Source: Centroscyllium fabricii
Lineage: Eukaryota
DNA length: 64,000 bases
Direction: 5' to 3'
Assembly: GCA_051313645.2 (NCBI GenBank)
Contig: JBNRSN020000029.1
Location: 46,562,001 to 46,626,000 of the forward strand
The notes beneath the pieces were generated by a model that was given only the letters and a program-made list of their open reading frames with translations, searched no databases and had not been told where the DNA came from. Shown here in pieces: positions 1-64,000 of this stretch; the stretch's first letter is position 1, and each line of letters starts with the position of its first letter. Position numbers and translations under genes: made by a program.

Positions 1-2576
1 ATCTAGGGCATTAATGAATGACGTCCACGTATTTATTCCTGTGAGTACATCGTTTCTTAAGCCCCTCTTAATTCTTTGGTGGAATGCAGCCTGTCCCCTG
101 AAACTAACAGCCCCTGTTGCATCAGCAGCTTGGTTAATTACATTCCTTTTCATATATGCATACAACTCTCCAGTTTTAGTAAATCTTTCACAATATCCTG
201 GCCATTATATTGGTTAAGTTCATTAGTACCGGTACAATTTTGTGTCTCACATTATCATACAATTGTTCTCCCTCGGTAAATTACACCACTCCATTTCTGG
301 GCCCAGCCATCAATTTCAGACACCTCCGTTCTTCAGGTGTCATTGTGATTGGGGGTGTTGTTGGTCCTAGGGTTGCTCCTTGTGCTGTGATCCTTGTTGT
401 TGTTGGTTGAGGTGTTGTAACACCGTGTACAATAGTTCATCTTATGATATTGTCATAAGAACATAAGAACATAAGAAATAGGAGCAGGAGTAGGCCAATC
501 GGCCCCTCGAGCCTGCTCCGCCATTCAACAAGATCATGGCTGATCTGATCCTAACCTCAATTTTATTTTAACTCTCCACCCCACCCAAACCCATGTGATC
601 ACCCGGGAGAGGCGAAAAACCAGATAAAAAACCCAGTAGCCAATTTGGGAGAAAAAATCTGGGAAATTCCTCTCCGACCCATCTAGGCGATCGAAAACTG
701 GTCCAGGAGATCACATGGCCGATCTGAACCTATCCTCACGTCCACTTACCTGCCCGCTCACCATAACCCCTAATTCCCTTTACTTCCAGGAAACTGTCTA
801 TCTCTGTTTTAAAATTATTCAAAGTAATAGCTTCCACAGCTCTCTGGGGCAGCAAATTCCACAGCCCCACCACCCTCTGGGTGAAGAAATTCCTCCTCAT
901 CTCTGTCCTAAATGAGTCACCCCTTATCCTTAGACTATGACCCCTGGTTCTGGACTCTCCTACCATCGGGAACATTCTTCCTGCATCAAGTCTGTCCAGA
1001 CCAGTTAGAATTTTGTAAGTTTCGATGAGATCCCCTCTCAATCTTCTAAACTCCAGAGAGTACAAACCCAGTCTACCCAGTCTCTCCCCATACGTCAATC
1101 CTGCCATCCCAGGTATCAGCCTAGTGAATCTCCTCTGCACTCCCTCCATGGCAAGAACGTCCTTCCTTAGATAAGGAGACCAAAACTGCACACAGTAATC
1201 AAGGCTTGGTCTCACCAAGGCCCTGTACAACTGCAGCAAGCCCTCCCTATTCCTGTACTCAAAACCTCTCGCTATGAAGGCCAACATACCATTTGGCTTC
1301 TTAACCGCCAGCTGCACCTGCATGCTCACCCTTAGCGACCGGTGCACCAGGACACCCAGGTCTCGTTGTACTTCCCTTTCTCCCAATCTATTGCCATTCA
1401 GATAATAGTCGGCATTTCTATTTTTCCCCCAAAGTGGATAACCTCGCATTTATCCACATTATACTGCATCTGCCATGTCTCGGCCCACTCGCCCAACCTG
1501 TCCAAATCATCCTGGAGCATCCTGCTATCCTTCTCGCAGCACACACGCCCTCCCAGCTTTGTGTCATCTGCAAACTTGGAGACATTACATTTAGTTCCCT
1601 TTTCTAAATCATTAATGTATATTGTGAATAGCTGGGGACCCAGGACTGAGCCCTGTGGTACCCCACTAGTCACTGCCCGCCACCCAGAAAAAGACCCATT
1701 TACTCCCACTCTCTGCTTTCTGTCTGCCAACCAATTCTCAATCCAAGTCAATACCTTGCCCCCAATCCCATGTGCCTTAACTTTAAATGCTAGTCTCTTG
1801 TGCGGGACCTTGTCGAACACCTTCTGAAAGTCCAAGTATATCACATCTACTGGTTCTCCCTGATCAATTTTCCCAGTTACATCCTCAAAAAATTCCAGCA
1901 GATTAGTCAAGCACGATTTACCTTTTGTAAATCCATGTTGACTTTGTCCAATCCTGCCGCTGCTTTTCAAGTGCTCAGTGATTACATCCTTTATTATGGA
2001 CTCCAGCATCTTCCCCACTACCGATGTCAGGCTTACTGGTCTGTAATTTCCAGCTTTCTCCCTACCACCCTTCTTGAATAGTGGAGTAACATTAGCCACC
2101 CTCCAATCCATGGGTACAGTTCCAGATTCCATCGATTGCTGGAAGATAATCAGCAATGCATCTACTATTTCCAGGGCTACCTCCCTAAGTACACTAGGAT
2201 GCAGACCATCAGGCCCCAGGGATTTATCGGCCCTCAATCCCTTCAATTTCCCTAACACCATTGTCCGTGCAGTTCAGGACATATCCTTCCCCTACTTGAC
2301 CCAACGCCTGCCAGTGTCTATTAAATCTTACCATATTGCTGGTATCTGTCATTTTACAGAGTCCACATGGTTGTTGGTCCAAGTTCACCCAGATACCGTT
2401 ACACCTGTAATATTCTTTTCCTTGTTTTTCACAATCACAACTGTGTGATATAATTAAGTTCCTCGTGGCATCTCCACTAGGGGATCTTGACCTGCAGTCC
2501 GTTATTTCAGCCTGTTATTTGGGCTTATAAGTGTTGGCAGCAGAGTAGTTATAATAAACCATCTCACTAGATCCAT
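1..2576 (-). pseudogene. 5' part of decayed ERV env (signal peptide to furin site), split by the CR1; runs off the window start
   Basis: ATG at 2576 (MDLVRWFIITTLLPTLIS), Thr/Pro-rich stretch, RIKR-GLRNDVLTGINT. Stops and frameshifts present. Confidence 0.75.
455..2259 (-). mobile_element. 5'-truncated CR1/HER1-type LINE (RT with one frameshift) inserted in ERV env, copy 1
   Basis: ORFs 1398..2261 and 736..1449 contain CR1 RT motifs (GVPQGSVLGP, KFADD, YCVQFWSP). (ATAAGAAC)n tail. 6-bp TSD ATTGTC at 449-454 and 2260-2265. Confidence 0.95.
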
Positions 2577-2592
2577 GTTTATCTGTAATTTA

Positions 2593-2879
2593 AACATGTT
2601 TTACTACCTCTCCCGTAAAGGTCAAGTACCCCCTTCTGACCAATAGTGTCATGTAATCATGCACCGACCCGAAGGCATAATGGTTGTCGGTGTAAACATT
2701 TATCCATTTATTTTTTGTTATTTCCAACGCTTTTATTAAAGCCACTTGTTCCGCTACCTGTGCCGACTTATTGCCATAAAGGGTTCATTTTAACAGGGGA
2801 TTTCCTTCTTGATTTACTACTGCCATCCTGTTCTGTGTTCTCCATTGATATACTTTCGGGATCCATCTACATAGATAAT
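2593..2879 (-). pseudogene. Retroviral-type RNase H fragment (ERV pol remnant), copy 1
   Basis: Manual translation: IIYVDGSRK..TGW/AVV..SAQVAEQVALIKALE..INVYTDNHYAFGSVHDY..RRGYLTFTGEVVKH, with one frameshift and one stop. Confidence 0.85.
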
Positions 2880-2899
2880 TTATGGTAACTGCCATAACA

Positions 2900-4740
2900 C
2901 AACATGCCAGGGCAGCGAGATTATGACAAAAGTATGAGGGACGGTGAGCATAGGCTGTACCGAAGGAACCGCTACCCTCACCAGATGGAAATCGTCGACT
3001 GATGGAACAAAGCTATACACAACCAAGACCAACACCGCCTATAACCACCACACCGAAATCCCTGGAACGTCCAAAAACATTCCCAGGACCCAAGGGAGGA
3101 CTTTTATTAGTGGACAATGGCAGAATATTATATGATCACGTGGGCCGTACTAGTGGGATCGAATTTGTCAACAATATATCTCCCAGCGTGGTGTAGCCCA
3201 CAAGCCCAGCAGTTGCATGAAAACCCGAGAGAGAATGTTATAGACCAAGCTGCCCAGGCGCTGGGAACGCAGAGAAGGAGGGTTAGGAGGAAAAAAAGTA
3301 TGTTAGGAGATGTAGGAACGGTATTTAACACAGGGACATTACTCGTTAATGCCTTAGACATCGATGCAGCAGACAGGAGCTAGGAAACCTGAATGAAAAA
3401 CTGAAACGGGTGTTGAAGCAGAGAAACACTGAGGCGCAACAAGGAAGTCAGCTGGATAAGTAACAAAAAGCTAAACATGATGGAATGTCAATTACGAGGT
3501 CTAACCCAAGTATATCCCACAGAAACACACTGTATAACTAACCTCGCACAATATCTGAGGTGGTTATGATGATCCCTATAATGACCAAAGACCAAGCATC
3601 CTATCCCCTGTCCCAAGTAGAAAATATCAGGGTGAATCAGGGAAAGGGCCACGTGAGGTATTATCTGACGCAAAGCTACGCCACAAAAAAGGAGCCAACG
3701 TCTGGCGTAGAGAAAATGTTGGCAGGGATATCCCTGACAGGATGTAAAGAGTATGGAAATGGTGTAATGCTCCCGCACCCAGTAGGGACTGGAGAACAGA
3801 CACAATGTGGATTCAATAAGACCACAAACTGTACTGTGGAAATCACACAGGCTCGGTACGAGCCAACTCGTGTTGCATACAAAGGCAGAGGGGAATAATG
3901 TGTGACCACCAATGAAAAATGGTGCCATTACGGACCTCTCATATGCCCAGTCTACAATGCAAGCTTTTGCTTTAACCCCCAAGCACCATTGACAATCGGA
4001 CACCAGCATTTGGTAGCAATATTGTAACGGGTGTAGGTTGGGCCCAAATGCAATACACCGAAACAGCATATGTAGAAGTAAGGTACTTTAATTCTGGGCA
4101 GTAGAAGACACTAGTAACAGTGGGTCGATATATAGGCAGAAAGTTCACGGAGGCAACTAGTCCCAAAACAGAGGTCAGGCAGAAGAGAATCCAAATAGCA
4201 AAAACAGATCAATACCGGGTAGTCAGTCCACGAAAGCAACAAATCCAAAACGGGGTCAGGCAGAAGAGAATCCAATTTCCAGAAAGCAGGTCAGTATCTC
4301 GAACAGGCAGGATCAGAGAGCTTAGAACAAAACACAGGTTATCTCAGTCAGAAAGCACAAACGATCTGGCAACCACTGTGTAGAAAGCAAGGGCTTATAT
4401 ACAGCTCCTGATTATCACTGGTGACTCTGGGCTGTTCAATCAGGTGCGAGCAGTAGAGCTAACGAGGTGATAACCAGTTAAAGGGGAAGAGCCAATCTAT
4501 GACAAATATATAAGAGAAAACAAGTGACCCTCAAGGCCACGGAAGAGATTAAAGGGGACCCGCGAAATTACATAATCCCCGAAGCACTCACAATCCCCCA
4601 AACTCCCAGAGCACCGAAGAGGAACAAGGTGTGGCGACTGAGCTGTTGTCAAACCCAATCGAGAGCAGTGGAGAGCAACCAGTCCTCAGAGCAGTTCTCC
4701 ATTATTTGAAATCCACAGATGTGGTGCAGATGGATTAATA
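2900..4740 (+). pseudogene. Second, diverged env/fusion-glycoprotein pseudogene, interrupted by a solo LTR, copy 1
   Basis: Fragments TPPITTTP..GPKGG..LYDHV, NVIDQAA..RRVRRKK..NALDI, PHPVGTG..CGFN..YKGRG..FCFNP are colinear with the minus-strand env. Ends approximate. Confidence 0.8.
4023..4504 (-). mobile_element. Solo LTR (482 bp), copy 1
   Basis: TGT...ACA ends and 5-bp TSD AATAT (4018-4022, 4505-4509). TATA and ATTAAA lie on the minus strand. The env reading resumes after removing it. Confidence 0.88.
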
Positions 4741-4742
4741 AC

Positions 4743-5165
4743 TTAGAACATAAGAAATAGGAGCAGGAGTAGGCACTTCGGACCTTCGAGCCTGCTCCGC
4801 CATTCAATATGATCATGGCTGATCTTCTACCCTACCTCCACTTTCCTGCACTCTCCCCAGATTCCTTGATTCCCTTAATATCCAAAAACCTAGCGGTCTC
4901 TGTCTTGAATATACTCAACGACTGAGCAGCCACAACTTCTGAGGTAGAGAATTCCAAAGATTCACCACCCTCTGAGTGAAGACATTTCTCCTCATCTCAG
5001 TCCTAAATGACTGACACCTTATTCTGAGACTGTGATCCCTGGTTCTAGACTCCCCAGCCAGGGAGAAACATCCTGCCTTCTTCTACCCTGTCAAGCTGTG
5101 TCAGGATTTTATATATTTCAATGCAATCCCGTCTCATTCTTCTAAACGCTAGGGAATATAGGGCC
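4743..5165 (-). mobile_element. CR1 3' fragment (also ~16822-17244 and ~28903-29310)
   Basis: AGAACATAAGAAATAGGAGCAGGAGTAGG tail plus decayed RT C-terminal sequence. Confidence 0.8.
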
Positions 5166-5699
5166 ATACTAATGCAAGGAACTTTTGGTAATGCTAAGCA
5201 GGTTTCTAAATAAAGGAGATATTCAATGGCTGGAGGTAGTGCAGAGAAGACAAAAAAGGTTCAGCTATAGAGCGTGAGGCCCGAGCTAACAGCGAGTACT
5301 GAAGGATTTATTCTTATTTTCCACGAAAGGCCCGCCCATGCTATTTGATTTTAAATCCACAGTAAACAAACTGGATGAAAACTGTGAGGTTGGGCAAAAA
5401 TCAAGCCAGAAATTCCACATGGTGCCCACCAGTCACAGAAGGCATCAGTGAAACTGCATGCTGGTGCTTAAAAGGCCACACGGGCAGAATCAGTAGCTCG
5501 ATGTGTTGGCAAGATGTCAGGAAGGGACGGCAGCCTGCCAGATGATCCTACACTCCGAACCTATGGGGCCGTGGACTTCCCCAGGGCCTTGGAGCAGACG
5601 GAGGTCGCCTCAAGCTTCTCAGCCTGTGTGACTGAGAATAAAGGGGGCGGGAGAGAAATGTAACCAAAAGATACGAGCAACCCCTCAAATAGAGGGCCA

Positions 5700-6360
5700 A
5701 AGGCAACAACAACAACTTGCATTTATATACCACCTTTAATTTAAGAAAACATCCCAAGACGCTTCACAGGAGTGTTACAAAACAAAATTTAACACCGAGC
5801 CACATAAGCGGATATTAGGGCAGGTGATCAAAAGCTTGGGCAAATGTTTTAAGGCACTCCGTCAAGGAGGAAAGAGAGGTTGAGAGGATTAAGGAGTGTC
5901 TTCCAGAGCTCAGGGCCTTGGCAGCTGAAGGCACGGTCACCAGAGACGGAGTGATTAAAATCAGGGATGCTCAAGAGGCCAGAATTAGAGGAGCACGGAT
6001 ATGTCGGAGGTTTGTGGAGCTGGAGGATATTACAGAGATAGGGAGGGGCGAGGCATTGGAGGGAATTGATTTGGAGGATGAGAATTTTAAAATCGAGGCT
6101 TTGCTTAACTAGTAGCCAATGTAGGTCAGTGAGCACAGGGGGTGATGGGTGAACGGGACTTGGTGCGAGTTAGGACTAGGGCAGCAGAGTTTGGGATAGA
6201 CTCAAGTTTACACAGCGTAGAATGTGGGATGCCAGCCAGGAGTGCGTTGGTTTAGTCCAGTCTAGAGGTAACAAAGAAATGGCCGGAGAATTTCAGCAGC
6301 GGATGAGGTGAGGCAAGGGACGGGCGATGTTACGGAAGTTCTTAGTGATAGCGCGGATAT
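5700..6360 (-). mobile_element. L2-type LINE 3' fragment (also ~17780-18440, ~29845-30505, ~36150-36710)
   Basis: LHWLLVKQSLDFKILIL..APPYL..GDRAFSCQGPELW is a typical L2 ORF2 C-terminus, followed by a (CAA)n tail. Confidence 0.8.
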
Positions 6361-6529
6361 GTGACTGGTGAAATTCCACTTTTTCACCCTTGCAACCAGG
6401 CAATAAAGGCAGTTTTTTAAAAAAAAGTTAAGAAACGTTAAAGGCGTCGAATAAAGGCAAATTGTTGTTGAAACAAAGTAGCAAAGTCAATGGCCATGGG
6501 TCACAGCTTGTACTGGAGGGCTACAATAA

Positions 6530-6722
6530 TATGCTAATGAAGGATGGACAATGCGACGATTCCTATTCGCTGAATCAAGAGTTTGGAATGTTTCTTCTTG
6601 CCTCGTGAAATAAAGACCAATCAAAAACAAAGGCAACAGATTAAGCCAATCAACAACTACGGCATTCCGATCCTTCTAAAGGGTATAAAAGGAGCGGGGA
6701 GCGGCAGCCTGCCCCTCATTCA
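6530..6722 (+). promoter_or_regulatory. H2A promoter: two CCAAT boxes, TATAAAA, CTCATTC cap site, inverted degenerate octamer
   Basis: GACCAATC ~6615, GCCAATC ~6645, TATAAAA ~6684, ATGCTAAT ~6531. Confidence 0.75.
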
Positions 6723-6749
6723 ATTGTTGAGAGGTGTGAAGCGCGAAAA

Positions 6750-7157
6750 ATGTCGGGCCGTGGTAAAACCGGAGGAAAAGGACGCGCCAAAAGCAAGACC
6801 CGCTCCTCCCGAGCCGGTCTCCAGTTCCCGGTCGGCCGAATCCACCGGCTGCTGCGCAAAGGTCACTACGCCAAGCGGGTGGGGGCTGGAGCCCCGGTCT
6901 ACCTGGCCGCCGTCCTCGAGTATCTGACCGCCGAGATCCTGGAGCTGGCCGGTAACGCGGCCCGCGACAACAGGAAGAGCCGCATCATCCCCCGCCATCT
7001 GCTGCTCGCCATCCGCAACGACGAGGAGCTCAACAAGCTGCTGGGCAGGGTCACCATAGCCCAGGGCGGGGTCCTGCCCAACATCCAGGCCGTGTTGCTG
7101 CCCAAGAAAACCGGTCAGCCCAGCAAGGTTTACGCCAAAGGAGACAAACCTCAATAA
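6750..7157 (+). CDS. H2A: Histone H2A variant, 135 aa (N38H, E41K, Q84L, extended C-tail), copy 1
   Basis: AGLQFPVGR signature and full histone fold, intronless, with 3' stem-loop. Confidence 0.97.
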
Positions 7158-7184
7158 ATAAATCGATTCAACAACAACCACAAA

Positions 7185-7200
7185 GGCTCTTTTCAGAGCC
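7185..7200 (+). terminator. Histone 3' stem-loop of H2A (present in all 4 copies)
   Basis: CAAA-GGCTCTTTTCAGAGCC-ACCCA with purine-rich AAAGAAC downstream. Confidence 0.95.
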
Positions 7201-7814
7201 ACCCACCTCCTTTCTAAAGAACTTCAGCCAGATTCTCTCTAACTTAGTTTGGGGGGGAAATTTAGCGAAGATTTACTTTCAATCTTGTATCGTTGTGACA
7301 TCTGCCAGCGGACTTTTGTTTTGGGAGATTTGTTGATAAAATGTTTTCACTCGACATTTTTCGTTTTATACTTTAATAAAAATGTATTGGGGGAAATAAT
7401 GTCACTGGGGTGTGGCTGTAACTCATTGTTTCCAATGTATGAATCGGCTGTAAATTGAAAATCTGAATTCGCGGCCAACAGTATAAACGTCACATTTAAC
7501 TTATGGCCTGTGGAGGTGTCACATGAGAGTTTGAGATTTTATATATATATAGTTTCTGGATTTTGCTCCAGCAAATTAAGGTTTCCCCCATCATTTCGTG
7601 GCAGCGGCTTCTGGCAAAAAAAACTTGATACGTGACTGATTTGTGCAGATTGAACATGTGATGTATCAAGAATCAGCCAATTGGAATAGAGAATTTGTAA
7701 TCCTTCATTAGCATTAAACTGTCTATATAATGGAGGAGTTGGGGGGCTCTATTTGTATGTTGCTTTGTGTTTTTATCAACTATTTGACGTGAAGAAGGAA
7801 TTGAAGGGCTTGCC

Positions 7815-8225
7815 ATGCCGACTGTTCCTGCTGTTTCCACCAGTTCCACCACAGCCGGTGCCAAGGGCGCCGTCTCCAAGAAAGGCTCGAAGAAAACCGC
7901 CATGAAAATGACCAGGAAAGGGGTCAGGAACTACAGGAAGAGGAGGAAGGAGAGTTACAGCATCTACATCTACAAGGTGCTGAAGCAGGTCCACCCCGAC
8001 ACCGGCATCTCATCCAAGGCCATGAGTGTCATCAACTCGTTCGTCAACGACATCTTCGAGCGAATCGCCTGCGAGGCCTCACGCCTGATCCATTACAGCA
8101 AACGCCAGACCATCTCCTCCCGGGAGATCCAGACCGCCGTCCGCCTCCTGCTCCCGGGGGAACTGGCCAAGCACGCCGTCTCGGAAGGGACGAAGTCTGT
8201 CGCCAAATACACCAACTCCAAGTAG
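7815..8225 (+). CDS. H2B: Histone H2B variant, 136 aa, divergent N-tail, copy 1
   Basis: [50 protein letters not shown] and TATA upstream, stem-loop downstream. Confidence 0.97.
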
Positions 8226-8269
8226 AACCCCCACTCTCCCCAAAAAACCCTGCAATTAAATCACCAAAC

Positions 8270-8285
8270 GGCTCTTTTAAGAGCC
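8270..8285 (+). terminator. Histone 3' stem-loop of H2B (3 copies)
   Basis: AAAC-GGCTCTTTTAAGAGCC-AC. Confidence 0.95.
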
Positions 8286-9024
8286 ACTTCACAAAGTCTT
8301 AAGACGGAGCTATAAAACAAAACAGACCTTTGAACAAATACTTTTGTTAGGCTGTATGTTAATGCAATGAATTGCCAAAATAATCGTCTGGTTAATTCAT
8401 CTACATGCGTGTTCTATTTATAAAAGCTGTTTTAATTCGCAAGTTATTTTTGATTACAAGAGTCCCCGAAGAGACTGGGAAATTCACGGGGAAGGGAGCA
8501 ATCAGCTCTCAGTAAACAACTCAGAGAAGAAGAATGTCGGTTGAAGAATTTACTCTTTATATTCAAACCCAGGTGTACAGCGAAGATCAATGTTGCCGGA
8601 ACGCCAATGTTGTGGAAAAAAGCGGGTAAAATATGAGGTAGCTCAAACATTAATGTTAAGTGACGCCACGTTTCGGCCTTCGAAGACCTTTGTTCTGGTC
8701 AGGGAAAGGGGAGAACTTTACAAATGACATTTAAGGTCGAAACACGTCGCAAGACGCTTCACGGGTAATTGGATAAAGAGACGCTCAAGGCTTTACAGAG
8801 AGTTGAGCAGAAGTTTAATGAAAAAAACATAAGATTCAGAAGAACTTCGACGGGAGAAAGAGAGAATATCTCTGGAAATAAAGAATCGCTCTGAGGTGAT
8901 ACACGCTTTGGAAAGAAGGCGACTTTGTTTTGTGTTTTGTTAGCGGGCGTTTTTTCTGATGAGACCTTTGGCTCTGCAGCGTCCGGTTCGCCTGGTTAAA
9001 TAGCGCCGGCTGCTGGAAACACCT

Positions 9025-9123
9025 CATTCCCCCAACACACACTCAGAGAAAGATAGAGAAAAGATCGACGAATCAGATTAATGAACACCTTAAATATCAA
9101 ACGGCTCTTTTCAGAGCCACAAA
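9025..9123 (+). ncRNA. Candidate ~100-nt ORF-less histone-type transcript (also ~21104-21202 and ~33169-33267)
   Basis: TTAAATAG at 8996, CTCATTC cap-like motif ~27 nt later, then stem-loop and HDE. Transcription is inferred, not shown. Confidence 0.4.
9103..9118 (+). terminator. Orphan perfect histone 3' stem-loop with HDE and no histone ORF upstream, copy 1
   Basis: CAAAC-GGCTCTTTTCAGAGCC-ACAAA, AAAGAG at 9133-9138. Confidence 0.92.
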
Positions 9124-9717
9124 AACATTCACAAAGAGCCGGACCGGGGGGTTGGGTGTGTATAAAAGGAAAATTGCAATTGACCCGATGGTATATTACC
9201 AAAATCATCCTTATTGAAAAATAGAAAACAAATTATTTTCCCATTACGATACCGGAAATGATTAAACATTCGATTGAGGTTTTTTCCTGAAGTATACTTT
9301 CCAGGAATCATATGATATACGAACCAATATTGGTTTTTAACTGGTATTTTAAAGGTGGTTAAATTGTCGACAGCCGCAGAGCTGTGACCAATGGTGGGGC
9401 GGGAGACTCGGAAGACCCGGAGTCCTCAACCTGGGCGCCACTTTCAACAGTCCTCAGCCAGGTCCGCACCTGCAGCTTTTGCCTCAAATTGTTAATTTTG
9501 TTCTATTTTTCGTTTCAGTAATGAGACTATCTCTCTGAAAATGTTAAATTGTTGCAATCAAATCCTGTCGTGCAGCTCATGATTATTACTGCACCTGTTT
9601 ATTGCAATGTGCATCTCGTGAAAGTATAAACATATTTATGAACTCCTGCGGTTGCGGCGATGCCTTGTAGATAGCATTTAAATTCTGTTAGTTATTTACA
9701 CGATTGCGGTAGGTAAG

Positions 9718-10524
9718 TGTAAGGGTAAACCGGGAGAGCTTCTTCTCCCCGAGACGGACCCTCTGATATAAAGGGTCGACATCCGCCTTATTCCCAATCA
9801 ATCACTCGGAGTCCAGAGGTTCGTTCAGTAAAGCAACTTTCTACAAGTCGACAGGGGAATCACTCTTATTGGGATGAATGCTCCCCCATCGCTGAAAACC
9901 TCCTGCCTTATATATAGGTTTTGTTCTCAGTTGCGGCTACTGTTTGCAATTAGGTGCATTACACGTATACATTTATTTCTTCATACAGTTGGCTTCGGGT
10001 GCAAATTCTTTTGACCCCAAACGTAATCTCAATATATTCCTCAGTTAGTGATTCATGGTTTGTGTTCTTTGGCCACGCTACAACAGACCTCAGTTCTGTT
10101 CACAGAAACACAGAAGATAGGAGCAGGAGTAGGCCATTCAGCCCTTCGAGCGTGCTCCGCCACTTTTGATGAGATCATGGCTGATCATCCAAACCCAGCA
10201 CCCCCCTATATTCCCCGACACCCCAACTCTAAGAATTATATCTCACACACATACTCATGAGCAATTTGTAGTCTCACAAATGATCTAACCTGCATGACTT
10301 TGGGTGGTGGGAGGAAACCGGAGTACCCGGTGGAAACCCACATGAACACGTGGAGAACATGCAAACTCCACGCAGAGTAGTCCCGTGCCAAGCACGATTG
10401 GAACCCAGGAGCTCCTTATTGCGAGGGAGCAGTGCTAACCACTGCACCACCGTGTAGTCCTTATATGGTTGGAGATTTATTCTGTGCCATAATCCCCTCA
10501 TTTTAGCCCTTCTTAACCCTTTCA
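9718..10524 (-). mobile_element. 3' LTR of the minus-strand ERV, interrupted by a CR1 tail and a tRNA-derived SINE (~10105-10455), copy 1
   Basis: Minus strand: PPT AAAAGGGGGAC, then TGAAAGGGT...ACCCTTACA inverted ends, with CTATATATAAGG TATA at ~9910. Confidence 0.78.
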
Positions 10525-10868
10525 GTCCCCCTTTTGGTCCTGATTAATCCCTTTTAATCATTGACCAACCCTATTATTTGTTCCGATTACGGTATCTTGC
10601 CGTGGTGGTGATCAAATCCAACCCATTGGGTCACCTAGTTTATCTAATCATATTGTCCTGATTTCTATGCCGCCTACATTGTTTGCATCGACATATTATC
10701 CACACAAATACATAGGTTATAAGCATTAATGTTATTTGTACTATACGTCCGTTAAGCAGGTCTTTCTCCCAAGCTTTCGCTCGTTCGTAGTAATAGTCCA
10801 TCTGCTCGATGGGAATCTGCCCAGGAAGTTTCTATAACAATTTCTATAACAATGAACAGCATACATCA

Positions 10869-13800
10869 CTACTTTATCAAGGTCATCCGTGCTGCTCCTC
10901 CCATTCCTATTGCCACAACTAATTTTACTATAACTGGTATGTGAGAAGTAATGCGGATCCATGGGTGGATATTAACATTTATCCGACAATCCCATAGCTT
11001 CTCATACCACGGGACTTCCTGTAGTTCTACTTCTCTGTCCATTTCTAGTTCCCCAATGTTCCTTTGCAACATTACGTATTGTTTCACCATTTTACTTAAG
11101 CCCTCTTTTATCTCTTGCGAATGCTCTTGCAGCTGGGGTATGGGAGCCCCCAACGGATCTTCAGAATTGACCGATTCGTTCCTTAAACTATCTGGCACAT
11201 CTAGTTTCATTTCCTCCCTTGAGTGTACATACACCAATCTGGTGTGTCCAATTGTCACAGGGATCTTTGGTGTGAAGCAGAAGTTAGACATTGTGATTAC
11301 ACATACAAGGTTACTATATTGGTAATCAGTCTCTGTGGTGGCTATACAATACTGCCCTCTGCCTCTATATCCTGAGTGGGTGTGATTGTGAGCGACATGT
11401 GATATTCCAACACGCTCTGCCCTATTATAGCCGCATTCATCCTTAGGAACTTCTCCTACCGGATGTGGGCTTATCGTAAGCGTACCTTTCCCATGGCATC
11501 CGTTTATGGAGACTCCTCTTATAATACGATTCTTCCTGGTGGCATAGGTATCAATGGGATAGCATTGGAGGCATGTCTCACCCCTCACTGTGCCTATGTT
11601 TGTTACCTGGTACTGTGGTTATGGAGTCATAAATAGTCTCACCACTGGTATCATGAGTACCATGCCTATCATTGCTGTCACTTCTGCTTTGCATTTTTGA
11701 TCCCTGGATATATGTTGGTCATCCTCTTGAGGGCACAAGCACTCAGCGGGCCTGGATTCTGCCTCAGGCCATAGAGCGGTGTGCTGTTAATCCAGTCTGG
11801 TATCTCACCTCGTTGTATCTGTGCCAGATTGTGTTTTAACTGTCGGGTGGTCCATTGGCCATAGGCATGGCACAAGCCTCTCGCTACCCCATCTTTTGCC
11901 TGTTCTTCATCTCTATGGTTTAGTCTGTTGATAGTGCTAGCATGGTCTTCTATAACTTTGATTCCCTCAAGTAATTTCCTTATTGTGTGCTCTCCCAACT
12001 CTGATTCTTGTTGAACTAAACCAGATCTCTGTTGTATTACCCTTTGTAATTATTTCACACTACTCTGGACTCCTTGTATATCTAGGGCATTAATGAATGA
12101 CGTCCACGTATTTATTCCTGTGAGTACATCGTTTCTTAAGCCCCTCTTAATTCTTTGGTGGAATGCAGCCTGTCCCCTGAAACTAACAGCCCCTGTTGCA
12201 TCAGCAGCTTGGTTAATTACATTCCTTTTCATATATGCATACAACTCTCCAGTTTTAGTAAATCTTTCACAATATCCTGGCCATTATATTGGTTAAGTTC
12301 ATTAGTACCGGTACAATTTTGTGTCTCACATTATCATACAATTGTTCTCCCTCGGTAAATTACACCACTCCATTTCTGGGCCCAGCCATCAATTTCAGAC
12401 ACCTCCGTTCTTCAGGTGTCATTGTGATTGGGGGTGTTGTTGGTCCTAGGGTTGCTCCTTGTGCTGTGATCCTTGTTGTTGTTGGTTGAGGTGTTGTAAC
12501 ACCGTGTACAATAGTTCATCTTATGATATTGTCATAAGAACATAAGAACATAAGAAATAGGAGCAGGAGTAGGCCAATCGGCCCCTCGAGCCTGCTCCGC
12601 CATTCAACAAGATCATGGCTGATCTGATCCTAACCTCAATTTTATTTTAACTCTCCACCCCACCCAAACCCATGTGATCACCCGGGAGAGGCGAAAAACC
12701 AGATAAAAAACCCAGTAGCCAATTTGGGAGAAAAAATCTGGGAAATTCCTCTCCGACCCATCTAGGCGATCGAAAACTGGTCCAGGAGATCACATGGCCG
12801 ATCTGAACCTATCCTCACGTCCACTTACCTGCCCGCTCACCATAACCCCTAATTCCCTTTACTTCCAGGAAACTGTCTATCTCTGTTTTAAAATTATTCA
12901 AAGTAATAGCTTCCACAGCTCTCTGGGGCAGCAAATTCCACAGCCCCACCACCCTCTGGGTGAAGAAATTCCTCCTCATCTCTGTCCTAAATGAGTCACC
13001 CCTTATCCTTAGACTATGACCCCTGGTTCTGGACTCTCCTACCATCGGGAACATTCTTCCTGCATCAAGTCTGTCCAGACCAGTTAGAATTTTGTAAGTT
13101 TCGATGAGATCCCCTCTCAATCTTCTAAACTCCAGAGAGTACAAACCCAGTCTACCCAGTCTCTCCCCATACGTCAATCCTGCCATCCCAGGTATCAGCC
13201 TAGTGAATCTCCTCTGCACTCCCTCCATGGCAAGAACGTCCTTCCTTAGATAAGGAGACCAAAACTGCACACAGTAATCAAGGCTTGGTCTCACCAAGGC
13301 CCTGTACAACTGCAGCAAGCCCTCCCTATTCCTGTACTCAAAACCTCTCGCTATGAAGGCCAACATACCATTTGGCTTCTTAACCGCCAGCTGCACCTGC
13401 ATGCTCACCCTTAGCGACCGGTGCACCAGGACACCCAGGTCTCGTTGTACTTCCCTTTCTCCCAATCTATTGCCATTCAGATAATAGTCGGCATTTCTAT
13501 TTTTCCCCCAAAGTGGATAACCTCGCATTTATCCACATTATACTGCATCTGCCATGTCTCGGCCCACTCGCCCAACCTGTCCAAATCATCCTGGAGCATC
13601 CTGCTATCCTTCTCGCAGCACACACGCCCTCCCAGCTTTGTGTCATCTGCAAACTTGGAGACATTACATTTAGTTCCCTTTTCTAAATCATTAATGTATA
13701 TTGTGAATAGCTGGGGACCCAGGACTGAGCCCTGTGGTACCCCACTAGTCACTGCCCGCCACCCAGAAAAAGACCCATTTACTCCCACTCTCTGCTTTCT

Positions 13801-14655
13801 GTCTGCCAACCAATTCTCAATCCAAGTCAATACCTTGCCCCCAATCCCATGTGCCTTAACTTTAAATGCTAGTCTCTTGTGCGGGACCTTGTCGAACACC
13901 TTCTGAAAGTCCAAGTATATCACATCTACTGGTTCTCCCTGATCAATTTTCCCAGTTACATCCTCAAAAAATTCCAGCAGATTAGTCAAGCACGATTTAC
14001 CTTTTGTAAATCCATGTTGACTTTGTCCAATCCTGCCGCTGCTTTTCAAGTGCTCAGTGATTACATCCTTTATTATGGACTCCAGCATCTTCCCCACTAC
14101 CGATGTCAGGCTTACTGGTCTGTAATTTCCAGCTTTCTCCCTACCACCCTTCTTGAATAGTGGAGTAACATTAGCCACCCTCCAATCCATGGGTACAGTT
14201 CCAGATTCCATCGATTGCTGGAAGATAATCAGCAATGCATCTACTATTTCCAGGGCTACCTCCCTAAGTACACTAGGATGCAGACCATCAGGCCCCAGGG
14301 ATTTATCGGCCCTCAATCCCTTCAATTTCCCTAACACCATTGTCCGTGCAGTTCAGGACATATCCTTCCCCTACTTGACCCAACGCCTGCCAGTGTCTAT
14401 TAAATCTTACCATATTGCTGGTATCTGTCATTTTACAGAGTCCACATGGTTGTTGGTCCAAGTTCACCCAGATACCGTTACACCTGTAATATTCTTTTCC
14501 TTGTTTTTCACAATCACAACTGTGTGATATAATTAAGTTCCTCGTGGCATCTCCACTAGGGGATCTTGACCTGCAGTCCGTTATTTCAGCCTGTTATTTG
14601 GGCTTATAAGTGTTGGCAGCAGAGTAGTTATAATAAACCATCTCACTAGATCCAT
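10869..14655 (-). pseudogene. ERV env (class I fusion glycoprotein-like) pseudogene, full extent, with CR1 insertion
   Basis: Signal peptide, furin RIKR, fusion-peptide-like segment, heptad region (11678..11998), Cys-rich domain and C-terminal TM (10869..11588). Confidence 0.85.
12534..14338 (-). mobile_element. 5'-truncated CR1/HER1-type LINE, copy 2
   Basis: Same as copy 1, offset 12079, TSD ATTGTC. Confidence 0.95.
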
Positions 14656-14671
14656 GTTTATCTGTAATTTA

Positions 14672-14958
14672 AACATGTTTTACTACCTCTCCCGTAAAGG
14701 TCAAGTACCCCCTTCTGACCAATAGTGTCATGTAATCATGCACCGACCCGAAGGCATAATGGTTGTCGGTGTAAACATTTATCCATTTATTTTTTGTTAT
14801 TTCCAACGCTTTTATTAAAGCCACTTGTTCCGCTACCTGTGCCGACTTATTGCCATAAAGGGTTCATTTTAACAGGGGATTTCCTTCTTGATTTACTACT
14901 GCCATCCTGTTCTGTGTTCTCCATTGATATACTTTCGGGATCCATCTACATAGATAAT
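14672..14958 (-). pseudogene. Retroviral-type RNase H fragment, copy 2
   Basis: Repeat copy of 2593-2879. Confidence 0.85.
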
Positions 14959-14978
14959 TTATGGTAACTGCCATAACA

Positions 14979-16819
14979 CAACATGCCAGGGCAGCGAGAT
15001 TATGACAAAAGTATGAGGGACGGTGAGCATAGGCTGTACCGAAGGAACCGCTACCCTCACCAGATGGAAATCGTCGACTGATGGAACAAAGCTATACACA
15101 ACCAAGACCAACACCGCCTATAACCACCACACCGAAATCCCTGGAACGTCCAAAAACATTCCCAGGACCCAAGGGAGGACTTTTATTAGTGGACAATGGC
15201 AGAATATTATATGATCACGTGGGCCGTACTAGTGGGATTGAATTTGTCAACAATATATCTCCCAGCGTGGTGTAGCCCACAAGCCCAGCAGTTGCATGAA
15301 AACCCGAGAGAGAATGTTATAGACCAAGCTGCCCAGGCGCTGGGAACGCAGAGAAGGAGGGTTAGGAGGAAAAAAAGTATGTTAGGAGATGTAGGAACGG
15401 TATTTAACACAGGGACATTACTCGTTAATGCCTTAGACATCGATGCAGCAGACAGGAGCTAGGAAACCTGAATGAAAAACTGAAACGGGTGTTGAAGCAG
15501 AGAAACACTGAGGCGCAACAAGGAAGTCAGCTGGATAAGTAACAAAAAGCTAAACATGATGGAATGTCAATTACGAGGTCTAACCCAAGTATATCCCACA
15601 GAAACACACTGTATAACTAACCTCGCACAATATCTGAGGTGGTTATGATGATCCCTATAATGACCAAAGACCAAGCATCCTATCCCCTGTCCCAAGTAGA
15701 AAATATCAGGGTGAATCAGGGAAAGGGCCACGTGAGGTATTATCTGACGCAAAGCTACGCCACAAAAAAGGAGCCAACGTCTGGCGTAGAGAAAATGTTG
15801 GCAGGGATATCCCTGACAGGATGTAAAGAGTATGGAAATGGTGTAATGCTCCCGCACCCAGTAGGGACTGGAGAACAGACACAATGTGGATTCAATAAGA
15901 CCACAAACTGTACTGTGGAAATCACACAGGCTCGGTACGAGCCAACTCGTGTTGCATACAAAGGCAGAGGGGAATAATGTGTGACCACCAATGAAAAATG
16001 GTGCCATTACGGACCTCTCATATGCCCAGTCTACAATGCAAGCTTTTGCTTTAACCCCCAAGCACCATTGACAATCGGACACCAGCATTTGGTAGCAATA
16101 TTGTAACGGGTGTAGGTTGGGCCCAAATGCAATACACCGAAACAGCATATGTAGAAGTAAGGTACTTTAATTCTGGGCAGTAGAAGACACTAGTAACAGT
16201 GGGTCGATATATAGGCAGAAAGTTCACGGAGGCAACTAGTCCCAAAACAGAGGTCAGGCAGAAGAGAATCCAAATAGCAAAAACAGATCAATACCGGGTA
16301 GTCAGTCCACGAAAGCAACAAATCCAAAACGGGGTCAGGCAGAAGAGAATCCAATTTCCAGAAAGCAGGTCAGTATCTCGAACAGGCAGGATCAGAGAGC
16401 TTAGAACAAAACACAGGTTATCTCAGTCAGAAAGCACAAACGATCTGGCAACCACTGTGTAGAAAGCAAGGGCTTATATACAGCTCCTGATTATCACTGG
16501 TGACTCTGGGCTGTTCAATCAGGTGCGAGCAGTAGAGCTAACGAGGTGATAACCAGTTAAAGGGGAAGAGCCAATCTATGACAAATATATAAGAGAAAAC
16601 AAGTGACCCTCAAGGCCACGGAAGAGATTAAAGGGGACCCGCGAAATTACATAATCCCCGAAGCACTCACAATCCCCCAAACTCCCAGAGCACCGAAGAG
16701 GAACAAGGTGTGGCGACTGAGCTGTTGTCAAACCCAATCGAGAGCAGTGGAGAGCAACCAGTCCTCAGAGCAGTTCTCCATTATTTGAAATCCACAGATG
16801 TGGTGCAGATGGATTAATA
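14979..16819 (+). pseudogene. Second env pseudogene, copy 2
   Basis: Repeat copy. Confidence 0.8.
16102..16583 (-). mobile_element. Solo LTR, copy 2
   Basis: Repeat copy, TSD AATAT. Confidence 0.88.
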
Positions 16820-18828
16820 ACTTAGAACATAAGAAATAGGAGCAGGAGTAGGCACTTCGGACCTTCGAGCCTGCTCCGCCATTCAATATGATCATGGCTG
16901 ATCTTCTACCCTACCTCCACTTTCCTGCACTCTCCCCAGATTCCTTGATTCCCTTAATATCCAAAAACCTAGCGGTCTCTGTCTTGAATATACTCAACGA
17001 CTGAGCAGCCACAACTTCTGAGGTAGAGAATTCCAAAGATTCACCACCCTCTGAGTGAAGACATTTCTCCTCATCTCAGTCCTAAATGACTGACACCTTA
17101 TTCTGAGACTGTGATCCCTGGTTCTAGACTCCCCAGCCAGGGAGAAACATCCTGCCTTCTTCTACCCTGTCAAGCTGTGTCAGGATTTTATATATTTCAA
17201 TGCAATCCCGTCTCATTCTTCTAAACGCTAGGGAATATAGGGCCATACTAATGCAAGGAACTTTTGGTAATGCTAAGCAGGTTTCTAAATAAAGGAGATA
17301 TTCAATGGCTGGAGGTAGTGCAGAGAAGACAAAAAAGGTTCAGCTATAGAGCGTGAGGCCCGAGCTAACAGCGAGTACTGAAGGATTTATTCTTATTTTC
17401 CACGAAAGGCCCGCCCATGCTATTTGATTTTAAATCCACAGTAAACAAACTGGATGAAAACTGTGAGGTTGGGCAAAAATCAAGCCAGAAATTCCACATG
17501 GTGCCCACCAGTCACAGAAGGCATCAGTGAAACTGCATGCTGGTGCTTAAAAGGCCACACGGGCAGAATCAGTAGCTCGATGTGTTGGCAAGATGTCAGG
17601 AAGGGACGGCAGCCTGCCAGATGATCCTACACTCCGAACCTATGGGGCCGTGGACTTCCCCAGGGCCTTGGAGCAGACGGAGGTCGCCTCAAGCTTCTCA
17701 GCCTGTGTGACTGAGAATAAAGGGGGCGGGAGAGAAATGTAACCAAAAGATACGAGCAACCCCTCAAATAGAGGGCCAAAGGCAACAACAACAACTTGCA
17801 TTTATATACCACCTTTAATTTAAGAAAACATCCCAAGACGCTTCACAGGAGTGTTACAAAACAAAATTTAACACCGAGCCACATAAGCGGATATTAGGGC
17901 AGGTGATCAAAAGCTTGGGCAAATGTTTTAAGGCACTCCGTCAAGGAGGAAAGAGAGGTTGAGAGGATTAAGGAGTGTCTTCCAGAGCTCAGGGCCTTGG
18001 CAGCTGAAGGCACGGTCACCAGAGACGGAGTGATTAAAATCAGGGATGCTCAAGAGGCCAGAATTAGAGGAGCACGGATATGTCGGAGGTTTGTGGAGCT
18101 GGAGGATATTACAGAGATAGGGAGGGGCGAGGCATTGGAGGGAATTGATTTGGAGGATGAGAATTTTAAAATCGAGGCTTTGCTTAACTAGTAGCCAATG
18201 TAGGTCAGTGAGCACAGGGGGTGATGGGTGAACGGGACTTGGTGCGAGTTAGGACTAGGGCAGCAGAGTTTGGGATAGACTCAAGTTTACACAGCGTAGA
18301 ATGTGGGATGCCAGCCAGGAGTGCGTTGGTTTAGTCCAGTCTAGAGGTAACAAAGAAATGGCCGGAGAATTTCAGCAGCGGATGAGGTGAGGCAAGGGAC
18401 GGGCGATGTTACGGAAGTTCTTAGTGATAGCGCGGATATGTGACTGGTGAAATTCCACTTTTTCACCCTTGCAACCAGGCAATAAAGGCAGTTTTTTAAA
18501 AAAAAGTTAAGAAACGTTAAAGGCGTCGAATAAAGGCAAATTGTTGTTGAAACAAAGTAGCAAAGTCAATGGCCATGGGTCACAGCTTGTACTGGAGGGC
18601 TACAATAATATGCTAATGAAGGATGGACAATGCGACGATTCCTATTCGCTGAATCAAGAGTTTGGAATGTTTCTTCTTGCCTCGTGAAATAAAGACCAAT
18701 CAAAAACAAAGGCAACAGATTAAGCCAATCAACAACTACGGCATTCCGATCCTTCTAAAGGGTATAAAAGGAGCGGGGAGCGGCAGCCTGCCCCTCATTC
18801 AATTGTTGAGAGGTGTGAAGCGCGAAAA

Positions 18829-19236
18829 ATGTCGGGCCGTGGTAAAACCGGAGGAAAAGGACGCGCCAAAAGCAAGACCCGCTCCTCCCGAGCCGGTCTC
18901 CAGTTCCCGGTCGGCCGAATCCACCGGCTGCTGCGCAAAGGTCACTACGCCAAGCGGGTGGGGGCTGGAGCCCCGGTCTACCTGGCCGCCGTCCTCGAGT
19001 ATCTGACCGCCGAGATCCTGGAGCTGGCCGGTAACGCGGCCCGCGACAACAGGAAGAGCCGCATCATCCCCCGCCATCTGCTGCTCGCCATCCGCAACGA
19101 CGAGGAGCTCAACAAGCTGCTGGGCAGGGTCACCATAGCCCAGGGCGGGGTCCTGCCCAACATCCAGGCCGTGTTGCTGCCCAAGAAAACCGGTCAGCCC
19201 AGCAAGGTTTACGCCAAAGGAGACAAACCTCAATAA
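18829..19236 (+). CDS. H2A: Histone H2A variant, copy 2
   Basis: Protein identical to copy 1, stem-loop downstream. Confidence 0.97.
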
Positions 19237-19893
19237 ATAAATCGATTCAACAACAACCACAAAGGCTCTTTTCAGAGCCACCCACCTCCTTTCTAAAGAA
19301 CTTCAGCCAGATTCTCTCTAACTTAGTTTGGGGGGGAAATTTAGCGAAGATTTACTTTCAATCTTGTATCGTTGTGACATCTGCCAGCGGACTTTTGTTT
19401 TGGGAGATTTGTTGATAAAATGTTTTCACTCGACATTTTTCGTTTTATACTTTAATAAAAATGTATTGGGGGAAATAATGTCACTGGGGTGTGGCTGTAA
19501 CTCATTGTTTCCAATGTATGAATCGGCTGTAAATTGAAAATCTGAATTCGCGGCCAACAGTATAAACGTCACATTTAACTTATGGCCTGTGGAGGTGTCA
19601 CATGAGAGTTTGAGATTTTATATATATATAGTTTCTGGATTTTGCTCCAGCAAATTAAGGTTTCCCCCATCATTTCGTGGCAGCGGCTTCTGGCAAAAAA
19701 AACTTGATACGTGACTGATTTGTGCAGATTGAACATGTGATGTATCAAGAATCAGCCAATTGGAATAGAGAATTTGTAATCCTTCATTAGCATTAAACTG
19801 TCTATATAATGGAGGAGTTGGGGGGCTCTATTTGTATGTTGCTTTGTGTTTTTATCAACTATTTGACGTGAAGAAGGAATTGAAGGGCTTGCC

Positions 19894-20304
19894 ATGCCGA
19901 CTGTTCCTGCTGTTTCCACCAGTTCCACCACAGCCGGTGCCAAGGGCGCCGTCTCCAAGAAAGGCTCGAAGAAAACCGCCATGAAAATGACCAGGAAAGG
20001 GGTCAGGAACTACAGGAAGAGGAGGAAGGAGAGTTACAGCATCTACATCTACAAGGTGCTGAAGCAGGTCCACCCCGACACCGGCATCTCATCCAAGGCC
20101 ATGAGTGTCATCAACTCGTTCGTCAACGACATCTTCGAGCGAATCGCCTGCGAGGCCTCACGCCTGATCCATTACAGCAAACGCCAGACCATCTCCTCCC
20201 GGGAGATCCAGACCGCCGTCCGCCTCCTGCTCCCGGGGGAACTGGCCAAGCACGCCGTCTCGGAAGGGACGAAGTCTGTCGCCAAATACACCAACTCCAA
20301 GTAG
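19894..20304 (+). CDS. H2B: Histone H2B variant, copy 2
   Basis: Identical protein. Confidence 0.97.
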
Positions 20305-21181
20305 AACCCCCACTCTCCCCAAAAAACCCTGCAATTAAATCACCAAACGGCTCTTTTAAGAGCCACTTCACAAAGTCTTAAGACGGAGCTATAAAACAAA
20401 ACAGACCTTTGAACAAATACTTTTGTTAGGCTGTATGTTAATGCAATGAATTGCCAAAATAATCGTCTGGTTAATTCATCTACATGCGTGTTCTATTTAT
20501 AAAAGCTGTTTTAATTCGCAAGTTATTTTTGATTACAAGAGTCCCCGAAGAGACTGGGAAATTCACGGGGAAGGGAGCAATCAGCTCTCAGTAAACAACT
20601 CAGAGAAGAAGAATGTCGGTTGAAGAATTTACTCTTTATATTCAAACCCAGGTGTACAGCGAAGATCAATGTTGCCGGAACGCCAATGTTGTGGAAAAAA
20701 GCGGGTAAAATATGAGGTAGCTCAAACATTAATGTTAAGTGACGCCACGTTTCGGCCTTCGAAGACCTTTGTTCTGGTCAGGGAAAGGGGAGAACTTTAC
20801 AAATGACATTTAAGGTCGAAACACGTCGCAAGACGCTTCACGGGTAATTGGATAAAGAGACGCTCAAGGCTTTACAGAGAGTTGAGCAGAAGTTTAATGA
20901 AAAAAACATAAGATTCAGAAGAACTTCGACGGGAGAAAGAGAGAATATCTCTGGAAATAAAGAATCGCTCTGAGGTGATACACGCTTTGGAAAGAAGGCG
21001 ACTTTGTTTTGTGTTTTGTTAGCGGGCGTTTTTTCTGATGAGACCTTTGGCTCTGCAGCGTCCGGTTCGCCTGGTTAAATAGCGCCGGCTGCTGGAAACA
21101 CTTCATTCCCCCAACACACACTCAGAGAAAGATAGAGAAAAGATCGACGAATCAGATTAATGAACACCTTAAATATCAAAC

Positions 21182-21197
21182 GGCTCTTTTCAGAGCC
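21182..21197 (+). terminator. Orphan histone stem-loop, copy 2
   Basis: Identical motif. Confidence 0.92.
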
Positions 21198-21796
21198 ACA
21201 AAAACATTCACAAAGAGCCGGACCGGGGGGTTGGGTGTGTATAAAAGGAAAATTGCAATTGACCCGATGGTATATTACCAAAATCATCCTTATTGAAAAA
21301 TAGAAAACAAATTATTTTCCCATTACGATACCGGAAATGATTAAACATTCGATTGAGGTTTTTTCCTGAAGTATACTTTCCAGGAATCATATGATATACG
21401 AACCAATATTGGTTTTTAACTGGTATTTTAAAGGTGGTTAAATTGTCGACAGCCGCAGAGCTGTGACCAATGGTGGGGCGGGAGACTCGGAAGACCCGGA
21501 GTCCTCAACCTGGGCGCCACTTTCAACAGTCCTCAGCCAGGTCCGCACCTGCAGCTTTTGCCTCAAATTGTTAATTTTGTTCTATTTTTCGTTTCAGTAA
21601 TGAGACTATCTCTCTGAAAATGTTAAATTGTTGCAATCAAATCCTGTCGTGCAGCTCATGATTATTACTGCACCTGTTTATTGCAATGTGCATCTCGTGA
21701 AAGTATAAACATATTTATGAACTCCTGCGGTTGCGGCGATGCCTTGTAGATAGCATTTAAATTCTGTTAGTTATTTACACGATTGCGGTAGGTAAG

Positions 21797-22603
21797 TGTA
21801 AGGGTAAACCGGGAGAGCTTCTTCTCCCCGAGACGGACCCTCTGATATAAAGGGTCGACATCCGCCTTATTCCCAATCAATCACTCGGAGTCCAGAGGTT
21901 CGTTCAGTAAAGCAACTTTCTACAAGTCGACAGGGGAATCACTCTTATTGGGATGAATGCTCCCCCATCGCTGAAAACCTCCTGCCTTATATATAGGTTT
22001 TGTTCTCAGTTGCGGCTACTGTTTGCAATTAGGTGCATTACACGTATACATTTATTTCTTCATACAGTTGGCTTCGGGTGCAAATTCTTTTGACCCCAAA
22101 CGTAATCTCAATATATTCCTCAGTTAGTGATTCATGGTTTGTGTTCTTTGGCCACGCTACAACAGACCTCAGTTCTGTTCACAGAAACACAGAAGATAGG
22201 AGCAGGAGTAGGCCATTCAGCCCTTCGAGCGTGCTCCGCCACTTTTGATGAGATCATGGCTGATCATCCAAACCCAGCACCCCCCTATATTCCCCGACAC
22301 CCCAACTCTAAGAATTATATCTCACACACATACTCATGAGCAATTTGTAGTCTCACAAATGATCTAACCTGCATGACTTTGGGTGGTGGGAGGAAACCGG
22401 AGTACCCGGTGGAAACCCACATGAACACGTGGAGAACATGCAAACTCCACGCAGAGTAGTCCCGTGCCAAGCACGATTGGAACCCAGGAGCTCCTTATTG
22501 CGAGGGAGCAGTGCTAACCACTGCACCACCGTGTAGTCCTTATATGGTTGGAGATTTATTCTGTGCCATAATCCCCTCATTTTAGCCCTTCTTAACCCTT
22601 TCA
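21797..22603 (-). mobile_element. ERV 3' LTR, copy 2
   Basis: Repeat copy. Confidence 0.78.
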
Positions 22604-22947
22604 GTCCCCCTTTTGGTCCTGATTAATCCCTTTTAATCATTGACCAACCCTATTATTTGTTCCGATTACGGTATCTTGCCGTGGTGGTGATCAAATCCAA
22701 CCCATTGGGTCACCTAGTTTATCTAATCATATTGTCCTGATTTCTATGCCGCCTACATTGTTTGCATCGACATATTATCCACACAAATACATAGGTTATA
22801 AGCATTAATGTTATTTGTACTATACGTCCGTTAAGCAGGTCTTTCTCCCAAGCTTTCGCTCGTTCGTAGTAATAGTCCATCTGCTCGATGGGAATCTGCC
22901 CAGGAAGTTTCTATAACAATTTCTATAACAATGAACAGCATACATCA

Positions 22948-25900
22948 CTACTTTATCAAGGTCATCCGTGCTGCTCCTCCCATTCCTATTGCCACAACTA
23001 ATTTTACTATAACTGGTATGTGAGAAGTAATGCGGATCCATGGGTGGATATTAACATTTATCCGACAATCCCATAGCTTCTCATACCACGGGACTTCCTG
23101 TAGTTCTACTTCTCTGTCCATTTCTAGTTCCCCAATGTTCCTTTGCAACATTACGTATTGTTTCACCATTTTACTTAAGCCCTCTTTTATCTCTTGCGAA
23201 TGCTCTTGCAGCTGGGGTATGGGAGCCCCCAACGGATCTTCAGAATTGACCGATTCGTTCCTTAAACTATCTGGCACATCTAGTTTCATTTCCTCCCTTG
23301 AGTGTACATACACCAATCTGGTGTGTCCAATTGTCACAGGGATCTTTGGTGTGAAGCAGAAGTTAGACATTGTGATTACACATACAAGGTTACTATATTG
23401 GTAATCAGTCTCTGTGGTGGCTATACAATACTGCCCTCTGCCTCTATATCCTGAGTGGGTGTGATTGTGAGCGACATGTGATATTCCAACACGCTCTGCC
23501 CTATTATAGCCGCATTCATCCTTAGGAACTTCTCCTACCGGATGTGGGCTTATCGTAAGCGTACCTTTCCCATGGCATCCGTTTATGGAGACTCCTCTTA
23601 TAATACGATTCTTCCTGGTGGCATCAATGGGATAGCATTGGAGGCATGTCTCACCCCTCACTGTGCCTATGTTTGTTACCTGGTACTGTGGTTATGGAGT
23701 CATAAATAGTCTCACCACTGGTATCATGAGTACCATGCCTATCATTGCTGTCACTTCTGCTTTGCATTTTTGATCCCTGGATATATGTTGGTCATCCTCT
23801 TGAGGGCACAAGCACTCAGCGGGCCTGGATTCTGCCTCAGGCCATAGAGCGGTGTGCTGTTAATCCAGTCTGGTATCTCACCTCGTTGTATCTGTGCCAG
23901 ATTGTGTTTTAACTGTCGGGTGGTCCATTGGCCATAGGCATGGCACAAGCCTCTCGCTACCCCATCTTTTGCCTGTTCTTCATCTCTATGGTTTAGTCTG
24001 TTGATAGTGCTAGCATGGTCTTCTATAACTTTGATTCCCTCAAGTAATTTCCTTATTGTGTGCTCTCCCAACTCTGATTCTTGTTGAACTAAACCAGATC
24101 TCTGTTGTATTACCCTTTGTAATTATTTCACACTACTCTGGACTCCTTGTATATCTAGGGCATTAATGAATGACGTCCACGTATTTATTCCTGTGAGTAC
24201 ATCGTTTCTTAAGCCCCTCTTAATTCTTTGGTGGAATGCAGCCTGTCCCCTGAAACTAACAGCCCCTGTTGCATCAGCAGCTTGGTTAATTACATTCCTT
24301 TTCATATATGCATACAACTCTCCAGTTTTAGTAAATCTTTCACAATATCCTGGCCATTATATTGGTTAAGTTCATTAGTACCGGTACAATTTTGTGTCTC
24401 ACATTATCATACAATTGTTCTCCCTCGGTAAATTACACCACTCCATTTCTGGGCCCAGCCATCAATTTCAGACACCTCCGTTCTTCAGGTGTCATTGTGA
24501 TTGGGGGTGTTGTTGGTCCTAGGGTTGCTCCTTGTGCTGTGATCCTTGTTGTTGTTGGTTGAGGTGTTGTAACACCGTGTACAATAGTTCATCTTATGAT
24601 ATTGTCATAAGAACATAAGAACATAAGAAATAGGAGCAGGAGTAGGCCAATCGGCCCCTCGAGCCTGCTCCGCCATTCAACAAGATCATGGCTGATCTGA
24701 TCCTAACCTCAATTTTATTTTAACTCTCCACCCCACCCAAACCCATGTGATCACCCGGGAGAGGCGAAAAACCAGATAAAAAACCCAGTAGCCAATTTGG
24801 GAGAAAAAATCTGGGAAATTCCTCTCCGACCCATCTAGGCGATCGAAAACTGGTCCAGGAGATCACATGGCCGATCTGAACCTATCCTCACGTCCACTTA
24901 CCTGCCCGCTCACCATAACCCCTAATTCCCTTTACTTCCAGGAAACTGTCTATCTCTGTTTTAAAATTATTCAAAGTAATAGCTTCCACAGCTCTCTGGG
25001 GCAGCAAATTCCACAGCCCCACCACCCTCTGGGTGAAGAAATTCCTCCTCATCTCTGTCCTAAATGAGTCACCCCTTATCCTTAGACTATGACCCCTGGT
25101 TCTGGACTCTCCTACCATCGGGAACATTCTTCCTGCATCAAGTCTGTCCAGACCAGTTAGAATTTTGTAAGTTTCGATGAGATCCCCTCTCAATCTTCTA
25201 AACTCCAGAGAGTACAAACCCAGTCTACCCAGTCTCTCCCCATACGTCAATCCTGCCATCCCAGGTATCAGCCTAGTGAATCTCCTCTGCACTCCCTCCA
25301 TGGCAAGAACGTCCTTCCTTAGATAAGGAGACCAAAACTGCACACAGTAATCAAGGCTTGGTCTCACCAAGGCCGTGTACAACTGCAGCAAGCCCTCCCT
25401 ATTCCTGTATTCAAAACCTCTCGCTATGAAGGCCAACATACCATTTGGCTTCTTAACCGCCAGCTGCACCTGCATGCTCACCCTTAGCGACCGGTGCACC
25501 AGGACACCCAGGTCTCGTTGTACTTCCCTTTCTCCCAATCTATTGCCATTCAGATAATAGTCGGCATTTCTATTTTTCCCCCAAAGTGGATAACCTCGCA
25601 TTTATCCACATTATACTGCATCTGCCATGTCTCGGCCCACTCGCCCAACCTGTCCAAATCATCCTGGAGCATCCTGCTATCCTTCTCGCAGCACACACGC
25701 CCTCCCAGCTTTGTGTCATCTGCAAACTTGGAGACATTACATTTAGTTCCCTTTTCTAAATCATTAATGTATATTGTGAATAGCTGGGGACCCAGGACTG
25801 AGCCCTGTGGTACCCCACTAGTCACTGCCCGCCACCCAGAAAAAGACCCATTTACTCCCACTCTCTGCTTTCTGTCTGCCAACCAATTCTCAATCCAAGT

Positions 25901-26728
25901 CAATACCTTGCCCCCAATCCCATGTGCCTTAACTTTAAATGCTAGTCTCTTGTGCGGGACCTTGTCGAACACCTTCTGAAAGTCCAAGTATATCACATCT
26001 ACTGGTTCTCCCTGATCAATTTTCCCAGTTACATCCTCAAAAAATTCCAGCAGATTAGTCAAGCACGATTTACCTTTTGTAAATCCATGTTGACTTTGTC
26101 CAATCCTGCCGCTGCTTTTCAAGTGCTCAGTGATTACATCCTTTATTATGGACTCCAGCATCTTCCCCACTACCGATGTCAGGCTTACTGGTCTGTAATT
26201 TCCAGCTTTCTCCCTACCACCCTTCTTGAATAGTGGGGTAACATTAGCCACCCTCCAATCCATGGGTACAGTTCCAGATTCCATCGATTGCTGGAAGATA
26301 ATCAGCAATGCATCTATTATTTCCAGGGCTACCTCCCTAAGTACACTAGGATGCAGACCATCAGGCCCCAGGGATTTATCGGCCCTCAATCCCTTCAATT
26401 TCCCTAACACCATTGTCCGTGCAGTTCAGGACATATCCTTCCCCTACTTGACCCAACGCCTGCCAGTGTCTATTAAATCTTACCATATTGCTGGTATCTG
26501 TCATTTTACAGAGTCCACATGGTTGTTGGTCCAAGTTCACCCAGATACCGTTACACCTGTAATATTCTTTTCCTTGTTTTTCACAATCGCAACTGTGTGA
26601 TATAATTAAGTTCCTCGTGGCATCTCCACTAGGGGATCTTGACCTGCAGTCCGTTATTTCAGCCTGTTATTTGGGCTTATAAGTGTTGGCAGCAGAGTAG
26701 TTATAATAAACCATCTCACTGGATCCAT
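22948..26728 (-). pseudogene. ERV env pseudogene, next copy
   Basis: Repeat copy with a 6-bp deletion near 23625. Confidence 0.85.
24607..26411 (-). mobile_element. 5'-truncated CR1/HER1-type LINE, copy 3
   Basis: Same as copy 1 with a few substitutions, TSD ATTGTC. Confidence 0.95.
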
Positions 26729-26744
26729 GTTTATCTGTAATTTA

Positions 26745-27031
26745 AACATGTTTTACTACCTCTCCCGTAAAGGTCAAGTACCCCCTTCTGACCCATAGTG
26801 TCATGTAATCATGCACCGACCCGAAGGCATAATGGTTGTCGGTGTAAACATTTATCCATTTATTTTTTGTTATTTCCAACGCTTTTATTAAAGCCACTTG
26901 TTCCGCTACCTGTGCCGACTTATCGCCATAAAGGGTTCATTTTAACAGGGGATTTCCTTCTTGATTTACTACTGCCATCCTGTTCTGTGTTCTCCATTGA
27001 TATACTTTCGGGATCCATCTACATAGATAAT
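26745..27031 (-). pseudogene. Retroviral-type RNase H fragment, copy 3
   Basis: Repeat copy of 2593-2879. Confidence 0.85.
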
Positions 27032-27051
27032 TTATGGTAACTGCCATAACA

Positions 27052-28900
27052 CAACATGCCAGGGCAGCGAGATTATGACAAAAGTATGAGGGACGGTGAG
27101 CATAGGCTCTACCGAAGGAACCGCTACCCTCACCAGATGGAAATCGTCGACTGATGGAACAAAGCTATACACAACCAAGACCAACACCGCCTATAACCAC
27201 CACACCGAAATCCCTGGAATGTCCAAAAACATTCCCAGGACCCAAGGGAGGACTTTTATTAGTGGACAATGGCAGAATATTATATGATCACGTGGGCCAT
27301 ACTAGTGGGATTGAATTTGTCAACAATATATCTCCCAGCGTGGTGTAGCCCACAAGCCCAGCAGTTGCATGAAAACCCGAGAGAGAATGTTATAGACCAA
27401 GCTGCCCAGGCGCTGGGAACGCAGAGAAGGAGGGTTAGGAGGAAAAAAAGTATGTTAGGAGATGTAGGAACGGTATTTAACACAGGGACATTACTCGTTA
27501 ATGCCTTAGACATCGATGCAGCAGACAGGAGCTAGGAAACCTGAATGAAAAACTGAAACGTGTGTTGAAGCAGAGAAACACTGAGGCGCAACAAGGAAGT
27601 CAGCTGGATAAGTAACAAAAAGCTAAACATGATGGAATGGCAATTACGAGGTCTAACCCAAGTATATCCCACAGAAACACACTGTATAACTAACCTCGCA
27701 CAATATCTGAGGTGGTTATGATGATCCCTGTAATGACCAAAGACCAAGCATCCTATCCCCTGTCCCAAGTAGAAAATATCAGGGTGAATCAGGGAAAGGG
27801 CCACGTGAGGTATTATCTGACGCAAAGCTACGCCACAAAAAAGGAGCCAACGTCTGGCGTAGAGAAAATGTTGGCAGGGATATCCCTGACAGGATGTAAA
27901 GAGTATGGAAATGCAGTAATGCTCCCGCACCCAGTAGGGACTGGAGAACAGACACAATGTGGATTCAATAAGACCACAAACTGTACTGTGGAAATCACAC
28001 AGGCTCGGTACGAGCCAACTCGTGTTGCATACAAAGGCAGAGGGGAATAATGTGTGACCACCAATGAAAAACGGTGCCATTACGGACCTCTCATATGCCC
28101 AGTCTACAATGCAAGCTTTTGCTTTAACCCCCAAGCACCATTGACAATCGGACACCAGCATTTGGTAGCAATATTGTAACGGGTGTAGGTTGGGCCCAAA
28201 TGCAATACACCGAAACAGCATATGTAGAAGTAAGGTACTTTAATTCTGGGCAGTAGAAGACACTAGTAACAGTGCGTCGATATATAGGCAGAAAGTTCAC
28301 GGAGGCAACTAGTCCCAAAACAGAGGTCAGGCAGAAGAGAATCCAAATGGCAAAAACAGATCAATACCGGGTAGTCAGTCCACGAAAGTGACAAATCCAA
28401 AACGGGGTCAGGCAGAAGAGAATCCAATTTCCATAAAGCAGGTCAGTATCTCGAACAGGCAGGATCAGAGAGCTTAGAACAAAACACAGGTTATCTCAGT
28501 CAGAAAGCACAAACGATCTGGCAACCACTGTGTAGAAAGCAAGGGCTTATATACAGCTCCTGATTATCACTGGTGACTCTGGGCTGTTCAATCAGGTGCG
28601 AGCAGTAGAGCTAACGAGGTGATAACCAGTTAAAGGGGAAGAGCCAATCTATGACAAATATTTCAGAGAAAACAAGTGACCCTCAAGGCCACGGAAGAGA
28701 TTAAAGGGGACCCGCGAAATTAAAATTACATAATCCCCGAAGCACTCACAATCCCCCAAACTCCCAGAGCACCGAAGAGGAACAAGGTGTGGCGACTGAG
28801 CTGTTGTCAAACCCAATCGAGAGCAGTGGAGAGCAACCATTCCTCAGAGCAGTTCTCCATTATTTGAAATCCACAGATGTGGTGCAGATGGATTAATAAC
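27052..28900 (+). pseudogene. Second env pseudogene, copy 3
   Basis: Repeat copy. Confidence 0.8.
28175..28656 (-). mobile_element. Solo LTR, copy 3
   Basis: Repeat copy, TSD AATAT. Confidence 0.88.
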
Positions 28901-30894
28901 TTAAGAACATAAGAAATAGGAGCAGGAGTAGGCCCTTCGGACCTTCGAGCCTGCTCCGCCATTCAATATGATCATGGCTGATCTTCTACCCTACCTCCAC
29001 TTTCCTGCACTCTCCCCAGATTCCTTGATTCCCTTAATATCCAAAAACCTAGCGGTCTCTGTCCGACTGAGCAGCCACAACTTCTGAGGTAGAGAATTCC
29101 AAAGATTCACCACCCTCTGAGTGAAGACATTTCTCCTCATCTCAGTCCTAAATGACTGACACCTTATTCTGAGACTGTGATCCCTGGTTCTAGACTCCCC
29201 AGCCAGGGAGAAACATCCTGCCTTCTTCTACCCTGTCAAGCTGTGTCAGGATTTTATATATTTCAATGCAATCCCGTCTCATTCTTCTAAACGCTAGGGA
29301 ATATAGGGCCATACTAATGCAAGGAACTTTTGGTAATGCTAAGCAGGTTTCTAAATAAAGGAGATATTCAATGGCTGGAGGTAGTGCAGAGAAGACAAAA
29401 AAGGTTCAGCTATAGAGCGTGAGGCCCGAGCTAACAGCGAGTACTGAAGGATTTATTCTTATTTTCCACGAAAGGCCCGCCCATGCTATTTGATTTTAAA
29501 TCCACAGTAAACAAACTGGATGAAAACTGTGAGGTTGGGCAAAAATCAAGCCAGAAATTCCACATGGTGCCCACCAGTCACAGAAGGCATCAGTGAAACT
29601 GCATGCTGGTGCTTAAAAGGCCACACGGGCAGAATCAGTAGCTCGATGTGTTGGCAAGATGTCAGGAAGGGACGGCAGCCTGCCAGATGATCCTACACTC
29701 CGAACCTATGGGGCCGTGGACTTCCCCAGGGCCTTGGAGCAGACGGAGGTCGCCTCAAGCTTCTCAGCCTGTGTGACTGAGAATAAAGGGGGCGGGAGAG
29801 AAATGTAACCAAAAGATACGAGCAACCCCTCAAATAGAGGGCCAAAGGCAACAACAACAACTTGCATTTATATACCACCTTTAATTTAAGAAAACATCCC
29901 AAGACGCTTCACAGGAGTGTTACAAAACAAAATTTAACACCGAGCCACATAAGCGGATATTAGGGCAGGTGATCAAAAGCTTGGGCAAATGTTTTAAGGC
30001 ACTCCGTCAAGGAGGAAAGAGAGGTTGAGAGGTTTAAGGAGGGTCTTCCAGAGCTCAGAGCCTTGACAGCTGAAGGCACGGTCACCAGAGACGGAGTGAT
30101 TAAAATCAGGGATGCTCAAGAGGCCAGAATTAGAGGAGCACGGATATGTCGGAGGTTTGTGGAGCTGAAGGATATTACAGAGATAGGGAGGGGCGAGGCA
30201 TTGCAGGGAATTGATTTGGAGGATGAGAATTTTAAAATCGAGGCTTTGCTTAACTAGTAGCCAATGTAGGTCAGTGAGCACAGGGGGTGATGGGTGAACG
30301 GGACTTGGTGCGAGTTAGGACTAGGGCAGCAGAGTTTGGGATAGACTCAAGTTTACACAGCGTAGAATGTGGGATGCCAGCCAGGAGTGCGTTGGTTTAG
30401 TCCAGTCTAGAGGTAACAAAGAAATGGCCGGAGAATTTCAGCAGCGGATGAGGTGAGGCAAGGGACGGGCGATGTTACGGAAGTTCTTAGTGATAGCGCG
30501 GATATGTGACTGGTGAAATTCCACTTTTTCACCCTTGCAACCAGGCAATAAAGGCAGTTTTTTAAAAAAAAGTTAAGAAACGTTAAAGGCGTCGAATAAA
30601 GGCAAATTGTTGTTGAAACAAAGTAGCAAAGTCAATGGCCATGGGTCACAGCTTGTACTGGAGGGCTACAATAATATGCTAATGAAGGATGGACAATGCG
30701 ACGATTCCTATTCGCTGAATCAAGAGTTTGGAATGTTTCTTCTTGCCTCGTGAAATAAAGACCAATCAAAAACAAAGGCAACAGATTAAACCAATCAACA
30801 ACTACGGCATTCCGATCCTTCTAAAGGGTATAAAAGGAGCGGGGAGCGGCAGCCTGCCCCTCATTCAATTGTTGAGAGGTGTGAAGCGCGGAAA

Positions 30895-31302
30895 ATGTCG
30901 GGCCGTGGTAAAGCCGGAGGAAAAGGACGCGCCAAAAGCAAGACCCGCTCCTCCCGAGCCGGTCTCCAGTTCCCGGTCGGCCGAATCCACCGGCTGCTGC
31001 GCAAAGGTCACTACGCCGAGCGGGTGGGGGCTGGAGCCCCGGTCTACCTGGCCGCCGTCCTCGAGTATCTGACCGCCGAGATCCTGGAGCTGGCCGGTAA
31101 CGCGGCCCGCGACAACAGGAAGAGCCGCATCATCCCCCGCCATCTGCTGCTCGCCATCCGCAACGACGAGGAGCTCAACAAGCTGCTGGGCAGGGTCACC
31201 ATAGCCCAGGGCGGGGTCCTGCCCAACATCCAGGCCGTGTTGCTGCCCAAGAAAACCGGTCAGCCCAGCAAGGTTTACGCCAAAGGAGACAAACCTCAAT
31301 AA
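30895..31302 (+). CDS. H2A: Histone H2A variant, copy 3 (T6A, E41)
   Basis: ORF track, stem-loop downstream. Confidence 0.97.
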
Positions 31303-31958
31303 ATAAATCGATTCAACAACAACCACAAAGGCTCTTTTCAGAGCCACCCACCTCCTTTCTAAAGAACTTCAGCCAGATTCTCTCTAACTTAGTTTGGGGG
31401 GGAAATTTAGCGAAGATTTACTTTCAATCTTGTATCGTTGTGACATCTGCCAGCGGACTTTTGTTTTGGGAGATTTGTTGATAAAATGTTTTCACTCGAC
31501 ATTTTTCGTTTTATACTTTAATAAAAATGTATTGGGGGAAATAATGTTACTGGGGTGTGGCTGTAACTCATTGTTTCCAATTATGAATCGGCTGTAAATT
31601 GAAAATCTGAATTCGCGGCCAACAGTATAAACGTCACATTTAACTTATGGCCTGTGGAGGTGTCACATGAGAGTTTGAGATTTTATATATATATAGTTTC
31701 TGGATTTTGCTCCAGCAAATTAAGGTTTCCCCCATCATTTCGTGGCAGCGGCTTCTGGCAAAAAAAACTTGATACGTGACTGATTTGTGCAGATTCAACA
31801 TGTGATGTATCAAGAATCAGCCAATTGGAATAGAGAATTTGTAATCCTTCATTAGCATTAAACTGTCTATATAATGGAGGAGTTGGGGGGCTCTATTTGT
31901 ATGTTGCTTTGTGTTTTTATCAACTATTTGACGTGAAGAAGGAATTGAAGGGCTTGCC

Positions 31959-32369
31959 ATGCCGACTGTTCCTGCTGTTTCCACCAGTTCCACCACAGCC
32001 GGTGCCAAGGGCGCCGTCTCCAAGAAAGGCTCGAAGAAAACCGCCATGAAAATGACCAGGAAAGGGGTCAGGAACTACAGGAAGAGGAGGAAGGAGAGTT
32101 ACAGCATCTACATCTACAAGGTGCTGAAGCAGGTCCACCCCGACACCGGCATCTCATCCAAGGCCATGAGTGTCATCAACTCGTTCGTCAACGACATCTT
32201 CGAGCGAATCGCCTGCGAGGCCTCACGCCTGATCCATTACAGCAAACGCCAGACCATCTCCTCCCGGGAGATCCAGACCGCCGTCCGCCTCCTGCTCCCG
32301 GGGGAACTGGCCAAGCACGCCGTCTCGGAAGGGACGAAGTCTGTCGCCAAATACACCAACTCCAAGTAG
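31959..32369 (+). CDS. H2B: Histone H2B variant, copy 3
   Basis: Identical protein. Confidence 0.97.
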
Positions 32370-33246
32370 AACCCCCACTCTCCCCAAAAAACCCTGCAAT
32401 TAAATCACCAAACGGCTCTTTTAAGAGCCACTTCACAAAGTCTTAAGACGGAGCTATAAAACAAAACAGACCTTTGAACAAATACTTTTGTTAGGCTGTA
32501 TGTTAATGCAATGAATTGCCAAAATAATCGTCTGGTTAATTCATCTACATGCGTGTTCTATTTATAAAAGCTGTTTTAATTCGCAAGTTATTTTTGATTA
32601 CAAGAGTCCCCGAAGAGACTGGGAAATTCACGGGGAAGGGAGCAATCAGCTCTCAGTAAACAACTCAGAGAAGAAGAATGTCGGTTGAAGAATTTACTCT
32701 TTATATTCAAACCCAGGTGTACAGCGAAGATCAATGTTGCCGGAACGCCAATGTTGTGGAAAAAAGCGGGTAAAATATGAGGTAGCTCAAACATTAATGT
32801 TAAGTGACGCCACGTTTCGGCCTTCGAAGACCTTTGTTCTGGTCAGGGAAAGGGGAGAACTTTACAAATGACATTTAAGGTCGAAACACGTCGCAAGACG
32901 CTTCACGGGTAATTGGATAAAGAGACGCTCAAGGCTTTACAGAGAGTTGAGCAGAAGTTTAATGAAAGAAACATAAGATTCAGAAGAACTTCGACGGGAG
33001 AAAGAGAGAATATCTCTGGAAATAAAGAATCGCTCTGAGGTGATACACGCTTTGGAAAGAAGGCGACTTTGTTTTGTGTTTTGTTAGCGGGCGTTTTTTC
33101 TGATGAGACCTTTGGCTCTGCAGCGTCCGGTTCGCCTGGTTAAATAGCGCCGGCTGCTGGAAACACTTCATTCCCCCAGCACACACTCAGAGAAAGATAG
33201 AGAAAAGATCGACGAATCAGATTAATGAACACCTTAAATATCAAAC

Positions 33247-33262
33247 GGCTCTTTTCAGAGCC
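33247..33262 (+). terminator. Orphan histone stem-loop, copy 3
   Basis: Identical motif. Confidence 0.92.
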
Positions 33263-33861
33263 ACAAAAACATTCACAAAGAGCCGGACCGGGGGGTTGGG
33301 TGTGTATAAAAGGAAAATTGCAATTGACCCGATGGTATATTACCAAAATCATCTTTATTGAAAAATAGAAAACAAATTATTTTCCCATTACGATACCGGA
33401 AATGATTAAAAATTCGATTGAGGTTTTTTCCTGAAGTATGCTTTCCAGGAATCATATGATATACGAACCAATATTGGTTTTTAACTCGTATTTTAAAGGT
33501 GGTTAAATTGTCGACAGCTGCAGAGCTGTGACAAGTGGTGGGGCGGGAGACTCGGAAGACCCGGAGTCCTCAACCCGGGCGCCACTTTCAACAGTCCTCA
33601 GCCAGGTCCGCACCTGCAGCTTTTGCCTGAAATTGTTAATTTTGTTCTATTTTTCGTTTCAGTAATGAGACTATCTCTCTGAAAATGCTAAATTGTCGCA
33701 ATCAAATCCTGTCGTGCAGAGCATGATTGTTACTGCACGTGTTTATTGCAATGTGCATATCGTGAAACTATAAACATATTTATGAACTCCTGCGGTTGCG
33801 GCGATGCCTTGTAGATGGCATTTAAATTCTGTTAGTTATTGACACAATTGCGGTAGGTAAG

Positions 33862-34687
33862 TGTAAGGGTAAACCGGGAGAGCTTCTTCTCCCCGAGACG
33901 GACCCGCTGATATAAAGGGTCGACATCCGCCTTATTCCCAATCAATCACTCGGTGTCCGGAGGTTCGTTCAGTTAAGCAACTTTCTACAAGTCGACAGGG
34001 GAATCACTCATCCTGGGATGAATGCTCCCCCATCGCTGAAAACCTCCTGCTTTATATATAGGTTTTGTTCTCAGTTGCGGCTACTGTTTGCAATTAGGTG
34101 CAATACACGTATACATTTATTTCTTCATACAGTTGGCTTCGGGTGCAAATTCTTTTGACCCCAAACGTAATCTCTCAATATATTCCTCAGTTAGTGATTC
34201 ATGGTTTGTGTTCTTTGGCCACGCTACACCAGACCTCAGTTCTGTTCACAGAAACACAGAAGATAGGAGCAGGAGTAGGCCATTCAGCCCTTCGAGCGTG
34301 CTCCGCCACTTTTGATGAGATCATGGCTGATCATCCAAACCCAGCACCCCCCTCCTATCCTCTGCCCATATTCCCCGACACCCCCAACTCTAAGAACTAT
34401 ATATCTCACACACATACTCATGAGCAATTTTTAGTCTCACAAATTATCTAACCTGCATGACTTTGGGTGGTGGGAGGAAACCGGAGTACCCGGTGGAAAC
34501 CCACATGAACACGGGGAGAACATGCAAACTCCACGCAGAGAGGTCCCGGGCCAAGCAGGATTGGAACCCAGGAGGTCCTTATTGCGAGGCAGCAGTGCTA
34601 ACCACTGCACCACCGTGTAGTCCTTATATGGTTGGAGATTTACTCTGTGCCATAATCCCCTCATTTTAGCCCTTCTTAACCCTTTCA
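33862..34687 (-). mobile_element. ERV 3' LTR, copy 3 (diverged)
   Basis: Same termini and PPT, more substitutions. Confidence 0.78.
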
Positions 34688-35031
34688 GTCCCCCTTTTGG
34701 TCCTGATTAATCCCTTTTAATCATTGACCAACCCTATTATTTGTTCCAATTACGGTATCCCGCCGGGGTGGTGATCAAATCCAACCCATTGGGTCACCTA
34801 GTTTATCTAATCACATTGTACTGATTTCTATGCCGCCTACATCGTTTGCATCGTCCTATTATCCACCCAAATACATAGGTTATAAGCATTAATGTTATTT
34901 GTACTATACGTCCGTTAAGCAGGTCTTTCTCCGAAGCTTTCGCTCGTTCGTAGTGATAGTCCGTCTGCTCGATGGGAATCTGCCCAGGAGGTTTCGATAA
35001 CAATTTCTATAACAATGAACAGCATACATCA

Positions 35032-35960
35032 CTACTTTATGAAGGTCATGTACATTTCTTCCATTTTCTGTTTTCTACATTTTTTACAGGCGCCGCGTGC
35101 TGCTCTTCCCATTCCTATTGCCACAACTAATTGTACTATAACTGGTATGTGAGAAGTAATGCGGATCCATGGGTGGATGTTAACATTCATCCGACAATCC
35201 CACAGCTTCTCATACCACGTGACTTCCTGTAGTTCTACTTCTATGTCCATTTCTAGTTCCCCAAGGTTCCTTTGCAACATTACGTATTGTTTCAACATTT
35301 TACTTAAGCCCTCTTTTATCTCTTGCAGATGCTCTTGCAGGTGGGATATGGGAGCCCCCAACAGATCTTCAGAATTGACCGATTCGTTCCTTAAACTATC
35401 TGGCACATCTAGTTTCATTTCCTCCCTTGAGTGTACATACACCAATCTGGTGTGTCCAATTGTCACAGGGATCTTTGGTGTGAAGCAGAAGTTAGACAAT
35501 GTGATTACACCAACAAGGTTACTATATTGGTACTCAGTCTCTGTGGTGGCTATACAATACTGCCCTCTGCCTCTATATCCCGAGTGGGGGTGATTGTGAG
35601 CGACATGTGATATTCCAACATGCACTGCCCTATTATAGCCGCATTCATCCTTAGGACCTTCTCCTACCGGATGTGGGCATATCGTAAGCGTACCTTTCCC
35701 ATGGCATCCGTTTATAACGACTCCTCTTATAATACGATTCTTCCTGATGGCATAGGTATCAATTGGATAGCATTGGAGGCATGTCTCACCACTCATTATG
35801 CCTATGTTTGTTATCGGGTACTGTGGGTATGGAGTCATATCTAGTCTCACCACTGGTATCAGGAGTACCATGCCTATCATAGCTGGCACTTCTGCTTTGC
35901 ATTTTTGTATCACTGGATATACTCTGGTCATCCCCTTGAGGGCACAAGCACTCAGCGGAC
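35032..35960 (-). pseudogene. ERV env C-terminal part, 299-aa open frame, 5'-truncated by deletion
   Basis: ORF 35032..35931 keeps the TM and a CKKCRKQK cytoplasmic tail. Confidence 0.85.
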
Positions 35961-36991
35961 CTGTCAGGAAGGGACGGCAGCCTGCCAGATGATCCTATAC
36001 ATCCTAACCTATGGGGCCGTGGACTTCCCCAGGGCCATGGAGCAGATAGCGGTCCCCTCGAGCTTCACAGCCTGTGTGACTGAGAATAAAGAGGGTGGGA
36101 GAGAAATGTAACCAAAAGATACAATCAACCCCTCAAATAGAGGACCAAAGGCAACAACAACAACTTGCATTCATACAACACCTTTAATGTAAGAAATCGT
36201 CCCAAGGCTCTTCACAGGAGTGTTACAAAACAAAATTTAACACCGAGCCACATAAGGAGTTATGAGGGTAGGTGACCAAAAGCTTGGGCAAAGGTTTTAA
36301 GGAGCGTCGTTAAGGGGGAAAGAGAGGTTGAGAGGCGGAGTGGTTTAAGGAGGGACTTCCAGAGCTCAGGGCCTTGGCAGCTGAAGGCACGGTCACCAGT
36401 GGCGGAGCGATTAAAATCAGGGATGCTCAAGGGGCCAGAATTAGAGGAGCACGGATATAACGGAGGGTTGTGGGGCTGAAGGATATTACAGAGATAGGGA
36501 GGGGTGAGGCCATGTACTAGGGCAGCAGAGTTTGGGATAGACTCAAGTTTACACAGCGTAGAATGTGGGACGCCAGCCAGGAGTGCGTTGGTTTAGTCCA
36601 GTCTAGAGGTAACAAAGAAATGGACGGAGAATTTCAGCAGCGGATGAGCTGAGGCAAGGGCGGAGACGGGCGATGTTACGGAAGTTCTTAGTGATGGCGC
36701 GGATATGTGACTGGTGAAATTCCACTTTTCCACCCTTGCAACCAGGCAATAAAGGCACTTAAAAAACAAAAACATTAAGAAACGTTAAAGGCGTCGAATA
36801 AAGGCAAATTGTTGTTGAACCAAAGTAGCAAATTCAATGGCCATGGGTCACAGGTTGTACTGGAGGGCTACAATAATATGCTAATGAAGGATGGACAATG
36901 CGACGATTCCTATTCGCTGAATCAAGAGTTTGGAATGTTTCTTCTTGCCTCGTGAAATAAAGACCAATCAGAAAGAAAGGCAACAGATTAA

Positions 36992-37486
<495 letters not shown>

Positions 37487-37699
37487 GGAGACAAACCTCA
37501 ATAAATAAATCGATTCAACAACAACCACAAAGGCTCTTTTCAGAGCCACCCAGCTCCTTTCTAAAGAACTTCAGCCAGATTCTCTCCAACTCAGTTTAAG
37601 GGGAATAAACTCCAGCTTAGATTTTCTTTCAATCGACACCAAGAGTAAATCAATCAATTAATAAACGCAGGGAGGAAACCAAGATTGCAACCAGTAATG

Positions 37700-38150
37700 T
37701 TAAAAGAAATGAAAGATCTTTACACGGCGCCTTTTCCCCACCTCAGGAGACCCAAAGCGCTTTACAGCCAATCCAGTACTAATTTTGAAGTGTAACAACT
37801 GTTGTAATGTAGGAAACGTGGCAGCTAAATTGCGCACAGCAAGCTCCCACAGACAGCAACGTTATAATGACCAGATAATGGTGGTTGAGGGATAAACATT
37901 GGCCCAGGCCACTGAGCAGAACTCCCCTACTCTTCAAAATAATGCCGTGGATCTTCTGCGTCCACCCCAGAGAGCAGACCAGGTCTCACTTTAAGGTCTC
38001 GTCCTAAAAACGGCGCCTCTGACAGTGCAGCGCTCCCTCAGCCCTGCTCTACATTGTCAGCCGGGATTTTGGTGCTCATGTCCCTGGAGTGAGATTTAAA
38101 CCCACAACCTTCTGACTCGGACACAAGTGTGAATGTCAACTGAGCCACTG
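37700..38150 (-). mobile_element. tRNA-headed Deu/SacSINE-like SINE (relatives at ~41320-41780, ~42060-42360, ~44150-44400, ~52636-52815, ~61650-61880)
   Basis: Shared GCACAGCAAGCTCCCACA core and GCTCAGT..CTGAGTCAGAAGGT..GGTT(C/T)AA tRNA-like head. Confidence 0.7.
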
Positions 38151-38454
38151 GTTGACCCGGAGATTAATTGCTGAGTTTATGAAAGTCATCCCATGGATTT
38201 CCCTCAGAAAAAGAGGTAGTTGACCAAATATGAGATTGTATAAATATCTAGTGGGCTCTGATTTCCCAGCTTCACTTTTAATAAAGGCAAAATATCCCCT
38301 CAGAACCGAGATATTCTGTGTGAAATGGTTTGCTGTCTCAAAGTCTGTTAATCTAAATTATACGGGTCTATTGTTGGCTAATTTTTCTTATCTGAAGTTA
38401 CAGATTATAAAGAAGATATTATCAGGATGATCCGCGGATATTCGGGTATCTGAT

Positions 38455-38785
38455 GGTTAAAACCGTTAGCTCGTAATTATAGATTTGAAAATTCAAATCT
38501 CGCCGCGTAACTCAACGGTCATTGTGACGTTTCAACGAATCGCTCTCATTTACATAACTTGCCTCAGAGCCGACTCAACGGCAACCAATCAGAATGTGGC
38601 GTTTCGACCAATGAATGCGACCCAGCGGCGACCAATCAGAAAATGGTGTTTGGCAGGATGAGCTGGGCTCAGCGACAACCAATCAGAATGTGGCATTTGG
38701 ACCAATAGAGGAGCCTCAGCGACAACCAATGAACAGGACGCGACACCAGGGAGCGGGAGATAAGGGGAGAAAGGGGCGGGGCCAG
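38455..38785 (+). promoter_or_regulatory. Orphan promoter-like module: MYB-like sites, palindromic TTTGAA, six CCAAT boxes, GC box
   Basis: AGATTTGAAAATTCAAATCT at 38481-38500, repeated ACCAAT 38584-38730, GGGGCGGGG ~38773. Confidence 0.55.
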
Positions 38786-41700
38786 AGAAGGTCAACAGTG
38801 TTCACAGTTTAACAGAAACACGAAATGTGTCCCTATTCATGAGGAAGCAAACTGGAACAATTTACAAATAGGATAGGGTTCAAACTACCTTACGTACAAG
38901 ATAATCACTCATAAATCCGAAAAGCAATTCAGGAGAAACCTATTTACCCAGATATTTAAAAAATGCAAGGGATTGAGCAATAAAAGATTGAGTAAAATGT
39001 TCATCAATGGATTTTTGTGATCACACAAGTCCTCTGACCATATTCGAGTATCTGGAACCGACTCCTTGCTAACCAGCGTCCCAGACCCGTTAATTTCCGT
39101 TTATTTTTAAACCCGGAGAGAGTTTGAATTCTCCGGCCGGATTCCCGCGCGAGGTGCCATTCATTGCCTGCACAATCGGCAATTTAAACATCGCATTATT
39201 TGCAAATCACCCCAGTTAAAGTGCATTTTGTGCTGTTGCACATTTCACCCAGATACCAGGCCAAACTGACTGAGGAAACTCCTAAACTGATAAGCCTTTA
39301 ACACACCCGTATAAGAGAATTGCAGTAACACCTAGTGTTATAATGATAGCCTGATGGTATTTGTTAAACATATATTTATATATTGGAACGTCAACCAAGA
39401 GAAATCAAACATCGGTTTTAACGGGCAAACACTTGGCACTTTCAATCCTTCGCCAAACAAACGCTGTTCTGAAGCACTTAATCCTCCACAAATCTCAGCG
39501 CAGTAGGAGGCCATTCGGACCATCGTGCCTGTGCTTGCTCTTTGGTTGAGCGATCCAGTTAGTCCCACACCCCCCTGCTCTTTTCCCACAGTCCTGCAAA
39601 TCTTTCCCCTTCAAGAATTTATCCAATTCCCTTTTTGAAAGTTGTTATTGAATCTTCCTTTCAGGCAGTGCTTTCCAGATCATTTCAACTCGCTGCGAAA
39701 ATATTTTTTTCCTCACGTCGCCTCTGGTTCTGTCGCCAATTACCTTAAAATATTTGAATATTTAAGTTAGGTGGAACACCCACACGCACACTGGCACTTC
39801 CTCGTAACTCCATTTTCAGCAGCTTGAGTAATTTTATAAATAAATACGAGTTAATTTAATGTGTCCACATCTGCTTTGTTTTATGTGATTGAATGATGCA
39901 CTGTAGCTGGACTTGTGTTGCTGATAAACCCTCACACGTTATTGCCCAAATCACATTCTTGCTGTGTTATATGTATCCAGGTTTGCACACACTAGAGCCA
40001 AGCATCTTCTAATGATTCATACATTGTGCTTATGCACACGTTTTCAGTTTTCCTATACTTCTTTCTGTGTAACCTCATGATCCAAACTTATTCCACAGTT
40101 TTGAATTCGCGAGGAAGAATCACATAGAATTTATAACACAGATACAGGCCATTCGGCACAACTGGTCCATGTCGGTGTTTATGCTCCACACGAGTCTCCC
40201 CCACACCTTACTTCATGTCACCCTATCAACACATCCTTCTGTCCCTTTCGCCCTCATGTACTTATCTAGTTTCCCATTAGAGGCATTTCTGTTAGTCACC
40301 CCGACCACTCCATGTGGCAGCGAATTCCACATTCTCACCCCACTCTGGGTGAAGAAGTTTCCCTGAATTCCTTACTGGATGTATTCGTGACTGTTATATT
40401 CATATCCCTTAGTTTTGGCCTCATTAGACATCTTAATGATTTGGAATAAAAAGAATAATGACAACACTGAGAATGCAAAGTAGTTGTCGGCCACATAGAA
40501 AGCTGAACTGTCCCATAAAGGAAATAGCAGAGGGTAATAAACATAGAAACATAGAAACATTGAAACATAGAAAATAGGTGCAGGAGTAGACCATTCGGTC
40601 CTTCGAGCCCGCACCGCCATTTCATGCGTTCATGGCTGAACATAAGAACATAAGAACATAAGAACACAAGAAATAGGAGCAGGAGTAGGCCAATCGGCCC
40701 CCTGAGACCGCTCCGCCACCCAATAAGATCATGGCTGATCCTACCCTAACCTTCATACCACTATCACCCTTCATCCCACCCAAAGAACCATGTGATCATG
40801 TAATAACCATAGTTCGTTTAATAAAGTAGGGAAAGGCAGGAGATTTGAGGTGAAAGATGAAATGCCTAACAGATGGCAAGATATGTGTTTTGTATCTTTT
40901 TTGAAGACTGTGAGAAATGTAGTATAAGATATTCATCAGATGTATTCAAGTCTCGGATGGACTTAGGTTTTATTGAGTTAAGAGATCGTCCAGGGAAAGA
41001 ACTGTTTGGCTCAAATAAAGAAGTAACTTTTCTTATTTTTGTTAGGTAAGGGTATTAAGGGATACAGAAACAAGGTGGGTAGATGGAGTTAAGATACTGA
41101 TCAGCCATGATCTCATTGAATGACGGAACAGGCTCGAGGGGCTGAATTGGCCCCTCCTGTTCCTATGTTATTGGAGCCAACTTTAGCTGAAGGATATGGG
41201 ATTTCTATACTAGATCAGGGGGCACAATGAGGTCAAGAATAACAAATGAATCAGTAAAGAGCAGAGTCCCACTGCTGAGCAATATATGTCACAAAATTAC
41301 CAGTAAAATACAAAGAAAGGCTTGCATTTATATAGCGTCTTTAATGACCACTGGATATCCCAAAGCATTTTACAGCCAATGAAATGCATTTTGATGTGTA
41401 GTCACTGTTGTAATGTGGGAATAGCAGCAGTCAATTTGTGCACAGCAAGCTCCCACAAAGCAATGTGATAATGACCAAATAATCTGTTTTAGTGATGTTG
41501 ACTGAGGGATAAGTTTTGGCCAGGATACCAGGGGTAACTCCGATGCTTTTCTATTGAAACAGGCACCATGGGATCTTTTACATCCACTTGAGAGAACAGA
41601 CGGGGGCCTTGATCTAACATCTCATCTGAAAGACAGCACCTCCGACAGTGCAGCACTCCCCCAGTCCCGCACTGGAGTATCAGCCTAGATTTATGTGCTC

Positions 41701-42369
41701 AAGTTTTTGGAGTGAGATTTGAAGCCACAACCATTTTGACTCAGAGGCGAGAGTGCTACCCACTGAGCCACAGCTGATACCTTCAATGGTTATTTCAAAA
41801 ATTATGGAATAGCCTGGTACTTTCAGGTTGCTGGATAATTTGACAGTTAACAGATTTTTTCTTCAGAACGTAGATGTAAGAGCAATAGGATGATTGTTGT
41901 AATGGTTGAGAGAATCACCCATCTTAGGAATAGAATGAATACATGAAGGAGAGATGGACACATTGCTGTCTGATATTCTGATTTCACTTTCTGCTTTAAA
42001 AATGATGAGGATGTATTCCATTAAAATATTATGTTCAATTGAAAAAAATGGAAGAAAGAACTTGCATTTATATAGCGCATTTCAGAACTACAGGCCATTT
42101 CAAAGTGTGTTACAACCAATGAAGTGTATTCGCTGTTGTAATGTAGGAAACACAATTGACAATTTGTGTACAGCAAGCTCCCACAAACAGCAATCTGATA
42201 CGAGCCAAGTAATCTGTTTTAATGATGTTGGGTGAGCGATAAATATTAGCCAGGACATTGGGGACAAATCCTCTGTTCTTCTGCGAATAGTGCCATGGGA
42301 TTGTGGCTTCAATATATTATCTCATTCAAAAGACGGCCCCTTGGACAATGTTGCACTCACTTAGTACTT

Positions 42370-43800
42370 AGGACCATTATTCAAGAAGGGTGGTAGGGAT
42401 AAACCAGGGAATTACAGGCCAGTGAACCTAACATCGGTTGTAGGGAAATTATTGGAAAAAATTCTGAGGGACAGAATTAGTATTCACTTGGAGAGGCAAG
42501 GATTAATCAAGGATAGTCAGCATGGCTTTGTCAAGGGAAGATCATGTCTGACCAACTTGATTGAATTTTTCGAGGGGGTGACTAGGCGTGTGGATGAGGG
42601 TACTGCAGTGGCTGTGGTATACATGGATTTTAGTAAGGCTTTTGATAAAGTCCTGCATAGGAGACTGGTCAAGAAGGCAAGAGCCCATGGGATCCAGGGC
42701 ACCTTGGCACAGTGGATCCAAAACTGGCTTAGTGGCAGAAGGCAGAGGGTAATGGTCGAAGGTTGTTTTTGTGACTGGAAGCCTGTGTCCAGCGGAATAC
42801 TGCAGGGATCGGTGCTGGGTCCCTTGCTGTTTGTAGTCTACATTAATGATTTGAATATGAATGTAAAAGGTATGATCAGTAAGTCCACTGATGACCGAAA
42901 ATGGGTGGGGTGGTAGATAGCGAGGAGGGAAGCCTCAGTCTGCAGGACGATATAGACTGGTTGGTCAGATGGATGGAGCAGTGGCAAATGCAATTTAACC
43001 CTGAAAAGTGTGAGGTGATGCATTTTGGAAGGACTAACAAGGCAATGGAATACACAATGAATGTTAAGACCCTGGGAAAGACAGAGGATCAGTGGGACCT
43101 TGGTGTGCATGTACACAGATCCTTGAAGGCAGCAGGACAGGTAGATAAGGTGATTAAAAAGGCATATGGGATACTTGCCTTCATTAGCCGAGGCATAGAA
43201 TATAAGAGCAGGGAGGTTATGATGGAACTGTACAAAATGCTGGTAACGCCACAGCTGGAGTACTGTGTGCAGTTCTGGTCGCCACACTATAGGAAGGATG
43301 TGATTGCATTGGAGATGGTGCAGAGGAGATTCACCAGGATGTTACCTGGGCTGGAGCGCTTCAGCTATGAAGAAAGACTGGACAGGCTGGGGTTGTTTTC
43401 CTTGGAGCAGAGAAGGCTAAGGGGGGACCTGATTGAGATGTACAAAATTATGAGGGGCATAGATAGGGTAGACAGAAAGGAATTTTTTCCCTTGGTAAAG
43501 GGGTCAATAACCAGGGGACATAGTTTCAAGGTAAGGGGCGGGAGGTTTAGAGGGGATTTGAGGAAGAACTTTTTCACCCAGAGGGTGGTTGTAATCTGGA
43601 ATTCACTGCCTGAAAGGGTGGTAGAGGCAGGAACCCTCACAACATTCAAGAAGCATTTAGATGAGCACCTGAAATGTCATAGCATACAAGGCTACGGACC
43701 AAATGCAGGAAAATGGGATTAGAATAGACAGGGCTTGATGGCCGGCACGGACGCAATGGGCCGAAGGGCCTCTTTCTGTGCTGTATAACTCTGACTCTAT
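42370..43800 (+). mobile_element. 5'-truncated CR1 LINE (frameshifted RT)
   Basis: ORFs 42422..42916 and 42901..43722 with CR1 RT motifs. Confidence 0.93.
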
Positions 43801-44715
43801 AAGTACTTCACTGGAGTGTCAGCCTAGCTTTAGAACTGAGATCTGTGCATGTCTGGACCCAAGCAGGGGCAGAACTCTATCCCCACAATTAGAAATGTAA
43901 AAACATTGGGAAGGACAAAATCTCTGCTCTCCAAACATCTAGATTGAGCCAGATATGTTTAGAAAAGTATGCAAAGCATCCAATAGAGCCCTCAGTACAT
44001 TGCAAACCAGCTTTGATGCTACGCTGAATTTGCAGTGCATGCAAAGTTAATTCAAAGCAAGTTAAGACCCCCCTCCAGGCAGTCAGAGTCTGCTATCCTC
44101 TGGAGTCAGGCACAGTCATAATTAAATTTTTATACATCTTTTGAATGAAGCATTGAGCCAAGGTCCAGATTCGGTAAACGTGAAAGATCCCATGGCACTA
44201 TTTTGAAGAAGAGCAGGTGAGTTATTTCAGTGTCATGGCCAATATTTATCCCCCAATCATCATCATCGAAGACAAATTAACTGTTCATTTATTTCATTGC
44301 TGTCTGTGGGACCTTGCTCTGGGCAGACTGGTTGCTAAAATAGCAACAGTTCAAAATACTTCATCGGCTGTGAAGCCTCTGGGACATCCCAGGGTCATGA
44401 ATGCAAAGCCTTTCTTTACACCAGACAGTTTAGCAAAGCGATTTCAGATAAATTTGTGGTGTAATTTGAGTGGTTTAGTATCATGGGGAGATTTTTGCAG
44501 TGAGTTTGGTTCCAGTGTTAGTGCGACTCAATCGAAATTAAATTATTTTTTAATAGATAAAGTAAATGTACTTGGTTCCCAAGAATGATTCCTTTTTCTC
44601 CACTGTAATTGAAGGTTACTTGAAATAACTTCTGATAGTTGAACAGAAAGTATTTTTTTGTTTGAATTAATTCATAAATTAATTGCACAAAGAACAGATA
44701 AGCACAAAGGAGCAT

Positions 44716-44895
44716 GTTTTCCTTTCTCGTACCCAGTTTTGCCTCACATTTTAATTTACATTCGGATAGGTTGGTTTGAAATTGATGAGTGGCTGAAAGG
44801 ATGTCACGTGATGAACGCCGGCGCCGCCCCCGCCTTCCTTCTTCACCCAGGTCCGATCACACTGTATATAAAAGGGCAGCGGGCGGGTGTTTGTG
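44716..44895 (+). promoter_or_regulatory. Paralogue of the H4 promoter without an H4 ORF
   Basis: Colinear with 60690-60872 (TTTTAATTTACATTCGGATAG, GTCACGTGATGAACGCCGGCG, CTTCTTCACCCAGGTCCG, TATATAAA). Confidence 0.85.
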
Positions 44896-45270
44896 GTTAT
44901 TGGTTAAAATACTTCAGACTCTCTCCAGTGAAGGTGGAGTCTTGCCAGCTGCTTCAAACAGCTCGGCCACAACAGGGAAAGTAAACACGCTACCTTTAAG
45001 AGCTTCTGCACACACAGTGTGACGGGCGTGTTCAGAATATTCGAGGTGACGCTGCCCAATCATTAGCCTGGGAGTTCACACAAATGTAACCACCTTTTTT
45101 TGTCCAATGACCGTAACATCACAACATGGCTTTGTTGAAGTCTTTATTGGACTCTGCTCGGGGCGTGCACTCCTCCTTAACCGATTTTCACTATTTGCTA
45201 CACTCCTGGGGGGAAGTGATTTGTGTTGGACAGCATCGCATCAACCACCTGTTATATACACACACACATA

Positions 45271-45803
45271 TGGCCCAGAAATTCCGATCCCAACGCGTGA
45301 GTACGTGCTGGATAAGCACCCGTAGGCCCATCCGAAGTGCCGATTTCGTGCATGCGCAACGCGTGCGCACGAATCCGGCACTTCCGATCCCCTGACAGCA
45401 GGGGTTGGAACGCGTGCGCAATTCACTTACGATGTTTTTTTACCGGTCTGTGTGTGGGTAAGTATGGAAAAAGATGCGGCTCCTACTTTCATGTGCAAAG
45501 ACTGGTTTTCAGAAGGGAAGTGGTGAATTAATTCAATTTAAAACATTTTTTTCCTGACCGCTCTTCCTGTCAATCTTCTGAATGGAGCATTTTGTGCTCC
45601 GATTGGCTCTCCGTGGCCCACGTGATCCCGCGCGATCCTTCACACTATCTTCGACGCTGGGATCCGGGAGCGCGGCGCGCAGGCAGTTCAGGAAGGCCCC
45701 GCATCGGAATTCCACGCGGGGCCACAGCTCAAAGGTCGGCGCGCAAGGTAAGTGCAGGTTGGAGGCTTACATTCGCGTGAAGCCTCCAACCCGAATTTCT
45801 GGC
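45271..45803. mobile_element. MITE-like non-autonomous element with internal palindrome
   Basis: CCAGAAATTC ... GAATTTCTGG inverted ends and an internal hairpin GAAGTGCCG..CGGCACTTC at 45334-45384. Confidence 0.5.
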
Positions 45804-46241
45804 TCAAATCACTTCAATGGATCTGAATATTGGGCGGGACCTACAACAGGCAACCCATGTGAGAACACGCAAGGTGAATTTCTACCGCATGCAGTAGGCG
45901 GGGACAGGGTACTAGCTTGATAAAGATCAGCCATGATCTCTGTGGTAACCATATTGTACTGTATCCCACTGCTGTGTTGCCGGGATTGATTGTGGGCTGT
46001 GCTGATGTTAGGCACAGCCCTGTTTTACTGTGATCTTGTTGGGAGCCAGATCAGCCACACCCCCGACTCCTCCCCTTGTGGGGCTCTATATAGGTGTGGT
46101 CTGACCGGGGCTCCACCCAGTTCTGTTATGATTGTTGCTTGGAGTGTAGCTCCATTATTTAGTAATTAAAAGCCTTATTGTTCGGTACAAACTCGTAGCC
46201 TCTTTAATTGGGTTCACTACAATTTTAATTACTAATTTAAA

Positions 46242-47126
46242 ATGGATAGCAGCACGGTGAAGCCTGAGAAGCTGGACATTAGTCCCCAGGATGCCGCTGC
46301 ACCGGCTACCTTCATACACTGGTTCGGCCTACTACAGGCCTATACAGCAGCCGCCAAGGCTACTACGGACGGGGACAAGCTACAGGTCCTGAGATCAAGG
46401 ATCTCCAGCAGGGTTTTCACCCTCGTCATGAACGCTTCAACCTATGTGGACACCGTAGCGATCCTCAAGAAATGCTATGAGCGCCCGGTCCATTCCGTCT
46501 TCGCCCGACATGTGCTAGCGACCCGATCCCAGCTACCGGGTGAGTCAAACGAGGAGTTTGAGCAAGCGCTCCTGGCCCTGGTGCGGGCCTGTGGCTGCAA
46601 AGGCACAACTATTGAGCAGGAGGAAGAACTCCTCGTTCGGGACGCTTATGTTACGGGACTGAGATGCGTAGAGACCCGTCAGAGGCTGCTGGAAAGAGAT
46701 AATTTGACCCTCGAGGAGGCGACCACGTTAGCCAGATCAGTAGAGGGGGCCCATAATAAACTACAGGCGTATGGCGGCACAAACCCACAAGCCTACAGTG
46801 TATGGGCCGCGCCACAACAGGCCCAAGCCTGGGCGCCACGGGCCGAGAGCCCCACGATGGCCACGACAGCCACTAAAGACACTAGAGCCAAGCACTGCTA
46901 CTTCTGCGGCCAAGGACTGCACCCGAGAGCGAAATGCCCAGCCAGGACAGCGACCTGTATCAAATGCTTAAAGAAGGGGCACTTCGCTAAAGCCTGTAAG
47001 TCAGGTCCAACAACAACATCTCCACCAGCGCCTAACCGAAGGTATAATAGTGCAGCCTGTGAGAGCACCGAACAGGTAAGATGCATTGGCAGCGCGATCC
47101 AGCGACGGTACGGGGGTAGACAATGA
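46242..47126 (+). CDS. Gypsy Gag with tandem zinc knuckles
   Basis: CYFCGQGLHPRAKC and CIKCLKKGHFAKAC. Confidence 0.9.
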   Translation: MDSSTVKPEKLDISPQDAAAPATFIHWFGLLQAYTAAAKATTDGDKLQVLRSRISSRVFTLVMNASTYVDTVAILKKCYERPVHSVFARHVLATRSQLPGESNEEFEQALLALVRACGCKGTTIEQEEELLVRDAYVTGLRCVETRQRLLERDNLTLEEATTLARSVEGAHNKLQAYGGTNPQAYSVWAAPQQAQAWAPRAESPTMATTATKDTRAKHCYFCGQGLHPRAKCPARTATCIKCLKKGHFAKACKSGPTTTSPPAPNRRYNSAACESTEQVRCIGSAIQRRYGGRQ

Positions 47127-48068
47127 GTGCCGCCACCCCCCACCCCTTCTTACCTGATGCAGAGAAGGCCGGCCAAGCGTGACCCCTCAACGCGGCCGGC
47201 TGCGTGCGAACCACGGGCACCGCCAACCCGATCACCACGGTCCGCTGCGTGCGAACCACGGGCGCCGCCAGCGCGTTCACAGGGCCAGAGCCCCTCCACA
47301 TGCGGTGCAGAGACAAAGCCATCCGAGGTACGGGGTTTCCCCTCACAGTGCGGGGCAGGGACTGATGTACAGGGTTCCATGAACTGCGGGGCAGGGACTG
47401 ATGTACAGGGTTCCATGAACTGCAGGGCAGGGACTGATGTACGGGGTTCCATGAACTGCGGGGCAGGGACTGATGTACAGGGTTCCATGAACTGCGGGGC
47501 AGGGACTGATGTACGGGGTTCCATGAACTGCGGGGCAGGGGCTGATGTACGGGGTTCCATGAACTGCGGGGCAGGGACGGCGACATTTTGTTTTCGGGAA
47601 AAATCATCTTGTGCACAGCCCCGGCCAGCAGGGGCTGCTGCAGCCAAAATTACAGTTAATCAGGACAGGCCTCATACCCTGTCCAACTCGATTATTCCGG
47701 TAAAAATAAATAACATTAATATTGATTGTCTTTTTGACACAGGCAGCACTGAGAGTTTCGTTCACCCTGATACCGTGCGGCGCTGTGGACTGCAGATCCT
47801 GCCCACTAACTACCAAATCTCCCTAGCTTCACAGTCCCACACCGCGGACGTTACCGGCTACTGCTCCGTCACGCTCACCGTCAAGGGACGCGTGTACCAT
47901 AATTTTAAATTGTATACCCTCCGACAGTTGTGTGCCCCAGCCTTACTAGGCTTGGATTTCCAGTGCCACTTCCAGAGTGTGACAGTGGAGTTCGGCGGGA
48001 CTTTACCCTCCCTCACCGTCAGTAGCCGGGACAATTCCACCCCAAAGCCTGCGGCCTCTCCACCCTGA
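47127..48068 (+). CDS. Gypsy linker plus aspartic protease, in frame with gag after TGA
   Basis: CLFDTGSTESFV ... ALLGLDF. Confidence 0.85.
   Translation: MPPPPTPSYLMQRRPAKRDPSTRPAACEPRAPPTRSPRSAACEPRAPPARSQGQSPSTCGAETKPSEVRGFPSQCGAGTDVQGSMNCGAGTDVQGSMNCRAGTDVRGSMNCGAGTDVQGSMNCGAGTDVRGSMNCGAGADVRGSMNCGAGTATFCFREKSSCAQPRPAGAAAAKITVNQDRPHTLSNSIIPVKINNINIDCLFDTGSTESFVHPDTVRRCGLQILPTNYQISLASQSHTADVTGYCSVTLTVKGRVYHNFKLYTLRQLCAPALLGLDFQCHFQSVTVEFGGTLPSLTVSSRDNSTPKPAASPP
47349..47578 (+). repeat. 36-bp coding minisatellite, ~6.4 copies (CGAGTDV[Q/R]GSMN)
   Basis: TGCGGGGCAGGGACTGATGTAC(A/G)GGGTTCCATGAAC repeated. Confidence 0.95.
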
Positions 48069-48185
48069 GAATCGACCCCCCCCTCGCTGTTCGCCAACCT
48101 CGATCCGAAGTGCAAGCCCATTGCCACTAAGAGTCGGCGGTACAGTGAGGGGGATCGCACGTTTATCAGGTCGGAGGTCGGGCGG

Positions 48186-50507
48186 ATGCTGAAGGAGGGA
48201 ATAATTGAAGCCAGCACCAGCCCCTGGCACGCCCAAGTTGTAGTGGTGAAGTCTGGCGAGAAACGGCGGCTGGTTATCGATTACAGCCAGACTATCAACC
48301 GCTACACCGGGCTCGACGCCTACCCCCTCCCCCGCATCTCAGAAATGGTCAACCAGATCGCCCTATACAAGGTGTTCTCTACGATCGACCTTAAATCGGC
48401 GTATCACCAGCTCCCGATCAGGAAAGCCGACCACCCCTACACCGCCTTCGAGGCGAACGGTCGGCTCTACCACTTCCTCCGGGTCCCCTTTGGCGTGACC
48501 AATGGAGTGTCCGTGTTCCAACGGGAGATGGACCGTATGGTTGATCACCATGACTTGCAGGCCATCTTCCCTTACCTGGACAACGTGACCATCTGCGGCC
48601 ACGACCAGCAGGACCACGATGCCAATCTGGCCAAATTCCTCGACACGGCGGCTAAACTGGACCTCACGTATAACAAAGACAAATGTGTCTTTAATACAGC
48701 CCGGCTCGCCATTCTCGGATACGTGGTGGAGAACGGGGTCCTCGGCCCCGACCCACAGCGTATGCGACCCCTGCAAGAACTGCCCCTACCTCACAACCCC
48801 AAAGCCTTGAGGAGATGTCTAGGATTTTTCTCCTATTATGCACAATGGGTCCCACAGTTCGCAGATAAGGCTAGACCACTCCTCAAGGCTGTCGCCTTCC
48901 CCCTTTCTGCAGAAGCACAGACAGCTTTTGCAAGGATTAAGGAAGACATCGCCAAGGCGACCATGCTCGCTGTTGATGAATCCATCCCTTTCCAGGTGGA
49001 GAGTGACGCTTCGGACTTTGCCCTTGCTGCCACCCTGAATCAGGCAGGCAGGCCCATAGCGTTTTTCTCCCGCACCTTACAGGGACCCGAAACTCGCCAC
49101 TCCGCAGTGGAAAAGGAGGCCCAGGCCATCGTGGAGGCCGTGCGCTACTGGCGTCATTACCTGGCCGGTAAGCGTTTTACCCTGCTCACCGACCAACGGT
49201 CGGTGGCGTTTATGTTTAATAATAAACTACGGGGTAAGATCAAGAATGATAAGATCCTGCGGTGGCGGATCGAACTCTCGACTTACGAGTATGACATTCT
49301 TTACCGACCAGGTAAACTCAATGAACCCCCGGACGCACTGTCCAGGGGAACGTGCGCCAGTGCCCAGCTAGACTGGCTGAAGGATCTCCACGATCGCCTT
49401 TGCCACCCGGGTGTCACCAGACTCGCCCACTTCGTTAAATCCCGTAGTCTCCCCTACTCTATCACGGAGATAAAGGATATAACCCGAGAGTGCCCTGTCT
49501 GTGCGGAGTGCAAACCACACTTTTTCCGGCCAGACACGGCGCACCTCATCAAGGCCACCCGCCCCTTTGAACATCTCAGCGTTGATTTCAAAGGCCCCCT
49601 TCCCTCCACCGACCGCAACTCATACTTCCTCATGGTAGTGGATGAGTTCTCCCGCTTCCCCTTCGCTTTCCCCTGCCCAGATATGACGAGCGCAACGGTG
49701 ATCAAACACTTCACCACGCTGTTCGCCATTTTCGGTCTCCCCGGCTACATCCATAGCGACCGGGGGTCATCGTTCATGAGCGATGAACTGCGCCAGTTTC
49801 TGCTCCAGAGAGCGGTTGCCACGAGCAGAACGACCAGTTATAACCCCCGGGGGAACGGCCAGGTAGAAAGGGAGAATGGGATCATTTGGAAGGCGGTCAC
49901 CCTGGCTCTCAAGTCCAGAGGCCTTCCAGTATCCCATTGGCAGGCAGTCCTCCCAGATGCGCTGCACTCTATCCGGTCACTGTTGTGTACAGCTACTAAC
50001 GCCACTCCGCATGATCTCGTTTTTTCCTTCCACAGGAGGTCCACTTCTGGAACAGTCCTTCCCCCATGGCTGACGACTCCGGGGCCGGTTTTCCTTAGGA
50101 GGCACGTCCGGAGCCACAAAACGGACCCCCTGCTGGACAAGGTACAGCTACTTCACGCCAACCTGCACTACGCCTTTGTGCAGTTCCTAGACGGGCGTGA
50201 GGACACCGTGTCCATCAGGGACCTGGCCCCGGCCGGAAACACCACGACAGCACCCCCCGCCGGCCACCAAGTTGCTCACCCACCAGACACAGGATTGCCC
50301 CCGAGTTCCCCTGACTGCGATCCAACGAGCACTCCGCCACCGGAAGTCACAGTGCCGGCAGAGGCGGACCATTCCACCAGGGAGGCATCACCTTCTACAC
50401 TGGTGCGCCGACAGTCCTCCAGGAAGAGACGACCGCCGGAACGGCTAATTATGAACTGTTCCATCCATTCACCCCCCCCTGGACTCAACGTTTTTAACAA
50501 GGGGTGA
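48186..50507 (+). CDS. Gypsy Pol: RT, RNase H, integrase
   Basis: IDLKSAYHQ, PFG, YLDN, SDASD, HHCC (LHDRLCHPG..CPVC), VDF..SDRG..VERE. Confidence 0.95.
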   Translation: MLKEGIIEASTSPWHAQVVVVKSGEKRRLVIDYSQTINRYTGLDAYPLPRISEMVNQIALYKVFSTIDLKSAYHQLPIRKADHPYTAFEANGRLYHFLRVPFGVTNGVSVFQREMDRMVDHHDLQAIFPYLDNVTICGHDQQDHDANLAKFLDTAAKLDLTYNKDKCVFNTARLAILGYVVENGVLGPDPQRMRPLQELPLPHNPKALRRCLGFFSYYAQWVPQFADKARPLLKAVAFPLSAEAQTAFARIKEDIAKATMLAVDESIPFQVESDASDFALAATLNQAGRPIAFFSRTLQGPETRHSAVEKEAQAIVEAVRYWRHYLAGKRFTLLTDQRSVAFMFNNKLRGKIKNDKILRWRIELSTYEYDILYRPGKLNEPPDALSRGTCASAQLDWLKDLHDRLCHPGVTRLAHFVKSRSLPYSITEIKDITRECPVCAECKPHFFRPDTAHLIKATRPFEHLSVDFKGPLPSTDRNSYFLMVVDEFSRFPFAFPCPDMTSATVIKHFTTLFAIFGLPGYIHSDRGSSFMSDELRQFLLQRAVATSRTTSYNPRGNGQVERENGIIWKAVTLALKSRGLPVSHWQAVLPDALHSIRSLLCTATNATPHDLVFSFHRRSTSGTVLPPWLTTPGPVFLRRHVRSHKTDPLLDKVQLLHANLHYAFVQFLDGREDTVSIRDLAPAGNTTTAPPAGHQVAHPPDTGLPPSSPDCDPTSTPPPEVTVPAEADHSTREASPSTLVRRQSSRKRRPPERLIMNCSIHSPPPGLNVFNKG

Positions 50508-52288
50508 ATGTGGTAACCGTATTGTACTGTATCCCACTGCTGTGTTGCCGGGATTGATTGTGGGCTGTGCTGATGTTAGGCACAGCCCTGTTTTACTGTG
50601 ATCTTGTTGGGAGCCAGATCAGCCACACCCCCGACTCCTCCCCTTGTGGGGCTCTATATAGGTGTGGTCTGACGGGGCTCCACCCAGTTCTGTTATGATT
50701 GTTGCTTGGAGTGCAGCTCCATTATTTAGTAATTAAAAGCCTTATTGTTCGGTACAAACTCGTAGCCTCTTTAATTGGGTTCACTACAATCTCATTGAAT
50801 GGCGGAGCAGGCTCGAAGGGCTGAATGGCCTACTCCTGCTCCTATCTTCTATGATTCTATGCACTCCAATAGTTCCAGGAAAATGAGAATCGGCCTTAAG
50901 CTTTCAAATTATTTTTTTCCCCATTTTGAATATATATTTTATTTTTTAATATGTGGCGTTCTTAGGCTTTGTTTTTTTATTTCCTCCTGACTGATTTTCT
51001 CTTGAGTTTTGGCAGGACACTACAGGTCGGTGGCTTCTCCTAATCTCCTCAGCCTACGACTGATGGGCGCGACCCCGTCGGGGAGGCCCGGGGCTGAGCC
51101 GACTGCCAGCGCCGCCACGACCCGCTCCGCCATGTGGTCGAACGCCTGCCGATCACGGGCGCTGTTCTTGTCCAGCTCGTTGCCGCCGGCCACTAGGGGC
51201 CGAGGCTTCGACTGCCGCTGCCCAGAGACGGCCACAACCGGCTGTGGGGGGTCCACAGGAGGTCAGTCTGGGGCTGGGTCAGCGGGAGGTCAGTGTGGGG
51301 GTCAGCAGGTTAGTGGATCATTACCGCCAGTTTGGGCTTCCAGAAGAGCCAAACTGGCGGCAGTGACCCGCTGACCTCCTGTTGACCCACACACTGACCT
51401 CCAGTTGACCCAGTCAGCTACCTGTGTTAAAATAGCTCGGCGAAGAATGCCACTGAAGCACAGCACTGTGAAGCGCAGTTAACCTGGTTGTCAATAAAGT
51501 GTAAGCTTCCCAAATTCATTATTTCTGCCCTTTTTAAAATTTAAGCTGCTGTTGTATTTTAAAGCAACATTAACGGCATTGCAGAAGCAAAACTAGACAG
51601 CTGGTGGGGCGGGGGAGCTAAAAGAAAAGCAAAACACTGCGGATGCTGGGAATCCGAAATAAAAACAAAATGCTGGAACACGTTCAGCAGGTCTGGCAGA
51701 ATCTGTGGAAGGCCATCGACCTGAAAGCTTAACTGTTAAACCAGGAGCCCTGCTGATCTGAGATGATCTGATTGCAATTCTTTGGAATTCTCCTCCCCAG
51801 AGGGCTGCGGATGGTCAGTTGGTTTCGTATATTCCAAGCTTTCCCGCCCTATCCCCCTATCCCTTGATTCCCTTAGTGTCCAAAAATCTATCATCTCTGT
51901 CTTGAATATACTCAATGACTGAGCCTCCACGGCCCTCTGGGATAGAGAATTCCAAAGATGCACCGCCCTCTGAGTGAAGACATTTCTCCTCATCTCAGTC
52001 CTAAATGGCCGACCCCTTATCCTGGACTGTGAACCCTGGTTCTAGATTATCCAGCCAGGGGGAAACAGCCTCTCGGCATTTACCTTGTCAATCCGCTCCA
52101 GAATCGTGTATGTTTCAATGAGATCAGCTCTCATTCTCCTAAACTCCGGAGAGTATCGGCCCATTCTACACAATATCGGCAGCAGTCACTTCTGGTCTCG
52201 GGAGGCTTAAATCTTCGTTCCTCCATTTTAATAGAATTATTGATCAGAACCTTATGGATTTTTAATTTCCCCCCCCTCACTTGTGCAG

Positions 52289-52364
52289 AAAAAAGCCAAA
52301 GAAGAAAAGAAGGATCCGGGAGTGATTACGTCCGACATTCCGACTGCTGCGGGGGAGAGAAAAG
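52289..52364 (+). CDS. VARS1: Valyl-tRNA synthetase exon (partial gene)
   Basis: ag|KKAKEEKKDPGVITSDIPTAAGERK|gtgagt resembles VARS1 RDPGVITYDLPTPPGEKK. Phase 1 joins the next exon in frame. Confidence 0.82.
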
Positions 52365-52824
52365 GTGAGTCGGAAGCAGTGGGTGAGGTCTGGTACCTGG
52401 CGAGCTGGGAGCATTAGACTGTTACTGGTCCTAGAGCGATGGGGTCTAGAGGCTCTGCTCATCATTGCTTCGACATATCACTTTCTGATTTCTCTTAAAC
52501 ACACCGTCCTACCTACTCTTCTACCTCCTTGTTCCGCACTCTTGACATTCTGCGCCTTCTCCTTTAACTTATTCATCGCTCCCCTCGCTCCGTTCTCTTC
52601 CCCTGCTCTCACGCTGCGACACCGCCCCCTACACTACCTTAGCTCAGTGGGCAGCACCCTCGCCTCAGAGTCAGAAGGTCGTAGGTTCAGGTCCCGCTCC
52701 AGAAACTTGAGCACAAAATCAGGGCCGACCCTCCCAGTGCAGTACTGAGGTGAGACGTTAAACCAAGGCCCTGTCTTCCCTCTCGGATGGAGATAAAAGA
52801 TCCCACAGCCGATGGTGGTAAGAA

Positions 52825-53015
52825 GCTCTCTTTCCCCCCCGCTCTCTTCCCCCTCCCACTCTCTTCTGCCCCTCTCTTTCCCCCGCTTTCTTCCCCCCCG
52901 CTCTCTTCCCTTCGCTCTCTCTTCCCCCACACTCTCTTCCCCTCTGCTCTCTTCCCCCTGCTCTCTCTCCCCCCCCCCCCCACCCCGCTCTCTCCCCCTC
53001 GCTCCCTCCTTCCAT
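52825..53015. repeat. CT-rich low-complexity tract
   Basis: Repeated CTCTCTTCCCC-like units. Confidence 0.9.
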
Positions 53016-53110
53016 CCCACAAGGGTTCCTCTTCCTCCCCGCTCCAGGAGTCTTTGTGCAGGTACGAGTGTGGGGCACAATCACTGAAGTGCTGTTTATT
53101 TGTACTGTAG

Positions 53111-53211
53111 ATGTCGCCTGCCCGATGCCGGACTCCTACAGCCCACAGTATGTCAAAGCAGCCTGGTACTCCTGGTGGGAAAAGCAAGGATTCTTCAAAC
53201 CGGAGTACGGG
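53111..53211 (+). CDS. VARS1: Valyl-tRNA synthetase exon (partial gene)
   Basis: ag|[34 protein letters not shown]|gtaagt resembles VARS1 [34 protein letters not shown]. Confidence 0.9.
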
Positions 53212-53234
53212 GTAAGTGCAAGGGGCCGATGGTG

Positions 53235-55822
53235 GAATTCCTCATGGTGAAGTGTAGGCCCTTCTATCTGCCTAGGGAAATTACTGCTGTTATTATCACC
53301 GCGGTCTATATTCCACCACATCCTAATGCCAAACTTGCACTGATCGACCTTCACAGTGCCATTAGCAGACAACAAACCGCGCACCCGGACGGGGCACTTA
53401 TCATTGCAGGAGTCTTCAACCAAACAAACCTCAAAACTAATCTACCTTAGCTCCACCAGAATGTCTCCTGCCCAACAAGAGGTGAGAACACACTGGACCA
53501 TGTTTACACTAATATTGTGAATGCATACAAGGCTATACCCTGCCCCCACCTCGGGCAGTCTTACCACCTCTCTTTGTTGTTAGTCCCGGCAAACAAACCT
53601 CTCCTCAAACGAGTCAAACCATCTGTGAGGACGGTTAATGTATGGCCTGAGGGGGCAGTTTCAGAACTCCAGAACTGTTTTGAATGCACTGACTGGAAAA
53701 TGTTTGCTAGGGAAGCCACACGGGACTCCCATATAAACATTATGGAATATGCATCAACAGTTTTATCCTATGTAAATTGGTGTGTACAGAACGTCACAAC
53801 CCGTAAGGTTATAAGGACATTCCCCAACCAGAAACCGTGGATGAATGGGGAGATCTGCTCGCTGTTGAAAGCGAGAGATGCAGCATTCAAGTAAAACAAC
53901 GTTGCAGCTTACAACATAACCAGGGCTAACCTGAAAAAGGGTATCATGAAGGCCAAATGCAAATGTTCAATGAAGATTGAGGAGCATGTTCAAAATAATA
54001 CAGACCCCCGGCACATGTGGCAAGGCATTCAAACCATCACTGATGATAAGAGCAAGAACACCTGCCCCCCGACCAGTGATGCCTCCCTCCCTGACGAGCT
54101 TAACAAATTCTATGCTCGCTTTGACATGAACAGGGAGCCAGCTACCTTAGCCTTGCTACCCCGGAAGATCAGGTGCTCACAATGTCCATCTCTGACGTAA
54201 GAGGTTCTTTACGCAGAGTGAGCACACGTAAGGCTGCCGGCCCAGACGGTATCCCTGGACGAGCTCTCAAGGCATGTGCTGACCAGTTGTTTGAGGTCTT
54301 CACTGACATCTTCAACTTATCACTGGCTCATGCAGTGGTCCCCACATGCTTTAAGACCACAAGGATTGTTGCCGAAGCAATCAGTTGTGATATGCCTGAA
54401 TGACCACCGCCCTATCGCACTCACTCCCATTATAATGAAGTGCTTCGAGAGACTGATCCTGACTTACATTAAAGCCAGTATGCCCACCACCCTAGATCAA
54501 CACCAGTTTGCCTACCGCACAATAGGTCAATGGAAGACGCCATTTCATCTGCTCTTCACTCCGCTTTGACCCACTTCGAAGGCAAAGACACCGACGTCAG
54601 AATGCTGTTCATCGATTACAGCTCAGCATTCAATACCGTTATCCCGACCAAGCTTGCAACCAAACTCCATGCCCTAGGCCTTAACACCACCCTTTGCAAT
54701 TGGTCCCTGGACTTCCTGATGAACAGACCCCAATCTGTTAGGTTAGGTAACTTCACCTCCACCACCTTAACCCTAAGCACCGGGGCTCCACAAGGATGTG
54801 TGTTGGGCCCTGTCCTCTACTCCCTCTTCACCCATGATTGTGTGCCTATCCACGACTCCAATACCATCATCAAGTTCGCGGACGACACCAGAGTGATAGG
54901 ACTGATCACTAACAATGACGATTCAGCCTATAGAGAAGAGGTCCAACACCTGGTGGCGTGGAGCGCTGACAACAACCTGTCCCTCAACACCAAGAAGACC
55001 AAGGAGCTCATTGTAGACTTCAGGAAGTCCAAAGACATCAGACACACCCCGATCTACATCACTGGGGCTGAGGTGGAAAGGGTCTGCTGCTTCAAGTTCC
55101 TGGGTGTCCACATCACGGAAGACTTCTCATGATCCCTCAACTCATCCTCCTTGGTGAAGAAAGCTCAGCAGCGCCGATACCTCCTGCGGAGGCTGAAGAA
55201 AGTTAACTTATTATCCCAGCTTCTCTCCAACTGCTACCGCTGCACAATAGAGAGCATCCTAACAAACTGCATCCCGGTGTGGTATGGCAGCTGCTCCACC
55301 TCCGACAGGAAGGCCTTTCAGAGAGTAGTCAAAACTGCCCAATACATCACCGGCACCCAGCTACCTGCTATTAAAGACATCTATGAGAAACGTTGCCTGC
55401 GGAAATCTCTCAGCATCTTCAGGGACCCCAGCCACAGACAGTTTGCCCCCTGCCATCTAGGAGGCGCTACAGATGTATTCGAGCCCGGACGACCAGGCTC
55501 AGGAACAGCTTCTTCCCTAGGGCTGTTATCCAGTTGAACTCTATCACTCAACACCAAATCTGTCTACCATCGGCACCTCCAGCCACACTTCCTGCATTAA
55601 CAGCCCTTTAGCCCCCCAGCACTTGCTCATCTACTCTTTGAAATGCTATTTGCACTCTTTATTCATTTATCTATTTATTTATTATTTATCCATAACTCTG
55701 TATAATTTATAACTTAATGTCTGTTATGTCATGTCCTGGGAGCTTGCGAGCTCACTTTTCATTGCACTGTGATTATAGACTGTGCAATGACAATAAAATT
55801 TATTTGAATTGAATTGAATTGA
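53235..55822 (+). mobile_element. Rex1/Babar-like LINE, 5'-truncated, decayed endonuclease and RT
   Basis: [48 protein letters not shown] plus (GAATT)n tail. Probable TSD ATGGTG. Confidence 0.88.
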
Positions 55823-56024
55823 ATGGTGCGTGGTGCCGTCACTAAGCGCGGTGAAGCTCAGGAGGATTTGTAATTTATTTACATAGAATCTACAGCACAG
55901 TAGGAATCCATTCGGCCCATTGTGCCTGTGATAGCTTTCATAATCCCACTTTCCCTCCCCCCCGCTCTTTCCCCATAGCCCTGCAAAAGTCTCCCCTTCA
56001 TGTATTGCTCCAATCTACTTTTTG

Positions 56025-56224
56025 NNNNNNNNNNNNNNNNNNNNNNNNNNNNNNNNNNNNNNNNNNNNNNNNNNNNNNNNNNNNNNNNNNNNNNNNNNNN
56101 NNNNNNNNNNNNNNNNNNNNNNNNNNNNNNNNNNNNNNNNNNNNNNNNNNNNNNNNNNNNNNNNNNNNNNNNNNNNNNNNNNNNNNNNNNNNNNNNNNNN
56201 NNNNNNNNNNNNNNNNNNNNNNNN
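56025..56224. other. Assembly gap (200 N)
   Basis: Run of N. Confidence 1.
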
Positions 56225-56480
56225 GGCGTTTGCTGTAACGGATCAGGCGGGAGGACTCGCAGGCGATTCGCTCGAAGATGTCGTTGACGAACGAGTTGAT
56301 GACACTCATGGCCGAAGAGGAGATGCCGGTGTCGGGGTGGACCTGCTTCAGCACCTTGTAGATGTAGATGCTGTAACTCTGCTTCCTGGCTTTTCTGCGT
56401 TTTTTGTCCCGTTTAGCCCGCTTCTTCCTGGCCGTTTTCTTCAGCCCTTTTTTGGAGGCTTTGGATTCCCCTTCAGGCAT
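56225..56480 (-). CDS. H2B: Histone H2B variant, 3' part lost in the gap
   Basis: [35 protein letters not shown]. Canonical octamer (~56546), TTTAAATA and CCAAT upstream. Confidence 0.93.
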
Positions 56481-56744
56481 GGTGAATAGCCGCGAAACTT
56501 TATGATGGAGGAAATCTCATGGACGCGCTATTTAAACGTAGCCGTATGCAAATGAGGAATGAGAAAGTGAACGATTCCTATTGGTGAAGCAGCGCATATC
56601 TATCGTGAGTTCGGAACAATGGGTGCTAACTGGCCAATCAGAAACGCTCATGGTATTGCATCTGGTTTCAGGCACGTAGGGGAGAGGCTCCACATGGCTG
56701 CAGCTTGAAAAATATATTTTTAGTTCGATAAATTGCCCTGTTAA

Positions 56745-57585
56745 TGTGCAGACTGCTGTCCCGACATTTCCTTCAGCTGAACGTTGGGAAGACCGATGCC
56801 ATCGTCTTCGGTCCCCACCACTAACTGTGTCCCCACGCCACCGACTCCCTCCATCTCCCTGGGCAGCTGGCTGAGCCAGACTGTTCGCTAACGTGATGTT
56901 ATATTTGAACCCCCATCGCCTCAGATGAGCTTCCGACCACATTTCCACGCCATCACTAAGACCGCCTCTTTCCGCCGCCAGTAAATCGCCTGACTCCGCC
57001 TCTGCCTCAGCCCATCTGCTGCTGTAACCCTCATCCATGCCTTTGATACCTCTAGACTTTACCATTCCAACTCACTCCTGGCCGGCGTCCCGTAAACTTG
57101 AGGTCATCGAAAACTCTGCTGCCCGACTCCTCACTCGCACCAAGTCCCGTTCACCTATCACCCGCTGTGCTCGCTGACCTGCATTGGCTCCCGGCTAAGC
57201 AATGCCTCGATTTAAAAAATCTCATCCTTGTTTCCAAATTTCTCCATGGCCTCGCATCCTCCCTATCTTTATAATCTCCTCCTGTCCCACAAACCTCCGC
57301 GATATCTTCATTTCTCTAATTCTGGCCTCTTGAACATCCCTGATTTTAATCACTCCACCATTGGTGGCCGTGCCTTCAGCTGCCAAGGCCCGAAGCTCAG
57401 GAATTCCCTGCCTAAAACTCTCCGCCTCTATAACCCTATGTCCTCCTTTCAGACACTCCTTAAAACTTACCTCGGACCAGGCTGCCCTAAAATATCCTTA
57501 TGTGGCTTGTTGTCAAATGTTTTCTTACAATGCTCCTGTGAAATGCCTTGGAACGTTACACCACATTCAAGGCAAGTTGTTATTG
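56745..57585 (+). mobile_element. L2-type LINE 3' fragment
   Basis: PPYLYNLL..GGRAFSCQGPKLRNSLP with a (TTG)n-like tail. Confidence 0.8.
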
Positions 57586-58339
57586 TTTTTACTGAGCTCC
57601 ATTATGCCACACTAAATTCATTATTAGTGAGGTGATCCTTGGGAACCTTGGAGTGATCTATAAGGGTAGAATTGAGAAACTAGGCAGGATAACCCCGGTG
57701 TGATTAGCGGGAACGCACCTCCGAACAGAAGGTGCTATTTAGGTTATACAATCAGAGAATGATACAGCTTACTGTCACCAACATACACATGGAAGTTTAC
57801 CCACACGTCAAAGGATGATGCCAATGAGAAGAAGCATGCGGTCACAAAACTTGAGTTAGCCACGCCGGCCAGAAAATATCTGGCTTTGTGCTGGGACAGA
57901 TTGGACTGCAGTGGAACCAAGTGAGGGCGGACCAGACAGGAGATGGTGGAGGAGGAGGGAAGGATTAATCGTGTGGTGCCTTGCAAGAGGTCAAGAAGGG
58001 ATGTGCGCCACAGTCACAGTTAGAAAGAACTTCATTGGTAACCTTGTCCAGGGAGATCTCACTGCTATGAGGACTGAAAGCACTTAAATAAGAAATAACC
58101 ACGGAGTTGAGCAGTGACAATACATTTGAAGTCCTTGGAGATGAAATGAAAGTTAGGGAAGAATCAGACCTTCAAAGTGTTCACCGTTGTAGACAATCTC
58201 AGGATATGGAGCAAAAGGGCTAATACTAAATATATTTATTTATACTAAATTATCAAGGGAGAAGACAATTCCTCCTAAAGTCTACAGCCGCAATAAAGAG
58301 GTTTGGAGGAATATTATGTAAATTGAGTTTAATGAGCAC

Positions 58340-58525
58340 CTTTGACGGTTAAATTCGTTCCCGTGGCCAGTTTTGAAAATTCAAATCTGCCAACGGTAAA
58401 CCGTTTGTGATGCAACAGGGACCCGCATTTGCATAAGCGGATTGAAAATATAGCAAAAAACTGCCCGGCCACAGCCAATCAGCAATCAGCATAAGGTGAC
58501 CGCATTTTAACCAATGGCGTCAATG
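58340..58525 (+). promoter_or_regulatory. Second orphan module: TTTGAAAATTCAAATCT, MYB-like sites, octamer ATTTGCAT, CCAAT boxes
   Basis: 17-mer shared with 38484-38500. Octamer at 58427-58434. Confidence 0.55.
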
Positions 58526-59632
58526 CGCGTCTGAATGTGTCATAGTTTCAACCGGGCAGCAATTTCACAAACTTGAGTCACATTAAAGATATCAGCGGGG
58601 ATATCACTGGGAGACAGGCCAGGACATCGCAAAACACGTAGGAATAAACAATAGAACGAAACATGCATTTTTTAAATTCACCAGATCAAATTTGAATTTA
58701 TTGCCAGGCGCCATTCTTGCCGTTGCACCGATGACAGTAAATCTCCCTGGGGGCGGGGGGGAGAGGACAAGGGATTGGCCCGGGGGCGGGGCCGCGGTTC
58801 GGGTCCAGGCGGTGGGTTTAACCCACTCTGTCTGCCTTCCCTGAACTGGAAAAGGTTAGAGTGGTAACAGCTTTTAAGCAAATGCAAGGGGGCAGGGAAG
58901 GTAGGGAGCAGGGGAGGAAAGAACAAATGGAAAGGTCTGTAATAGGGTGGAAGGCAGGAGAGATTCATTGACTGAAGGGATGAACATAGAATCATAGAAA
59001 TTTACAGCAAAGAAGGAGGCCATTCGGCCCATGCCGGCTGACAAATAGCTCTCCAGCCTAATCGCACTTTCCAGCTCTTGGTCCATATCATTTTAGGTTA
59101 CGGCACTTCAAGCGCATATCCAAGTGTTTTTTAAAATGTGATGAGGTTCTCTGCCTCTACCATCCTTTCAGGCAGTGAGTTCCAGACACCCACCACCCTT
59201 TGGGGATTTCATTTCTCCTTAAAATCCCCTCTAAACCTCCGACCAATTACTTTAAATCTATGCCCGCCTGGTTATTGACCTCTCTGCTGATGGAAATAAG
59301 TCCTTCCTATCCACACTATCTAGGCCCCCCTTAATTTTATGAATCTCAATTAAATCTCCCCTCCGCCTCCTCTGTTCAGAATAATACAATCCCTGCCTGT
59401 CCAATTTTGCCTCATAGCTACAATTTCCTTTGAGGATGATGGTGCAAAGCAGGAGGAGTTGGTAATGGGACAAGGAGGTTCGACCTATTTCTGTAAGAGT
59501 GACAGACACAAAACTCCGGGGGGCGGGGCAACCTGCTTGGCCCCGCCCCCGTCCGCCTTGAGCCTTTATATAAGAGGTCGCCGCCGCTACTCCGCCACTT
59601 GGCTCGGTGATCGAGCAGACGCAGCGATAGCG

Positions 59633-60235
59633 ATGACTGACTCAGCTCCTGTCAAAGCCGAGGCTTCCGCTCCCGCTCCCGCTCCCGCTCCCGCTCCCGC
59701 TCCCGACCTTCAGCTCCCCGCCACCAGCGACTCCTCCCTGCCCACGGCCGCCAAGAAGAAGGCCGGCTACCGGCCGCAGAAAGGAGGCTCCGCCGCGGTG
59801 GCCGAGCAGATCCTGGAGGCGGTGGCCGCCACCAAGGAGCGCCAGGCGGCCCCCAAGCTGGGCGCCCTGAAGAAAACCATCTCGGCCTCCGGCTACGAGC
59901 CGGAGAAAGGTGCCGCCGTCCGGCCCAACCAATCGGTCAACACTTTGGACAACCAGGGCTCGCCGGTGGAGAGCGGCGCCGGCACCTCCTCGGCCTCCCT
60001 GCACCCGGACCGAGAGAAGGAGGAGGGCGAGGAAGGAGAGGACGGGGCCAAAGGAGGCGCCAAGAGGAAACCGGCCCGCAAGAGAGCGGCGGCGGCCAAA
60101 CCTGCTGCCCACAAACTCGCCAAAAAATCGGCGGCGGCCAAGAGCCCCCGGAAGGCCAAGCCCAGAAAAGCCGCCAAGCGGTCCGCAGCCTCCCGGACTG
60201 TGAGGCGTGAGCGACGTGCCCCGAAGAGGAGGTAG
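59633..60235 (+). CDS. H1: Highly divergent linker histone H1-like protein, 200 aa
   Basis: EQILEAVAATKER..LGALKKTISASGYE resembles H1 helices 1-2. K/A/R-rich tail with SPRK. GC boxes and TATA at ~59566, stem-loop 60276-60291. Confidence 0.88.
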   Translation: MTDSAPVKAEASAPAPAPAPAPAPDLQLPATSDSSLPTAAKKKAGYRPQKGGSAAVAEQILEAVAATKERQAAPKLGALKKTISASGYEPEKGAAVRPNQSVNTLDNQGSPVESGAGTSSASLHPDREKEEGEEGEDGAKGGAKRKPARKRAAAAKPAAHKLAKKSAAAKSPRKAKPRKAAKRSAASRTVRRERRAPKRR

Positions 60236-60275
60236 ACGGGGCAGGAGCGGCGAACCGTCTCAACACTAAATAAAA

Positions 60276-60291
60276 GGCTCTTTTCAGAGCC
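60276..60291 (+). terminator. Histone stem-loop of H1-like gene
   Basis: GGCTCTTTTCAGAGCC with AAGGAG downstream. Confidence 0.95.
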
Positions 60292-60893
60292 ACTCCCACA
60301 TTCACAATAAGGAGCTAAAGACTATTGATGATAAATAGGATTTTGTGCAATGCTGCAGGACGGGCGATAGCGGATCCGCGGCCCAATTAATATTTTCCCC
60401 AAGTGTAATTTCCATTAGTTCAAACACCAGTTTGATTTGAAATCACAAGCTTTCGGAGCGCTGCTCCTTCCTCAGGTTTATGTCATCAGTTGTGTGACTT
60501 TGACAATTGTCCACCCCAGTCCGGCACCTCCACATCAGGGCTACTGTCGACACTTCAAATAGTAGGACCACACCCAGCTGACCAAAGTTGAAGTCTTACT
60601 CAAATAAACAAATATAAACAGAACCTGCGGGAAGTATCCGCTGATTATTTTTTTTGTTTATTGCGGAAACAGCAAACAAACAAAGGAGAATGTTTCGCTT
60701 TTTCGTACCCAGTTTTACCTTACATGTATTTTAATTTACATTCGGATAGATTGGTTTGAAATTAATGAGTGGTTTAAAATAAGTCACGTGATGAACGCCG
60801 GCGTCGCCCCATCCGCCCTTCTTCACCCAGGTCCGCTCACACTATATAAATGGTCAGCGGGCGGGTGTCTGGTGATTTGATGAATGATTGTAA

Positions 60894-61208
<315 letters not shown>

Positions 61209-62635
61209 AGATAGTTTGAGAAATAAATGTGATTTACAAACCAAAGGTTCTTTTAAGAGCCACCAAAATATTTGAAAGGTCTATAACTGGTTATTTACGA
61301 GTAGCGTGAGATACATAATGTATAATATCGTAACATTTGGAATAGCCCATTGTGGGTGGCTTTGAAAAGAGTTTCATTTCTTTAAATTTACTTCCAACTC
61401 CATGGGTTTCCGTTCATTAACGTCAATAGTCAGAAACACCCCAGCTGGTCTGAAACGAGCTTTAACTGGCTCTCTTCCTGCAGTATCAACATCACATCGT
61501 CTCCAGCACCATCAAGGGGTGTAGATTGACACGAGTGTGATGCGATATTATTGTACAAAAGCTTTAACACGACTCATGATCGGAGATGTTTGTCTTTACT
61601 TAATTTGATAATTTCAAATATTTTTTTGAATAAGGACCTCGTGTGAACGCAGAAGGTCCCATTGCAGGTTCCAAAAAGAGCAGGAGTCTTCTGGTGTCCT
61701 GGCAAACTCGATTCTACAAACAGCATTTTCAAAAACAGATTAACTGCTTCATTATCTCATTGTCGGCCGTGAGAGCTTTGACGTGACGTTAGCTGCTGTG
61801 TTTCCAAGATTGCATTTCAGAATTGGCACTTTGGGACATCCTGAGAAAGTGAAAGGTGTGTGTATAACAAATTGCATTTACATGAACAAAAGCAAAATAC
61901 TGCGGATGCTGGAAATCTGAAATGAAAACAGAAAATGCATCTGGAGAGAAACAGAGCTAACGTTTCAGGTCGGTGATCCTTCGTAAGAACTGGAAAGAGT
62001 TGGAGATGAAACACGATTTTAAGCAAGTGTGGGGCAGGAAAGGAGGGAAGAAAAAAAGGGAATGTTTGTGATGTACTGGAAGGCAAGAGAGATTACATCA
62101 GATGACAGGCACTTGCAAGTTATACAGGAATGCGAGAGCACTGCTGCCATCTCGCGATTGTAGCAGAAACATTAATTGACTGATTTGCCAAACGCAGCGA
62201 AAAAAGCAAATTAATATTTCCTATACGGAAACGGACAAGATTGGACAATTATTGCGGTCGATCCGGCTGCTGTTTGGACTCCTGTGAAGCGTCTTGGGTG
62301 AATTTATATACGTCAAAGGCGCTAAATAAAGAAGTTGTTGTTGTCCCTCAATCTCAGCTCTTTTCTCTGCCAATTAACCATCCAGTCTACACCATCCAGG
62401 GAGATTGTTGCCGTGTGTGCACCGCCCTCCAGAAATAAATAAGCGAAATCTAAACTTCTCAGTCATCCTTTTAGCAGCGGAAAAAGTAAATTGCAGGGCT
62501 CAGGGGGAGAGAGAGCACCAAGGGGGAGAGTGTGGGACTCAAATTGGATCCCACTTTCCCAAGACTAAAAGAAAAGCTGGTCGATGATTCCATAAATTGA
62601 TTGGTTAATTTCAGCCTTTTTTTGCAGATAGTTGT

Positions 62636-62651
62636 GGCTCTGAAAAGAGCC
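62636..62651 (-). terminator. Histone stem-loop of Arg-rich H1
   Basis: Reverse complement is GGCTCTTTTCAGAGCC. Confidence 0.95.
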
Positions 62652-62702
62652 TTTTGTGTTTGGAGTTTTGAGCTGATTTCGCCACCACTCCCAAATAAAA
62701 GT

Positions 62703-63224
62703 TTATTTCCTGGTCTTTTTGGGTTTAGGTTTGGTTTTCCTGTGAGAGGCTTTGAGCGCAGTCCGCTTCTTGGGGGGGTTCTTGGTCGGGCATTTCCTCT
62801 TGTTGGTCTCCTTCTTGGCCTTGCCCCCGGCCCGGGGTTTCGGCACCGTCGCTGTGGTGGCGGTGGTCTTCCTCCTCCTCGTCTGCTGCGGCTTCTCCGG
62901 CCTCTGCCGCTTGCTGAGCTTCAGGTAGCCGGCGGTGGCGGCGCCCCGGCCCTTGGTCTCCACCAGCGAGCCGTTGCGCACCAGCCTCCGCACGGCCATC
63001 CGCAGGCAGGTCTTGTTCTTCGACACGTCGTAGCCGTTGGCCAACACCGCCTCCCGCAGCGAGGCCAGCGATAGGCCGCCGCGCTGCTTGCGGGCCGACA
63101 GCGCCTGCAGGATCAGCTGGTTGATGAGCTCGTCTTTCTTGCGTTGGCTCCGGTCAGGCCGGCGCTTACGTGGCTTCTTCCGCCTCCTCCGTTGCTGTGC
63201 ATGGGTGGCGGCTCTGGGCACCAT
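62703..63224 (-). CDS. H1: Arginine-rich linker histone H1 variant, 173 aa
   Basis: LILQALSARKQRGGLSLASL..GYDVSKNK..LVRNGSLVETKGRG winged-helix domain. Stem-loop on the minus strand at 62636-62651. Confidence 0.92.
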   Translation of the reverse strand: MVPRAATHAQQRRRRKKPRKRRPDRSQRKKDELINQLILQALSARKQRGGLSLASLREAVLANGYDVSKNKTCLRMAVRRLVRNGSLVETKGRGAATAGYLKLSKRQRPEKPQQTRRRKTTATTATVPKPRAGGKAKKETNKRKCPTKNPPKKRTALKASHRKTKPKPKKTRK

Positions 63225-63677
63225 CTGGACAGGAGCTTCCCACCCTCAGCGCCGCCCGTCGCAGCTGCGGGAGAAGCCGCCGCCGGCGCTCCAATTTAAA
63301 GACGCAAGGCGGACGCCCGAGAGGCAATGGGGTCGTCACCTCCACCCCCGCCAATCAGCTGCTGCGCCTCTGTTGCCACATTCCACACCCTGCCCTCGAC
63401 GCGCTGGAAGCAACCCCCTGCCATGATGTCATCCCCTCCCGCGTCCGCCAATCAGCTGCTGCGCTCCTCTTGCAACATTCCACACCACTCCCCCCTCCCA
63501 CTCGAACACATGTTGCTGTGTGGGTTTCAGGATTATTTTCCCGTTTCCAGCCCCCCCCCCCCCCCCCGAAATTGACCGGCTGGAAGGGGGTTAACGCCGA
63601 ACGAATCCGGTACCCTTAACTGTCTCCGAAGGAACCGCTCGCTTCCTCCGCGACACCCTGGTCCACTCATATGTACA

Positions 63678-63990
63678 TAGATGATAGGAGCAGGAGTAGG
63701 CCATTCGGCCCCTCGAGCCTGCTCCGCCATTCAATGAGATCATGGCTGATCATCCAAATGCAGTACCCTGCCCCTGCCTTCTCCCCGTATCCCTTGATCC
63801 CTTCAGACTTAAGAAATATACCTAACTCCTTCTTGAATATATTTAATGAATTGGCCTCTACTACCTTCTGTGGTAGAGAATTCCACAGGTTCACCACTCT
63901 CTGGGTGAAGAAATTCCTCCTCATCTCAGTCCTAAATGGTTTACCCCTTATTCTTAGACTGTGACCCCTGATTCTGGACTCCCCAGCATC
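63678..63990 (-). mobile_element. CR1 3' fragment (similar fragments at ~39490-39750, ~40120-40400, ~51830-52170, ~58985-59430)
   Basis: MRRNFFTQRVVNLWNSLP plus CR1 tail. Confidence 0.85.
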
Positions 63991-64000
63991 TAGCCTGTCT

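What the first reader, a model, noticed from the sequence alone, without database searches (positions are those of the whole stretch)
8990..9140. ORF-less histone-type mini-gene in every array unit
Seen: a perfect third stem-loop (9103-9118) with canonical flanks and an AAAGAG HDE lies ~830 nt past the H2B stem-loop. About 105 nt upstream are TTAAATAGCGC (the same 11-mer as the TATA of the H2B at 56480) and a TCATTC cap motif like that of H2A. No histone coding sequence is present, and the only ATG is ~20 nt before the stem with no stop before it. Known: stem-loop plus HDE recruit SLBP and U7 and are nearly exclusive to histone mRNAs. Inference: either a cleanly CDS-deleted histone gene or a ~100-nt non-polyadenylated RNA acting as an SLBP/U7 decoy or histone-locus-body component, co-amplified with the variant genes. 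It could also be a back-up 3' end for H2B read-through.
Basis: partly seen in the sequence, partly recalled or inferred. Interest (0 to 1): 0.8.

Follow-up and report, generated by a model that had tools for sequence, protein, structure and literature searches.

The report
Linker-histone gene with coding sequence deleted
The ORF-less histone mini-gene is the promoter and 3' end of a shark H1 variant gene whose whole coding sequence was cut out by one shared deletion; it is most likely a dead remnant copied along with its neighbouring histone genes, although a short transcript from it is untested.

Summary
Observation confirmed: each of the three complete 12-kb units carries TATA, cap motif, stem-loop and HDE with no histone ORF. 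The origin is now clear. Five sister copies in the same cluster, behind the same H2B variant, hold an H1-like coding sequence between the same 5' and 3' flanks. The mini-gene lacks 685 nt of it (13 nt of 5'UTR, the 666-nt CDS, 6 nt of 3'UTR), and all 8 CDS-less copies share one junction. The parent is an H1 variant that is intact in other sharks and rays but broken in all 5 CDS-bearing copies here. The ncRNA branch has little support: the core changes as fast as its downstream flank (7/123 vs 10/175 sites), and one copy has a ~350-nt insertion in the would-be RNA. Two hints remain: stem-loop plus HDE are unchanged in all 8 copies (0/48, p 0.05-0.08), and only the CDS-less copies keep a whole promoter. 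No RNA run was available. Verdict: a deletion pseudogene in a fast-turnover histone cluster, with about a 1-in-10 chance of being a co-opted stem-loop RNA.

The parts
8931..8949 (+). Upstream promoter remnant of the former H1 gene: TGTGTTT (reverse of the AAACACA 'H1 box'; name recalled) and a GC-rich box
   Evidence: AAACACA stands upstream of this genome's canonical H1 genes; TGTGTTT present in 8 of 8 CDS-less and 0 of 5 CDS-bearing copies
8996..9006 (+). TATA-like box TTAAATAGCGC
   Evidence: TTAAATAG in 7 of 8 CDS-less copies, ATAAATAG in one; TTCCATAG in 3 of 5 CDS-bearing copies
9024..9065 (+). Cap motif TCATTC and the retained 5'UTR of the H1 variant gene
   Evidence: Aligns with the 5'UTR of the CDS-bearing paralogs
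9065..9067 (+). Deletion junction: 685 nt missing (13 nt 5'UTR, 666 nt CDS with stop, 6 nt 3'UTR), with one extra base at 9066
   Evidence: measured on paralog F3, left end taken from F2t; same junction in 8 places on contig C811, control pattern 0
9067..9102 (+). Retained 3'UTR, with a non-conserved ATG at 9081
9103..9118 (+). Histone 3' stem-loop; expected cut after ACAAA at ~9123 (inferred)
9133..9139 (+). Histone downstream element AAAGAGC
   Evidence: predicted duplex with a U7 candidate of this genome -11.3 kcal/mol
21075..21218 (+). Second copy of the CDS-less remnant
33140..33283 (+). Third copy of the CDS-less remnant
7815..8285 (+). Intact H2B variant gene (136 aa) with its own stem-loop; the fixed upstream neighbour
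   Evidence: 13 of 13 copies found are followed by the remnant or by the broken H1 gene
6750..7200 (+). Intact H2A gene (135 aa) of the same 12-kb unit

Best explanation
It is the promoter, 5'UTR, 3'UTR, stem-loop and HDE of an H1 linker-histone variant gene whose coding sequence was removed by one shared 685-nt deletion, and it is likely a functionless remnant carried along whenever the adjacent intact H2B variant was duplicated. Shown: the parent gene, the breakpoints, the common junction, and that all five CDS-bearing sister copies are broken. Inferred: the deletion was a near-blunt end-joining or slippage event in a GC-rich, deletion-prone CDS; the copy spread by segmental and tandem duplication with some gene conversion; any ~98-nt stem-loop RNA made from the surviving promoter would be a by-product.
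For: Five paralogs in the same position hold an H1-like CDS between the same flanks (Pfam Linker_histone E 1.3e-14). 8 of 8 CDS-less copies share the junction and fall on one side of a branch in 4 of 4 segment trees (support 94/93, 100/99, 97/97, 83/86; unrooted). The H1 variant is dead in every close copy found: a TAG in 5 of 5, start codon lost in 4 of 5, frameshifts or truncations in 4 of 5. Its CDS changes look neutral (nonsynonymous:synonymous against F3 5:4, 15:1, 5:2, 9:3; not independent). Among 6 CDS-less lineages the core varies at 7/123 sites against 10/175 just downstream (p 0.60) and 25/391 over 9146-9536 (p 0.49). Copy D8 has a ~350-nt palindromic insertion inside the 5'UTR. Independent deletions in sister copies end within about 4-14 nt of both breakpoints, so the ends are deletion-prone.
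Against: Stem-loop plus HDE show 0 changes in 48 sites among the CDS-less copies (p 0.08 vs near flank, 0.05 vs 9146-9536) and 0 substitutions in 48 across all 11 copies that have them, against 28/167 downstream (p 0.0005; this includes time when the H1 gene may have been alive). Against all flanks the core is 7/123 vs 113/1069 (p 0.054) and against the upstream spacer p 0.011, but that spacer is mosaic with older lineages. All 8 CDS-less copies keep the upstream box and a TATA, while all 5 CDS-bearing copies have a promoter lesion. A random 687-nt deletion touching the gene would spare cap and stem-loop and take the whole CDS only 22 times in 1454 (1.5%; 0.13% with free ends).
Confidence: 0.78

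Rival explanations
1. The remnant was co-opted as a ~98-nt capped, non-polyadenylated RNA that is cut by U7 snRNP and binds SLBP, acting as a decoy or as a histone-locus-body component for this variant cluster.
For: All cis signals are present and the stem-loop is the only strong fold of the predicted RNA. SL+HDE 0/48 changes. Promoter whole only in CDS-less copies. These copies outnumber the CDS-bearing ones 8 to 5. The deletion is unusually tidy.
Against: Single origin, so 8 copies are not 8 tests; four are a near-identical tandem array. TATA-to-5'UTR varies at 7/69 sites, no less than the flank (p 0.91). D8 is interrupted. The broken CDS-bearing copies keep a perfect stem-loop too, so an intact stem-loop does not single out the short form.
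Confidence: 0.1
2. It works in cis: a second, stronger processing site that ends read-through transcripts of the H2B variant, or a promoter that helps keep the locus in the histone locus body.
For: Same strand, 833 nt downstream. Predicted U7 pairing is stronger than that of the H2B variant (-11.3 vs -8.4 kcal/mol with candidate L096; -17.9 vs -9.3 with L097).
Against: The HDE strength is inherited (CDS-bearing copies -10.6 and -11.0). The H2B variant has its own intact stem-loop in 13 of 13 copies, and 2 of 13 lack the downstream one. The U7 candidates are Rfam hits of unknown activity.
Confidence: 0.08
3. It encodes a short peptide from the ATG at 9081.
For: One ATG is present in 7 of 8 CDS-less copies.
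Against: No stop before the cut site; the ATG is an old 3'UTR triplet also found in the CDS-bearing copies; lost in D3.
Confidence: 0.01
4. Assembly artefact.
For: Four copies lie in a near-identical tandem array.
Against: 8 copies at separate places with their own substitutions. Contigs of 4 public runs (2 samples, 1 study, possibly the assembly's own source) give depth across the junction bin and also show the CDS-bearing form as a loose end at 9067.
Confidence: 0.01

Closest known systems
Histone pseudogenes inside replication-dependent clusters (human H1-12P, H2AC2P and others; PMC9526256 and 10.1101/720235, passages read)
   Same: Dead histone gene copy lying among intact cluster members.
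   Different: Here no coding sequence is left at all, while promoter, cap, stem-loop and HDE are whole; it would fail the HGNC definition quoted in 10.1101/720235 (50% identity over 50% of the ORF).
Turnover of germline histone variants (H2B.L, H2A.1/H2B.1 pairs; Raman et al. 2022, PMC8857922, passages read)
   Same: Variant genes duplicate together, and one partner can die while the other stays intact.
   Different: Shark H1 variant rather than mammalian H2B; germline expression of this cluster is not shown here.
Elasmobranch 'histone H1-like' variant (Pristiophorus 217 aa, Heptranchias 219 aa, Cetorhinus, Stegostoma, Amblyraja, Rhinoraja)
   Same: Parent gene: 61% identity over 98% to the Pristiophorus protein, shared acidic C-terminal tail, sister in the tree at 99/98.
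   Different: Intact in those species; broken in 5 of 5 close copies and deleted in 8 copies here.
U7 snRNA and Y3** RNA (PMC4604341, PMC4841609; search listing and start of abstract only)
   Same: Small non-coding RNAs tied to histone 3' processing.
   Different: They act in trans as parts of the machinery and do not derive from a histone gene; this element would be a substrate mimic, and its RNA is not shown.

Membership tests
Replication-dependent histone gene | 3' stem-loop | tested here: met
   Rfam RF00032 34.6 bits over gathering 34
Replication-dependent histone gene | Purine-rich HDE about 16 nt after the stem-loop | tested here: met
   AAAGAGC 14 nt after the stem; duplex with U7 candidates; modal 16 bp in 10.1101/720235
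Replication-dependent histone gene | Intronless histone ORF | tested here: not met
   No ORF; CDS deleted
Histone pseudogene (unprocessed, by duplication and deletion) | Homology to a histone gene at a cluster position | tested here: met
   Flanks 87-97% identical to H1-bearing paralogs behind the same H2B
Histone pseudogene (unprocessed, by duplication and deletion) | Cannot encode the protein | tested here: met
   Whole CDS absent
Histone pseudogene (unprocessed, by duplication and deletion) | Evolves without constraint | tested here: inconclusive
   Core 7/123 vs flank 10/175 fits neutrality; SL+HDE 0/48 is borderline
Functional SLBP-binding non-coding RNA | A transcript with defined ends | not testable with these tools
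   No RNA holder listed; contigs cannot show ends
Functional SLBP-binding non-coding RNA | Conserved in CDS-less form across species | not testable with these tools
   No relative's DNA is held; other species have the intact protein
Functional SLBP-binding non-coding RNA | Sequence constraint above flanks | tested here: inconclusive
   Not met for the 5' part (p 0.91), borderline for SL+HDE (p 0.05-0.08)
Linker histone H1 (parent gene) | Winged-helix globular domain with basic tails | tested here: met
   PF00538 54.6 bits over cutoff 22.4 on paralog F3 read through its stop with X; alignment

The most novel reading that the evidence does not exclude
A dead H1 variant gene was reborn as a non-coding gene: loss of exactly the coding sequence left an H1 promoter driving a ~98-nt stem-loop RNA that is processed like a histone mRNA and competes for SLBP/U7 or helps hold the variant cluster in the histone locus body. 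It kept its promoter and spread to 8 copies while every copy that still carried the broken coding sequence lost its promoter.
Probability: 0.1. Interest if true: 0.75.

Novelty: new member of a known kind. Interest (0 to 1): 0.25.

Why it matters
As a remnant it records the loss, in one shark lineage, of an H1 variant kept by other sharks and rays, by several separate lesions, while the neighbouring H2B variant stayed open in all 13 copies. It also warns that a perfect stem-loop and HDE do not prove a live histone gene. If the RNA were made and kept by selection, it would be a natural coding-less histone-type transcript, for which my searches found no precedent, and a ready test of whether the stem-loop pathway can be tuned by a decoy.

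Tried and rejected
Expression: no RNA holder listed (no evidence either way). The 4 listed runs are contigs of unrecorded kind from 2 samples of 1 study; they cover spacer and mini-gene alike (29-30 of 30 bins), as DNA would, and cannot show ends or level. Read cover over the H2A and H2B coding parts was not obtained. Loss by splicing and cDNA conversion: rejected, since joining at the nearest AG|GT and AG would leave four fewer bases than are seen (read from the junctions). Microhomology joining at AAAGGG: rejected, it needs 4 further substitutions, while the F2t-type left end needs one extra base. A fold-back bringing the two breakpoints together: not seen in the DNA fold. Dating: CDS-less copies differ by up to 3.2% just downstream and up to 5.1% further on; the epaulette shark rate of 7e-10 per generation (PMC10587355, passages) would give about 10^7 generations, but it comes from another lineage and gene conversion blurs the distances, so the deletion is left undated. 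The poly(A)-signal scan over the copies had an offset error and is not used; the AATAAA near 8878 rests on letters found only in D4-D7. Rows dropped for want of anchors or sequence: D1, D2, F2t from spacer5; F3, F5 from prom; F2t, F4t from down1; D8, F2t, F3, F4t from down2. The nine-protein H1 variant group has only 71/55 support as a whole. Literature searches for a precedent listed none; the library lacks most subscription papers, and I opened no supplements. Earlier scan findings: none near, none by words, one unrelated in this genome.

Full report
Observation. The window holds three complete ~12.08-kb tandem units. Each has H2A, an H2B variant and a third histone stem-loop at 9103, 21182 and 33247, all passing Rfam's gathering score. 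The repeats and the nearest protein relatives point to a shark; I did not try to name it.

What it is. A search of the own genome with 8940-9180 gave 18 matches of 18 candidates: seven whole copies, one copy split by an insertion (two hits), eight half-hits that make five loci, and one short unrelated hit on another contig. In three of the five loci the 5' half and the 3' half lie 585-690 nt apart, and the DNA between is an H1-like coding sequence; in the other two the same CDS begins and is cut off after about 110 codons. All 13 loci lie directly behind a copy of the same H2B variant. Read through its stop with X, the best copy (F3, locus L016) gives a 221-residue protein with a Pfam linker-histone domain. 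Against it, the mini-gene lacks 685 nt: 13 nt of 5'UTR, the CDS with its stop, and 6 nt of 3'UTR, with one extra base at the join. The junction pattern occurs 8 times, all on contig C811, and its control 0 times. The CDS-less copies fall on one side of a branch in all four segment trees (unrooted, two of four with starred support). One deletion followed by duplication is the simplest reading.

The parent gene. The protein search returned 15 hits among 4977 candidates; the best eight are H1-like proteins of Pristiophorus (61%), Heptranchias, Cetorhinus, Amblyraja, Rhinoraja (three) and Stegostoma. They share the N-terminus and an acidic tail that the canonical H1 in the alignment lacks, and the tree places the dead protein beside Pristiophorus at 99/98 (the group as a whole only 71/55). 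A six-frame search of this genome with the Pristiophorus protein found the five known loci first, each with a TAG inside, and otherwise matches of 27-41% identity (78 matches; 150 of 340 candidates scored). So no intact copy was found, within that limit. The five copies carry a shared TAG (4 of 5; the fifth has two other stops), a lost start (4 of 5), frameshifts or truncations (4 of 5), and mostly nonsynonymous changes.

Is the remnant under selection? Among six non-identical CDS-less lineages the core (8996-9041, 9067-9145) varies at 7 of 123 sites, the next 175 nt at 10 of 175 and the next 216 nt at 15 of 216: no difference (p 0.60 and 0.42; pooled 0.49). The upstream spacer varies more (88/678, p 0.011), but there D1 and D2 share letters and an ~88-nt stretch with CDS-bearing copies, so it is a mosaic of older lineages. 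Copy D8 has a ~350-nt palindrome inserted in the 5'UTR. Against neutrality: stem-loop plus HDE have 0 changes in 48 sites (p 0.08 and 0.05), and 0 substitutions in 48 over all 11 copies against 28 in 167 downstream (p 0.0005), though the latter spans time when the gene may have been alive, and the broken CDS-bearing copies keep the motif as well. All 8 CDS-less copies keep TGTGTTT, the GC box and a TATA, while three CDS-bearing copies have TATA and the upstream box changed and two have lost the upstream promoter by a 439-nt deletion. This rests on one origin against two lesions, and without an outgroup the ancestral letters are unknown.

Is the tidy deletion itself a sign? A random deletion of this length that touches the gene takes the whole CDS and spares cap and stem-loop in 22 of 1454 placements. 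But the lost piece is 67% G+C against 47% and 37% beside it, the sister copies show many deletions in it, a 21-nt deletion in F1/F2t/F4t starts about 12 nt from the left breakpoint, and a deletion in F5 ends 4-6 nt from the right one. Deletion-prone ends lower the surprise (inference).

Processing signals. Five U7 candidates pass the Rfam cut-off in this genome. With the best one the remnant's HDE pairs at about -11 kcal/mol, the H2B variant's at -8.4, this unit's H2A at -4.1 and canonical H1 genes at -14.5. A transcript would therefore probably be cut and bound by SLBP, by the established rules for histone 3' ends (10.1101/720235, 11 passages read). The predicted 98-nt RNA has no strong structure apart from the stem-loop. 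Whether it is made could not be tested.

Comparison with what is known. Pseudogenes are common in histone clusters (PMC9526256, 12 of 31 passages; 10.1101/720235). Variant histone genes duplicate in pairs and die singly (PMC8857922, 12 of 33 passages). Known small RNAs of this pathway are U7 and Y3** (PMC4604341, PMC4841609; listing and start of abstract); they are not histone-gene derivatives. Seven searches listed no paper on a coding-less histone gene with intact signals; the library is partial. The name 'H1 box' and the canonical H3/H4 residues mentioned in passing are recalled.

Verdict. Real feature, origin solved: a CDS-deleted H1 variant gene, amplified with its H2B neighbour. Most likely a neutral remnant (0.78). 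A co-opted stem-loop RNA (0.10) or a cis role for H2B (0.08) is not excluded. Interest 0.25.

Noticed in passing
G000:C811 46.79-47.68 Mb (L013, L014, L015, L016, L017): An H1 variant kept by other sharks and rays is broken in all five CDS-bearing copies found here, so this lineage appears to have lost it (150 of 340 candidates scored).
   Followed up: yes
window 59636-60235 (+), with four more copies in the fetched part of the cluster: H1-like gene with stem-loop whose globular domain is so altered that Pfam gives no hit, on a long branch; its copies have open frames before their stem-loops.
   Followed up: partly
window 62703-63224 (-): Short, arginine-rich 173-aa H1 variant, open in five copies of the fetched cluster.
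   Followed up: partly
window 60897-61208 (+): H4 with substitutions at three usually fixed positions (EEVRG, RDSVT, KTVMA; canonical residues recalled), identical in several cluster copies. Cluster H3 genes also read KPLATK. The whole cluster looks like a variant set, perhaps germline; expression untested.
   Followed up: no
window 7815-8225 and 6750-7157 (+): H2B variant with a long new N-terminal tail, open in 13 of 13 copies; H2A with a C-terminal extension (VYAKGDKPQ) in some copies and not in others.
   Followed up: partly
L008 (G000:C811:47657072-47657426): About 350-nt insertion, almost a perfect hairpin (-238 kcal/mol), flanked by a ~13-nt duplication, inside the 5'UTR of copy D8; element type not identified.
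   Followed up: partly
window 9716-9840: High-copy repeat with depth about ten times the flanks and many loose ends in the laid contigs.
   Followed up: no
window 46242-50507 (+): LTR-retrotransposon-like gag/pol ORFs; LINE-like reverse transcriptase fragments in each 12-kb unit (for example 736-2261, minus strand) (family names not tested).
   Followed up: no
window 35032-35931 (-), shorter at 10869-11291 and 22948-23370: Cysteine-rich ORF with a coiled-coil-like stretch and a hydrophobic end, possibly an envelope-like remnant, inside the array unit; only seen.
   Followed up: no
L096-L100 (contigs C711, C844, C822): Five U7 snRNA candidates over the Rfam cut-off, of two sequence types; which are active is unknown.
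   Followed up: partly
G000:C811 copies D1, D2, D8, F1, F3: Copies are mosaics: F1 groups with F2t/F4t upstream but with F3 downstream; D8 shares 5' letters with F3/F5. This points to gene conversion between units.
   Followed up: partly
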